From assembly GCA_905178155.1 (NCBI GenBank), contig CAJINV010000001.1, positions 11,169,009 to 11,233,008 on the forward strand: a stretch of 64,000 nucleotides of DNA, read 5' to 3'. Below, one piece after another: positions 1 to 64,000 of this stretch. Source of the DNA: Amoebophrya sp. A120 (Eukaryota; Protista; Dinoflagellata). The position numbers and the translations under genes were made by a program. Under the pieces are notes generated by a model. The model ran no database searches and was not told the origin of the DNA. It was given only the letters and a program-made list of their open reading frames with translations. The first letter of the stretch is position 1; each line of letters begins with the position of its first letter.

Positions 1-1
1 G

Positions 2-55
2 AAAGCGGGAAGCACGGGGAAAGCGGGAAGCACGGGGAAAGCGGGAAGCACGGGG
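2..55. repeat. 18-bp tandem repeat (AAAGCGGGAAGCACGGGG x3) at the start of a GC-rich non-coding segment (~1-880)
   Basis: Three consecutive exact copies at the window edge. The following ~800 bp is very GC-rich with no credible protein ORF, possibly the end of a repeat element that begins upstream. Confidence 0.75.
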
Positions 56-1485
56 AAGACGGGGGGGCGCGAAGCACGGGGCAAGGGGGAGCCGGGAAGC
101 ATCGGCCCACGGGGAAAGCCACGCCGTGGAACCAGGCCCACAGGCGAGCAGCTTCCCACCACCCTCCCCCGGCGCCCTCCCTCTGTTCGCGAGAAGACTG
201 GAAGAGGGCGCCACCGTCCGCCGTCTCTGTCTTGGAGGCTCGCTCGTTGCGCGCGAGGGGTGACGGGGGCGGAACAGATTGCGCGCGAGCTAACGCGCGG
301 GGCGCCATTGTTGTCCGGGGGTGCGGGGGGAGGGTGGTGGGCCCCTGCGCCTGGAAAGCAATGAATGCCCCGCCCCGGCGCCCATCCTCTACCCAAGCGC
401 GTGGCAGGGGCCCCAGCAAGCCCCTGCCCTGCAGGGCTGCGCGCGGGAGAAGGGCGGGGGGGGGGCACGAAGGCGCGCAGGAGCAGGGCGCACCGGCAGG
501 CGCCTCAGACGGGCCACACAGCAGACGCGCGGGCGGGGCGTCGCGCGCCAGCGCCGCGCATGGCGCGGGCTGTTCTCCTGGTTCCTACCTAACCTTCCCC
601 AGTCCAGCCACTGGCGCCCGCCCGCTGCCGCGCTTTGCGTTCGTTGTAGGGCCTAAGGCTTGCCGCCTCGGGCGCGCGCCCAATGGATGCGGGCGGGGTC
701 CTCGCGCTCGCACAACGACGGGAGCCGCGGGCTCTATGGCGCTCCACATTGGTTCGCTCAACAAGAAGCGGCGCAGATGCTTGGCCCCCCCCTGCGTCAG
801 AAATCTTTCCCCTTGCCCATCCTCTGGCGTTCTTCTTTCCCCCCTGTCCACTCGTTCACCCTCCCACTGCGCGACATAAGCTGCGGCCTTGTAACTAGTC
901 ATGGTAGAGATTACCAACAACAAACCAGAAGCGACTACGACAGAAACCCGATCACGACGCGCTCTTTCTTTTTTGAATTGAAAAATGAGACCGAGGGATC
1001 ACTTGCTTCGCAAGAACGGTAGGTCAGCAAAGAACTGTCCTCAACTCACCCATTTCCACACCAGTCTGGTCAAGACTGTCATGACTGAATGAGGTACTTG
1101 CGGCTGCTGGTAAGAAAGATCACTGCTGGAGTAGGAGCAACTACCAGCATGGTTGTTCAAGGCAGCGGCAGACGTTCATTCTTTGCTTCCGTTTTCCTTC
1201 TACTTACTTTTACTTCCAATATTCGGTTGGACCTCGACCTGGAACCCGAATAGAAAGTACAGGTCGCACTGCTGTATCTATGTGTGCGCAACAAGTGTAA
1301 GTAAAAGAAACTATCGTGCTTCAGATTCCGCGTTCATGTCGTTGTTGCTCTTGCAAAACGGTAGATATCATCGTCGTTCTTTGTTCTCGTCGGGCCGGAG
1401 CACCGGTCGAGCTTTCGCGGACTGCAAGTGCAAGTGTAGCAGAAGCGTACCAAAATAAAGTCGGGCCAGCACCAGCACCGCTTGC

Positions 1486-3111
1486 ATGAGCAGTCCGGAC
1501 CTGCTTCGCTGCACGCGGACTGGGTCCAGCAGTTGCGAGAGCAGTGTCCCGTCGTCTCGCCGGGGGCAGGAGCGCAGATCGCCTCCAGGATCATCTTCGT
1601 ACAGAAGAAACGGAGCCGTCGGTAGACCTCGACAGGCCTCGCGTTCCAACGCCGCGGCCACGAGGGCCGCAGGACCGCCTTCCTCGAATTTGTTTAGCCG
1701 CCGGAGCAATTATGAGATGAGCAACACGCTGACACACGACCAAGACCGGTCCCGGTCGTACCTTTCCGACGAGGATACTTCCTCTTCTTCCAGCGAAAAC
1801 TCTAGCAGCGAAGACAGCGATGCCGTCGAGGAATGGAAGTGCGCCAGTGAATCCAGTTGGATTACAACCGACTATTCGTCCAAGGAGTCATCCTCCGGAA
1901 AGTACAAACGCGTTCCGGACAAGACGCACAAAAGACACTGGCTCTTGGCGGCGGTCACCTTGGTTTTTTTTTGTGGTGCTGCCAGTTTTGGCTACTGCTA
2001 CGCCTACCACAGAGAAACGCTTGTAAAGTGGCTGCCCTTCGTCCGAAGCCTACCGTTCTTCGTACCTGCGGGCGGAGCAAACGGCAGCAACGGTGCAGCG
2101 ATCACGCCAAGGTCTTCCAATGGCAGCGGAGGTGGTGATGGGTCCGACCACCGAGGTACAACTTCTAAGGATATAGTGCTAGCAACATCAGTCTTGCAGC
2201 CGGGGAAAGATAACGATCAGGCAAGCGAGGCCGCAGCACCAGAGCACGAACAAGGCGGTAGTGCTGGTGAGCGATCTTTATTACCGCCGGGGCGTGGGCG
2301 GCCCACGAACCCGCCGAATGTTCCACATTCGGACTCGCACTCTTCCTTCGCTGCGACCGATGCGTCTTTCAATCCTGCTACTGGTCTGCAAACGGAAATA
2401 AATGCCAGTACCGAGGAAAACGAAACTGAAGCTCCTGTTCTGGCAACCTCGACGTCGTCATTGGCCTCTGGCACGTCGCTCGGTGCCGGTAGCGTGACGG
2501 GGAGCCCGGGCACTGCAGGGCTACTCGCTGCGGGCGAGAGTAGCCCTAGTGCTGGGCGAATATCATCCTCCGCACCTGTTCCGAACATCAGGACGAGTCT
2601 GAGTCCTGAGGAAGTCGACGCGAAAGATATCGCCTTGCTACGGTCGGCAGTGGGTGTTGAGAGTTCCGGCGGCGCAGCCGACAATGCATCATTTCCTAGC
2701 CAGCACACCGGCGGTGCTGCGAACGGTGCAGTGGGTGCCGGCGCAACGCGGGGCTTGCCACCAGACCACCCGGGTTCCTCACCGATCGGGAAAAAAGATC
2801 CCTCAACCTACACCTCTCCGGGGGCAGTGCAAAGCCAAAGGACCGACGTCAGGGGTGATGATGTACTAGACGAAGGAGCTTCATCGCGCAACAAGGGCGC
2901 GCAAAGCGCCCTTGCATTGGCGGTGGGTGAAGCTGCGACGACCGCTCTTCCCGAGCGGAAAACAAGCACCAACAGCTTGCTGCGCGCACTAATCGCGTCC
3001 CCAAAATCAGTAGCGGTTTCTATTCTCAAGAAGACACCGCTAGCAGGATCACTGCCGGCAAGCGATGACGCCGACGCAGCTCGCAACCAAGACGATGAGG
3101 AAGGTACTTGA
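1486..3111 (+). CDS. Hypothetical single-pass membrane protein, Ser/Gly/Ala-rich (541 aa)
   Basis: Long ATG-initiated ORF with one hydrophobic helix (WLLAAVTLVFFCGAASFGYCYAY) flanked by low-complexity regions; no recognisable family. Confidence 0.65.
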   Translation: MSSPDLLRCTRTGSSSCESSVPSSRRGQERRSPPGSSSYRRNGAVGRPRQASRSNAAATRAAGPPSSNLFSRRSNYEMSNTLTHDQDRSRSYLSDEDTSSSSSENSSSEDSDAVEEWKCASESSWITTDYSSKESSSGKYKRVPDKTHKRHWLLAAVTLVFFCGAASFGYCYAYHRETLVKWLPFVRSLPFFVPAGGANGSNGAAITPRSSNGSGGGDGSDHRGTTSKDIVLATSVLQPGKDNDQASEAAAPEHEQGGSAGERSLLPPGRGRPTNPPNVPHSDSHSSFAATDASFNPATGLQTEINASTEENETEAPVLATSTSSLASGTSLGAGSVTGSPGTAGLLAAGESSPSAGRISSSAPVPNIRTSLSPEEVDAKDIALLRSAVGVESSGGAADNASFPSQHTGGAANGAVGAGATRGLPPDHPGSSPIGKKDPSTYTSPGAVQSQRTDVRGDDVLDEGASSRNKGAQSALALAVGEAATTALPERKTSTNSLLRALIASPKSVAVSILKKTPLAGSLPASDDADAARNQDDEEGT

Positions 3112-3311
3112 GTCGTGTAAGTTACTTGTACTGATAAGGGAGCAGCTGCTCAGGGACAGCAACTACCAGCAGCTCCAGTAGTACCAGTTTTTTTTCTTTT
3201 GGAAATATGTGTTTTTCTGTTCCGATTGATTATATAGGGCACCGACACGAGAAGTCCATCACCAGTCCTTACTTTGCCCTTTCTACACTAAAAGCTCTGC
3301 ATCACAATAAA

Positions 3312-4496
3312 ATGAACATACTAGATTCCGAAGTGGAGGGACTCCAAAAGAGGATTGCGGAAGTAGAAGCAGAAATGCACGAGTTGCGCCGCGATCGAGA
3401 GCAGGCACGTCATCGGCTTCCGAAGGGTCGCGGATTGTACTACGTGAAGCCCGGCCCTGGAAGACCGCTCGGTATGCTACTTTGTCATATCCTGCATAGG
3501 CCTAAAGCACTGTCACGTGTACTTGGAGATACATATGCTAGACAATAATATCCCGCTCGGCGGACTGCATGTTTGGAAACAAAGCACACACACATACTAT
3601 TTCACTTTTTCCTTTTCATTGCAGGCTCGCTCCACATCCAAGCCGATAAGGACTCTGTACTTTTGGCCGGCGACTGTGAAATTGAAGCCGCGGTTGAGAG
3701 ACAGGAGAACTGGATCGCGAGCCAACGAAAGATGGACCAGTTGCCGATCGTGGGAACGCTGCGCAGCTACTACCCCCCTAACGTCATATGCAGGAAACGA
3801 AGTCCGACCGCTTCCTCGAGCGCCCTCTCGTCCTCGGCCGAGGACCTCGAACCGCTAGACGAGCGTGCTTTGGCTACCTCGACGAACATGGACGAGTTGA
3901 CGATGCAGCGTCCCCGGCGCCTGGCGGAGAAAAAGAAGAGCAAAATTGCACGGGAGCAAAAAGAAATGGCAGTGCGGCAGTCTTCACAAAACGAGGATGG
4001 TAACGCTATAAAAACAATGGCGGACGACGACCACGTCGATGAGGATGCACCGCACCGGCCGCTTCACGACCCCGAAGTAGAACTAGGAGAAGGAACACCT
4101 ACCGCGGGAAAGGCAGTAGATGATGGTGCCCAGGCGGCGGCGACTCCTCCGGGTCACGACGCAATAATCGATTCGCCACACCGAAGCGGAGATGGTTCAG
4201 CCAGCTCCTCGTCCAGGAGCCCAACTTCTTTCCCTGCAACCTCTCATCATGCTCAAACAGAGTCTGATCATCATGGAAAAAGTACTAGCACAACTGTGAC
4301 TCTTTCTTCCATCGTGCCCCAGCGACCTCAGGCCAATGCTCTTGCGGCCTTGCCAATGTCGCGCGTTGACCAGTTGAAGCTTAAGCTGCAGGACCGAGAG
4401 CGTCGACTCGTTGAGATGAAGAATGCCAAGGAGCGCGGCTGGGATCGTCAGGGCCAAGCACCGCCAGGAATCGGCTTCTGGAAAACTGCGAACTGA
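3312..4496 (+). CDS. Hypothetical coiled-coil protein, 2 exons (3312-3471, 3625-4496; ~343 aa)
   Basis: GT-AG intron 3472-3624 (GTATGC...TTGCAG) joins ORFs 3207 and 3573 in frame (..PGRPL-G-SLHIQADK..). N- and C-terminal coiled-coil-like segments. Confidence 0.65.
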
Positions 4497-5947
4497 TTTG
4501 CAAGTGAGGCAAGCGGATATGTATAAAGGCAGATGTTGTTTTCGTTTTGCAACAAAAAGGAGCAAACTACGTCAGCTGTGCTTGTGAAGGTCGTGAGACA
4601 CAGCCCGCCACTGCGTCTGCTACAAACTCATGTGGCCGGTATCTTGAGATTGAGATTGCCGTTGGCGGCCAAATCTCGTACGCAATTAATGTGTCACGAC
4701 CTTGAAATTACTTCTGCATACTGTTGAAGCCCAGAGAATACAAGAAATGCCACAAAGACAAAGGCTACCCATGCCAATCCGCACAAAGACCGAGAGAACA
4801 CAGAAAATTCTATTTTTTGAGGCTGCCCGTGCCCCGTTTCGCTTCTTTTGCACGACATGCTTGTTTCTTATCTACATTTCCCAATTTTGTCTGATATACT
4901 CCAAAGCAAATCCCTCCAATAGCGATTGAGAGTCCACCAATCGCAGATCTTGGCATGTTTCCCATTTACTCGATGGAAGAAACATGGATGCAAATTTTAG
5001 TTTTCTATGCAGGAAATGTTACATCTCTTAGCGCCGAGGAAAATAACTGCAGACCTTTAAAACTCCATTGCCTGACGAAAGAAAAACAAAATGTGTTGCT
5101 CGTGTCTGCAAACCGCTTTAAAAAAGACACAAATACAGCGAAATCTAATGGGCGAACAATGTGTGATTGTATTTGTTGATAAAGAAGCATGACTGACCAC
5201 TGTCATTGAATACAGGACGAACGCAGATAAGTGTGTTTCTATCGATAGGTATATGTAAAATAGGCAAAGCTGTACCTACTGTCTTCAAAAATGAGATCAC
5301 TACCGGTTGTCGCATTGAATTATGATTATCGGTGCTGGGATCCCATTATCGTTCCGGAAACGGACTTAGCAAAAGTTGATTTCGATCATGAAATAAGTCA
5401 AGATCAAGCTCGATCTCTAGGACCAAATTTGAGAAGTTATCAGTGATGGTGATGACCCATCCACCAGCACTTTTGTTGTGTACCGTGACTGCAAATGAAG
5501 ATATGGCAACCAAAAAGAAAATGAAGATCTCTCACCGAGATGTCTCTCTGTATCTAGTTTTCTATTCGTAATTTGTTTCTTGATCCAAGAAAAAGACGCT
5601 TTCTGACTCGATTCGAAACGATCTTCAGTGATGTCTCAATTTCAGGACCTCAGCCAGCCCCATAAAGACAAAACACGAACAACAAGTGGCAGTATTATGC
5701 CCCCAGCGATAGGATTAAGACTATAGCGATAAGAATTTCGTTGTGCACCACCTTTGTAAGTATTGTGTATCTCCCCGGTGTCCGTCTTTCCGAATCGTGT
5801 ACCCAGCTGCATTTCGCCGTAGAGTTCTCCCCCCCGGTGTGTGTCTTTCTACGTAAGTAGTTGGAAAATTGTTCAAAATCAATCACGAGCACGCAGAATT
5901 TAGATTTACCATACGCAAACACACATTTTTCTTGAAAAAACACCACG

Positions 5948-8900
5948 ATGACGTCGGCTTCGTCCTCTACATCTGAAAATGGTTGTTCATCCCGGTTTCT
6001 ACGGACGTTGGGCCTTTCCGTGGCAGTGTCTATGCCGGTCTTATGGTATTTGCGGTCTCGATATCATGCCTCCTCTTCCACAAGCACTTCCTCGAAGAAA
6101 AAAAGCCGGTCTCGCAGTCGCAGTAAAAATCCCAAGCAGGAGGAGACCGCAGCGAAGAGAAGAAACAAACTGAGGCAGAGCGAGAAGCCTAAGGAAAAAC
6201 TTCCTTCGGATGGCCCGCTGCTCCGCGTGCACCTCTGGCATGGCTCACAGACAGGCACGGCTGAGGAGTACACGGAAACACTCGCCGCGGACTTGGCTTC
6301 TGCGTTGGTCAAGCAGGGATTTCCGGCTAGCAAGTTTTTTTCGATTCAGACGAAGTCACTGGAAGACTGCGAAGATTTCGAGCGAGAATTCGACTTCCAG
6401 GACGACGATGAGGAGGACGACAGTACTGCCACAGGATCCGATTACGAGCACCAGGGTTCTGGAGCAGGTGGAAGAGCTGGCCCTGTGGACGGAGTACCTC
6501 CAATGTCATCCAGTAACAAGAAGGAAGCAGAAATATGTGTTGATGGGGAACAAACTACATCACGAAGAACGAGAGAACACTTGCCGCTTCACATCTTCCT
6601 CGTTTCCACCTACGGCGAGGGGGACCCGGCGCAGTCGTTATCCTGAGTAAAAACGTACCCACACCAGAGTCAGGATGGGGATTTTGCAACACAAACCTGG
6701 GAGTTTTGTAAGTCACGCATGACAAGTTGCGCTCTGCAGTGTAGTGCAGGTTAGCAAGTGCAGCCGCATCACAGATTCATCAGCTCATCCTGTTCACAGC
6801 ATCACAAATTCCAAAACACGATTAGAAATGGCTCTCATGCGGATGCGCATTACAAGTCTTCCTGTCTTTGCAAATCTGCATGACAACTCTGGTTTGGGTA
6901 CGTTTTTACACAGGATAGTCGTCCGAGGATTTTTACGACAAGCTGACCGAGATGATCGACGGGAGGGCACAGAACGTGTTCAGAAAGCTCCAGGCGGCTG
7001 TCATCGGGTTTGGCAACAGCACGTACGTGCACTTCAACGGCGCGGCGAAGACGCTGATCGAGCGGTTGACGAAGCTGGAAGGGACTTTTTTCTGCTCCGA
7101 ATCCTACCTGGACGACGCGACGGACCTTGACGAGCAGTGGGCCCCCGCCGCCGCAAACGTGATCAACGCGATAAAAAGGATGACCGTCGAGTTTCTGCAA
7201 ACCCGCACGGACGTGCGAAAATGTTGGGTCTTGCCAAACGACAGCACATTCGGCGGAGCCACTGGTGCGATGACGGGCGAGACCAAGAAGGTGGAGTTCT
7301 TAACCGAGTCCGAGTGGGCGTCGATTCTGAAGGGCGTTGAGAAAAATGAAGCCAGCGCGTCCCCCGCGGAAATGCGGGCGCGCTTTTGTCCGCTAGCGGG
7401 GAAGTTGCAAAAGGACTCTCCTCCAGCTCCTGCGTCCAGCTCGTCGAAGGAAGTTCCCCGCGACATTGCGGCAACGGCTTTGTTCGGTAGAAAAACGGTC
7501 AAAGTAACGAGGCAGGACCGGCAATCGCAAGTTGTCGACTACGGAGCAGCAGCCCCTTTCGACAAAAAAGTTTCGCGCGGAAGTACGGAGGTACTGGTGG
7601 AGTGGCCAGAAGCTTACATGGCCGGGATAAACGGCGTTTTGGCGCACAATATAGACGTCTTGCCGGACAACGACAAAACAGACGTTGCGGCGTTCTTGGC
7701 GTATTTTCAGGTCACGCACTACGACAACATGCGATGGGTCTGGACAGGCGCGGCGGCAGGTGGTAATAGCACAGAGGAAAACAACAGCACGTCGTCCACC
7801 GCGCCTACGACTTTATCCGTCCCGTTTCCCAGCGGACTTTCCCTGGCCCAGATTTTTGGGCAGTACCTAGATTTACGACGCTTTCCTAAGCTCTCCGAGG
7901 TCCGAAAGTTCGTTTCCTTCGCGAAAGATTCGGATGCGGAAAAGCTGCTGCAAGCCGTCTGCACGGACGAGCATCTGGCGCAGTTTCGCGACGCGCGCTT
8001 GAGTTTCGCCGCGTTTTGGCAGGTGTTTTTGCAGGATTCGGTGCAAATAACGTTGGGGGAATTTTTTCAGATTTGCCCGCGGATGAAGCCCAGGATTTTC
8101 ACCGGCAGCAGCAGTCGGGTCTGCGACAAACACCACCTCGCGATGCTCTTGTCCGCGGTGCACGAAACCAGTCACGCGAAGCTGGACCTGAAACTAGTGA
8201 AGAAGCTGGTGGCCACCAACGACAAGGAGAAGCGACTGGACGAGAAGCTGCTGAAATCGCTTGCGACAACTTATTCCGGGCAGTACTTCGGCCAGTGCTC
8301 GGATCACCTTTCCGTCGCGGAAGTTGGTTCGGTCCTGAGCTTGAAGGTGAATCCACCAACCCTGCACTTTCCGGAAAATCCGAAAATCCCGCTCGTCCTC
8401 ATCTCCGCAGGCACCGGGCTCGCGCCCTTCAAGGGCTTTCTCGATCAGGAACAGGTGCTGAAATCGAAGCGGGATATTCTCCTCTTCTTCGGGTGTCGAA
8501 GTCGGGAGGAGGACTTTCTCTACCGTGACTACTTTATCAAGCTCGCGCCGGAGTACGGTGCGGAGAAGGGTGGGCCGCATCAGCAGCAGAACAAGAGAGG
8601 AGATCAACATCCTTCCGCGGCAATGAATGGGGAAGATGCAGCAGTAGCGGTGGCGGATAGAAGTGGGGACGCACAAAATCAAGGAACAAGAATTCCAAGA
8701 GCAGATCTACCGCTGAAGAACTTCAAGTTGGTGTGCGCGTTTTCGCGCATGAGCAAACGCAAGGTGTACGTGCAGGACAAGATGAAGCTCCACGCACAGG
8801 AGCTGAAGGACTTGCTGCTCTCCCAACGCGGGCAAGTGCTAGTCTGCGGCAGTACGCACATGGGGCAAGGCGCCCGTGAGGTGCTCACCATGGTTCTGGG

Positions 8901-8964
8901 CCGCGCGGAAATGCAAGCGCTGCAAGACCAAAAGCGGTACCAGGAAGAGGTCTGGGCCGTTTGA
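5948..8964 (+). CDS. CPR: NADPH-cytochrome P450 reductase-like diflavin oxidoreductase, 2 exons (5948-6638, 6923-8964; ~910 aa)
   Basis: N-terminal membrane anchor; flavodoxin motifs GSQTGTAE, STYGEGD and GFGNSTYVHFN; FAD/NADPH motifs PRIFT, AGTGLAPF, LFFGCR and KVYVQD; C-terminal YQEEVW. Excising the TIR element 6639-6917 plus one repeat gives STYGEGDPAQSSEDFYDKL. Confidence 0.85.
6639..6917. mobile_element. TIR introner-like element (family E), 279 bp, direct repeat GTCGT
   Basis: Left arm TATCCTGAGTAAAAACGTACCCACACCAGAGT vs reverse complement of right arm TATCCTGTGTAAAAACGTACCCAAACCAGAGT; GTCGT at 6634-6638 and 6918-6922; removing 284 bp restores the CPR frame. Confidence 0.93.
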
Positions 8965-9582
8965 AGAGCATGCGTCCAGGTTGTGAAGACATTGATTTCG
9001 AGAAAATTCGGCGCATGTTGTAGTCTTGAAGAACGACATGAAAGTCACAGCGACATCACGACGACTAGAGTACAGACATGAAGGATCTGACCGCCACGAA
9101 GTAGCGCGATGAATTCAAAAACGCGATAGCATCTTAATCTTACCACTTCGAGAAGGCTGATGTTGATGACGGAGATTTTGTTTTGTTCAAGGTGTCGAGC
9201 CCCCTGTGATACAGCACGCACGACAGAAAATCTAGATTCGTTCACATCTTTGTCCTCGGTGCGTGTCGGTTCAACATCGCAATCTTATCATGATATCTGC
9301 TATCGTCCTTGTCGTTGTTAGCCTCAACCTCAACGTGGTCATCCTTATATCGTTTTGGTGCTCGTCTTGATGCTATGTTTTTGTCGTGGCTGGCCTTTAT
9401 CTTCATCGTTTGTCATCCTGTACGTAGGCGATGGAATCGGAACCACAACTAGTAATGTCGCTTTCTCGATGGTAGTTTGCGAAAGGTTGTTCGCTTTTGG
9501 CATGAACGAGTCAAGCAACATGATCTACACATCGCATCGAAAAAAATCATCAAGAAAGGTTTAATACCGTCCAAGCTGCAAG

Positions 9583-12355
9583 ATGGGTCTCCTTTCCACG
9601 TTGACCGTGAGCCACTCTTTGCAGAATTTTCTGTGGCGGAATGAGTCTTCCGTGGCGACCACGGAGGACCGCGCAGTGAATCCGGGGCATTTCGTGAGAG
9701 TGACCCCGACACCGCTCCCGGACCCCGTTTTGGTGTGTTACAGTGATGACTTTGCGCAAAATGTGCTTGGGTTTGACGTGGACGACGCGGCGACGAAGCG
9801 CGAGCTGGAAGCTGATTTACGCGCGGTGCTTTCCGGCAACGCGATCCCCGCCGCGTGGGGACCGTGGGCCACGGGGTACGGAGTCTCCATCCACGGGCAG
9901 TGGGTAACGGACAGTCCCCGGGGCGGCGTGCACGGATACGGTGACGGACGCGCGATGTCTGTGGTGGAAATCAGGGCGTCGACAAATTATGGCAGAGCCA
10001 CACAGGATGAAGTAGAAGTTTCTTCTTCTTCAGGTGCAGTTCTGTCTAAGGGGGTTGTTCCGGAGAAAAGTTTCGCAAAGGTTGAGCGATCTTCCGAAAT
10101 GCCATCTGCAGGTGCACCCCTTTATTCCTGGCAAACCCGTCGAACGATGATCAAGGATTTCCTCTACCCCGCCCCCGACCGCTGGGAGTTTCAGCTTAAG
10201 GGTTCCGGGCGCACACCCTTTTCCCGGAGCGGGGACGGACGGGCGGCGCTCCGTTCCAGCGTCCGGGAGTTCTTGGCGAAGGAAGGAATGCACTTCCTCG
10301 GCGTGCCAACCGCGCGCGCGCTCTCCCTGGTCGTGGACACAGAGTTGAAAATTCAGCGGCAGTGGTACCCGGAAGCGCAGAATAAAGACGTGCAGCTACG
10401 CGCCGATCAAGTGGGCAACCGGGAGGAAGTGGCAATGTCGAGGGGAGCTAGTAGTGCAGCTCTACTTGCGCTTACTCCAAGGCCGGGTAAAATTTTGTGG
10501 CCGAGCAATGGGGTTCCCGAGTCGCAGATGGCTGCGAATCAGGAGATTTTTCGGGAGGAGCAGGCCGCAATTCTGACGAGAGTGAGCCCGAGCTTTCTCC
10601 GCGTGGGCCAAGTGGAACTGTTTGCAAAGGAAAAGTCAGTCGGCGAGTTCCGGAAGCTGCTGGCCTACGTCCTGTGGCGCGACTTTCGACCGTATTTACA
10701 GATTGGAAATAGCACGGCGACTACCGGGTCGTGGCCTGCAGATGTGAGTGGGCAAAAACAAAAAGCGAAGGAGTCACAGCGAACCTTACCGCATGAGCAA
10801 GAAGCGCTTGATGACGCACAGGCGTCTAGCTTGCTTACGGTGAAAAATCTGAAAATCTTTCTTCTCATCTTTGCGCACAGACTGGCGTTTTTGCACGCGG
10901 AGTGGTTGCGGGTTGGGTACGTGCAGGGGAACATGAATTCCGATAACTGCCTGCTGAACGGGTACTCCCTTGACTATGGTCCTTTCGGCTTTCTCGAGCA
11001 ATTTGATCCGCTATGGTGCCCTTGGATTGGCGGCGGTGAAAAGTTTAGCTATTCACAACAACCAAAGGCAGGCAAGGTCATTTTGTCCACTCTGATTCGC
11101 CGTATTTTCGCCTACCGCGAGCAGCTGGCATTTTTGCTTTTGGCGAATGAAGGGAAGGACACGACCGACTTAGAAGCAGGTACAACTACCTGCGAAATAA
11201 TGTCCGAAGGTGGCGAAGCGAAGTGCAGGTCGTCGCAGTCAAAGTCCAGTGGGGCAGCAGCAGCAGCAGCTCGGATGGAAAGACAAGATGCAGGCCGGAC
11301 AAAAGCCGCGCTTTTTGACGAGTTGCGCGACTTCGGCGACAACCTCGTGGAACTCTACATTGAGGACATTTTCCGTCCGTACCACGATGAAAACGCCCGC
11401 GCGAGACTCGGATTTTCCACTGCGTCGGATCAGCTCCATCATCTGCCGCTTTTCGATGTTCTTTCTCTGCAGCGAGAGCAGCAGGCTACTGAGGCAAGCA
11501 GCGCGTCGGCCGATGGAAGTGGAGGTACACCCACGGCACATGATTTCTCGCTTACTACTGCAAGAAGCGCAACCGCAAGCGCCCTTCTGCAGAGGCTAGA
11601 GGAGACTTTTAAGTCGGGCACATCAACAATGTCACGTCGGGCAGGTGGAGCTGGAAAGAAAAGGAAGCACGCCGATCCTCTTCGCCTGTATGAGGATTTG
11701 GAAGATATCATGCGGAGAGAAGAAATGGATTTCACTTTTACATTGCGAGCCCTCGGCGATATTGTTGACATTGCGACGGTGGGGGACCAAAGTGAAGAGT
11801 GCAAGAAGAAGAAAGAAGATGTGGAGATGTCCTGTGCGTTATTCAACCCGAAACCATTTCGCCGCGCTCGGGGTGATCAGCTTACTCCGCTGCCCCAGCA
11901 TCTCCGGAAATGGCTGCTGCGATGGAGTGACAGTCTGCAGAAGCATTACAGTGGTGCAGCTTCGGACGAGGATGCGAGCCATACACATGCGAACTACATC
12001 TCTCCACCGGCCGTGGCAAGAGCAGACATGAAAGCCAGTTCCCCGCAGGTGATACCGCGCAACTGGATGCTAACTGAAGCGTATGAGGCCGCGGAGCGAG
12101 GGAATTTCACAAAGGTTGACGAATTAAAGACACTGCTGAAAACACCGTACGAAGATGTGCGAGAAGATACCCAGTGGGTCCGCGCAACGCCAGAGTGGGC
12201 ACACGGAAAAGCTGGAATATCTTACATGAGCTGATCTTCGTATATGGAACCGAAATCTTGCGTCACAGTCACATCAGAGATGTTTTGTAAGGCAAAACGC
12301 CTTACAAAACGTATCGGATCTGACTGCGACGCGGAGTTTCGTTTTCATATCGTAG
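9583..12355 (+). CDS. SELENOO: SelO-family protein adenylyltransferase (UPF0061), probable selenoprotein ending S-U-S-S (exons 9583-12242, 12355; ~886 aa)
   Basis: Motifs GYGDGRA, QLKGSGRTPFSRSGDGRA.LRSSVREFL, GVPTARAL, GYVQGNMNSDN and DYGPFGF. The TGA at 12232-12234 is followed by TCT TCG and, after removal of the element at 12243-12349, by TAG. Confidence 0.88.
12243..12349. mobile_element. TIR introner-like element, 107 bp, near-complete hairpin, direct repeat TCGTA, inserted in the SelO stop codon
   Basis: ~51-nt arms (TATGGAACCGAAATCTTGCGTCACAGTCACATC.. vs reverse complement TATGAAAACGAAACTCCGCGTCGCAGTCAGATC..) around an AAAAC loop; TCGTA at 12238-12242 and 12350-12354. Confidence 0.88.
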
Positions 12356-13010
12356 AACAACCTGCTGGATTTCTAGGTAGTAGGTTGTAGTACTCGTCCT
12401 CAACAACAAGCGGGAGTAGCTCAATTATGATTACCGTGGCCACAGGAGCTGTTCTCTCGGTACATGCAGTCATCACTGACACAGTCGTCGCTGTGCGCAA
12501 GAAAAGTGCAGATACTTCTGACCTGCCATGATCTGGTAACCAAATGCCTGCGCGCGCGCGCGCAGAGCGCGCGCCGGCCCACGAAGCCGGCGCGCGCGCT
12601 CTGCGCGCTTGCGATATTGCTTAGCAAACGCAGCGCGAAGGCAGTTGCCGTTACCATATAGGGCAACCGCCGGGAGGCGTGAAGGTCAGGGAAATGGCCA
12701 GAAATGAAGCGGGAGAAGGGAAAAAAAGCGGACCAGATGGGAAAATGGCCAGGAGGTCAAAAATGTCGCAAAAATGGCAGAAACCAAGCGGGAGAAGGTG
12801 TAAAAAGAGCATTTTTGCGGTTTGGCCCACTTTTTATCTGAAAAAGAGTTGGTCTATTTTTTGCTCCGCCCGCTGGTCAGCTGCGTTGGAGAAGCAGGCC
12901 CGCGACCTGTCCGGAAGCCTTGGGCCGCTTCGTAACTGGAAAAAGTTGGAAAAAAATGGCAAAAATTTGCTTCATAACGTGGGTGGAAGCAATCGTCGGA
13001 TTTTGTCCAG

Positions 13011-13355
13011 ATCACCCGGGCCGCTTGGAAAATGGGAAAAGAAGAAAAATCTTGCAAAAGCGCAATTCCTCCGCAGGCTTCGAAATTGCCAGTCAGCTGC
13101 GGTCGGTGAAAATGTGCAGATCGCCCGGGCCACTTGGAAAATGGAAAAAGACAAAAAAATGCGCAAAAGCGCAATTCCTCCGCAGGCTTCGAAATTGCCA
13201 GTCAGCTGCGGTCGGTGAAAATGTCCAGATCGCCCGGGCCACTTTAAAAATGGAAAAAGACAAAAAAATGCGCAAAAGCGAAATTCCTCCGCAGGCTTTG
13301 AAATTGCCAGTCAGCTGCGGTCGGTGAAAATGTGCAGGTCGCCCGGGCCACTTAG
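13011..13355. repeat. 109-bp tandem repeat, three full copies plus a partial fourth
   Basis: GAAATTGCCAGTCAGCTGCGGTCGGTGAAAATGT recurs at 13082, 13191 and 13300 (period 109). Confidence 0.9.
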
Positions 13356-13615
13356 GAACCAAAAAAACAAGCAAAAATTAAAAAAAAACGAGAACCCTCG
13401 GCAGGCTTAGAAACTGGCCACCAAGGGTGGTCCGGCGGGCGCGCGCTTGCGCCGTACCATCGCGATTGGGAAAAAAAAACCGCACTAGAAGCGGGCGGGG
13501 GTATGTCACAAAATCCCTATTTGCCCTGGGTTGTGGGCAGAAATTCGGCATCTTCCCCGGGTCTGAAATGGCCGATTTTGGTGGCCCAGCCCGGGTTCTT
13601 TGGTTTGCGGTTTTC

Positions 13616-13779
13616 CACATACCTTCCTGGCCAGGTGGCCAGTTTGTCAATCATGCAGGGGGCTAGAAAGGATGCCCCGCTGCGAAGTTGGATCTTGCCC
13701 CCCCTCTGGCCACATACCTTCCTGGCCATGTGGCTAGTTTGTCATGCAGGGGGCTAGAAAGGATGCCCTGCTGCGAAAT
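13616..13779. repeat. ~70-bp direct repeat, two copies (period ~95 bp)
   Basis: CACATACCTTCCTGGCCA.GTGGC.AGTTTGTCA..GCAGGGGGCTAGAAAGGATGCCC.GCTGCGAA at 13616 and 13711. Confidence 0.85.
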
Positions 13780-13785
13780 AGCAGA

Positions 13786-13932
13786 CCGGATTTCGCCTTC
13801 AATGCTTATCGCAGGAGCCTGCGGGCCGCCGCGGGCGACAGTAGTTGTCCGCGGCCCTTTAGGGCCGCGGGGAAGTGGTGGAGCCCGCGGCGGCCCGCAG
13901 GCTCCTGCGATAAGCTTTGAATGCGAATCCGG
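13786..13932. repeat. Long inverted repeat (~50-bp arms) with a nested hairpin
   Basis: CCGGATTTCGCCTTCAATGCTTATCGCAGGAGCCTGCGGGCCGCCGCGGGC pairs with GCCCGCGGCGGCCCGCAGGCTCCTGCGATAAGCTTTGAATGCGAATCCGG; inner hairpin CCGCGGCCCT-TT-AGGGCCGCGG. Confidence 0.9.
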
Positions 13933-15699
13933 AAGCCCCCGATGACCCGCGATAGATGGCAAGATTTACTTTAAGCTTAAGGGCCGCGGACAACACAGAA
14001 GAAGAAGTGGGATTCTAATTAAAAAGAAATGGTGGCGGCAGCCGCGCGGCGAAAGCGCGGCCCGCAGGGCCGCGCTTGCGCCGCGCGGCTGGTTTGGCTT
14101 TCGCGCTGGTTAGATTTTCGCGCACGCATTTGGTTACCAATATCGCCCTCCGGGCGCGATCTTCATACTTGTTTGCAACGAAGAAACTGAATACACAAAC
14201 GTTTTTGGTGAAGCCAAGTCGTGACGATGGTCGTCGTGCCCTCTACACGCCTGCGGCTGATTTAGATATTTTCATTCTTGTCACCGGTCGACATTCATTT
14301 TTGATTGCATTTGTAGATCATCTGCACCACAGGAGATGTTGCTGTTGTCCTTTGTCAATATCTATGATTTGATTTCCATTTCCATCTCGTCCCGCCCTGT
14401 CTGCGGCTGAAAGTCTGTCTCTTTATAGTATTTCGCAATAGTGAGTCACTGTCACACTCAACACTCTCGCTGCGATTTTGATTTCTAGTGGTGAGCCACT
14501 GCAGCTGTTCCTAAAAACAGCGCCCAAGAACGGAACGAAATGATATCACCTAGGATGGTGTACTTGTATGCCCAGCGAACGATCTTCATCTATCTTCTGT
14601 TGTATATTAGCGAACCACGTTGTCGAGGCACTGATCTGCAAAAATGTCGACTCAAACCGTATCCATGGGTTTCCTACGATCCGAATCAGTTCATGGTCAG
14701 TTGCTCCATGTAGTGCAATTCACGAGCCTGAGGTATTTCAATTTCTTGTAGACGAGTTCGGTACTATTTGCTACGTCCATGCACAAAACAGATCTACTTC
14801 CACTGCGATGATCCTGTTGCTTTTGACCTTACATTTCGAATGCATTGGCGCCTTGCAAATGCAACAGGCAAGCAACTCATTTAAGTTTTGCTTGTAACGG
14901 CTTTTTTTGAAAACGAACAATTCGTATTTTCCTCCGACAAAAAGGAGTCCAAGGCTATTTTCATTTTTGAAAGACAATAGAATTGGAAAGATCGTGCGCA
15001 CTACTCGCGAAACTGTGTGAAAGTGTTAATATGATCTCGGTCTCCCGGACCTGGACTTCATGGTATTAGGACTAGCTCATAGTAGAAATAAAGGACGGAG
15101 AACAGCGACGCTAAGGCACGAGAAGGCTACAACGGAATAACTTTTTCGCTTGGCCCACCTGTGTCTAGTAGTTTTACAATCGAAAAGAAGAAAACGAGAT
15201 GCAACGACAACAAGGAACAAACTTACGAGGTTTCTACCACTTATCAACCTGTTGAACTACGACTTGAGTACTATCGAAAAATAAGCGACATCATAAGGCT
15301 ACAAATCAGAACATCAATCCATCGTTAAAGGGAAGAACCACCGGAAGATCGAACGACAGGGCGAAGCCGTCGACCACCTCCACGTTGGTATTCCAGAAGC
15401 GATTTTGGCCAGACTAGGCTACATCGCTCGATACCCAGAATAAAGTGGACGAAGATAACGAAAGGCAATGAACTTCCAACTCCAAGCCTGATCGAGAACG
15501 ACAGATGAAATAAACGAAGCAAGCTGGAGCTGCTCCTGCTGTGTCAAGAAGCACCACACAGAAGACCATTGTTTTTTGCCTCTGTTCCTGCTCGTAATAA
15601 AGTGCGGCGACTTGATAAAAACAGCGAATTCATCGATCAAAGCAGCTACAACATCCGTCGAATAAAAGTTACTTACCCAGCTTTATCAGAAGCGCAGCC

Positions 15700-17529
15700 A
15701 TGGCGGGTTCACTGGACGACTCTTCCGTGGTACGGCAGTTCGAAAATGGGCTGTACTGCCAGTCGATCGTCAGCGTCGTGTTTATGGCGTTCGCCATGAC
15801 ACTCATCCTCCTCGGGAGACGGGGGGAATTTTTCACGCGATTCGCCATCGGTTTCATCGCTATGCTGGCGGTGTTGCTGGCGTGGCCGATTTATCAAATG
15901 TAAAAATGTCTGGGTCTGGAAGAGTCATGCGGCTTTTGCATGACACAGAGGGTCTGGCATGGAAGCTCTAGCATCACAGGTTTCGAGAAGCTGCCGCAGT
16001 GCCGAATCCGCATGACAAATGCCCCACTTTGGTGACAAAAAGTGGGCAGCTTTTGCTGCCTATGCGTGAGAGACTTTTATGTGTTGTGAAATGCGCATCA
16101 CAAGTTGCATTATTCCAGACCCAGACATATTTGCAATGCATACGATTATTTTGAGCAAGCTGTCCGCGTCCATCCACGTGGAAAGCCAGTACGTTTTTCT
16201 CGTGTTCTGGGTCGCGCCGTGTGCAATCGCAGGCTTGTTGCTGGCCTGCTTTCTGAAAGAGAAGTTTTTCTTCATCGCCGGCGCGGCGGCGGGCTGGTTC
16301 GTTGCGGCGCCGTTGATTGGACTTGTCAAGTACCTCATCCACTTCTCCAGGGGCGAGAATTACAACGCAGCCGAGGCCACGGGAAACTGGGGGGACATCA
16401 TGTATTTTGATTTTTTTTCCATAAATGGTTCGAGTTTGTACTTGTCCGCTGTGTTCATGCGGCGTCTGCGATGTTGTAGTTTACACTTTCAACTCAAAGT
16501 GAAAGCGGTACTAGAATAGAGGTAGGGGGAGTCGGTTCTTCGAAACTAAGAAATAATTAAACCACGACCTCCTACATTTCAGGTGGATTCTCGTCACAAT
16601 CGGCATCATGATCGGATGTGGTTTTCTGGTTATGTGCATGGAGAAGAAGCTCCGCCCTTGGGTGTACTCCCTCTTCACTGCCGGTCTCTTTAGCTCGGCG
16701 TTCGGCGAATTTCTCATCCTGATCGGCGCCTGGGCCGCCATGGCTGGCGCATCAACGAAGGAACAGTGCATGGAGCAACTTCTGGACGATACGATCTCGA
16801 TCGGAGAGAGCGGGCACCGGGACTTTGGCGTGTACAGTTTACTTAAAACTTCCTACAACCTTTCATTTATCTTCTTGTGGTCTTCTATTTTTTCCATATT
16901 GCCATTGTTTCTGTCTGAGCGACAGTGCTCACGCGCAGCTCTATGGTGCGGCTAGTCGGAAGATTCATGAACGAGATTTCGACCCTTCGCAAACCCGCCA
17001 GGGATGATGTAATTCAGCAACTACACAACACAGGTGGACGTGGCAAACCGTTTTTCCAATGCGGCTCCCCCTGCCGCTGATGGGGTTGCGTGACGCGCAC
17101 TTGTACGCAAACCTGGATCGGTTGGAAGCAGACCTCGAGAACATCAACTTTCCCGCCGACAAGGCCGCCGCCATCCTTCAAGCCTACTCCAAACAGTTTC
17201 GGTTTCAGGACGGATTGGTCGCCTGGGGCGTGCTCCTCGTTTGCTTTCTCTTCACGTTTGTACTGGCTTTCAGGGGCTGCAAGAAGAAGTGTTGCTCCGG
17301 ATTCTGTTTTCCGGGCTACAAAGACACCGCAGCCGGCGACGGCATGAACGGAGGACCGAAGCCAACCGCGACCAGTCCGTTTTACCACCGATACGGCGGG
17401 CCGCGGAAAGTTGCGGAGAAGAACCACTGGGAGTCGGAGTCCGAGGTAAGCAATTACGATTCCGACTCGGATGACGAGCTGTACATGGAAGAGTACATCT
17501 ACGAGTCGGACGACAGCTTGGCCTTTTGA
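15700..17529 (+). CDS. Multi-pass membrane protein, possibly DUF4203/TMEM198-like, 4 exons (15700-15891, 16148-16401, 16583-16831, 17034-17529; ~396 aa)
   Basis: One TIR intron (15892-16147) and two GT-AG introns (16402-16582, 16832-17033) join four hydrophobic ORFs in frame; about 7 TM helices and an acidic tail. The family assignment is tentative. Confidence 0.7.
15892..16142. mobile_element. TIR introner-like element (family A), 251 bp, direct repeat CGATT
   Basis: TATCAAATGTAAAAATGTCTGGGTCTGGAA ... TTCCAGACCCAGACATATTTGCAATGCATA; CGATT at 15887-15891 and 16143-16147; removal gives LAWP-IILSKLSAS. Confidence 0.93.
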
Positions 17530-19573
17530 AGGCCCACCTTCGGCGGGACTTCATCTGGAAGAGTTTGACGGTAAAAGTTGTGCTGTTACACAGCAAGTGT
17601 TGTTGACGCTGTGTGTGATGTACACTTACAACTTACACATCTAGAGAACAAAGGAAACGAAAAGAAATCATCGCTAGTACGTCTACGCTGTGCCCCGCAA
17701 TCCGGACTCTCGGCCAGGTCTGCGAATGCTCTGGTTGATAGCTAAGTACAGAACTGCTCTTAAGAATACCTCGCCTTCAACAATCTGCTGCACGTGGAAT
17801 TTTGACTACAACTTTGACACCCTAGAATACAGTAGAGTTGCTCGGCTAAGTATCTACTTTTGATTTTGTCTCGCATTATGTATCAACGACGTGATCGTTT
17901 GACTTCTGTTCCGAAAATATTGTACGATCTGAATACTTTGTACTTGTTGTATCCACCCAATCTCAAGGATTATCGGGGTAAAGCTTTTCTGACCGATTCT
18001 GGTTCTGCTCTCTCGTTCTACAATGCCCGTACATACTTTCTTTCACCTCAAGGAGGACTACTGAGCCAGAACTCCGTCCTGAAGTGACGGGCAAGTGGTT
18101 GATATCGATACATATGATAATTTGTATCCAAATGTTTAGCTCTTCAGTCCTCTGGTGACGGAGTTCCCCTTGTTGTAAAAAAAGTTTTGGATAGATTTGA
18201 CGCATTTGAAGCTGTGCAGTGATGCACTACCCTAATAAAGGCACTCCCAGCTTCACTGACTCACAGAAACAAATAATGACAATTTATATGATTCGGCGGC
18301 ATCAAATGAATTTGAATTTGTTCTGTAGCTGTATGACGAGGCAACCTCAACCTCAATCATCATCAGGGTATTGTAATTAAATGGGGTGCGTTATTCTTCT
18401 GTCTTGTCCAGTGTTTGATTCTAATGTGTGTGTGTAAGCGCATGGAAAGGATTCATCTTCCTCTTTTCGTTTTATCCGTACCAAATTATGTTGTTCTTGT
18501 TGCATAGTTTAATACAGAAATAATGCTTCAGGAATTTGAGAAGGATGTAATAGTGCTTGTGTGGTACTAGCTGGTCTGTTTTTTTGCGCTTTCTGTAGTT
18601 TCTTTTTCCTACTTTTATCTTTTGGAAATGGAAAAACTTACTTGAGTGCATCACTTTATGGTATGGAAGCTATCAAGTGGAAGATTGAATCAAAAAACGG
18701 AAAAAAGAGAAACACCTTCTTCGGTCCGTCGGTGCACTTCTCTTCTTCGCAAAGGAGAAGTTTCTCATGCGAGAAGCCCTGCTCGTGCTCCCCTTCGGAA
18801 ACCTGATGAAGTGAAATTGCAATTTTCGTCAAAAATTCCAAGAATCAGGCTGCCCCGCCGAACGTGAACGCGAAGCTAGCAGAACGTTCTCTTTCTGCTT
18901 CCCTGTCACAGTGTTGATTCAAGAACTCAGTGTGGTTACGCTCCGCTTTGGCTGCCGCTGCCACACCAACATCGGCGATTAGCCTCAATATTGGGGAAAA
19001 TGCTCTCTTTGTTGCAGTCACTACAATCAAATGATAATCACACCACGACTTCTATCGCTCTCGTATTCATTAATTCGCTTGTCGTGGGCCTCAATCGTCG
19101 CGATCGTTGCGGGACAGTTCTTGCGCATAAAGAAAAGGTCGCGCCCCGCTAACTATCATCGTTTACGTTTATTTTTATACAACCAGGTTTGCCTACTTTG
19201 CGTTTGTCTTTGGCTCGTGAATCATGTGAACATGTACATAAAGAAACATAAGAATGTAGGTCACATCGCACTCGTAGTCGTGTCAATTTTGGGCGCTTTC
19301 GTGGGTAACATGTTGGTGATGACATGGGTTGTGGTCTTGTTTGTTTTACGAAACAAGATTTTCATATCTATTTTTCAAATTCACGACTTATGTCGATGTT
19401 GGTAGCGCACCACCTATTTCTTCGACAAGACAAGTCAAGTGGAGGCAGGTGGGTCTATGCGTGTAGCGCTGCAAAAAAACGGTCATGTTTTGATTCCATG
19501 ACGCGGAGCAGCCACAATTTCGTCCGTTCGCGCGCCGTGTTAGACTTAGTGCCTCTAGAAAAGAATTAGAAAA

Positions 19574-22500
19574 ATGGCAGAGGTCTATAATTTTGCTGCG
19601 GAAGCTGCGGAGCTTCATGTTCATCATATTAGTTCGGCTTCGCTCCGCGGTGAGGAGCAGTTTGATCGGCGTGTGGACCATTTTGACCGGCAGCGCAAGG
19701 CGCCGCGGCTGTACTTTCAGAAAATCCACAATGAGCCTTTTCCGACGCAATGGCAGCGGGGACCGCCCAAGCTCCGGGAGGAGGTGGTTGCAAAGTTGGA
19801 AAAGCTGCAGAAAGTTCCCCGTGCTTCGCTGCGGTTCACGGCCGCCAACAACGACGTACCGCCGGCGATTGTGCTGCGTGTCGCGCTGCGGCAGGTGAAC
19901 GCGCACCGGGAACTGCACCTGTTTGAAACGCCGGAGGATTTCGCCGTGTTATGCGACCACTACAAAATCCCCTGGCGCAGCATCTGCCGTGTGCGAACCG
20001 TGGCGGAGTTGACCGCGAAGGCCAGCTTTTTCGAGCAGAAACCCGCGTTGCCGGATATCAAGCCGTACCGGATCACCGACTTTGTCGACGGGACGTTGGA
20101 CCCGCTGCTGGGCTCCGGTTTGGAGCCGGCGATTCTGGACACCATGCCAGATGCCCTGCGCCAGGAGTTGCAGGATCGCGTAGAAAAAGCGAAAAAGACG
20201 GTCATGAAGCTTTCCACGTCCGAGATTCTGAAGCAGGCCGCCGAGGCCGAGCGCGCACGGGCACCACCGAAGCGGAAACCGAAATGGGTCTACTGGGAGG
20301 GCTTGCGGGCGCGGAAGGAAGCGGAGAGAAAGAAACGCGCGGAGCACCAGCTGGCCGTGATAAATGAGGAAAGCCAAAGTCCGAAGAAGGGTAGTTCGAA
20401 TTCCCCATCAAAACCCAATTATAAGTCCGCTTCATCAACAACCTCAAGCAGTCCGAGCAAGGCCGCAGCGGCCTCGCTTGACATCGACCGATCACAGTTT
20501 GCGGTGCCTGAACCTGGGTACGGGAACCTGGTCCAGAGGTTGAGTGACCTCTCCGGCTTTCTCGCGAACTCGGAGGAGATGGTATCAACTGTAAAAATGT
20601 CTGGGTCTGGAAACTTGTGATGCTGGGTGGCGTATCATGAGGCGGCGACAAGTGCTGGCTCAGCATGACAAATCTCTGAGCTTCGAGGTGTTGCCTATTC
20701 TGCATGACAAACTGCGTTTCTGCATGACAAAAAAACGCGGCTCTTGGGTAACGTGCATGACAGACTTTGGGGTCATGCTGGCAGAGCATGACAGACCTTC
20801 CATTCTTCCAGACCCAGACATTTTTACAATCCATAGATGGTGCCGATCCGCAACCCCGCGATCGGTCCTCTTGACCGGAAGCTGCAGCGCGATGCGGCCT
20901 ATCCTGTGCAAAAGTATCGTACTCGTATTGCAATCATGCATTACAAATCTTTTCCTGAAGGTAAATTCGCATTACAAATTTCATTTCTCACGCTGAGGAA
21001 ATTTGTAATGCATAATTTATACGAGTACGATACTTTTGCAGTTCATACGGCCGTGCGCGAGGGAGAGTATCCGCATGTTGGCGTGTGGAAGATTGGAAGC
21101 GAAAAGATGCGACTGCTGCGCGACAAGCAGCGGAGCAAACTACTCGGCGCAGCCGGCGACACAGGCACAGCTGGTCTTTCCCCACTGCCTCGAAACGGCG
21201 CGCCCATGAGTTATGACCAGAGGATCGAGACAGAGCGGTTCAGTCCAAAGCGGTATGGGTATCCGGAGCCGCCGGTGCACTTGGTGTCGCCCGACGAGCG
21301 CAAACTCTTCGCGGACGACTTTAATACCGCTTCCCGCATGTTCTCCTCGTCACAGAGCACTAGGCTGACAAACCTGGAAGGCTCTCGCGGCTCCCGAATG
21401 CGCACACGAAACAGCAAGTCTTCTTCGTCCTCGAACTTAGATCCGCGTGCGATCCCCTTCAGCAGCCCCGAGAAACTGCCCGGCCGGTACTTGAGCGGGA
21501 ACGGAACGCAGGCGTATCAGGTGGGGGGCCACCAGTCCAGCGTCGACTTCAACTTGGGGCTGGACGCGGTGCGCGGGAACCGATCGAAGCTCTTCGACCA
21601 GTCAACCGAGTTCGGTACAACTGGGGAGCAAAGCCAGCATTTCGCGGACACGTCGGTCATGTTCTCGGACTGCAGTGCGCGGTCGCGGTCCCACAGTCCG
21701 GATGGGCTGCTGGTCCGCGAAAATTTCCAGAACAGCTTCACAGTGAATGGCGTGTCGCCGCAGGAGGAGAGAAACCCGGAGGACCTGGCGGGGCGGGTCG
21801 CTTTCCGAAGCCAGAGCCCGACGTCCGTCGTAAATTACAAGCGCGAGTTTTCCGCCCCCGCAGAATCCTACCGGCATCTCTCCCGGGTAGACCGCTGGCG
21901 CAACGACGCGCTGCGGTTTGCGCGCGAGAGTCAGCGGCTGAGCAAGGGGCCGAGGTATGTGCGCTCGTTGTTGGAGATTTTAACGGACCAAGTCGCGGTG
22001 CTGCAGCGCAGCGTGGAGTGGTCCGCAATCAACTACGCCTATGAAATGGCGTTGCCGCAGTCTGACAAATGGCCAGAGGAGGAGGATCGGTTGCACCACG
22101 CCGAGGAAAGCTTGTTGCGTTTGCAAAAGCGAACCATTCGGAAACAGGCGGAAGCGGTGGGACGCCAGGCGGACGTGTCCGACGTACAGCACGCCTTGCT
22201 CGCGAACTCAGCGCTGGAGTACGACCGCAGTCCACAATCCCTCGGCTGCATTCGCGACAGTCTGCCTCGGGCGCCGCAGTTGGAATTTACCACCAGCACT
22301 TCTGGAAGTGGGGCGCGCGTGGCGCACAGCCGTAGCCGCAGCCCTGGTGCGCAGCTGCACCATTCGACATCTAGGGTGCTCGACATTCACGACAGCACCA
22401 CGACATATAACACCACAACAGGAGAACAAATTGGAGAGCACATTGTGCACCACAGTCGCAGCACGACGCAGACCTCCTTTTTCAAAAGCAACTCGCAGGA

Positions 22501-25500
22501 GTACAACGGGTATAATAGTAACCGGAACATGGGAAGCACGCAGAATTCGTTTTATCAGCCGCCGAAAAGTAAGTCCGGCACGCAGCAGTCGTGGTTCAAG
22601 CCACCCTGGACTTCGAAGAAGTCCATGACGCAGTCCTCCTGGTTCAATGCCTCGCAGACGAGCTTTTACTCCAAAGGATCGCGCGCCACGACAGCTGGCG
22701 GTGCAGGACCATCCTCAGGAGGGACAAACAGTTCCTCTGCCGGCACGACCCGCGTTCCCTCCCCCCGATATCAGGTCGAAACACCCCAGGGCTTCTTCAA
22801 AGTGAGCGTAGCCATGCCAACCAGTTATGAATTGCAAATATGTCTGGGTCTGGAAGATTGCCAGATTTGTCATGCGTGTCCAACATGACTCGGAACTCTG
22901 TCATGCGTAGGTGCAAAAAGATCGATGTATCTGTGATGCAAAAGCGCAGTCTGCCATGCGGAATAAGCTACACATAGCAGCTCAAAAACTTGTCATGCTT
23001 GGCCACGGATGACAGTGCGCCCAGTGTTCCCTGGTTTGCATCACAAGTTTCCAGACCCAGACATTTTTGCATTTGATACCAGCACGACATCCGCGATTTT
23101 CCGCAGCATCGACCGCCAGGAGTCCACGAGCCCGTGGCGTAGAAACACACACTCCGTGTTGCGCGACGGTGGAGTTGCCGAAGTGGCGACCTCGCACGAA
23201 TCGCCGCGGCGAGGTAGGGTTCGCATGAGCACGAAGTCGCAAAGTTTTTCGCCCGCGAAAAACCCGAAGAATTCGCCGGCGAAGGGCGGAAACAGAAAAC
23301 GGCGGGCGCGGGGCGAACGAACATCATCCTCCGCAGTTGCCGTTGACAACAGCAAGAATAGCAAAGAGAAAGATCATGAAGATGCCCCCCCAGGGTCCGG
23401 ATCCTCCTCCGCATCATCCGCGAGCACTGCGTCCGCCTCCAGTAGTCCGATAAAACTGAGGAAGCAGCGGCCGCCGGTCACTGGCGTCGTGGGACCGCCC
23501 GGGGAAAGTACGTACAAGCCCCCGGACCCGGTTCGCGACTTCAAGGCTGAGCTGATGGAGAAGGGGATGAAGAGCACCAACATCAAGCCGGTCCCACGCC
23601 TCCCGGATCTGCGTCCTAACGTCCGGGACAATGCGTTCACCAGTCCGGCTTTCGTCCGCTACACCACGACGGCCGCAGTGTCGTCGCAGGCACGGGTGCT
23701 GGAAGTCACCTCGCTCTACAACGCGCACCCAACGCCGATGACAACCAGTAAGATGATGGCCTCCGCGTCGCAGGAGGGGTGGAGAACGGAGCTGGAAAAC
23801 AGAAACAACAGCAGCTCGACGGAATTTTCTTCGGACGAGGGAATCATTCCGAAACCGGACGAGCAGGTGCCGGTGATCTCGAAAAACGTGGGCGTGTGGC
23901 GAGTCCCGGAGCCGCAGTCTCGCACACTCTTGCCGGCGGAGGCGCAGGCCGTCGACGGCCTGATTCACCTGACCGGGCAGAAGGCGCCGGAGTGCGGCAT
24001 GGCGGTCGTGCAGGACGAGTTCGCAGCGCGAGCGGAAGAAGAGCGAATTTTGGAGGAACAGGAAGCGGAAATCGAAAGACAAAATCGACGTGCCGAGGAG
24101 TTGGAAAGGCAGAAGGCGGTAGCGTCGCGCAGTACAAGTCCCGCAAGCTCGCCCAAGAATGGAAAGCACTCTCCCTCCACCGGCGTGCACAGGCAGAAAA
24201 CATCCAGCCAGCTTCTCAACAACAGCGGGAACAAACATCAGCCTGAAGTAGACTCGTCCTCAGCTGCTGCCTCACCGAGTGCGTCACCGAAAAATTTTGT
24301 GAGTGGCAAGCAGCTCGCCACGGGGACGCACGAATTGGACTCGCACAACGCAACTTTGGTCGTGGCCCCCGCGTCTTTTGACACGAATCCCCACACAAGT
24401 ACGACGTTCACCACGGAAACCGTTTTCGAGAAGAGTGGCAAGGGGTCTTTCCGGAACCCGAGCGAATACGAAATCCACCACTCCAAGCAGTTGGAAACGC
24501 CACCAGCAACAGCAGGAACGGCGCATCCCGGCAGCGGACTGCAGAGTTTGCATGGCACGAAGACCAGTTTCTTTTCCACTGCGTCCTCGATCCAGACCGC
24601 CGGTTCCATGTTCTCTTCCGCCGGATTGGAATCACGCGGTGGAAACACTTCGAAAACGCTTCCACCATTGGGAGAGGGGGAGATGTTAATAATAATACCC
24701 CCAAATAATTATAACGCGAGTATGTTGAGCTACCGCCCCGATGGCAAGGACTACATCTCGGTTTTAGACAACGAGTACCTGCGTGTGCCCAAAGATACGG
24801 ATCCGCTGAAGGTCTTGGTCGAGTCCGCGAACAAACTCGTGGCGCATCCGTTGCCGTCGCGGCGAGCCGCAAGGGATTTTGACACGCTGCTGGAGAAATG
24901 GAAGCGCGACTTGATGCGCAGCGAGCGGATCGCGCGTCAGAGCTGGCGTTTGATTGAATATTCGCCCTGCGGCGAGCCCTTCTTCGAATTCTGTGTGTGT
25001 GACGTGTGCAAAAACGCGTACTGGCTGAAGTATCGGTATCACCACCCGGCGGACTCGTCGCAGGACAAGGAGCTAGACCCCTTGACCGGGCAGCCACGGA
25101 ACCCTGAGGAAAAGGACAAAAAGCAAACCGATGGCACAACAGCCACCTCCGGGGCTGGTGGTCCAGCTGCTGGCGCCGAACAGCAACAGGATCCTAACGC
25201 TGCTGCATCTGCTTCCAATGACAACACGTCGAGTGCGCAGCAGCTCGCTTTGGCCCTCCGGAACGCGGACAAAAAAACCGTTGTTCTCCTGATTGACGGA
25301 AAATACTTGCTGAACCCCCTTGCGCTGGAAGCCGGCCGCGACTCGCTGAAGATCGGGTACGGGGTGGCGAACGTGCCTCCTTACGTGTGGGAGGACCAGG
25401 TGGCACCCAAATACTTCCTCGCGGACGTCGGGTTCGTGATCCGCGGCTTCGATCGGTTCGCGGCCGCCCCGCGCGTTTTACCGGACGTCGCGCCCCACTC

Positions 25501-28500
25501 CGTGAAAAAGCTACTTGGCGAGCGGAGCTGTGTGGAGCTGCTCGCCTACCTCGGCCACGTGCGGAAAGACCGGGGGCGGGAAGAGTCGACGGAGGTGGAG
25601 CGCGAACTCCAGCGCATCCGGCTCTTCGCGGGCTTCGGGAACCAACTGGATTTCAACTCCTTTTTGCTCGTCTACAAGCTGTACTGCGACGCGATAACGA
25701 CCAAGTGGTACCGCAGCTTCCAAACTATTTTTGGCCGCAGCATGCGGCAAGCAGCACTGCTGCAACAGAAAACCATGGCGGCCGAGGGCAGTGCTCTTAC
25801 CGGTGCCGACGGGGAGCAGGCTTCATCTCAGCCTGCCGCCGATGGTGCAGTTGCAACCAGACAAGCCGGAGCAGCAGATGAGAGCAGCGCGAATCAAGAC
25901 CAAACCACTGTCGTCAAGAAAGCGAACTCTCGGATAAGCATCGTGGAGCGATTTTTCCAGGCTCCGGCAATACCAGGGAAGGCGCAGATGTTCGATACGC
26001 ACTCGGTGTTCACCGATACCATGCAGCGTACCATGTACATGTGCGGGTTCCGCGAGCTGCGGCCAATGGCCATGGTGGAGTGCTGCGGCATTGCGGGGAT
26101 CAACTGGCGGTACGGGCCGACGTTCCAGCAATTCTTCCAGTGCTGCCTGCTGCTCTTCCGCAGTTTCCAGTTCCCGCCCTCGGACTTCGTGCGGTACCAG
26201 AAGCGGTGGTGCAATCGGTTCAATGCGGAGGGGCACTTGGACGCGCAGAACGGGCAAAACCGCGCGAAGGGGTTGGAGACGGCGGGGGAGAGCGAGCTGC
26301 CCTCCCACCTCGCTGCGATGATGGAAGCGGCGCGCGGAGGCGGCGACACCGCGTCGAGCACGACTGGGTTCGTTTCCTCCGCAGCTGATAATGAGGGCGG
26401 TGGGGCTGGCGGTCAGCCAGCAGGCGGGGAAGTGTCCCGGGACCAGCTGCAGAAGGACGCGAGCGGGCTGCTTTCGAAGGCGCTGATGTTTGCCGGGTCG
26501 GTGGGGTTGCGGGACGCGAAAATCGAGACCCCCGCGGTCTTCCGCAGCCACGGCGTTTTGAAACTGGTCGGGTCCGTCAGTGTCGAGGAGGTGGCGCAGA
26601 ACCCAGTGAACGGTTGCTTCGGCAACCCGGCGGTGGTCCGCGACCTTTTGCTGGAAGAAGCGACCTTGCCGGAAACACGGAACGCGATGCTGACGGAATT
26701 CGAAGCCGTGATCGGGGACGCGATGATCGAGCAGGCGCGCAGCATGGGCTATCGCATTGGCGACGAGCAGTGGCGGTTCACTCGTGACGCGGAGAATGCC
26801 GCAAAGGCAGCGGATTCAATCAAGGAGGACGACGGCGATGAGTCAGCCTCCTCTTCGACGACCGCCGGAGGAAGTACTAGCGGATCAGCTACTTCATCCT
26901 CCAGCGCCATTGCATCTGGTAGTTCTGTTGAACAAGCGAGGACTGCTGGAGATCAGCAGGCCGGGATAAAATCGCAGGCAGAAGTAGAGCACTCGTCCGA
27001 TGCTGATGGGGCGCATGACCAGGACTCGCTGCACCTGAAGAAGGCGGGCGATACGAGTTGGCATCGTGCAAGCTGCTACCGGGACTTCCGTGACACTGCC
27101 CTTGCCTTGTCGGGTGTGTCGAATGAACTGAAGAAGAAGAAACCAAATCAGAAAGATCCCATGGAAAAGATCCCGCCCGAGGCACCCATTGCGTTTGATT
27201 TCCTGGATTACATGCGCGCCGTTCGCGTCGCTCGGAACATCGAGACGCGGCAGGCGATGGAGCTCTTCTTGAACTTCGACGCAGACGGCAGTCTGCGGTT
27301 GAGCGCGGGCGAGATTGCATTATTGCTGATCGCGTTGGAGTGTTCCTGCGACCTCGACTGCCTCGTGGAAGCATTGACGCTGTACGGAACCTGGACGGCA
27401 CGCACGGAGATCGAAGAAGGCGAGGAAAACATGTTTGCTCGTTCCTTGCGGATCGAAACAGCCTCGCCGGGGGACGACCACAGCACATCGTCGGAAGAAG
27501 CAAGTGCGCACTCCAGTGGTTCGGAAGCTGGCGAGGACGAGCACAGCAAGGCCGCTGCGTTGACAGCAACGCTAGCACCAAGCTCGGAGCTGCTAGAGGC
27601 TGGAACTACAGGAATAACCGAAGCGAAGGCCGACTCCGAGGCGAAGTCACCGGCAACGCCAAAGATCAATCCGTTCGGAAAACTCCCTATGGGCGGTGGA
27701 GCAGCGAGCGTGTTTACAATGGCAAAGATAAATGCAAAGTTAGCGCCACGTAACAAAGATGCCAGTAAAGCCAGCAAAGGGCCGAAGTTGGATGCTTTCG
27801 GCCGTATCGTCCGTCCAAAACAGAATCGTGCTCGATCTGCTGATGCACCGACAAAGCATATCTACCCGAAATGGACGAGCTACCTTCTCGATCCAAAACT
27901 CCACACTGCGCTGGAGGTTTTTGCAGACCCACCTCCCAATGCAACAGGTGGAGCAGGAGGCAATGCGCAATCCTCAGCAGCTGCTGCAAGTTCTGCGGGC
28001 GCAGCTACCGCTTCCGGTGCAGCTACTGGTGCCACGACAGCAACGTTGAGCAAGAAAGAGCGGCGCACGCTCACTCTGCGACGGTCTTTTTCCGCCGATG
28101 CGTTTGAGCACGAGGAGCGGCGCTTAGAGTACTTGCACCATGCTCCGGTGTCCGGTCCTCTGACCCAAAAGCAGGCCGACGTGCGAAAGCAGCGCCTGGC
28201 CGAGCGCGAGGACGAGGGTGCGCGGCCACCAGCGGCGAGTATGCATGATCAACTCGATGACGAAACCCCGGCGTCCGAAACAGTTGCGTTGCAGCAGTTT
28301 GACCAGTACTATGCGCTCGTGGAAAACTTTGTTCTCCCTCTGGGAACGAACCGCAGCAAGCTTCATCGCGACAGTGCGATCACCCCGGTCGGGCACCAGC
28401 AGGACGTGATGCTGAAGCTACCGAAAGCCTCCCGCTTGAGTTACGCATCAACCCGAAGCAAAGTGTTCCAAAAAGTGACGAGGTGGCGCGCCAGGCAGCA

Positions 28501-31500
28501 GCGACGAACCGCCAAGGGTCGGGGGGTGGGCGGCGGTCTTGTGTCAACATCCCTCGGCAACACCACGGACGAGCAATCAACCACTTCCGTTGCTGCAGGA
28601 GCGCCTGCTGGTGCAGCTGCTGCAGCCGCTCCAAGCGATACTAGTAGTCCGAACAAGCTAAAAATGGGTCGCATGTTGCTGAAGCGGAGCAGCACGGTGG
28701 CTTCCTCTTCGCCCAGCACCAGCACAACGAACAAAGACCAGCAATTATACGACGACGAAGCGTACTCGCAGGCGACCGCGAGCGAGGACTGTCCGGTAGA
28801 GTACAGCGACGACGAGGAGGAGGCTTTGCCGCCGGAACTCGAGGTGCCATTCGAGCATTTGCTCCGGTTTCTCGGGCACGTGCAGACTTCGAGCGGGTTC
28901 GGACCCCGGATGCGCGCGCTCTACGAAAAAATGTTTTTACAGAACGCGAAAACAAATCCGCGTACCGGCGTCACGGAACTGCCGAGTAGGCAAGTCGTTG
29001 AATACGTAGTCGCGTGGTGTTTCGCGCCCTACGAGCACGCGAGAATCCACCGGGCGCTGATGCGAGAAACATTTGAAAACTTGTCGCTGGGAGAACTGCT
29101 GCAGCTTCTGCGGAGGCTGGAGAACGTACTACTCAAGGACTGGCACAGGGCCTTTTTCAAGGCGTACGTCAGCCGTTTACTGGATTCTTGCAGCGCTAAC
29201 GCAGAGGAGCTCAAGGCCGAAACGCACACGACACGGAATGCCAGCGAACTGCAGCGCCGCAGGCATGTCTACCACATGCTCACGCGGGGTATGTTCCAAC
29301 CCCATCCGCGACACGCGATTTCCAATGTCGCGTTTCTCAGGATGTTCTACCCGGAGATCGAGGAACTGGGGATTCCGAAAAGCAACGTAGCGAAATTGCT
29401 AGAGCAACAGAGCGGAGCGGGCGCCGTCGCAGCTAGCGCTGCAGGTCCGGCCGATCAAACCGCCGGCGCGTCATCTTCAAGTTCATCTTCTGCGAATAAA
29501 TCGAGCAACTTTTTTCCCGAGCCGGAGCTGGCCCAGGAAGTTCGCACTTTGTTGCGGGAGTGCGGGATTGACCGCGAGGTGTTGCTGAAACGCGTGGAAG
29601 TTCGGTGGCACGACGTGGTTTCGTACCTTCGAATTTGTCGCGAGCGCGCGATCCTGAAACACGAGGCCAGCGCGGGCTTCTCGCAGTCTCAGCAGCGCGA
29701 CGTGAAGTTGCATTTTTGTGGGTTTTTCGAGCTGGACCCCAAGTTCACACCTTTGCTCGCGTCTGAGGTGAAGGCGCTACAGGAGGGCAAGGGACAGCAG
29801 ACATTTGGGAAGAGCTCGAATTTGCTGCGGAAAATGGAGTCGCGCGCGTTCGCAGACTCGAAGATGGTGCTGAACAAAGACGCCGTCGCCGCAATCGCAG
29901 CGAAGGGCAGTGAAGCCGACGGGCTTGGAGGCAGCAACGCGGTTTCCTCGTCTCCGTCAAAAGACCTCGGCTTTTCAGGAGCAAACTTGATGTTTTCTTC
30001 CTCTCCAATCGAGGCCGCAGTTATCGAAACGTCGAAACCGGACGAACAGGCGCGGCCCGAGGAAACAGGCGCGACTCCACAACTTATCAAAAGGAAAAAA
30101 CCCCCCTCCCCATATCAAAACGAAACTTCTGATGCTGGATTTGTATACATAAATCCGAGCTGTCTTGCTGGAAAGCACTGCAGGCCCATACCAAGTGTGA
30201 GCAGAGAGGTTTTGGCCTAGGCGCTTAGCATGAAAAACGTCCGCGCCCTAGACCCAACAGCATGACAAACCGCCTGCACAATGCCGCGGAGCCTGCGCCG
30301 GAGTTGCCTTCTTGCAAGACAGACACGATTTGTGACCACAAATCAGCATCACAAATAATTTCCAAAAATATACTTTTTCAGTATGGGGAGGGGGGATTTT
30401 TCCTTTTGATACAATTGCTTTTCGAGGAGGACATTTTGAACATTCCGCTGTTCGAAGATAAGCCGGAAGCAGAGGAGGATATTGCGGACGAAGCGGCGGA
30501 GATGAAAACGCGATTCCCATCACAGTCCCGCCTTCTGTCCCTCGGTCTGGTCGACAAGGGGCGCGAACTCCCGCCCGCCATGGGGCGCAAGCACCGCCGG
30601 CGCGAACAGCGTAAGAAACAGTCCTCCCGACTGAGTTCCCCGGCGTCCAGCCGCAGCTCGCCATTGTCCAGCCCCTTCGGCAATTCCGATCCGCGCGGGG
30701 TCCGCGTCGCCGGTCGGTTCGGATTAAAGGCCGTCTCTTCACCTGGCACGGCAACGCCCAGCGTCCCGGGAACGACGACGGTGAACAGCTTAGCGCAGGT
30801 GAGTCTGACCAAAGTGGACTTGTCCGGCGTGGGGAGCTACGACCCGTACAAGAAAATCGACCCGGAGAAGGAGCTGGACCCGGGCCTCTACAACGGGACC
30901 AAGCCGATGTTGCAAGAGAAACCGCAGTACCCGGAGCCCCTGGTCCAGCTGGAAATTAGCGCGCAGCGGGTGAAGAAATTCCTCGCGGAGATCTGGCCGG
31001 GCTGCAAACAGAGTTCCGACAACCGGAACTGGTTAGAGGTGCAAATGGCGTACTTGCGATCCTCGTTTGGGGATCAATTCGGTTTCAATCACGCACTGCA
31101 CTTCTGCAAGGCGGTGCAGGAAAAATGCCTGCGAGAACAGCGGGAGTCCGCTTCTCTGGCATTCATCAAGCCGGTATCAATCGTGAATTATTTTTTGTGC
31201 CGCTGACTTTGACTCAGACTCTTTGTTTCTCTTTCGCTCGCTTGCGATAATTCCGGATTCTCTTTGTGTTTCCGCATACTGATGTCACCTAACCCTAAGA
31301 GAAGGTCCAAGCCACGTCTGGTTTGACAAATCCAACAAAATATAAAATAATCGAGTAGAAGCCCTGCTGGGTCGTTGATGATAAAACTACACAAACAGAC
31401 TGAATGCGCTGCCTTCTTGATGCTCTCAATTTATAGAAAAATCAACACTTCAGGTTGATCATTACCCCGGTCTTGTGACCCTGCACAGTGATGCTGCGGC

Positions 31501-32292
31501 AAGTCTCCGCCGGATTTTCCTTAAACTCGCAGATCAACACGAAGACGACTGCGTCCCTTTTTTGCAGGTACTGCTAAAGGGAGCAACCACTAGAACCTTC
31601 CACCACGCTGGTTGGTTGTATTTCAAAATGAAAACTTCAATTTGTCTACTACTTTAATACGTACATGTGCAACGACGCTAGCGCTCAAATTCGAAACAGA
31701 CATGATTCGGCATCTGCTTCAGCACATTGCTCAACATCATAAATTTATTTTCCAGGTAAAAAACGCTTGGATCGGGCGGCTACCACGCAGTGAGCAATTG
31801 GAGACTCTGATCAACGAAGAGCCTTACTTGCGCGTGAAGGAGTTCCCCGGCGGTCGCCACACACCCATCCGCCTACCTGCGAGACAGGACGTCATCAGTG
31901 TCTGGAACCGGATTGCGGAGAAGAAGGTGAAGAACAAAGACAAGAAAGATGCGGCAAATAGTCCGACCAATATGGCGGGTAAGACCCCGAAGGGGATGAA
32001 GGGCACCTCCGCACAGCTGATCAGCATGAACAACCCGTCCTCGCGTGTTCGGAACCAGAAGCAGGCAAGAAATTCGCCAATGGAGCGGTTGTCCGGGATA
32101 GACCGGCTGGCCCCGGAGACGGTCGAGGAACCCCCAGTGCAGCGGCTGAGCTACCCGGGCTTTATCGTGTTGTTCCGCTTTCTGAAGCACTTCCACGTGC
32201 AGGGCGTGTTTCCAAGAAAACGAAAAAACGCAGACGCAGGGACAAACTTCGTGCCCAGTAAGTCCGCACATCTAAGCGTTTTGCTGCATTAA
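19574..32292 (+). CDS. Giant (~3749 aa) low-complexity protein with an EF-hand-like motif, 7 exons (19574-20582, 20841-20899, 21053-22825, 23084-30084, 30417-31173, 31454-31567, 31756-32292)
   Basis: Four TIR introns plus GT-AG introns 31174-31453 and 31568-31755 connect ORFs 19574, 20837, 23009, 30262, 31475 and 31612 into one frame (11250 nt). EF-hand-like ELFLNFDADGSLRLSAGEI near 27260. Confidence 0.75.
20583..20835. mobile_element. TIR introner-like element (family A), 253 bp, direct repeat GATGG
   Basis: TATCAACTGTAAAAATGTCTGGGTCTGGAA ... TTCCAGACCCAGACATTTTTACAATCCATA; GATGG at 20578-20582 and 20836-20840; removal gives SEEM-VPIRNP. Confidence 0.93.
20900..21047. mobile_element. TIR introner-like element (family B), 148 bp, direct repeat CGGCC, stop-free and frame-neutral
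   Basis: TATCCTGTGCAAAAGTATCGTACTCGTA ... TACGAGTACGATACTTTTGCAGTTCATA; CGGCC at 20895-20899 and 21048-21052; the 153-bp unit is read through by the ORF track. Confidence 0.9.
22826..23078. mobile_element. TIR introner-like element (family A), 253 bp, direct repeat CCAGT/CCAGC, inverted relative to the 20583 copy
   Basis: TATGAATTGCAAATATGTCTGGGTCTGGAA ... TTCCAGACCCAGACATTTTTGCATTTGATA; removal gives VAMPTS-TTSAIFRS. Confidence 0.92.
30085..30411. mobile_element. TIR introner-like element (family D), 327 bp, direct repeat CAACT/CAATT
   Basis: TATCAAAAGGAAAAAACCCCCCTCCCCATA ... TATGGGGAGGGGGGATTTTTCCTTTTGATA; removing 332 bp gives ATPQL-LFEEDILN. Confidence 0.92.
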
Positions 32293-33858
32293 GCAAACTA
32301 CGGATAAGGAGCGATAATGATCTCAAGTATTCAGATTCACCATTCACTATCACTACATACTAAGACAAGTTACTCCTCAAAATCAATAAAACAGCGAGCT
32401 TTATACTCTCGCAATTTCAGTCGCAGTCCATGGTTTTTCATGTGAAACGACATGATCCACCGAAATATTCAAGACAAACTTTCACTGTGGCGCCAGCCGT
32501 ACAAACTACTACATTCTTTCAAGACAAGCCACGTTAACCTTTTAACAAACTCGCTCATCTTCATCCTACTTAGCCTTGTCGAAAAATGGCTCCAGCTGCT
32601 GCTCCGGCATAAGCAACGGACCGCCCAAAATTGAAAACCAAGATATCGAAGCGATCGGCAACTTGTCGCAATATTATTTGCCGTCTTAACAACATCAACT
32701 TAAATTTTTACGTTAGAATAGCTCTGTACATCAACACATCATCACCGCTGCGTCTGAAAAGTCGCGCACACACAATCTTGAAGTCTATTAGGTTGAGGTT
32801 CACGAAGTTGCGTCTCAATCGAATCTTTTCAAGTACTACATTCATCCTGGTGACTCTGACTGCTTGTATTTTCTGTAGACAAACTACCGCTATACAATCT
32901 CATTTTGGTTTCTTTCAGCATCAGCTCCGCTTCATCTCGCTTTTGTACATCAATCGAAATCCGTGCTATGCCTGTGGCTGCGTAACCACGGAGCTACTGA
33001 AATTCTTGGAAAAATAAAACTGCTCAACATCCGAGAGAGCGTTGTGCCTTGTTTTTTGTCTGTACAGAAAGTTGCTTAGGAATAGGAATCAGGAACTCTG
33101 GATGTATTAAAAGTGAACAAGGATGCTGTCCTCGACAGCACAAAAAGTGAACAAGAAGACGCCGACGAACCATGATTGCGGCTCAATTACAATTGCATTG
33201 CTGCAGGAGAAGCAAACGAAAAAACCTCTGGCAAAGCACAAGATCATCGCATTCATTCGGTACTTTGATGTGCTATGATTCGATGTTTTGATGTGCTATG
33301 TACATTTCGGTGTTGTTTAGTAAAAATCATCATTCGGTGCTGGTGGTCGCGTCAAAGTAGAGTCGGATAAGCGAACTTCGGTGTAGAAGATCTGGCTTCC
33401 ATGAAATTTACCATGAATAAATTTGACCAGCACGACATTGGCCTCGGTAATGAATGGCTTGCTAGTTGTTTTCGGGCGCTTCGGTCTTTTGGACTTTTCT
33501 GTCGGTGAGACGAACTGAAACCCACGACCAAGTTCATTCTTCGTGGTCGAGCGCTTTCCGTCTTCCCACGCTCGCTGTATATCACGTAGCCTCGCACGAC
33601 TTTGTAACCAGCAGAGATGATGATGAAAGAATGTATAAAGATTCAAAAAAAAATGAAACTAACCTTAAGACGCAGGCCTTTCTTTGTTTTCCATTCTACC
33701 AACATTCACAAATGGTTTTCAACATAATCGCCGCTGATTTGATGTTTTTGTAGAACGCAGTGCAGCGCGAGCGCGCTGATTGCGTCATGATGTTTATCTT
33801 TGACTGGCTTCGCGCACGGTTCGTTGACCCTATTACCTCCGAAATGGCGTGATAGATC

Positions 33859-35841
33859 ATGGAGACTCGCAGCAATCTTTATGGAGATCTTTTAGAGCTG
33901 CAGCAGCAGCAGAGTGAAAACACGCCAGGGGTGTCGTTCTTCGGACCCAATGCGACCAACAAAACCAGCAGCAACTTTCGGAGCAGACCTTCAGCAAAAA
34001 TGAAACAGTCTGCTGTGCCGGTGCAGGTAGCGTCCGGTTACACCTTTCAGCCTCAAGAGAATCTAGGACAGCTGCAAGGCGGAAGGGCAACATCGTCGCG
34101 TGTGGGGCAGCTTGCCGCAGGTGGTACTGTTGATGAAGAACATCAAAGTGCTCCCGTGGGAGGACCCTCTGCAAAGATTGAGGATTCCGTCGCACTCGAC
34201 TCGTTTGGCTACCGAGCGTATGAGCAGCGACAACTGACGAAGAAACGACAAAAGGAACAGGCTCTGGTGAGTGTTAAACTTCAGCATGATGATTTTGAAG
34301 AGTTCGTGGCCACAAAGCAAAAAGAACAAGCCCAGGCGCAGGCACTAAAACAAGCCGAAGCTGCTGCTGCCCAGGGTCCTCAAGTGAAGACGATGAAGAG
34401 TGCTAGAGCAGTTTCTACGCGAGGATTTCCTTCCCAGCGTCCGCCGACCACATTCACCATGCCGAGCACGCATCGATCCACCAGGACGCGCGGGCGTATG
34501 GTCAGGCAGCGCACCGGAAAGGCACCCTGCTGCCTGCGCGCCCCTTTCGCCCCATGGCCCTTGCTAATCCCCGACGTTGACGCCGACAACGAAGGTGTCA
34601 CAAGCGGCGACGAAAATGGTCGTGCCACGACTTCTCGGAAGACGACCTTTGGGCAAAGTCGAACGACTGGCTGCATTTTGCACCGTGTGTACTGCCAGTG
34701 GATCCCGTTTACCTTCGCACTCTTGATTGTCGTCGCCACGATTACTTGTTTGATCGTAGCAGTCAACTTCGAGGACGGAGGCTTGAGCACGAAGAAGCTT
34801 AAAAACGGGACCATCATCACCCGCGACTGGCCGTTCTACCAATACGCCGTCAGCCACTACCTCGACGACGGCTTCAACGTGGCGATTCCCACCTTTTTCT
34901 GCTCCTCCGTCCTGATGTTTTTCTTCATGGTGGCCCGGCATCCGGTCGCGGATTGCTGCCTGCACCGGAGCGCTTCGGCGAAGCGACGGCAAACGTATAC
35001 GGAAACCGTAGCGCTCCTAAACGCAGAGATGAACGACGAGCATATTTTTAACGTGGACCCCCGTCGGGGCTCGTTTGCCGCCGACCTGTTGCCGACGCCG
35101 CCAGGAGGAAATAAAATGGGGAAGTGCGCGATTCACTGCGCGGCCTGCTGTGCAAATTTCAGCTGCACGAATTTGGTCTTTGTTATTTTCGGCGCCATAT
35201 CGGTGGTCGGTGTCGCCGGCGTGGCGCTCTTCACCAACGGCGTCTCGAGACGGGAGACTGCCAAGAAATATCTCCTGCGTCTCCCCCAACTCCATCTTAC
35301 CTTTGCGACGGTTTTTTTCATCTCCATCGCCATTTACCAGACCCTGCACACGATCTTCCTGATCTTGGATCTTTTTCAAACCTGTTACTGCTGCAAGGCC
35401 GTGTGCCCGCGAGGCTGCTGCGACGATTACGAAAGCGATGACGAGAGTGATTCGGAGGACGCAGACGGCATTCTGGAGATGATGGCGCAGCAAGCGGCCT
35501 CTACCCGCGGCGAGAGAATTTCGCGGCAGCTGGATGCGGTCGTGGGGTCGAAAGGGTACAACAGGGTCGAGCGCGCAGCGATGGTCCCGAGAAACTTCTG
35601 TACCATCACCGTTGCGATAGTGTGTTTGTGCCTGAATGTGCTGACGATCACCCACTACCTCATTTGGAATTCTAACGGAAGTGGCGCAAAAAAAGAATTC
35701 AACTACCACGAGTGGCTCGCCGTGTTTTACATCTTTCTGTACTTTATCGCCGTCGGCATTCTCACCCTGCAGCACGGTAAAAGAACCGAGGCAGTGTCGT
35801 GCAGATCTAATTGCTGTCGCGCCGATCGTGACAGGGTCTAG
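33859..35841 (+). CDS. Frag1/DRAM/Sfk1 (TMEM150-like) multi-pass membrane protein (660 aa)
   Basis: About six TM helices with family-like motifs YAVSHY, LHLTFATVFF and EWLAVFYIFLYF; long disordered N-terminus. Confidence 0.7.
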   Translation: METRSNLYGDLLELQQQQSENTPGVSFFGPNATNKTSSNFRSRPSAKMKQSAVPVQVASGYTFQPQENLGQLQGGRATSSRVGQLAAGGTVDEEHQSAPVGGPSAKIEDSVALDSFGYRAYEQRQLTKKRQKEQALVSVKLQHDDFEEFVATKQKEQAQAQALKQAEAAAAQGPQVKTMKSARAVSTRGFPSQRPPTTFTMPSTHRSTRTRGRMVRQRTGKAPCCLRAPFAPWPLLIPDVDADNEGVTSGDENGRATTSRKTTFGQSRTTGCILHRVYCQWIPFTFALLIVVATITCLIVAVNFEDGGLSTKKLKNGTIITRDWPFYQYAVSHYLDDGFNVAIPTFFCSSVLMFFFMVARHPVADCCLHRSASAKRRQTYTETVALLNAEMNDEHIFNVDPRRGSFAADLLPTPPGGNKMGKCAIHCAACCANFSCTNLVFVIFGAISVVGVAGVALFTNGVSRRETAKKYLLRLPQLHLTFATVFFISIAIYQTLHTIFLILDLFQTCYCCKAVCPRGCCDDYESDDESDSEDADGILEMMAQQAASTRGERISRQLDAVVGSKGYNRVERAAMVPRNFCTITVAIVCLCLNVLTITHYLIWNSNGSGAKKEFNYHEWLAVFYIFLYFIAVGILTLQHGKRTEAVSCRSNCCRADRDRV

Positions 35842-37152
35842 TTTTTGGTGGATTAAATTGAAAAGAGATCATGACGCGATCGATCAAGACAAGATAGAGG
35901 AAATGGGACGCTGCAGCCCTACTCTATTTCTGTAACTTTCTGCGAGCACCCGCCAGCGTAAGTCAAGTAAAGCGTGCTACATGCAGCTCGTCCTTGATCC
36001 GTATGTTGACTTACCTACGTTTTCTGGATATGAGTCCTGACATGGCATGCATGATTTTTGTTCTTCACAAGTATGACCACGTAAGGAGGCGCAATCAATT
36101 CGAATTGAGTTGCTTCCGGAATTGGTGGAATTGCAGTGGACATTCACGTGAAATAAGTTACCTTTTTTTCGTTTCATAATTTCCATGCGATGAGACTGGT
36201 GCATTGCCAGCACTGGCAGCTTCTGACATCATCTAGTGATTCTCATTCCTGTTTTGGCGTTCTCATGCTAAGCATATGGTTGCAGTGTTGTGCTGAACCA
36301 AAGGACAAAAAAGACTGAAACTACTGAGACAACACAATCATATAACTGTCTCAGGACAGAGGTGAACCAGGACCACAAACTACCGCCTTGGACGCATTCT
36401 GTTTGTCAGAAACGAGGAAGCGCGCTGGATGAAATCGGCGAAAAGAAAACAGATAAAAAGAGGACATGACTGTGGCACTAATGTATGTCTGTTTTCATCC
36501 TTTTTCCCTATCCGTTGTTCGCTCTACAACGACCTGCAAGTGCAATATTTGAAGCGATGAGTTTTATATATTGACTCCCCGTGTTGAGGACCTAGAGGTA
36601 GAGCCAGAGCTTAAGCTTGTCTGTTATGTGGGATCTTGGATTTTTTCCATGGATGTCAGATGCTAAGACTAACTGGAGTTTAGTACGTGAGTCGGTTTCA
36701 TCGAGAAGTGCATGTAAATGTGAAAAGCCATGAAACTGTCGAGAATGTGATCAACGTGGTGAAAAATAAAGAACCATCATTGTTGTGAAAAAAGGAGGAT
36801 CTATGTCTATCACGACGCAAGCCAAATAGTATATTGACACAAAGATCGATCAGTGACACTTAACTACCTTACATGCTTCTATCTGAGTGCAGCAAAATTC
36901 ATACACCTGAGCCTGCGTGTGATGTAGATGTTATGGATTCGGATTCCGTCGTTTCTGTGTGAATAAGAATAATTAATATCGGTCGATGTGGAGGAAGGAA
37001 GTCCTCGAGGTTGTCAGTCAGGAATATTCATTTTCACTTTCAACTGTGCTCTCTGAAGGAACTAGACAGCCAATACAGTGTGCTTGTTTGTTCTCGACGT
37101 ACTTAGCTCGCCTCCTTGGCGCGTTTCCTTAGTTTGTATGCCTCCTTGACAT

Positions 37153-37203
37153 TGTCTACTTGCATTTTTCCACGATCTCTGTCTACTTGCATTTTTCCAC
37201 GAT
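37153..37203. repeat. 24-bp direct repeat (period 27) overlapping the CLN3 start codon
   Basis: TGTCTACTTGCATTTTTCCACGAT at 37153 and 37180; the second copy runs into the ATG at 37202. Confidence 0.8.
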
Positions 37204-40200
37204 GGTATCCACCTCCGATGAGTCCCATGTGCGCGGCCGCATTGCGGCGCCGCTCCTCTCTTCGAGAACAAGCGAAGTTGCAGTCGACTACAATGAACAA
37301 AGGCAAAAGAACGCATCATCGCCGCCCAATCTTCCGGGAAGCAGTAGATCTGACGAACACCGTAATTATCCAAAGTCGCGCACTTCAGCTACGTCAGCAA
37401 CAGGAGCGCCTTCATCCACCGCCCCTACCACCACAGGTTGCGTCTGCGAGACGAGTCCCGTTTTGATCGGTTGCGGACTCGTGAACGGCATTTTGAACAA
37501 TGCGAGTTTTTGCGTTTTGCTCGGCGCGTCGCAGAAGATGGCGAGCGATTTCATGGAAATCGACAAAGTGTCGCTCCTCACCTGTTTGTCCACCGTGGGT
37601 TGCCTGATCGGCATTCTGACGAATGCCAAACTCTGTGTGGGTACCTGCAGCGAGAAGTTCCGGTTGTTGCTGCTGCTGACGCTGGTCACCACCGGCTATG
37701 TTATGATCATCATTGCCTACACCGCGTTACTGGGCCACTCCGCTGGGTTCTACCTGTGCGTGCTGGGTGCCGCAATCCTTGGTGGTGCGCAGGCGGCGGG
37801 GGAAGTACTGAATCTAACTTTGTGCATATGGAAAGAAAAAAGTTTGTCACAGTCACTAACTTGCAGGTTTTGCATTACAAATTTTTTTGGCATCACAAGT
37901 TTTCCTAGTATTGCAGAAACACTAGGGAAATCCCCTATGAAGCTTGGCTGTCATGCATTTTTACGCATGACAGCCAATTTTGTATTGCAAAAATGCGCAT
38001 GAGTAATCGTGACGAACTTTTTTTGTTTGATAGTGCAAGAGCTTTGTTCCGGGAATGCTCTCCAGCTGGGGCGCGGGGACGGGGTTGTCCGGAATCTTTG
38101 GTTATGCATTGCAAATATGTCTGGGTCTGGAAGGTGGTAACCTGTGATGCTGTCTTCGGATTCCAAAAAGATCTGCATTGCACCACCAGCAGGAGGAGTC
38201 CAGTTTGTGCTACGCGGGGAGGGCATTTCTCATGCGGTATAGGCATCCCATCAGAAAGCCCTCACAAAATCTATGATGCCAGGGCATGCATCACAGACAT
38301 CAGTACGCATGCAAAATGTGCATGACAAACACGGCAACATTCCAGACCCAGACACTTTTGCATTTGATATTGATCCGACGATCTACTTGCTTCTGACTTC
38401 CGGCTGCGGGTTAAACACGGGGGAGACCGCGTTCGTGTTAATTGCGTCACTTCCACTCTACTTTCTCTGTTTCTACACGGTGGTCGAGAAGCGGGACGCC
38501 CAGCTCGAGTTGCAGCAGTACCGGGACAGAAGGTCCTCTGGCCGGGAGCATATACCCGCACCACGACCACAGGAGCAGCTCCTCGAGGACAACTATCCAA
38601 TTGCGATCGAAACTGTCGCAGCAGAGGTGGAAACCATGCCAGGACCGCACCAGCAAGAGTCTTCTAGTACAGATACAGGAGGAAGTACAACAACTTCAGG
38701 CTCCTCGTCGTCGTCGAGTAACCATGAGCCTGAGCAGGCCCACGCCGCGACAGTAGAAGGATCATCTGCTGGGACGACTGCAAATGTGGTGGAGGTAGCT
38801 GCAGCCACGACCTCCGCTTTAGTACCAGCAGTGGCTGCTCCTCCTGAATGCTCTTCATCAAGGCGATCTACTTGCGAAGGAGGAACCGATGATGTCGCTC
38901 CAGTAAGCCTCAACCGTACCAGCAGGACCAGAACTGTTTCATCTGCGATAATTATCTCCTCACCCAGAACGCCTTCCCCCATCACCTCACGGCCGCCCGG
39001 GCGTACCTCTTCGAAGCCCGAGTTTATGTCACCCCAGCGAGCGGCTTTTGACGAGGACGAGGCCGAGGTCCAGCCCCTCCCGCTCACTTTGGAGAACTTC
39101 AAAAGCGTGATGCGCGGGCGGTGTCGCTTGATCATGGCGAACATGGTAGCGGTTTATTCGCTATCAACTGCAAAAGTATCGTACTAGTAGTAATTGCATT
39201 ACAAATTATTGCCTCAGCATGACAAATGGAATTTGTCATGCTGTTTTATCTTGGAAAGGATATTTGTCATGCATAGCTGCAATTGGTACGAGTGCGATAC
39301 AACTTTTGCACAGAATATTCGCTGGAGTACCTGATCATGTCCGGATTCGTGGATCGCGTCACCCTGTTATGCATTGCAGATATGTCTGGGTCTGGGGGGT
39401 GACGACTTGTTATGCTGTCTTTGGATTCTAAAAAAATGTGTATTGCATGACCAGCAAGAGGGAGCCAGTTTGTGCTGCGCGGGGAGGGCATTTCTCATGC
39501 GGGATAGGCATCCGCAAGCTCTCTAAAAATCTGTGATGCTAGGGCAACGCCACAGGCATCAGGGGTCATGTAAAATGTGCCTGAAAAACCTTTCATTCTT
39601 CCAGACCCAGACATATTTGCAATCGATACCTGTGCCCCACCGACAACACCTTTCTCGCGACCAACGCCTTCACCGTGTTCTGGACGCTTTACAACGTCGG
39701 CGTCACCTATGGATGTGTCAGAGTTGAAATCCTCGACAAAGTTGAAATAATTTGTCATGCACATGCAGAAAACGGATACCGCCTGCAGTTTGTAGTCGGT
39801 GCATGACAAATTGTCCCGGTCCTGGAAGCGAGTCTGTCATGCGGTTTAGGGCAAAAGGAAAAGACCTGCCTTCTGGCATGCAAGTCAGCAGTCCAACTCC
39901 TGACCCTTACCAGGACTATAATCTGCCTCCCTTGCGTCCTCCGCAATAGAGTCACCTTTTGTATCGCATTTTATGCATTACAAGTCATTTCAACTTTGTC
40001 GATTTCAACTCTGACGCATCCATATCACCCTCTCGCGCGCCTCGGTCGCGCTCTTCCGCATCCAGAAGGTGTACTATCAAGAAGAAAAATCCCCCCTCCC
40101 CATATTGAAAAGGTATGTCGCCGAAAATTTGTGTTGCTGATTTGAGGTCACAATTCACATCTGTCTTGCAAAGAAACAACGGTAGAAGCTTCCGCCATAT

Positions 40201-40746
40201 TATGGAAGCGATTTGTCATGCTGTTGGGCCTAAAGGGGAGCCGTTTGTCATGCTGAACAACTAGACCCATACGCCCCCACTTAGCCTGGGGATCTGGCTG
40301 CAATGGCTCCATGCAATACAGGGCTGATTTGTGTACACAAGTCCAGCATTAGAAGTTCCGCTTTGATATGGGGAGGGGGGACTTTTCCTTTCGATATGTA
40401 CCTGCTCACCTTCACGCAACTGGTAAACTGCCTGCTCTGGGGCACGGAGGTGTTCGCAAAGGTGCACCGACAGCTGGCTGAGAACGATCTCGGGTACTAC
40501 ATTATGGCCGTGCACATCGTTTTCGTCGGCTTCATGGGCGGTGCCTGCTACAGCAACTGCATGTACTTGTTCAACACGTCGCCGGACATCCCAGCGGAGT
40601 ACCGGGAGCTTGGCCTGAATATCGGCTTTTTGTTTAGCAACGTCGGAATAATCACGGCGACGCTGCTCGCTCTCCTCCTTGACGCTACGGTAATGAGCAA
40701 AGAAAACCTGTTTCCGCCTGATGGCACATGTCCACAATCATTTTGA
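37202..40746 (+). CDS. CLN3: CLN3/battenin (BTN1) family lysosomal/vacuolar membrane protein, 7 exons (37202-37826, 38038-38102, 38375-39161, 39323-39367, 39634-39707, 40030-40074, 40402-40746; ~661 aa)
   Basis: Removing six TIR elements yields GILNNASFCVLLGAS, GEV.NL.LC, SSWGAGTGLSGIFG, VYSLEYLIMSG, YNVGVTLSRAS, GFMGGACYSN and YRELGL, all CLN3-type motifs, in a single frame (1986 nt). Confidence 0.88.
37827..38032. mobile_element. TIR introner-like element (family F), 206 bp, direct repeat GTGCA
   Basis: TATGGAAAGAAAAAAGTTTGTCAC ... GTGACGAACTTTTTTTGTTTGATA, imperfect arms of ~57 nt; GTGCA at 37822-37826 and 38033-38037. Confidence 0.88.
38103..38369. mobile_element. TIR introner-like element (family A), 267 bp, direct repeat TTGGT/TTGAT
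   Basis: TATGCATTGCAAATATGTCTGGGTCTGGAA ... TTCCAGACCCAGACACTTTTGCATTTGATA; removal gives SGIFG-PTIYLLL. Confidence 0.92.
39162..39317. mobile_element. TIR introner-like element (family B), 156 bp, direct repeat TTCGC
   Basis: TATCAACTGCAAAAGTATCGTACTAGTA ... TACGAGTGCGATACAACTTTTGCACAGAATA; TTCGC at 39157-39161 and 39318-39322; removal gives VYS-LEYLIMSG. Confidence 0.9.
39368..39628. mobile_element. TIR introner-like element (family A), 261 bp, direct repeat CCTGT
   Basis: TATGCATTGCAGATATGTCTGGGTCTGG ... CCAGACCCAGACATATTTGCAATCGATA; CCTGT at 39363-39367 and 39629-39633; colinear with the 38103 copy. Confidence 0.92.
39708..40024. mobile_element. TIR introner-like element (family C), 317 bp, direct repeat TCACC
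   Basis: TATGGATGTGTCAGAGTTGAAATCCTCGACAAAGTTGAAAT ... ATTTCAACTTTGTCGATTTCAACTCTGACGCATCCATA; TCACC at 39703-39707 and 40025-40029. Confidence 0.92.
40075..40396. mobile_element. TIR introner-like element (family D), 322 bp, direct repeat TGTAC, inverted relative to the 30085 copy
   Basis: TATCAAGAAGAAAAATCCCCCCTCCCCATAT ... ATATGGGGAGGGGGGACTTTTCCTTTCGATA; TGTAC at 40070-40074 and 40397-40401; removal gives IQKVY-LLTFTQ. Confidence 0.92.
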
Positions 40747-41506
40747 AAGGCCTCACTGGTAAAGTAGGGACAACGTCAACAAGAAGAGAAGTTCTAAGCA
40801 CGTTCGTAGTTGTGCTGGAAGGACATGCATTCCATGTCGAGGATGATTTTTACATAAACGTCAACTATTCAATATCTTTACATGAAGATGAACTCCATGA
40901 CCATGTCATCTTTAAGTCTAGCCATACATCAAAAATCGAGCTGCAGAAAGGAAGGGGGAAGGCGATTCTGATTCCACTTGACTTTTATACGCGTCAGAAA
41001 GAAAAAATGGTTGTTCCAGCGGGAAACAGCCACGACCGCGCAGCGTGTGCGTAGCTAGCAGCAGCATGCCATGTTCTCGTCGCAGAAGCGAGGCTGAAAA
41101 ATCCTGAAACAGTATTTTTTTTTCTTTCGGCGACCTATTTGACGCGTCCTCGTGCGACGTTTTTATTGTTGCAGCTTCGAGGTCTAGATCCCGATTCCCA
41201 TGAGACGATCCTCCTGGAGTAACTTGAGTCCATAGACCAAGATCTGGATTTTGTTTTTTTTTTCTTTGTCTATGAGATGAATGCCAGGTTGCCTAGGGCC
41301 AGGTGCGACTTACTTCATTTTTGATTTCTTCGTGGTCGATTTTTTTACTTCATTTTTGACTTCCGTGGTGTGGGTGCGGTCATGAGCTTGAGGGCAGCTA
41401 GTTCCTAGCCTCCTTACATCAATTTAAATATCTATCACCGCGACTGCACAGCAGAGTAAGACTTTTTCTTTTCTTTGCTTAATCGAGACGGAAGTTTGCA
41501 AAATAG

Positions 41507-42644
41507 ATGTCGTCTTCATCGTCGTCCTCCACACTTGTGGACTTGCTTCTCACCGTACCCTTGACCAATGGGTCGCGGGTGGATGTGGACGGCATGAACA
41601 AGTTCATAAAGCACGCGATCATTCGCGAAAAGTCGTTGAAAATAGTGCAGTATTCGACGCGGATCATCGGTTTTTACGCCCGGCAGCGAAAGCTGACAGC
41701 TGTGGATAAACATTTCACCGGGATATCGAAGCAGCTTTCTCTTGCGCGGCGGTGCTTCAAGTTTCTACGCTGGTTCAAGCACTTTCTGGACTACAGGGAC
41801 GCCGTCATGATGCCCGCCCCGGTGAGAAATTTTTTTGGCTGCTGTGCTGTCGTAAGGTGGAAATAGCAACAGATAATATCGCCTGTCCTCTTCTTGATCC
41901 TAGTGATAGACGTAGATCATGACCATGCGGTGCGAGGAGAGCGACCAAAACTAATCTTGTATTTCGCATCTGTAGTCGTTGCACGTGGGACCTGGTGTAG
42001 AAGTTCATGAAGTCCTCGTACAAAGAAAATCGAAATTAACTATACACAGGTGAAGCACCTCTTCCTGGCCGAATTTTGGCTAAATCTTGTTGCTGATCTG
42101 GCAGAGGACCTGACAAGCTTGCAAAAGCTGAAAATCATTCCTGCGCACTGGTTGCCAGACGCAACAGAGCTGTATGCAAACTACTGCCAGCTGCCCCTGG
42201 CTTTTGTGGAAGTCGCGGTACACTAAACAGATTTCCAGATTTTTTTCACCATGGTTGTGTATGCGCTCCAACGAACTTCCACGGCGTTGATTTTATTTGC
42301 AGATGAGTCAGAAGATATGTTTACACATTCGAGGGGTAATGCTTATAGTGGATACCCAATGACATCATCATATTAATTGACAGGTGAGCGTGCTGAAGCG
42401 ACAAATGGTTGACAGCAGCATTAACCCGCTTAAAGCGACCATGGCAAATCTCGAAATCTTTAAATACCTGTGCGACATCGGCAAAGGCGTTTACGATTGC
42501 GAGTTTTCCTTTGCAAGGGAAGACGTCTTTCTCTGGAGTGGTCTAATTGCAGGAATTCTGACAACGCACAAAAATGTCGTCAAAGCCGTGGGGGTGAAAA
42601 AACTACCGGCTTTGACGGCAAGTGGAGGCTCGGCGAAAGGCTGA
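41507..42644 (+). CDS. PEX11: Peroxisomal biogenesis factor 11, 3 exons (41507-41821, 42050-42217, 42384-42644; ~247 aa)
   Basis: PEX11-type motifs REKSLKIVQYSTR and LSLARRCFKFLRW, and C-terminal KYLCD...SGLIAGIL; two GT-AG introns (41822-42049, 42218-42383) keep the frame. Confidence 0.8.
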
Positions 42645-43025
42645 CAATGCATCTTAAGAGAAGTCACACTTCCTCCAGAATTCTCTACTTCGAAACTGAA
42701 GAAACAAAGACAAAGACACAGTACACACCTCCAGCCCAACGAACATAATGAAGGACATGAAGTTCCTGTTCCGTAGCTCATTCTTATTCATACAAATCTA
42801 AAGCCTAAAGGACGTTAAGGTTATATAACGATGAGGAAACGCAAAGCCCCTGAAGATAATCGCAATTTTCAAAGAGCGGAGCGCGACCGCGAGCGAGGAT
42901 GGTGGTGCACACCTAGTCCTAAAGCTGCATCGATGTCATCTTGATAAAACTGCCGACTGCGACCGCCGTGAGGGTGAAAAACCTGGCAAGCAAAGTTGTT
43001 AGATTTGCGTGCATGTATTGACAAG

Positions 43026-45635
43026 ATGATGCCGCTCTCGGGAGCAAGAGTGATCTTGTGGTTCCTCACCTCATCGACATCCCGCCTTCTTGGTATGGTA
43101 CCACTGCTCTTGTCGTCAGTTTACGGCTCCAAACGTACCGCCAATCCGGCTTCCCAACAAGCGCCCTCTTGCGTTTTTGATCCGTTTTGGGAACCGGAGG
43201 TCCGGGAATATAATTTCGCGCAAATACCTCCTTCGACGACAAAGGGACCAACGGTCTCCAGCGCCGCAAGAAATATAGGCGCAGCACCAGCACTATCTCC
43301 CTTTTCAAGTCACGCCAAAAAAACGATCAACGAACAGGAGCAGAACGACCCGGAGGGCCAGCTGCCGAGTTTTTCCAAAGACAGCCTTTCCTTCGATCGT
43401 GTGGTCGACCTGGCGATCCAGGGTCAGCCCTTCATCGTCCGCCAAACATCCGGTTCGACGTCTCCTTCCGGCACATATAATCAGGTGGCAGATCATCTTG
43501 ATCTTGATCTAGATAAAGACAAAATGCTAAAACCGGCAACATCCACCTCCTTGTCCTGGCCTTTCCAAAATTGGACGTGCGCGGATTTCGCAAAGTCCTA
43601 CCCCGACGCCGAGGCACGCGACGAGCTGGACCACCAGACGCGCTTCGCGATCAAGGATCTCGACGGTGCCGCGGCGAGAAACCCGACGCGGTTCCGACCC
43701 GTGCCCGTGCATCATGCTGCTTCCGGCATTCAGGAAACCAGCAACGCGCCCATCCGCTGGCCGGCCCACATTGAGCCGGATCTCGCGGTGAGACAGAAAC
43801 TGAGGGAGCAGTTCCAACGACAATCGAACTATCCGAGTTGGTTGCAGCTTTCATCAGTAGTAGATCGGGATCGTGTCGAGCTGTTGAATCAAAACCATAC
43901 AGCCGCGATCGCCGAAAACCAGAACAGCATCGCAGACACGTTTGAGCTGTGGTTCTCCCCGCCGGGCGGGACTGCGGTGCACGCGCATGCCGACGGGTAC
44001 TGCAGTCTGACCGGTTCTATCCAAATCCGGGGCCGAAAACAATGGCGGGGCATGATGTACCCCGCGGGCGATAGCATTGAGCACCGGTTTAACGTCTTCG
44101 AAAAGGGGATATACCGTGTCGGAAGCACGCCGGGGTGGGAAGCTGGCGTTGTGCCGGGAACGTCCAGCAGCGCAGCCAGGCGGCAACAAACAGTTGCAGA
44201 CCACTTTGCGCACGCTGACGCGGAAAAGCGAAGACAAAGAGAAAAAGCATCACAGAAATCGAAAATAGAGGTACACGTTGCCACCGAAGTCGAAATTGAC
44301 GACGAAGAAGATGACGTGGAGAAAATCATCGAGGACGACGAGAACAATCTTTCTACAAAACCTCGCAGAGGAGCGTCGACTACCTCCGATCGGAAAATAC
44401 TGGCAACTGCCGAACGAAAAACATCAAAAGAAGGAGCATCTTCTTCAACATCTTCACTGTTGCGCTCGAGCTTGTGGCAACCAGAAACCGATTTCGTACT
44501 TGGTCCCGGCGACATGTTCTTTTTTCCTCCCGGGTACGTACACGAAACCTATGTGGCACCCTCGTTGGGATCATCACTGCAGGACCAGTGTGCCATCGCA
44601 TCCACGTTTCAGTTGTCACTCCCCGCACCTACAAAGTACCTCCGGTCCTTCTTTCCCCGGTTGACCAACTCGCACTTGCAGTACGGTCGAGAGGACCAGA
44701 TGTTGAAAAATGCCACGTGTGTCCCGGATAAGTTTCTGGATTACATTTTCTTTGACCAGGAGAAGAAACCGCAACCTTTCCCCGTGCTGGATACCAGAGT
44801 TTGGGAGCGACAGACGAAGGAGATCTGGAGGAAGGTGAAAGTGTTCAGTCGCAGAAATGAAGGCTATATATACGACGACATCAGTGCGGCTGACAGCAAA
44901 ACTACTAGTCGTGGGAGCACTTCTTCTCCCGGAGGTGGTCCGACGGCGACCGATGAGTTCCTTCATAAGTACCTCTCTAAAGACGAGCTGTTGATTTTCC
45001 TGCAGATGAAGCTATCCAAGAAAAAACACCCATCCCCATCCATTTTTTGCATAACAAATTGTGGACTTTATGCATGTTTCGCATGACAAATTGGATGGGG
45101 ATGGGTCTTTTTTCCTGGATAGAAGCGAGCGGCGGACTCCGGCGGGGGGCCCACGAGCTTCTTCCGCAAGGCGGACCAGCTGGTCACGAAGCCCGAAGTG
45201 CAGTTGAAAATCAACAAACGAGAGACACGGCCCGTCGCGGAGTACCGTGCCCAGGTTCTGCGGATGCGGATGCTAGAGCTCTTCGGTTGGCACGACCGGG
45301 ACGAGGACGACCGCATTTCGCTGCAAGAAGTGTTTGAAAGCGTGGCGCAGGCGCATGTTCTGATGCACCGCCAAACGCGCATGGGCGACCTGCTGAAGAA
45401 AGAGCGGGAGATCAATTCCGGAGTGGTGGCATCGTGGTTGGTACGGAAGTGGAAAGCGCTGGACGACCAGCTGTACGGAAAATTCCGGCGGAAGGGCGTT
45501 CCGATCCCAGTCGCTTTCTTGACGGGGGAGGACGAGCAGCCACAAGAACCGCCCGTGGGATTCGACAGGAAACCAAAGCGAAGAAGTGATCGATATTACC
45601 GAAAACACGACGTCCGCTATTTTGGCGAGTTGTAA
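43026..45635 (+). CDS. JmjC/cupin-like Fe(II)/2-oxoglutarate dioxygenase with a C-terminal EF-hand-like motif, 2 exons (43026-45012, 45127-45635; ~831 aa)
   Basis: LWFSPPGGTAVHAHAD (HxD), QIRGRKQW and LGPGDMFFFPPGYVHET (distal His); DRDEDDRISLQE loop in exon 2; hydrophobic N-terminus; exons joined by removing a TIR element. Start codon uncertain. Confidence 0.8.
45013..45121. mobile_element. TIR introner-like element (family D-related), 109 bp, direct repeat GAAGC
   Basis: TATCCAAGAAAAAACACCCATCCCCATCCA ... TGGATGGGGATGGGTCTTTTTTCCTGGATA; GAAGC at 45008-45012 and 45122-45126; removal gives LQMK-RAADSGGG...EVQLKINK. Confidence 0.92.
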
Positions 45636-46415
45636 AGACGACGACGAGACATGACTCGTCGAAAAAGAAAACGCATATACAAACCTAGCTGTGTATATCA
45701 TCGTGTGGATATGTGGTAATGCTGAAGCAGCACAAGTAAGACTGAAAAAGAAAGACGTGTTCTTCGTGCGTGTAGTAGTTAAAGTCCCACTCGGAGGTCG
45801 CAGCACGGCATAAGTAGCAGTAGGTTCTTCTTTTAAGACTAACAAACGGAAACGAAGCAAGTATGTTGACAACAATTATTAAACGCGATTTCGATCGTGA
45901 CTCGAAGCCGCAAGAAGCTTAAACCAGAAAAAAAAACTACTTATGCTCAAGCCTTTGTGTCCGAGTGAGATGAGATTGAGACAGCCTTTAACTAGAGATT
46001 CGTGTGGAGGAGAGTGAGAGAAGGAGCTAGTCGCACAGGAAAGAGCGTTCCGAAACCTCCGCGAAGGTTGATGAGAGAAAACCCAGTAACTACTTCTACC
46101 TGGTCGTACTACTTAATTTCGTCGAATCTGCTTAGCTATCAACCTTGTTGCGTCTGTTGTCAAGCAACTTCACACAAACTTCATATGTATTTCGTTTTGA
46201 ACATTTTCATTGCGCAGGGCGCTGGCACGGTCATTGATGCTGGAGCAGTACTACTTAATTCGTTCGCGCGAAAAAGAAATAAGATTTTTTTTCAATTTTT
46301 CGACTCGCAACTATTGAATTATCGCCATAAATTTTAGGCACGGAAATTCGTGCGTTTCTTTTTGTTCCTACTGTACCATTTCATCTGTTTCTTGAGAATA
46401 CAAAACCCGTTCAAG

Positions 46416-47396
46416 ATGCCGGCTTCACCGCAGGTGACGAAGATGAGCCAGAAGTATGCTCACGACATGAACGCGATGACCCTGTTCGAAGTCAAAGATC
46501 CGCTTGGCTTCGATGAAATCCGTACTATGTTCTAGTTTTGCAATTTCTGCGCATTATTTTACCCGTTTTTTCGTGTTTCGCTTCCGATAAAATACATGCA
46601 GCTTTGGTTACGACTAGCACCAGGCAGCTGTAGTAGAAGACGCAGATGAAGTTGATGATGATGTAAGTCTAAGTAACTATCTGTGTGTACTTAAACAAAC
46701 TGTATCGATCTATCAAACACAGAAATCTCCGAATACGCTGCGTCCTTCCGGCTGAGCGACGTGGTCGGAGACGGTATGATCACCTACAGTGAGCTACCCC
46801 GGGTGCTCGCGCGGGTTGGCGAGTTCCCTTCGGAGCAGACGCTGGAAAAGATCATGAACAACGATATTGACCCGGAGGGCGAGGGGCTGTACGACTTTCA
46901 AACGTTCCTCAAGTTGATGAAGCACTTCCATCACGAGCCGGCCACGGCGCAAGTCTTGCTGGAAGCCTTCAAACTATTCGACCAGGATCAGAGCGGTAAG
47001 TATGAATTCCACTCGATTAACTATCTTTTCTTGTTCGAGATGAGTGCGAAGCTCGAGAATTCTATGCTGTGTCATGTGAGCTAGAGCTTCATGTTCCTGT
47101 TGTGCTTGATTGTGCAGGTTGTAGAAGCACGACGTGGTCATGCCAGAAGCATTCATCGTACATGGCATCTGATGAAACATCAAGAAGAAGAACCACAAAG
47201 AAAGTCAAATGGCAAATTACTCACATCAACGTCAACAGGTACGGTCGAGGCAGGTGAGCTGAAGCACTGCTTGTCGGCACTCGGGGACAAAATGAGTGAC
47301 GCAGAGGCAGAGGAAATGATTGCCATGGCGGATAAGAACGATAACGGACACATCTCGTACGACGAGTTCTTGGACTTCATCGGCACGATGTACTAG
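46416..47396 (+). CDS. Calmodulin/centrin-like four-EF-hand protein, 3 exons (46416-46521, 46723-46995, 47239-47396; ~178 aa)
   Basis: EF loops DVVGDGMITYSE, DPEGEGLYDFQT, DQDQSGTVEAGE and DKNDNGHISYDE; GT-AG introns 46522-46722 and 46996-47238 in frame. Confidence 0.85.
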
Positions 47397-48656
47397 AAAA
47401 ACGAAAACTACAGAGGAAGCATCAAAAGGATAAACCGTGATGAAAGAAGAAAGGAACAACTGAACTAGAAATAACGTAGAAGGTCGTCGCGTAATCGTAA
47501 TGTAAACAAAAAAAGAGATGATGGAGAAGGACGGCGAGGAAGAAAAAGAAGTCGACGAGCTAAAAAGAGAACAACATGCGGTGGTGCCCCAGCAAAGCGA
47601 AAGCCATCACTTCGCCCACTTCGCGCTGCAGTAGTTTTTCGTTGAGTTGTGCAAGAGCAAAAAGACTGTCGTCCGGTGATTATCATGCCTTAAAATTTTC
47701 AAAAACCCACCATCTCTCTCTGTGCCTGCCTGGTCGCGACAAGTTTTGACTTTTTGACCGTGGTCCCGCTCCGGTGTTGAAAGCAAATGCCACGTGCGGA
47801 GTGCGGACTGAGTCGTGGCACCGCGGCTTGCTGCGCCAGAGAGCTGCAGATGAACTCCCTGCCTGAATTCGCAGCAGTATCCCTGTTTCCGCACGCCAAA
47901 ATTGAAGTATAAGTTGAGAATACAGAAAAATACCGATGAACAGAAACGCTCGCTGCATCGGACGTACCAGAGAATAGAGCTTGGAGTGACGCACTTACTT
48001 ATCTCCGCGTCTTGTTACGAGAATACAGGAAAGCAGAGCGACTTCTAAACAAGGTAGAATACAAAAACCATTCAAGTGCGTAGTGCTTCCAACCATCTTC
48101 AAAGGTGTTGGAGGACTACACAATTTTCACGTTATCAATCATCAATGTGGTCGTGTTTCACAGCACTGTTGTTGTTCGTCTATGACTATCTCCACTTTGC
48201 CCCCATGCATAAGACCAATTTTCCTTTTCACGATGTCTGTGTGAATGCGGCAAAGCTCCGGCTTTCGTTTAACCGCAAAGAGAGTCGTTATGTCCACGCT
48301 CAGTGACACGCAAGGTCGGCTCAGCGCCGCGTCAATTTTCGGCCTTTTTTGCGTGCGAAGGAAAGCAAACCGGCACCGGCTAATAGTTGAGAGGGACAAA
48401 ACGACGCAAATGTCATACAACGGCAACTAGGAGGTTTACGTTTATGTGCAAGAATATTTGTCAAAATGTGCCACAACTTGCCGCAAAAATTTGCGTGATT
48501 CTTTGCGGTCGGGAATTGAAATTGGAATCTTCACAAGAAAAATGCTCTTAGGGATTATTACCAACGCACTGACAGATTTCGTAGCTTTTTAAGTAAAACT
48601 AAAGAAGCGGACTACTTCGGACGATTAACAATTCGCAAAAAAGCCAAGCGCTAACT

Positions 48657-51144
48657 ATGTTGGGCGACCTTTCGGCGCAGGTTGAGAAGCTGAAAGCGCA
48701 GCTTCGGCTGTTGCGCTTCCCGATTAAGGATTTCATGGAGCAGGGGGTCCTTACCGGAAAGCCCATTGCGCTGCTTCCGATTTTGCACTTCGTCTTTTTT
48801 AGCTTCAGCAAACCCTTCGCGGGATTCGTGCGCGAGCGTGGCTACGAACTATACGCGAAGTCGGATCTGAGGTTTATTGAGGAATGCTACCAGGTTTTGC
48901 GTAAGGAGCTCCACTACAGACCCACACTGAGTACGGCGCAATTCTTTCAAAACGGGTTCGTGGAGCGCAAGGTAAGTATACTTTTTCTTTCAAAGACGAA
49001 GGACATGAAGCTACTAGTACTATCTAGAGGGTTCGATGATCACCATCATCGGGAGACCTACTGACTGTGCACCTTTCCTCCTGTTGCCTGATCGCGACCT
49101 GTGCCAGGACGTTGTGGAAATGGTTTCATCGGTTGTAGTGCCTGTTTCAGACGTGCTGTCCACTGACCTAGAATGAAAATTGCCGTCAACGTAGGTGATG
49201 CTGCTACAGGACGTGATTCGTGTGGTTCGTCGATGGCATAACGAGCAGGTCGGCCAAGCACGAGACGCGCTGAGCGGCAGCACCCTGTCGGTGCGCACGG
49301 CGATGACCACACCGAAAATGAACCGCACCGGCCCGCTTATGGTACAGAGCCAAGCCGCCGCCGCGTCGCGCCCGCCAATTGGCGCCTCTCTCTCCACCGG
49401 AGCGACGTCCAGCAGCGCAGCCCAGCAGGGCGCCAGTCTGGCGGAGGTCATGTTGCGCCGGGGTTCGGACTCGTCCGACCACGCGTCCAGGCAAATGCGG
49501 GTTTTGACCGCCGACGGAGACATGATGATGTCCGGCACGACACAGGAACAAGAGGATGGGATCATCGCATCCACCGGCAATTATGGGCCGATAGTTGTGA
49601 CCGCCGTGAGCCCTGCGAAGTCCGCGAATGAGGTGTTTCGGGACTTCTGCGCCGTCGAAGCCATGACGGAGCAGTCGCCGTTGCTGACGGAAAAATCTGC
49701 GTCCGATCCGCTCGCCGGCGTGCACATCCAGGCAAAGCCGGCGGTAAGCAACTCGATGGAGCTCGATTTCACGCTGCCCCCTCCGCAACCGATGACGCTG
49801 GCGCACGAAGAACCGACGCCGACGCACTACAACGACGTCGTGACCACGGCCGCACACGTTGTTCACATGGGCGGGAACAGCAGCAGCAGCAGAAATCACG
49901 GATCTTCAGGCTCTACTGCTGGTCGTGCCAGCAATCCGTGGGGCCGGGAAACAAATCACAATTATCTTCAAGAACAACGGGAGCAGGAGTTTGTTGAAGA
50001 AGAAGAACACCTCGTGCACACAACGCGCGACCCTTACGTCTTTGGAAACAACGCGGTAGCAGCTTACACAATGAGCAGCTCGTCTTCGTCCGCCGCGCAT
50101 GCACGACAAGTACCCGTTTCCGCCATGGCGTCTGGCGCCGCGGGGGTGGGGCTGCAGGACTACGTGATGCACAAATTTGAGGAGATGGCGAAAACCCTTG
50201 AGGCGCTCTCCGCCCGAGTGACGGTTCTGGAAATGGAGCGGAAATTAGATCAGTCACGTCAACTCGCTATAGGCAATCACCACACCAGCGGAGCAGCTGC
50301 ACCGGCACCGAGTAGCTCGTCTGGTGTTCTTGTCGCACATAACAACCTTCCGCCAAGGTCTCCTGCTCAACATGCAGTTCCGACTTTTGTCAAGGACCGG
50401 TCCATGACGAATCCCGCCGTAATAAGCGCCAACACCATTCGCGATTTGCCGCATATTGGGGCGGGTCAAGAAGTTCTTACTGATGCCCGCGCAGGACGCG
50501 ATTTCCTGACGCAGACCGCGCCGCCCGTCGCGTCTTTCCAGGAAGACCCCCCTTTTTCTACCACGATCCGGACCACCACCAACCCGTCAACATCCTCGAG
50601 CACGACACGCGCAAGCGTATTCACGAAGAAGCACAACTTTTTAGCTCCGGCTCAGGAGGGCAGTAAAACGATCGTGACGCCGCCGCCTGGCGTTGAGAGT
50701 AAGTCGACTGCCGCGAGCGGAAGTCCAGCCGAGCAAGACTTCTTGGTTCATGCGAGGTACGACAACACTTCTTCGTTCAACCCTCCAGTGCGCGAAAGTG
50801 CTGCGAGTGCCAGCGAAAGAGGAGGTGAATATAATCTGGGCGCAGCCAGAATAAATGGGGACTCTTCATCATCGGAATACAACTTCGGAAACATGGCGTC
50901 GAGTAGAAGTCGCTCCACGACACTGACGAGCCAGCATCAGGTCGCGGTGCACACGCCAACGTCGACAACACAAGTGGTGGTCGGCGGCGTTGCCATTCCC
51001 TCGGCAGAGGAGACCCAGAAGCTCATCGCAAATTTGACAGCGAAATTCAAGGACACACAGGAATTGCTGGAAAAAGCAAAAGCTCGAACGCGCGAAAGCA
51101 GCAGCGCATCCAAGCACGCGACTGGCGCGGGATCATCTCGGTAG
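48657..51144 (+). CDS. CEP44: Centrosomal protein CEP44-like, 2 exons (48657-48971, 49195-51144; ~754 aa)
   Basis: N-terminal GDL...LRLLRF..G.P..LLPILHF...GYELYAKSDLRFIEECYQVLR.EL.YRP.L...QFF..GF.ERK matches the CEP44 domain; GTAAGT...TAG intron 48972-49194; later coiled coils. Confidence 0.8.
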
Positions 51145-52553
51145 CAGGTGGGAAACGATCGCGGCCGCTATGATGCGCGATGATCGTGGTTGCTACATCA
51201 ATGCGGCACGAACTACTACTACTTCTTCCTCTACTTCTCCAGATGAAGATGGAGTGTATGTGTTCGCTCCTCTATTCGGTTTTTTTCAAACGAAAATTGG
51301 TTTCGAATAGGATTGGGATATGTAGTTTTTCAAGCGGCTCGAGGTTCATGCGCACCGTGCATCGTTGCCGTTTTCGGGAACTACTGTCGAGAGATTTGCC
51401 GTCTTACCATTAACGTCTTTTTTAGATTGTTGGCTCCTCAAAATCTTGTAGCTACGTTGACTAATGTTCGGACTTGGAGTTTGTGCCTGCTGTGAGCCTG
51501 CTGAGTTTCGGTTTATGCAAGTGCTTGTAATCATCTTCCCAGTGACATGATTCCGTTCTTTGTCTTCGTCTTTATTTTCTTTCTCGCTTCATAGACTAGT
51601 ACACTAACGCGCGAGCGAATTTTCGAAAAACCAGAGAAAATGGTCGCGTTGCTGGCGCCGGCGGCGCCAAAGTGCGCCTGGGTCCGTAATTAGAATTGTC
51701 AAAATTTTAGCTGGTCACTGAAAGTTAAAAAGCAATGTAATACTTCGACCTGAAAAGAAATACGATTACAAGACAGCGAGATAGAGTGGAAAACTTTCAT
51801 GCTTCTTAACTTAGCTCGAATCAATGGTGATGCTGGTGCCAAGTCACCATACTTCGCTAGTTGAAGGGGCCATTGCATCTTGACATCCAACAATGCACCT
51901 CGAAGAATCTTTAGTTGAACGAAAAGTTTGATTGACGCCAACCACTAACTTTCGTGCGGGCGCACGAAGAATGAACTAGATGGGGATCTTCTGCAGAATA
52001 GCGAGGGATCTGATCATTCTGCTCTTGGTCCTCTAGTACTAGTAGTGACTCTATGTTTGCGACCCACGCGGCATCAAAGGAGGAGGCAAGATGAAGCTTA
52101 TGTGTTTTAATGAATCTTTAGTTCTGGTCTTTTTGTTTTTCTTATTTGTTAGCCGTACCCGTAGCGCTTGCACTTCGACATCGACGAGGTACACGATCCT
52201 TAGATCCAGAAAGTGACTTTTTGACAGGACTCTGAATGTCACAATAGCATAACCGTTCTTTCTATTTTCTTTTTGATCCCAAAGATATCACATTTCCTTA
52301 ACGTGACATTTTTGATTTTATTCGTACTCACCAGATCATCCGAATCTCCAACAAAGCTTGATGACAGAAGCACCACACATATTGTTTTGATCTTCCAATC
52401 CATTGTTTTGTAGCTGCCGCAAATCAATATTTTTCAGTTTTTGATATGAATCAAGCCGCTTTTTTATATGTCCATCCTTCCAACTGGCAAGCTGAAGTTT
52501 TAGCTCATCATCAAAGGCTAAGCAATTCTGCCTTCGTCAAAGAGGCCAACAAG

Positions 52554-55274
52554 ATGGGAGCGTCTCACCATCCACCATGGAAGAAGAAGCGTGTCACTCC
52601 CGTGTGGCAGCTTCTGTTTTTCCTCTACTGCACGGCGGCCGCCTCCGTCCTCGCGACGCCCAATGTGGAACCGCCTGCGGCTGCCTCTCCCGACGTCCTT
52701 GCGAAGACCAAGGCGGAGCTGCCTGCTGGCAGCACCCGCATGCGCTTTCACAGGGACTGGTTTCTGCAACAGGCTCAGGTCCAGCTCGACCAATTCGGGA
52801 TGATGCACGGCACGCGCGCCCCCGACTTCTGGCCGTTGGACTTCTTTCGAGGAAGATCGACCTTGGCCACGTATTACAAAGAGCTAATGTTGAGACTGAT
52901 GCTGCACGGCGGAACCGTGAGAAAGAAAAATGGCGAGACAGAAATCGTGAAACCGTTCGAGATGCCGACTAAGGATGAAAATGCCAAAATCAGCATCCTT
53001 GACGAACGGCATTACACGAATCGGATGAAGCGAGAAATCAAGCGCTTGCTGGATGAGGTGCTGAAGGACCAAATTACTGCCAAAATTAAGCAGATCAAGG
53101 CGCAAGAAATAAGGAAAGACGCACAGACATTGGCGGAACAACACGCACGCCGAAATGCACAGCAGCAGGCCGGTGCTGCGACCGAGGTTTTGCCGAGAGA
53201 TCAGCGGATGCGGCTGGGAGTTGTTGGCCTTGCCCCGGGTGAGAGTCAAATCGTTGGAGGGCCGTCGCAGTTTTTGCAGACGCCTCGCCAAAGACGGACA
53301 CCTGCTAGTACTTCTGGGCCTCTAGGTGGGCACAGTGTGCAGAAGCAGACCCTCGGCTTGACAAAAAGCACCAGGTCCGCAACTACAACGAGTCAAGGTG
53401 GCGTTCGCGGGGGTAGTTCTAGTTCCTCGCTCCTGTCTTCTGTCAAAGAGATGAAGGACCACGAGCAACATTCCGGAGATGAGTCCTGCACCACGGCGGC
53501 GGCTTGTGGGTCTAGTATGTAGTGAGGTCACCGAACGGTTCTAACCGGGGAGTTTTTTTGCCACCCAGCCAGAAAACGGCCGCCATTTTGCAAGCGGGCG
53601 GAAGTGTTTTTTGACAAAAAAAAATTTCAATTATCAAGCGGCTTTGGCTGTGTCGGCACCGAATCGCCAGCGGATTCTATCGATCGCCGCTGGGTAAAAC
53701 GACGCAGAGAAGCCAGCAAAAGGGGCGCCCTTCTGAGGCGCCCGCCGCCTTGGTTTCTGGCGATTTGGGACGCCCAAAAAGGGGCGCGCAAAAAACGCGC
53801 CCAAAATCAGAACAGCGAAACAGCATGGCACGGCCGCGATTTCGGAGCATCTTGGGCGGCCGCGAAAGCGGCCGCCTTTTCGCCGGTTTCAGAGCCTGGG
53901 AAGCTTTGCAAAAGGCGCTGGCGAGAAATATAAAAACGGAAAAAAGAAAAAGCGCGCCAGACGCGCAAAGCGAAAGCCAATCCGCATGCTATGGGCCCGA
54001 TTTTCCCTCGCTTTTTGGGCGCCCCCCGTGGCGCCCGGATCGGCCTCATAGCATGGGGGCTGGCTTACGGAAAGGAATTTCGAAAATTTATCAAAATTCG
54101 CGACGCTTATCGGGCGGCCGCCATACCGTGGGGCCTAACGTTACTCACGGCGGTATGGCGGGCCCGGAAAAATCAAAGCCGCGGCCAAGGCGACGGCCGG
54201 CAAAAAAACGCCCACGACCTCACTACCTCCGCCCCGGCGGCTATATTTGGTACTCGGCGGACTTCGTCGCGCGATTCCACGCCCTGCGTGTTCGGCATCA
54301 CCTCCGAGAACGATGAGCCACAAAAGCCCCGCGACCAGACCGGGAAAGAGAAACTCTTGAGCCCCCGCCGCGGCAGCGTCACAGCGGGCGAATTAGGCAG
54401 CAGCAGTATCGCGACACCCGCAGCTGGTGCACCACAAGCAACTACAGCAGGCTCCGCGAGTTTCTTACAGAATAGATCCAACTCCACGACCGAGGCTACT
54501 GAACGCAACAAGAAAATGTGTTTCACCACCGGCCCCCTCGAGAACCACAGCCACCGCGAGATGGTGCGGGCGACGAGTCCGGGCGGGAACGCTACAACAA
54601 CAAGCAGGACCGACTGCGCTGCGGCCGCGAACAGCTGCGGGTCGGAACATCATGTTGGGCAGGCCGATAGGAACCAAGGCCTTGGCTACCGCACGTTGAG
54701 CGATCTCGGACGTGGCCAGGGTGACGAAGGCCAATGGCAAGTAGCCTTGAACCGGCTTGACTGCATGGACGGTAGCAAAATGTTGGTCGGCTCTACGCGC
54801 ATGAGCCAGCAAAGAGATGATCATGCAAATGGTAATGTCGATGATGTAGATGTTAATCAGGATTTTCTGGATCGCTTCGCGGACTTAGTATCGGTGGCGT
54901 CCATCGAGTTCGACGGAAATTCGGCCTCCGAATCGCACTCGCAGAGGCACTTGCGCAGTGGTGCGGCGTCGATTGCTGGGGAACTCGTGTCGGAGCCCGA
55001 TAGCTGTTCGTTTGCCTTTGCGGACGACGACTCTCAACATTCCTCGTCTGTCGCCATGTCAGCGTTCGCTCGGGACGACTGGACGATGGTTGGTGAGCCG
55101 GAAGAGTTGCCTCCTGCGTTTGCAGGGATGTTTGGAGGTGGAAATGCGACGCAAGAACCTCGCTCAGGTATCTATCCTCGCGAATTGGATCCGAATGGCG
55201 ATTCCGCGGAAGAAAGCGGTGAAGAGAATGAAGCGTTGCCCTTCTCCGGTGACGTTCGGCCAAAAGCTTCCTGA
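52554..55274 (+). CDS. Hypothetical signal-peptide protein, probably one gene split by the 53519-54226 insertion (52554-53518 + 54227-55274; ~670 aa if the insertion is removed)
   Basis: ORFs 52446 and 53991 are in the same frame. The hydrophobic segment VWQLLFFLYCTAAASVLA follows the ATG at 52554. The stop at 53520-53522 is supplied by the inserted element. Confidence 0.5.
53519..54226. mobile_element. 708-bp GC-rich insertion with an 11-bp perfect TIR (GTAGTGAGGTC...GACCTCACTAC)
   Basis: Inverted repeat at 53519-53529 and 54216-54226; interior has A/T tracts and short GC hairpins unlike the flanking coding DNA; length divisible by 3; no target-site duplication seen. Confidence 0.55.
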
Positions 55275-57076
55275 AGACTCAAGTTACTTACCGCATCCAC
55301 ATGTACCGAGAGGGAGGTACAACCGATTAATGCTCGTCGTGTTTGTGCAAGTGCATATTCATATACAACAAGATGCAACACAGTACTACTGTTTCAGTTT
55401 ATTTTCTTTGGCTGTAGTTGTCTCCTTGAAAATAGAAATACCACTGACGCAATTTCGTGGTCGTGGTGCATACTATATGTTTCTCAAAGAAGTCAAAATA
55501 TCAACACCAGGTGGGTGAACATGACAAACGACGCAGGCGGAAACTCTGCAGTGAAGATGCACTCTTGATCGCGTGTCCAGAACAAAACAAGATAGCCGCA
55601 CCTACGTACATTTTGCAGAAGACCACAACAGGAGCATGCACAGATTTTCGGTTGATCCGTGTTTTGGCCGACAAATTCGGTCGAAGGAACGATTGATACT
55701 TGCCTAGACGCTGGTGCGCCACGTCCTCGTTTTAGAAATGCGATCCTGTCGACGAAGGAAGACGCATCAACTACAGTGTCGACGAGAAGAAGAACGATAA
55801 CGGAGGACACGGCCGTCGCACCTGCAATACGCTGCAAAACACTTTAGTCATGCAGCCACAACATAGCGAAACTCTAACTCTTTGCCACTATCACAAAACT
55901 ACCGAAGTAGAAAAGCCACTTCCACCTTGACTCTCGCATTTTTTTTTACTTCATCTGAGCCCTAGCAGTAGCATTAGCATTTTCACGTAGAGATGCCACA
56001 TCCACCACATCAAGTCAATATTTTTGAATCTCGCCCTGTTTTGAAATTTTTTGTGGGCAGAAAAACGGCACTCCAAAAGCAAAACCGGATTATGTTTGAC
56101 ATTGACTGCGAAAACGACACGGGACGATTTGATCACGAGCAATGATGAGGTGCTTTACTTTTGTTTTTGTACTACCATGGGATCAGAGAATACAGCGTAA
56201 AAAAATGAGCAACTTTTCTCTTGCTGACACCGTAGCGAGTTCTTCCGATCATATGCCAAAACCGAATGAAGATAAACTATCTGCAAGTAGTTCGGGATTA
56301 TTTCTGATGTTTCCACTTTTTGTTGGAATTCTGCCCGTGTGTGGGCGGAATGGGAATCGGAAAACATAAAGACGTTGAAAATTGGCATATTAATTAACAT
56401 AAACTATTTTTTGCTTCGAGAATATAGGACCAATTTCTTTGAACCGCAATGTATGAAGCTCGATATTTACCTTCAATTATTATGGTGTCACGGATACTGT
56501 CACTGTTGATGTCGATCTATCTATCCGTAGTTCAAGTTCTAATTGTCTGCTCTGCCGATCGATCTGCTTCTGCGACAGCATCTGATTGTAGATGAGTATG
56601 GTTTATTGCACATCGATAATCGATTCGCTATTTTTCGAGTAATCGACGTAATCATCTGATGAAGATGAAAGTGGAAGGTAGTGGGTTGCCATAGAGAGCA
56701 GAGAGGTCCAGGTCGATGTGTTGTGCATAGGACATCGACGCCATGATGGCTTGAGAAGTGCGATTTCTTTGGAGATGGTGAGTGTGGAGGTGAGCGTTCC
56801 AAATTGATACTCAAATCGCTATTTTGTTTTTTTTTGTTCTTTCGTTCTCGTTTTTCTTCCTGTTTTTGTCTGTTTTTGTCGTACGATATTTATACACATG
56901 AGTCTTGATCATGGAAACAAAAAGTTGGACTTGGAATCGCATATTGGTGCTAGTCCGCATATTTCCTCAGACACACACGCTAGCGGTTTGAGAAGAGTTT
57001 TCATTTGTTTTTTGATTTCGCCTGCGCGCACTACTAGAACGTCGTTTCTTCAAAGCGATTAAGCAACCTCTTAACG

Positions 57077-58714
57077 ATGGAGAAATTAGTCACGGTATTG
57101 ACAGCTTTCCCTCCGCAGCGAAAAACCACACGACAATTTACGCTGGAGGACGCAGCATGTGACATGCTTCACCGTTGTACCGCGGTGGTGAGCGGGATGA
57201 GCGCATCAGCACCATCGTCCTCGTCCTCTCGTGGGGGAATTATTCTGCAGCAGCGAAGGCTTGAAACAACGTTTTTTTCGCAAACGTCTCCAGGTCGCGG
57301 GTTGTCCTCACGTAAACCAACCAGGGGTCGTTCTCATGATGAAGATATCAACTTCCCGGGGGAACAACACGAACAAATGAAATCGGCACCACGTCACAAT
57401 ATCAAGAATTCTTCCGGCCGCACAAGTGATACTACCACCTCTTTCGCGATTATCTATGACGGTGGCACGCAGCGTGGGGACTCGGGACCGTACCTGAAGC
57501 GCGACCCGAATGACGCCATCAACCGGCCGAACGCGTACCTGGCGGCGCAGATGGCCTGCGACAGCTCGGGCGGCATCCGGCTCGGCAAGGACCTGATCGC
57601 CCGGGACGGGAAATTTTGCGACTCGCCGGAATTTCCGCTGCACACGGTGTGCGTGAAGGACCTGCCGATGGATTGGTGTCCGTCGGTTCGGCCGAAGACG
57701 ACGTTTCTGCCTCCGAAATGGAGGCCGGTGTTTGTGAAGGAAAAGCCGGTGAATTACATTTCCGGGATCGACAGCATGTCCCCCGACTACTACCAGAACA
57801 ACCCCAAGGCCGCCCCGACCGACGTGATCAACCGCACGGAGATGCAGGTGGTGGCGGACCAGGGCGACGTCTGTTGCCCGAAGCGCACCAAACTCGCCCG
57901 GTCCGGCGACCTCCCGGGCGACAAGTCGACCGGCGACGACGAGGGCGGCGAGGGCATACCCATCCGGAACTGCGAGGACCACTGGGGGAAGCCCTGGTGT
58001 GTCACGCCCGCAGCCTTGTACCGCTACATGATCAACCACCCACGGTGGCAGGTCAACGTCGACTGCGCCGCGACCTCGCAACCGCGGATCGGGGTGCTCG
58101 GCGCCATCTGCGACCAACAAGACCGGCAGCGCCTGAGCGAGGAAGCGTTCAAGCACCGGATGGGCGAGCCGGAGTACGCCAAACAGTACGAGACGCTGAT
58201 GAACAAGGAGGAAATGGTGAAAGGTACCACGGAGGGCAAGGAGGCCCTGGAGAAGACGCAGCAGAAAGACCCGGCCCTGTTCGACGCCAGCAGTGAGAAA
58301 CCCGAAAAGGCCCCGGGCGGCAGCGAGCCGGGCTTCTACGGCCCGCCGGACCCGCGGCGCACCTCGGGCGGCCTGGGCGTTGGGCTCGCCAACGCGAGCA
58401 AATCCGCGCCACTGATCCGGCCGGGAGCGGATTTCGGCGTGTACGGGGGGCAGAGCGCGTATCTGCGGGGCGGCTTGCGCCCCGGGACCACCCCGGCGGA
58501 GGAGAGGCCGGAACACAACCAGGACGAATCCGGCGGTCTGCAGGAGCCGCCGGCCCTGGCCGACACGATGCCGGAGTCGTCCACGGTCGACCCGGTCCCG
58601 GGCGGGTTTCCCATGCAGCACGTCACGAAGCTGGTCAATCGGCACGCGGGTAAAATGCCGGTGGAGGATTACACGCAACCACCCGGGGCACCGGGGTTGC
58701 AGAGTTTCTTGTGA
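57077..58714 (+). CDS. Hypothetical protein with a Cys-containing central domain (545 aa)
   Basis: Long ORF with strong GC3 codon bias from ~57480; several spaced cysteines; no family recognised; start uncertain. Confidence 0.7.
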   Translation: MEKLVTVLTAFPPQRKTTRQFTLEDAACDMLHRCTAVVSGMSASAPSSSSSRGGIILQQRRLETTFFSQTSPGRGLSSRKPTRGRSHDEDINFPGEQHEQMKSAPRHNIKNSSGRTSDTTTSFAIIYDGGTQRGDSGPYLKRDPNDAINRPNAYLAAQMACDSSGGIRLGKDLIARDGKFCDSPEFPLHTVCVKDLPMDWCPSVRPKTTFLPPKWRPVFVKEKPVNYISGIDSMSPDYYQNNPKAAPTDVINRTEMQVVADQGDVCCPKRTKLARSGDLPGDKSTGDDEGGEGIPIRNCEDHWGKPWCVTPAALYRYMINHPRWQVNVDCAATSQPRIGVLGAICDQQDRQRLSEEAFKHRMGEPEYAKQYETLMNKEEMVKGTTEGKEALEKTQQKDPALFDASSEKPEKAPGGSEPGFYGPPDPRRTSGGLGVGLANASKSAPLIRPGADFGVYGGQSAYLRGGLRPGTTPAEERPEHNQDESGGLQEPPALADTMPESSTVDPVPGGFPMQHVTKLVNRHAGKMPVEDYTQPPGAPGLQSFL

Positions 58715-59311
58715 AGTAGAAGTAGAAGTAGAACGATGTAGGTGTAGGATCGATATTAAAAAAACTTTTCAAAGTGGCAATGTACTAGCTGGAGGTCATC
58801 AACCCACACAGACGAAATTTCGGCGTCGAAGAATATGCACAGAAGTGAAGCAACGGACGGAAAGAAGTGACTTCCTACTTGCTATTTCTCGTGACGGGGA
58901 CTGTATGATCTTAATCTTCATCCTTGCTCAGGCACAGTGGGTGTATTCTCCTATGAGAACATCGATTTTCAATTTGCGAAAGGTTCTTCGGATGAGGATG
59001 GAAAACAAAGCACTGAGGACGCAGCCAATGGTTTCGGAGCAGGAGAGCTGGTCTGACAAGTGTAATCTTCTGCGTGCTGCGGATTATAAACTGCGCTCAT
59101 GATGACTTGAGTCCGTGAGTGTTTTCACTTGTGTGCTCTTTTTTTCTACATCAATCGTTGCCTTCCCGAGCAGGACTTGTGTTTTGTAACTGCGACGCCA
59201 GATTATTTTTATTGCGAAGCGCAAGCGGATGATGTGGGTACATTATTGACAAGTGCGTGCGTTAGCCTTTATCTTCTGGTTCTGGCAGCTTATCGATATT
59301 GCTTTCTCAGA

Positions 59312-61705
59312 ATGACAACTCAAACAGCAACAGCTGATGTTCCTGAGCCGGGGGGCAATGCGAGCGCAAGGACCGTCTCCGATGTCCATTTCTTTCGTGC
59401 AGGGAGCCTCGTTGCGATCTCCGGCCTCAATTCGAAGCCAGAGCTGAACGGGACTTTCGCAACGGTTATTTCCATTGACGATGCTACAGGGCGAGTTGGC
59501 GTGCTGCTTCACGATGAGTCTTCGAAGAAGATAACCAACGTCGAACAGATACCGAAGTCGAGCAGTGTGAAAAAAATCAGTGCGAAGCCGACAAACTTGG
59601 AGCTCATCGAACTTTCGTACTTCCTTGCTACGCACATCGGTGACCTGGATCGGTTCCAGCGCCTCGTTCGTGCGATAGCTAGCATCTGCGAGCAGGAATC
59701 CACCTACGGAATTCGTCCACGTCTCTTCGTCAGCTGGTCTGCGGGGAGTGAGGAAGGCCGGTTACACTTGCAGAAGTACTTCCAAGATGCGGCCGCACAC
59801 CTACGATCGAGCTGCTTGCTGGAAAGCTTCGGCACTGGCCGCGACAAAAAATCCCAATACGAACACATGGAAATCATCTGGAACAGCACAGCCTGCGCGA
59901 AATTGCGCGCGAGGGTCGAAGATCACCATTGGTGGATCATTCCACACGACGACGACGATCTCAGCGGGCCGCTCAAAACGTACCAATTTTCCAGAGCAGC
60001 GAAAAAATCTTGGCTCATGGAAAAATATTTACACTGCGACAATCCAAGCCACATCTGCAGGGCCCGGATTGGCGTTCTGGACGGAACAGCGCTTATTGTA
60101 GATCTGCCCGCTGATTTTCGCCGAGCTGACCCGGAGCGCGGTGTAGAAAAGCCGCGCAACGCCTCATCCAGCCAGCTTAAGCCCGATGGAAGTCTCCGCG
60201 AAGAGGTGCTTGATCAGATCGCCGAAGAATATGGCCAGTCGTCCTGTAGTGCTAGTGATGGCGCTGATAGAGGAGCAGGGAAAAAAGCCGGCATGTTGAA
60301 GTGCAATCTAGAGCCAAACACGCCAAGCGACATCAGTGGTCTTATCCGCCGAAACGTGATACGCTTTTCGAAAGCGGGCTGTGCTGAAGTTTTCGGATTT
60401 GGCGTTCGCGCAGCTGTTTTCGCAGATTTTATCGCGAACTGCGGCAAGGACCTTCTCAAGTGCAAGTTTTGCGACCTTGCGCTCTACTACTTCCTGAAGC
60501 ACCAGATTCGGTTACGAAAGCGTAGCACAGCGGTGCAGTGCATCATTGACCGGGCTGTGACGAAAACCCATCAGCAACTTTTGTGCTCTTTTCAAAACCT
60601 CGACGGACCTGCTGCTGCATCTGCTGACATTCAGACCCAACCAGTTGACGATGTCGATGCTGTCACACCGCAAGAAGTGGACGACCAGAGGAATGCGAAG
60701 GATACAGACGTGACTACGTTTTTCGAGCTCAGGCTGGAGCGCTTGCCGAACCTAGGCGATTCCAAAAGCTGGCTGCATTTTTACCGCAGAGCGTTCAAAG
60801 AAAAGAGCCAGCTAGATACAGAGAGCATGACGCAGATCAAGGACGAGGACGATACCCCTGATGCTCTATCACAAGTATTCAGCGCCGACGAGCTGCATGC
60901 GTGTTCCTCCCTGACACCACCCACGCAGTGGGACTTGAACCTGATGAAGCACGACACGTACAGCCTTCACGTGACGTCAAGCATGCACTACCTGACTGAA
61001 AACGTGCGCAGCTACTTCTTTGCAGGATACCGTGATGCCGTCGAACTCTTCCTGATGAATTACTACGGTTCGGAGCAGCCGCTGGACATCCTCAAGCTTC
61101 ACCGTATTGAGATAGTTGACAACAAAGGGCCAAACTGCGGCGGCCACTACTCATGGCTTCACTTCATGGATCCCGAATGCGAGATACAGTACCCCGAGCT
61201 TTCTCCCGCGCAAACAACGCTCCTGGAATCCATGGCGACAAACATCATGCTCCAGGAAAGAGCAAGAAGTGCGGGGGATCGTTCCACTTTTGGAGACGTA
61301 GAGGCCGCTGAAGGTAGCGGAAGCCGAGGTGTGTCGACGTCGACCGAAGCGGCCAGCTACGAAACTAGGATGCGAGACTTCGTCGCGAAAGCTCACGAAA
61401 AGCAAAAGAAAAAACAACGATCCCGCAACGTCGACGCGCTGTCGAGTACCGAAAAAGAGGGGCTGGCACAAATACTACTGCAAACGCAATATGAGCCAAT
61501 GGCGGTATTCGTCGAAGTGATGAAACTTCTCCTACCGGATTTGATGTATCGCGTCGCGCTCCGCTATCGGATGAGATGCACACCTGAGACGAGACTAGCG
61601 GTCAAGGACGCCACTGCGTTGGCAAATAGGATCATAAGATCGTTGTATTTGATCAGAAGCATTGTGCAAATGATGGAAAAGGAAGCGGAAGCCGAAGCCC
61701 GGTAA
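59312..61705 (+). CDS. Hypothetical protein with an N-terminal GLxxKPELNG module and a possible GT-A-like glycosyltransferase domain (~797 aa)
   Basis: GSLVAISGLNSKPELNGTFATVISIDDATGRVGV followed by ATHI..RLVRAIASICEQ and WIIPHDDDDL (DxD-like). The function is tentative. Confidence 0.6.
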   Translation: MTTQTATADVPEPGGNASARTVSDVHFFRAGSLVAISGLNSKPELNGTFATVISIDDATGRVGVLLHDESSKKITNVEQIPKSSSVKKISAKPTNLELIELSYFLATHIGDLDRFQRLVRAIASICEQESTYGIRPRLFVSWSAGSEEGRLHLQKYFQDAAAHLRSSCLLESFGTGRDKKSQYEHMEIIWNSTACAKLRARVEDHHWWIIPHDDDDLSGPLKTYQFSRAAKKSWLMEKYLHCDNPSHICRARIGVLDGTALIVDLPADFRRADPERGVEKPRNASSSQLKPDGSLREEVLDQIAEEYGQSSCSASDGADRGAGKKAGMLKCNLEPNTPSDISGLIRRNVIRFSKAGCAEVFGFGVRAAVFADFIANCGKDLLKCKFCDLALYYFLKHQIRLRKRSTAVQCIIDRAVTKTHQQLLCSFQNLDGPAAASADIQTQPVDDVDAVTPQEVDDQRNAKDTDVTTFFELRLERLPNLGDSKSWLHFYRRAFKEKSQLDTESMTQIKDEDDTPDALSQVFSADELHACSSLTPPTQWDLNLMKHDTYSLHVTSSMHYLTENVRSYFFAGYRDAVELFLMNYYGSEQPLDILKLHRIEIVDNKGPNCGGHYSWLHFMDPECEIQYPELSPAQTTLLESMATNIMLQERARSAGDRSTFGDVEAAEGSGSRGVSTSTEAASYETRMRDFVAKAHEKQKKKQRSRNVDALSSTEKEGLAQILLQTQYEPMAVFVEVMKLLLPDLMYRVALRYRMRCTPETRLAVKDATALANRIIRSLYLIRSIVQMMEKEAEAEAR

Positions 61706-62694
61706 TCAAAAGCAAAAGCATCATCATGGACATGGTGGTGAAGAGCGCATCACGATCTGACCACAAGACTCAAGATGATTTACCGAAAAGCCACTGCTCG
61801 GAAAAGGTTTTCCTTGCTGTGTTTGCGCGCATCTAAAAAAGACATTTACTTACTTAGTTGGACAGCGCGTGTTGATGTTCTCCGATCGCGAGGATTATCA
61901 CATAGATAATGTTCCTGTTCCCCATCCCCACTATCACTTGCTGTGAATTTCGCTGTGATGCGATTCGCAAACAAGTGTAAATGTCAGCGTAATGCCGTGA
62001 TGCTTTTCGGTTCCACTTGAACTTCTGCAGACGCAGAGGTAAAGTTAGCTGCAAGTTAAATCTGTCCTTTCACGCGATTTTCCGGTTGCACTAGAAGAAG
62101 CGCATCTGTATTCTATATTGTCATTTGCAACTACAATTAGTGGCTTCTTTTTCTTGTGGTGCGACCAATCAATGTATCGGTTTCGTGCAGAATAACAATG
62201 ACTCAGACCGCCATGAGCATGACATGCAGTGGTTTGGCGGCGCAATTAGAAAATCAGACAAGCCTATTTTGTTTCGGTCACGTCCACGTGGATATCCGTA
62301 CACTCGGTGATCTTTCGCAAGTGCTGCCTGCTTCTGCATCGGTCGCGCCGTAGCCATTTGCAACTTGTTCGTTCAACACATTCGTTCACCCTCTGTCATT
62401 CGCTACCGCTTGAAACGAAAAAGTAGTGTTTAATTGCAACAACGTTCAACTTCAAGGTTATCGAGCCACAACTTACTTGAACAGTAGCAGTACCCCTGGC
62501 CCTTGGAAACCTTGCCTGTATTTGATTTCCTTCGACCAACATTCCACTCTTCTGTTTTCCCTGCTTAATTGCTGCTGTTGTTCGTTTTCCGCTCCACGAG
62601 GACTGCTACAGCTACTTCTAAGTGCTTGGCTCTCTTACATTCAATCCTTTTTGTATATTCCCAGCAGTCTCAGTCAGCAGACGGAGGAGTAATA

Positions 62695-63977
62695 ATGCAG
62701 AAGCTCCAACAGCCCTCCATTGCAGGCGGCTTTACGCCGCGGCCGTTGTCCGGGCTTCTGTCCGGTGGAAGCTCGCAGCCGAGCAGTTTCCGAAAACCGC
62801 TGGAGATTCATCCGATACAGCTCCACCCGCAAGGCGGAATGCAAGTCCCGAAATCTCAGAATCTGCTCTTTAACACGAGCCAAACCCACGGGGCGCACGG
62901 TAAAGAGTTTTTGGTCATTTCCATTTGTTGTTGCTTTGAGTCGTTGTTTTTTGCGGGTTCGGCACTGCTAGACGTGCTATCGGTAGTTCTCTTCTCTTCT
63001 TTCGCTCCTCGCACATAATTTACACGGACCTTATTTTCACAGCCCTGCGCACCAGCCTTCTCGGGAAAGGATCTGCTGTGTCTGCGACCGCGGTCGACCA
63101 CGCCAAAAACGACCCGGAATTGGCGAATTTGAGGGCGTTGAAGCAGAACTGCCTGCTCCAGACCATTCCAGTGAAGGACGCACTTGACAGCCTGCGAGGG
63201 AAGCAAATCGACGGCCGACTGGATCTCGGAGCGTTCACCATGGGATATCAGGAGGTAGATTCTTTTCTAAGGAGTAAGCGTGCAATTATCGTAATCGAAA
63301 AATAAATCATCGTCTTTCGTAAGTAAATGCCGAGCCTCACGTTTTCGTCTACTACCAAGGGCTGTATCGATTTCTTTTGTTTCAAACATGGCGCCGATCT
63401 CGTCATGCAGTTTGCGTTAACATACACTGCAATCGAATCCTGGACCTCCCTCCCGTGAAATAGAAACGTCTTCCAAAATGATCCTCAGCTCTGCGCCAAG
63501 GAGAACCTTACCTGCCCGTCCCAGGACGTGATTACGGGTCTGTTCCAGCTTTTCGACAAGGATAAGAACAACGTGATTGACCCGATGGAGCTGTGCTGCG
63601 GCCTGAGCATGATGTGCAAGGGCACGGAGGATGAGAAGATACACGCGGTCTTCGACTGCTTCGACGAGGACGGGAACGGCAACATATCACTCGACGAAAT
63701 GTTCAAGTTTCTCGTCTCCGTGTATCGGGTGGTGCTCACCCCCACCGTGCTCGCAACGATCAAGAACCTTGGCGTCGAGGTGCAGTCGCCCGAAGACCTC
63801 GCCTCCGTCACCGCCCTGGAGTGCTTCAAGAGCGCCGACTTGGACGGCAACGGCAGCCTGAACGTGGAGGAATTCAAGCAGTGGTTTTACGGCGGCGCTG
63901 CGGGCGCCGGTGTTCCGTCACCCACCACCTCCAGCCCGAGTGTCTTCGCGGGGCCGCTCAAAAAGTTGCTACATTAA
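62695..63977 (+). CDS. EF-hand calcium sensor (NCS/calcineurin-B-like), 3 exons (62695-62899, 63043-63254, 63489-63977; ~301 aa)
   Basis: EF loops DKDKNNVIDPME, DEDGNGNISLDE and DLDGNGSLNVEE with the NCS-type G..DEKI..VF linker; GT-AG introns 62900-63042 and 63255-63488 in frame. Confidence 0.82.
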
Positions 63978-64000
63978 ATGAAGATTCAAGAAGTAGATGT

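Follow-up and report, generated by a model that had tools for sequence, protein, structure and literature searches.

The window analyzed here, a 64,000-nucleotide stretch of DNA from the parasitic dinoflagellate Amoebophrya sp. A120, contains an open reading frame at 9583–12234 (plus strand) that encodes a SelO-family protein of 883 aa and that closes, in the list of open reading frames, with ..GISYMS-TGA. Two sequencing runs were compared with it, X1 (RNA-like) and X6 (DNA-like, flat depth of 40). The features of the gene and of its 3′ flank are as follows, with the evidence for each in parentheses.

9583–12231, plus strand: SelO (selenoprotein O/YdiU) coding sequence to Ser883, ending ..WAHGKAGISYMS (list of open reading frames, Pfam, PDB alignments).
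12232–12234, plus strand: TGA, predicted to be read as selenocysteine (Sec); SelO has an invariant C-terminal Cys here (homologue ends, paralogue, Sec machinery).
12235–12242, plus strand: TCT TCG (Ser-Ser), then TA, with which the stop codon begins (sequence, comparison of family flanks).
12238–12242, plus strand: TCGTA, left-hand member of the target-site duplication (sequence, comparison of family flanks).
12243–12349, plus strand: fold-back introner element of 107 nt, MITE-like, with TATG...CATA ends and without an ORF of its own (fold, family copies, skip in X1).
12350–12355, plus strand: TCGTA, right-hand member of the target-site duplication, and the G that completes TAG after removal (sequence, X1 joint from 12237 to 12350).
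12356–12505, plus strand: 3′ untranslated stretch joined to the coding end in an X1 contig (X1 record 4).
12534–14139, no strand assigned: high-copy repeat of 1.6 kb (terminal repeats, tandem array, X6 depth).
14204–14266, plus strand: weak candidate for a GUGA-type SECIS (signature common to five controls, MFE fold).

The 883-aa frame, which is free of any further stop, matches Pfam PF02696 (166 bits, E = 1.5e-48, cut-off 22.8) and the E. coli YdiU/SelO structures 6iii, 9jym, and 6k20 (E = 4e-35). Alignment to YdiU/SelO structures reveals the motifs of the AMPylating pseudokinase, KGSG..DGRA, NxDN, and DYGPFGF, with Gln at the His position of HGVMNTDN, as is also the case in the Amoebophrya A25 orthologue. 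The likeness to SELENOO/SelO/YdiU thus extends over the domain and its catalytic motifs and, if the TGA is decoded, over a predicted Sec as the third-last residue, before Ser-Ser-stop, the bacterial protein having Cys there (PMC7278666). A Sec or Cys near the SelO C-terminus makes a regulatory bridge (PMC7278666). The window protein differs from bacterial SelO (~480 aa) in its length and large insertions, and from known SelO genes in that its genomic stop codon is interrupted by a mobile element.

The C-terminus is characteristic of the family. An ..S-C-S-S end, in the form [YM]S-C-S-S, is found in 68 of 120 SelO relatives, while 43 of the 120 stop one residue before that Cys, at MS, MT, FS, or YS. 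The latter include both Amoebophrya A25 SelO proteins, whose public models end in YMS and IMS, presumably because gene callers stop at TGA. The original prediction had taken C/U-S-S-stop endings to be common in SelO and ORF callers to shorten the protein, and had weighed the chance that orthologues simply end at YMS; the first two claims agree with the ends of these relatives, and the early ends are attributable to the gene callers.

The sequence at 12226–12242 reads ATG AGC TGA TCT TCG TA and is directly followed by the element, TATGGAAC...TTTTCATA. TCGTA occurs on both sides of it, at 12238–12242 and 12350–12354, and a G follows at 12355. The unspliced frame is translated as ..GISYMS-stop-SSYMEPKSC...GSRL-stop, and the SelO C-terminal pattern appears, as M-S-TGA-S-S-TAG, only once 112 nt are removed. 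The arrangement ATG AGC TGA TCT TCG TA[107-bp hairpin + TCGTA]G therefore agrees base for base with that originally described, and excision of 112 nt restores, as had been claimed, the 18-nt site ATG AGC TGA TCT TCG TAG.

The element folds into a near-perfect hairpin (dG −59.9 kcal/mol versus −24.9 ± 3.3 for shuffled sequences, z −10.6, 0 of 200 shuffles as good) with arms of 52 nt each that are 79% complementary. The genome contains at least six other copies, 75–89% identical to it, so that the family has seven members or more, counting that in the window. Of the other copies, five were measured; four have a length of 107 nt and one of 116 nt. Their 5-bp duplications, read on the plus strand of each locus, are TGGTT, TTCTC, TGCAG, GAACT, and [G/C]ACGT. 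Since each copy measured has its own, differing duplication, TCGTA is identified as a target-site duplication and the joined 18-nt sequence as the ancestral empty site; judging from these flanks, this sequence is the state of the gene before the insertion. Four of the five measured copies lie inside long open frames after removal, in script, of the element and one duplication.

The hairpin is also skipped in RNA-like data. One X1 contig of 211 nt (record 4, depth 9.6) spans 12183–12237 and 12350–12505, where it stops, with 0 mismatches, and joins 12237 to 12350. The joint slides by 5 nt, as five letters fit on either side, and the skip is exactly 112 nt, that is, the hairpin and one TCGTA. The precise removal that had been proposed is supported by this one RNA-like contig, X1 being the one RNA-like data set with coverage of the site; two raw RNA-seq runs under the same species label yielded no aligned reads. 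X1 contains no contig that retains the hairpin, assembled contigs being liable to miss minority transcripts, and the depth of 1.2 over the hairpin bin derives entirely from the edge of the joined contig. In X6 the hairpin is kept and the joint is absent, the contigs breaking inside the hairpin. The RNA nature of X1 is a guess from its behavior, and the evidence consists of a single assembled (Logan) contig from one run. X1 behaves as RNA because its coverage is limited to the 3′ part of the SelO gene and because the 1.6-kb repeat is not over-deep in it, with a depth of 6–7 compared to thousands in DNA-like X6. It agrees with the assembly over ~1,100 nt with 0 mismatches.

The skip could reflect something other than RNA processing, namely an empty-site allele, with the insertion missing from some cells or from a strain, or else a palindrome-induced artefact of assembly. 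The provisional status of X1 would permit this, as would the disturbance that palindromes cause in de Bruijn assembly, of which the broken X6 contigs may be an instance. However, the perfect match over ~1,100 nt, the confinement to the 3′ portion of SelO, and the low repeat depth in X1 speak against it, an artefact is not expected to delete exactly the element and one duplication, and RNA-seq-backed removal of introner elements has been published for Amoebophrya A120 (PMC7789003). We consider this explanation very improbable. It is also unlikely that removal is partial, with a sizeable share of transcripts keeping the hairpin. The retained frame does remain open for 48 further codons past Ser-Ser, such that Sec insertion would give a 51-residue tail (S-S-Y-M-E-P-K...GSRL), and rare variants are dropped by contigs; but the interior of the hairpin is not represented in any X1 contig, and a hairpin of −60 kcal/mol located 8 nt past the UGA would hinder translation.

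With precise removal as the preferred reading, the element closely resembles the introner elements of Amoebophrya A25 and A120 (PMC7789003). The A120 genome (115.5 Mb) harbors introner elements with inverted repeats of 8–20 nt and direct repeats of 3–5 nt, for which Farhat et al. reported no cognate transposase (Farhat 2021, PMC7789003). The window element likewise has non-canonical boundaries, GT..AG being found in none of its six equivalent splice registers (TC..TA, CG..AT, GT..TC, TA..CG, AT..GT, and TA..TA). It also has hairpin-forming terminal inverted repeats, a direct repeat within the 3–5 nt range over both boundaries, and multiple genomic copies, and it is present in DNA and absent from mature RNA in the comparison of X6 with X1 (one run each, assembled contigs). 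It differs from the published introners in consisting entirely of one 52+52-nt fold-back and in having inserted into a stop codon, three codons past the Sec codon. As a consequence of this position, correct termination, and not the reading frame alone, depends on exact removal. The likeness to MITEs lies in a non-coding length of 107 nt without an ORF, terminal inverted repeats, a target-site duplication of fixed length (5 bp) whose sequence varies by copy, and dispersed copies; unlike MITEs, the element acts as an intron in RNA. The mechanism that removes the 112 nt would be splicing, by analogy with the introners of Farhat 2021 (PMC7789003). The split SelO stop codon is a neat but expected combination of two known things, an introner and a Sec-type SelO.

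Additional evidence for decoding of the TGA comes from elsewhere in the genome. A SelO paralogue (~39% identical to the window SelO) ends in ..VRVMS-TGA-TCC-TCA-TAA, with the uninterrupted context ATG AGC TGA TCC TCA TAA. Its Ser codons and stop codon are unlike the TCT TCG TAG of the window gene, and the encoded peptide is identical, which argues that selection acts on translation beyond the TGA. The genome further contains tRNA-Sec in four copies (three at 67 bits, one at 64 bits, anticodon TCA), SepSecS (131+81+74+35 bits), pieces of SelD with a Cys active site, and domain IV of eEFSec (eEFSec_4th, 39.6 bits, cut-off 27). In-frame TGAs at Sec positions are found in three Sec-GPx genes – NVAS-x-TGA-G/D – and in one SelM/Sep15-like gene – C-P-A-TGA. 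SelD and a match to the Rdx domain were considered as further Sec controls and rejected as Cys forms; two in-frame TGAs in the Rdx-domain match are read as intronic. Transcriptome data of another Amoebophrya strain had already revealed a selO with one Sec UGA (PMC6394959). The suggestions that the TGA at 12232 encodes Sec and that Sec machinery should be sought in the genome are thus supported by the components found, the homologue ends, and the paralogue. Sec insertion at the SelO UGA is a prediction from sequence comparison.

Two alternative readings of the TGA must be weighed against this. It could be a plain stop, the protein ending in ..SYMS after loss of the Sec/Cys tail and the Ser-Ser-stop persisting as an untranslated relic. 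The YMS and IMS ends of the public A25 models would agree with this, no SECIS is proven downstream, and the transposon would have landed in what was already 3′UTR. We give this little credence, however, as a Cys/Sec-Ser-Ser end is almost universal in the SelO family, two distant paralogues keep TGA-Ser-Ser-stop with different Ser and stop codons, and Sec is decoded in other genes of the genome, with TGA at known Sec positions. The other reading, that UGA has been reassigned to a sense codon (Trp), as in Amoebophrya sp. ex Karlodinium veneficum, can be all but dismissed. It draws on the finding that all three stops are sense codons in one Amoebophrya strain (PMC6394959). Here, the in-domain TGAs observed fall at known Sec or Cys positions (the GPx active site, the SelM CxxU, and the SelO C-terminus), the exception being the two presumed intronic ones of the Rdx-domain match. 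Moreover, the SelO frame has no other stop across its 883 aa, and the TCA-anticodon tRNAs found are tRNA-Sec.

Decoding of the UGA as Sec, the reading we retain, would be guided by a SECIS in the 3′UTR. No Rfam SECIS match was obtained in 11500–17500 or 12350–12560 of the window or at the SelO paralogue, GPx, or SelM loci, and SECIS_1 (RF00031) had no match at E ≤ 10 in the 3′ region of the window or in the whole genome. These results are uninformative, because bona fide Sec genes of the same genome were missed too; those set beside the control elements cover five Sec genes, with the Inhibitor-3 locus left out. Classical SECISearch-like descriptors (AUGA, 10–14 nt, AA/CC, GA) gave no convincing match, not even in controls, in line with the original remark that no canonical SECIS could be made out by eye. 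No SECIS-like element was found in 12356–12505, and two AUGA sites, at 12427 and at 12528, do not qualify as SECIS cores, as neither has an adjacent helix.

The 3′ regions of five control Sec genes of the same genome contain GUGA ... UGA-U cores flanking a helix, and a compensatory G-C to C-G change is seen in one pair of these elements. GUGA-type SECIS elements were reportedly described by Novoselov et al. in 2007 from the apicomplexan parasites Toxoplasma and Neospora. The five controls resemble these in their cores and differ in that an apical AA motif is not clear. In the window, 14204–14266, which is a single-copy sequence, shares with the controls the signature GUGA-A ... CU-GA-UUU, the descriptor used being partly post hoc. 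Helix I pairs 14204–14208 with 14262–14266, the GUGA core lies at 14208–14211, GA at 14259–14260 is followed by UUU, and the MFE fold contains helix I, a UGA/GAU loop, and helix II, which is interrupted, in further contrast to the parasite type. The match falls short of the controls (5 of 8 helix pairs versus 6–8, fold z of 0.0), and the region is at best a weak candidate for the SelO SECIS, chosen by resemblance. A second GUGA site, at 14441–14496, scored at background level. A covariance model built from two GPx SECIS elements found both seeds and one weak additional match (14.3 bits, E = 0.91, L027 1113–1161) that is unrelated to the other controls; helix II could not be aligned across the five controls with MAFFT, and no general SECIS model was obtained.

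The 1.6-kb repeat sits between the SelO stop codon and the SECIS candidate. It has perfect 14-nt terminal inverted repeats (TGGTAACCAAATGC), contains G+C-rich palindromes and a 109-bp tandem array at 13004–13358, and reaches an X6 depth of 2,000–9,500 compared to 40 in the SelO gene, while its interior (12662–13000) is absent from X1. The distance from the stop codon to the candidate is 1,853 nt with the repeat and about 244 nt without it, the latter as in the control genes. It is conceivable, if rather doubtful, that the selenoprotein depends on the removal of two mobile elements at its 3′ end, the 107-nt introner and the 1.6-kb repeat, with splicing gating both termination and Sec decoding, and that its SECIS belongs to a GUGA-type class without apical AA that standard models miss.

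We propose, with a probability of roughly 0.85, that the gene encodes a Sec-form SelO with an ..S-Sec-Ser-Ser end, its stop codon split by an introner that is excised in RNA and its UGA decoded via a GUGA-type SECIS. The protein would be a mitochondrial-type AMPylating pseudokinase with the C-terminus ..G-I-S-Y-M-S-Sec-Ser-Ser. A non-autonomous 107-nt fold-back transposon probably landed at TCGTA, the last Ser codon and the TA of TAG, duplicating these 5 bases. In the pre-mRNA, the long inverted repeat would form a hairpin that brings both TCGTA copies together, and the element and one copy (112 nt, GT-AG in no register) would be excised to leave exactly ATG AGC TGA TCT TCG TAG. The UGA would then be translated as Sec by the tRNA-Sec and eEFSec of this genome under the direction of the 3′UTR element. 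Gene callers would halt at the TGA, and the corrected gene model would be three residues longer than the annotated protein, with a predicted redox-active Sec.

The site could serve as a natural precision test of introner removal, as an error of one base destroys a stop codon whose position is strictly conserved across the SelO family. A by-product may be more useful still: the SECIS elements of this genome appear to be GUGA-type and unseen by Rfam, which matters for selenoproteome mining in dinoflagellates and syndineans. Selenoproteins would be hidden twice here, by UGA and by non-canonical introns, and the selenoproteome is consequently likely to be under-annotated. The Sec genes seen in this genome are two SelO, three GPx, and one SelM/Sep15-like gene.

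The SelO-family open reading frame of the window (Pfam PF02696, E 1.5e-48) can be aligned with the E. coli YdiU/SelO structures (E 4e-35), including the nucleotide-binding and catalytic motifs, and its C-terminal end, ..WAHGKAGISYMS, is followed by TGA. The nearest public protein is from the related strain Amoebophrya sp. A25 (50–60% identity). The anatomy of the 3′ end in the window sequence is exactly that described in the original prediction, in which a hairpin interrupts the stop codon:

9583-12234, + strand: SelO-family open reading frame, 883 aa
12232-12234, + strand: TGA after the open reading frame (sequence)
12235-12242, + strand: TCT TCG TA, 3′ of the TGA (sequence)
12243-12349, + strand: 107-nt fold-back element (sequence and folding)
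12350-12354, + strand: TCGTA, 3′ of the element (sequence)
12355, + strand: G, after the second TCGTA (sequence)

If the element is not removed, the SelO frame runs on as ..S*SSYMEPKSC...GSRL*.

The 107-nt element folds back on itself almost perfectly, with 52-nt arms (dG -59.9 kcal/mol, z -10.6 versus dinucleotide shuffles). A search of the same genome revealed six further copies at 75–89% identity, all matches ending at TATG...CATA termini. Each of the five copies studied in detail (four of 107 nt, one of 116 nt) has its own 5-bp duplication, namely TGGTT, TTCTC, TGCAG, GAACT and [G/C]ACGT on the + strand of their loci, as the window copy has TCGTA. Because each of these copies bears its own duplication, the pre-insertion sequence was ATG AGC TGA TCT TCG TAG. 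The hairpin is a mobile element and TCGTA its target-site duplication; the “restored” SelO ending is the ancestral empty site, nothing more. When the element and one duplication were deleted by script, four of the five studied copies were found in long open frames, as expected for elements living as introns. Non-canonical introns known as introner elements, which fold as hairpins, form repeated families and are supported by RNA-seq, have been described in strain A120, with inverted repeats of 8–20 nt and direct repeats of 3–5 nt spanning both boundaries (Farhat et al. 2021, PMC7789003). The window element shows every one of these listed features. Selenium is not mentioned in that study.

A second, larger element lies downstream of the SelO gene:

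12534-14139: 1.6-kb element with perfect 14-nt terminal inverted repeats (TGGTAACCAAATGC)
12551-12613, 13792-13927 and 14039-14091: its G+C-rich palindromes
13004-13358: its tandem array, 109 bp x 3.2

It is flanked by ATC at 12531-12533 and 14142-14144, which may be a 3-bp direct repeat.

Public sequencing runs were compared with window positions 10400-13000, a range that ends before the 109-bp tandem array. One contig of run X1 (organism A, 2020; tentatively typed as RNA), 211 nt long at depth 9.6 and free of mismatches, spans 12183-12237 and then 12350-12505, an exact skip of 112 nt; the five letters at the joint fit either side, this being the TCGTA repeat. The joint can be placed in six equivalent registers, of which none has GT..AG boundaries. 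X1 covers only 11364-12660 of the range, with a depth of 6–7 on the high-copy repeat past 12534. Run X6 covers the whole gene at an even depth of 40 and the repeat at 2,000–9,500, and so behaves as genomic DNA; these depths suggest on the order of 50–200 copies of the 1.6-kb element. X6 retains the hairpin, within which its contigs break, and has no contig with the joint. Set against X6, X1 behaves like RNA from the same strain, and the element is taken out at the RNA level, as had been predicted, the RNA evidence being one contig from one run. The raw RNA-seq runs X8 and X9 (2026), which carry the same species label, have no reads on 10400-13000 and hence provide no test; they may represent a different strain or hold little RNA of the parasite.

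Several lines of evidence agree with the proposal that the TGA at 12232 would encode selenocysteine (Sec). SelO C-termini end in [YM]-S-C-S-S in 68 of 120 homologues, and another 43 stop at MS, MT, FS or YS, one residue short of the Cys, including both A25 proteins (..GVHYMS and ..GVRIMS). Such short ends fit truncated gene models, in which the gene caller would have stopped at a Sec-UGA. The second SelO gene of the genome has an uninterrupted last exon, ..GKAGVRVMS TGA TCC TCA TAA, on contig C12. The two paralogues share only about 39% identity (via the A25 protein P0008) and differ in their Ser and stop codons, yet both keep TGA-Ser-Ser-stop, which argues for translation beyond the TGA. Sec machinery was also found: four tRNA-Sec copies (RF01852, 64–67 bits; ARAGORN SeC, anticodon TCA), SepSecS, eEFSec domain IV (39.6 bits against a cut-off of 27) and SelD, the last in a Cys form with active site C-G-G-C-A-C-K (L006; G000:C21:558497-558769, - strand). 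At two of the four tRNA-Sec genes (L002:459-532 and L003:2567-2639), a tRNA-Lys(CTT) lies roughly 1 kb off and the arrangement of the pair is the same, suggesting duplication of a tRNA-Sec/tRNA-Lys unit. Other genes have TGA at Sec positions (L024, L025 (+), L026 (-), L027 (+)): three GPx genes at the NVAS-x-U active site (NVASG*G, NVASI*D and NVASK*G) and a SelM/Sep15-like gene (C-P-A-TGA). These would be further selenoproteins that gene callers would cut short. UGA has been reported as a Trp codon in one other Amoebophrya strain (PMC6394959); that reading does not fit A120, in which the in-frame TGAs seen in conserved domains occupy known Sec positions, except for two in the sole Rdx-domain match (L010; G000:C2:7034322-7034873), which look intronic. 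This match has C-R-D-C.

Rfam finds no SECIS in the window's 3′ region, near the SelO paralogue or near the GPx and SelM genes, and SECIS_1 has no match in the whole genome; since the other Sec genes and the genome are equally silent, this result is uninformative for SelO. In alignment A1, the 3′UTRs of the two most closely related GPx paralogues have diverged save for one island, UA-GUGA-AGUGACUA[G/C] ... [C/G]U[U/A]GUUGCU-GA-UUU, in which the helix adjoining the core carries a compensatory change from G-C to C-G. GUGA, the adjacent helix and U-GA-U recur 750 nt 3′ of the third GPx domain, 320 nt past the stop codon of the SelO paralogue and in a hairpin at the Inhibitor-3 locus. The five Sec-gene 3′ regions compared thus contain these GUGA ... 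U-GA-U elements:

L024:2236-2293, + strand: GPx
L025:2158-2230, + strand: GPx
L026:755-701, - strand: third GPx
L014:7002-6933, - strand: SelO paralogue
L028:1449-1403, - strand: Inhibitor-3 locus

All five have the adjacent helix and are followed by U-rich sequence, and an apical AA is not evident in any. Rfam SECIS models report none of the four scanned (L024, L025, L026 and L014). This element is probably the SECIS type of the A120 genome.

The control signature GTGA[AT], 38–75 nt, [CT]TGAT[TG]T has 22 matches in 278 kb; of these, the five controls and a further five have at least 5/8 helix pairs. One of the further five, at window 14208-14260 on the SelO strand, is a candidate SECIS of SelO, at roughly even odds. 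It lies in single-copy sequence and, folded without constraints, forms helix I, a UGA/GAU loop and helix II. Its distance from the stop codon is 1,853 nt, or about 244 nt without the 1.6-kb repeat (controls, 214–335 nt). Counting against it are an interrupted helix II (5/8 pairs versus 6–8 in controls), a fold z-score of 0 and a descriptor tuned in part after the site had been seen. The X1 contig stops at 12505, upstream of it. A GUGA ... UU-GA-UGU match with 6/8 helix pairs at L014:6116-6171 (+), opposite the SelO paralogue, may serve a neighbouring convergent gene as its SECIS.

The transcriptome of a different Amoebophrya strain had earlier been reported to contain a Sec-type selO (PMC6394959), and the A120 introner elements had been published (PMC7789003). 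New here are an introner that interrupts a stop codon, three codons after the putative Sec codon; the proof, from target duplications, that its removal from RNA gives back precisely the empty site; a corrected SelO gene model; and an outline of a class of GUGA-type SECIS to which Rfam is blind.

The window contains many more TA-bounded inverted-repeat elements, of several families:

6639-6917, 15892-16142, 20583-20835, 22826-23078, 30085-30411
38103-38369, 39368-39628, 39708-40024, 40075-40396, 45012-45122

Among them is a shared terminal motif, ..AAATGTCTGGGTCTGGAA, a terminal repeat that also adjoins a GPx gene and the SelO paralogue.
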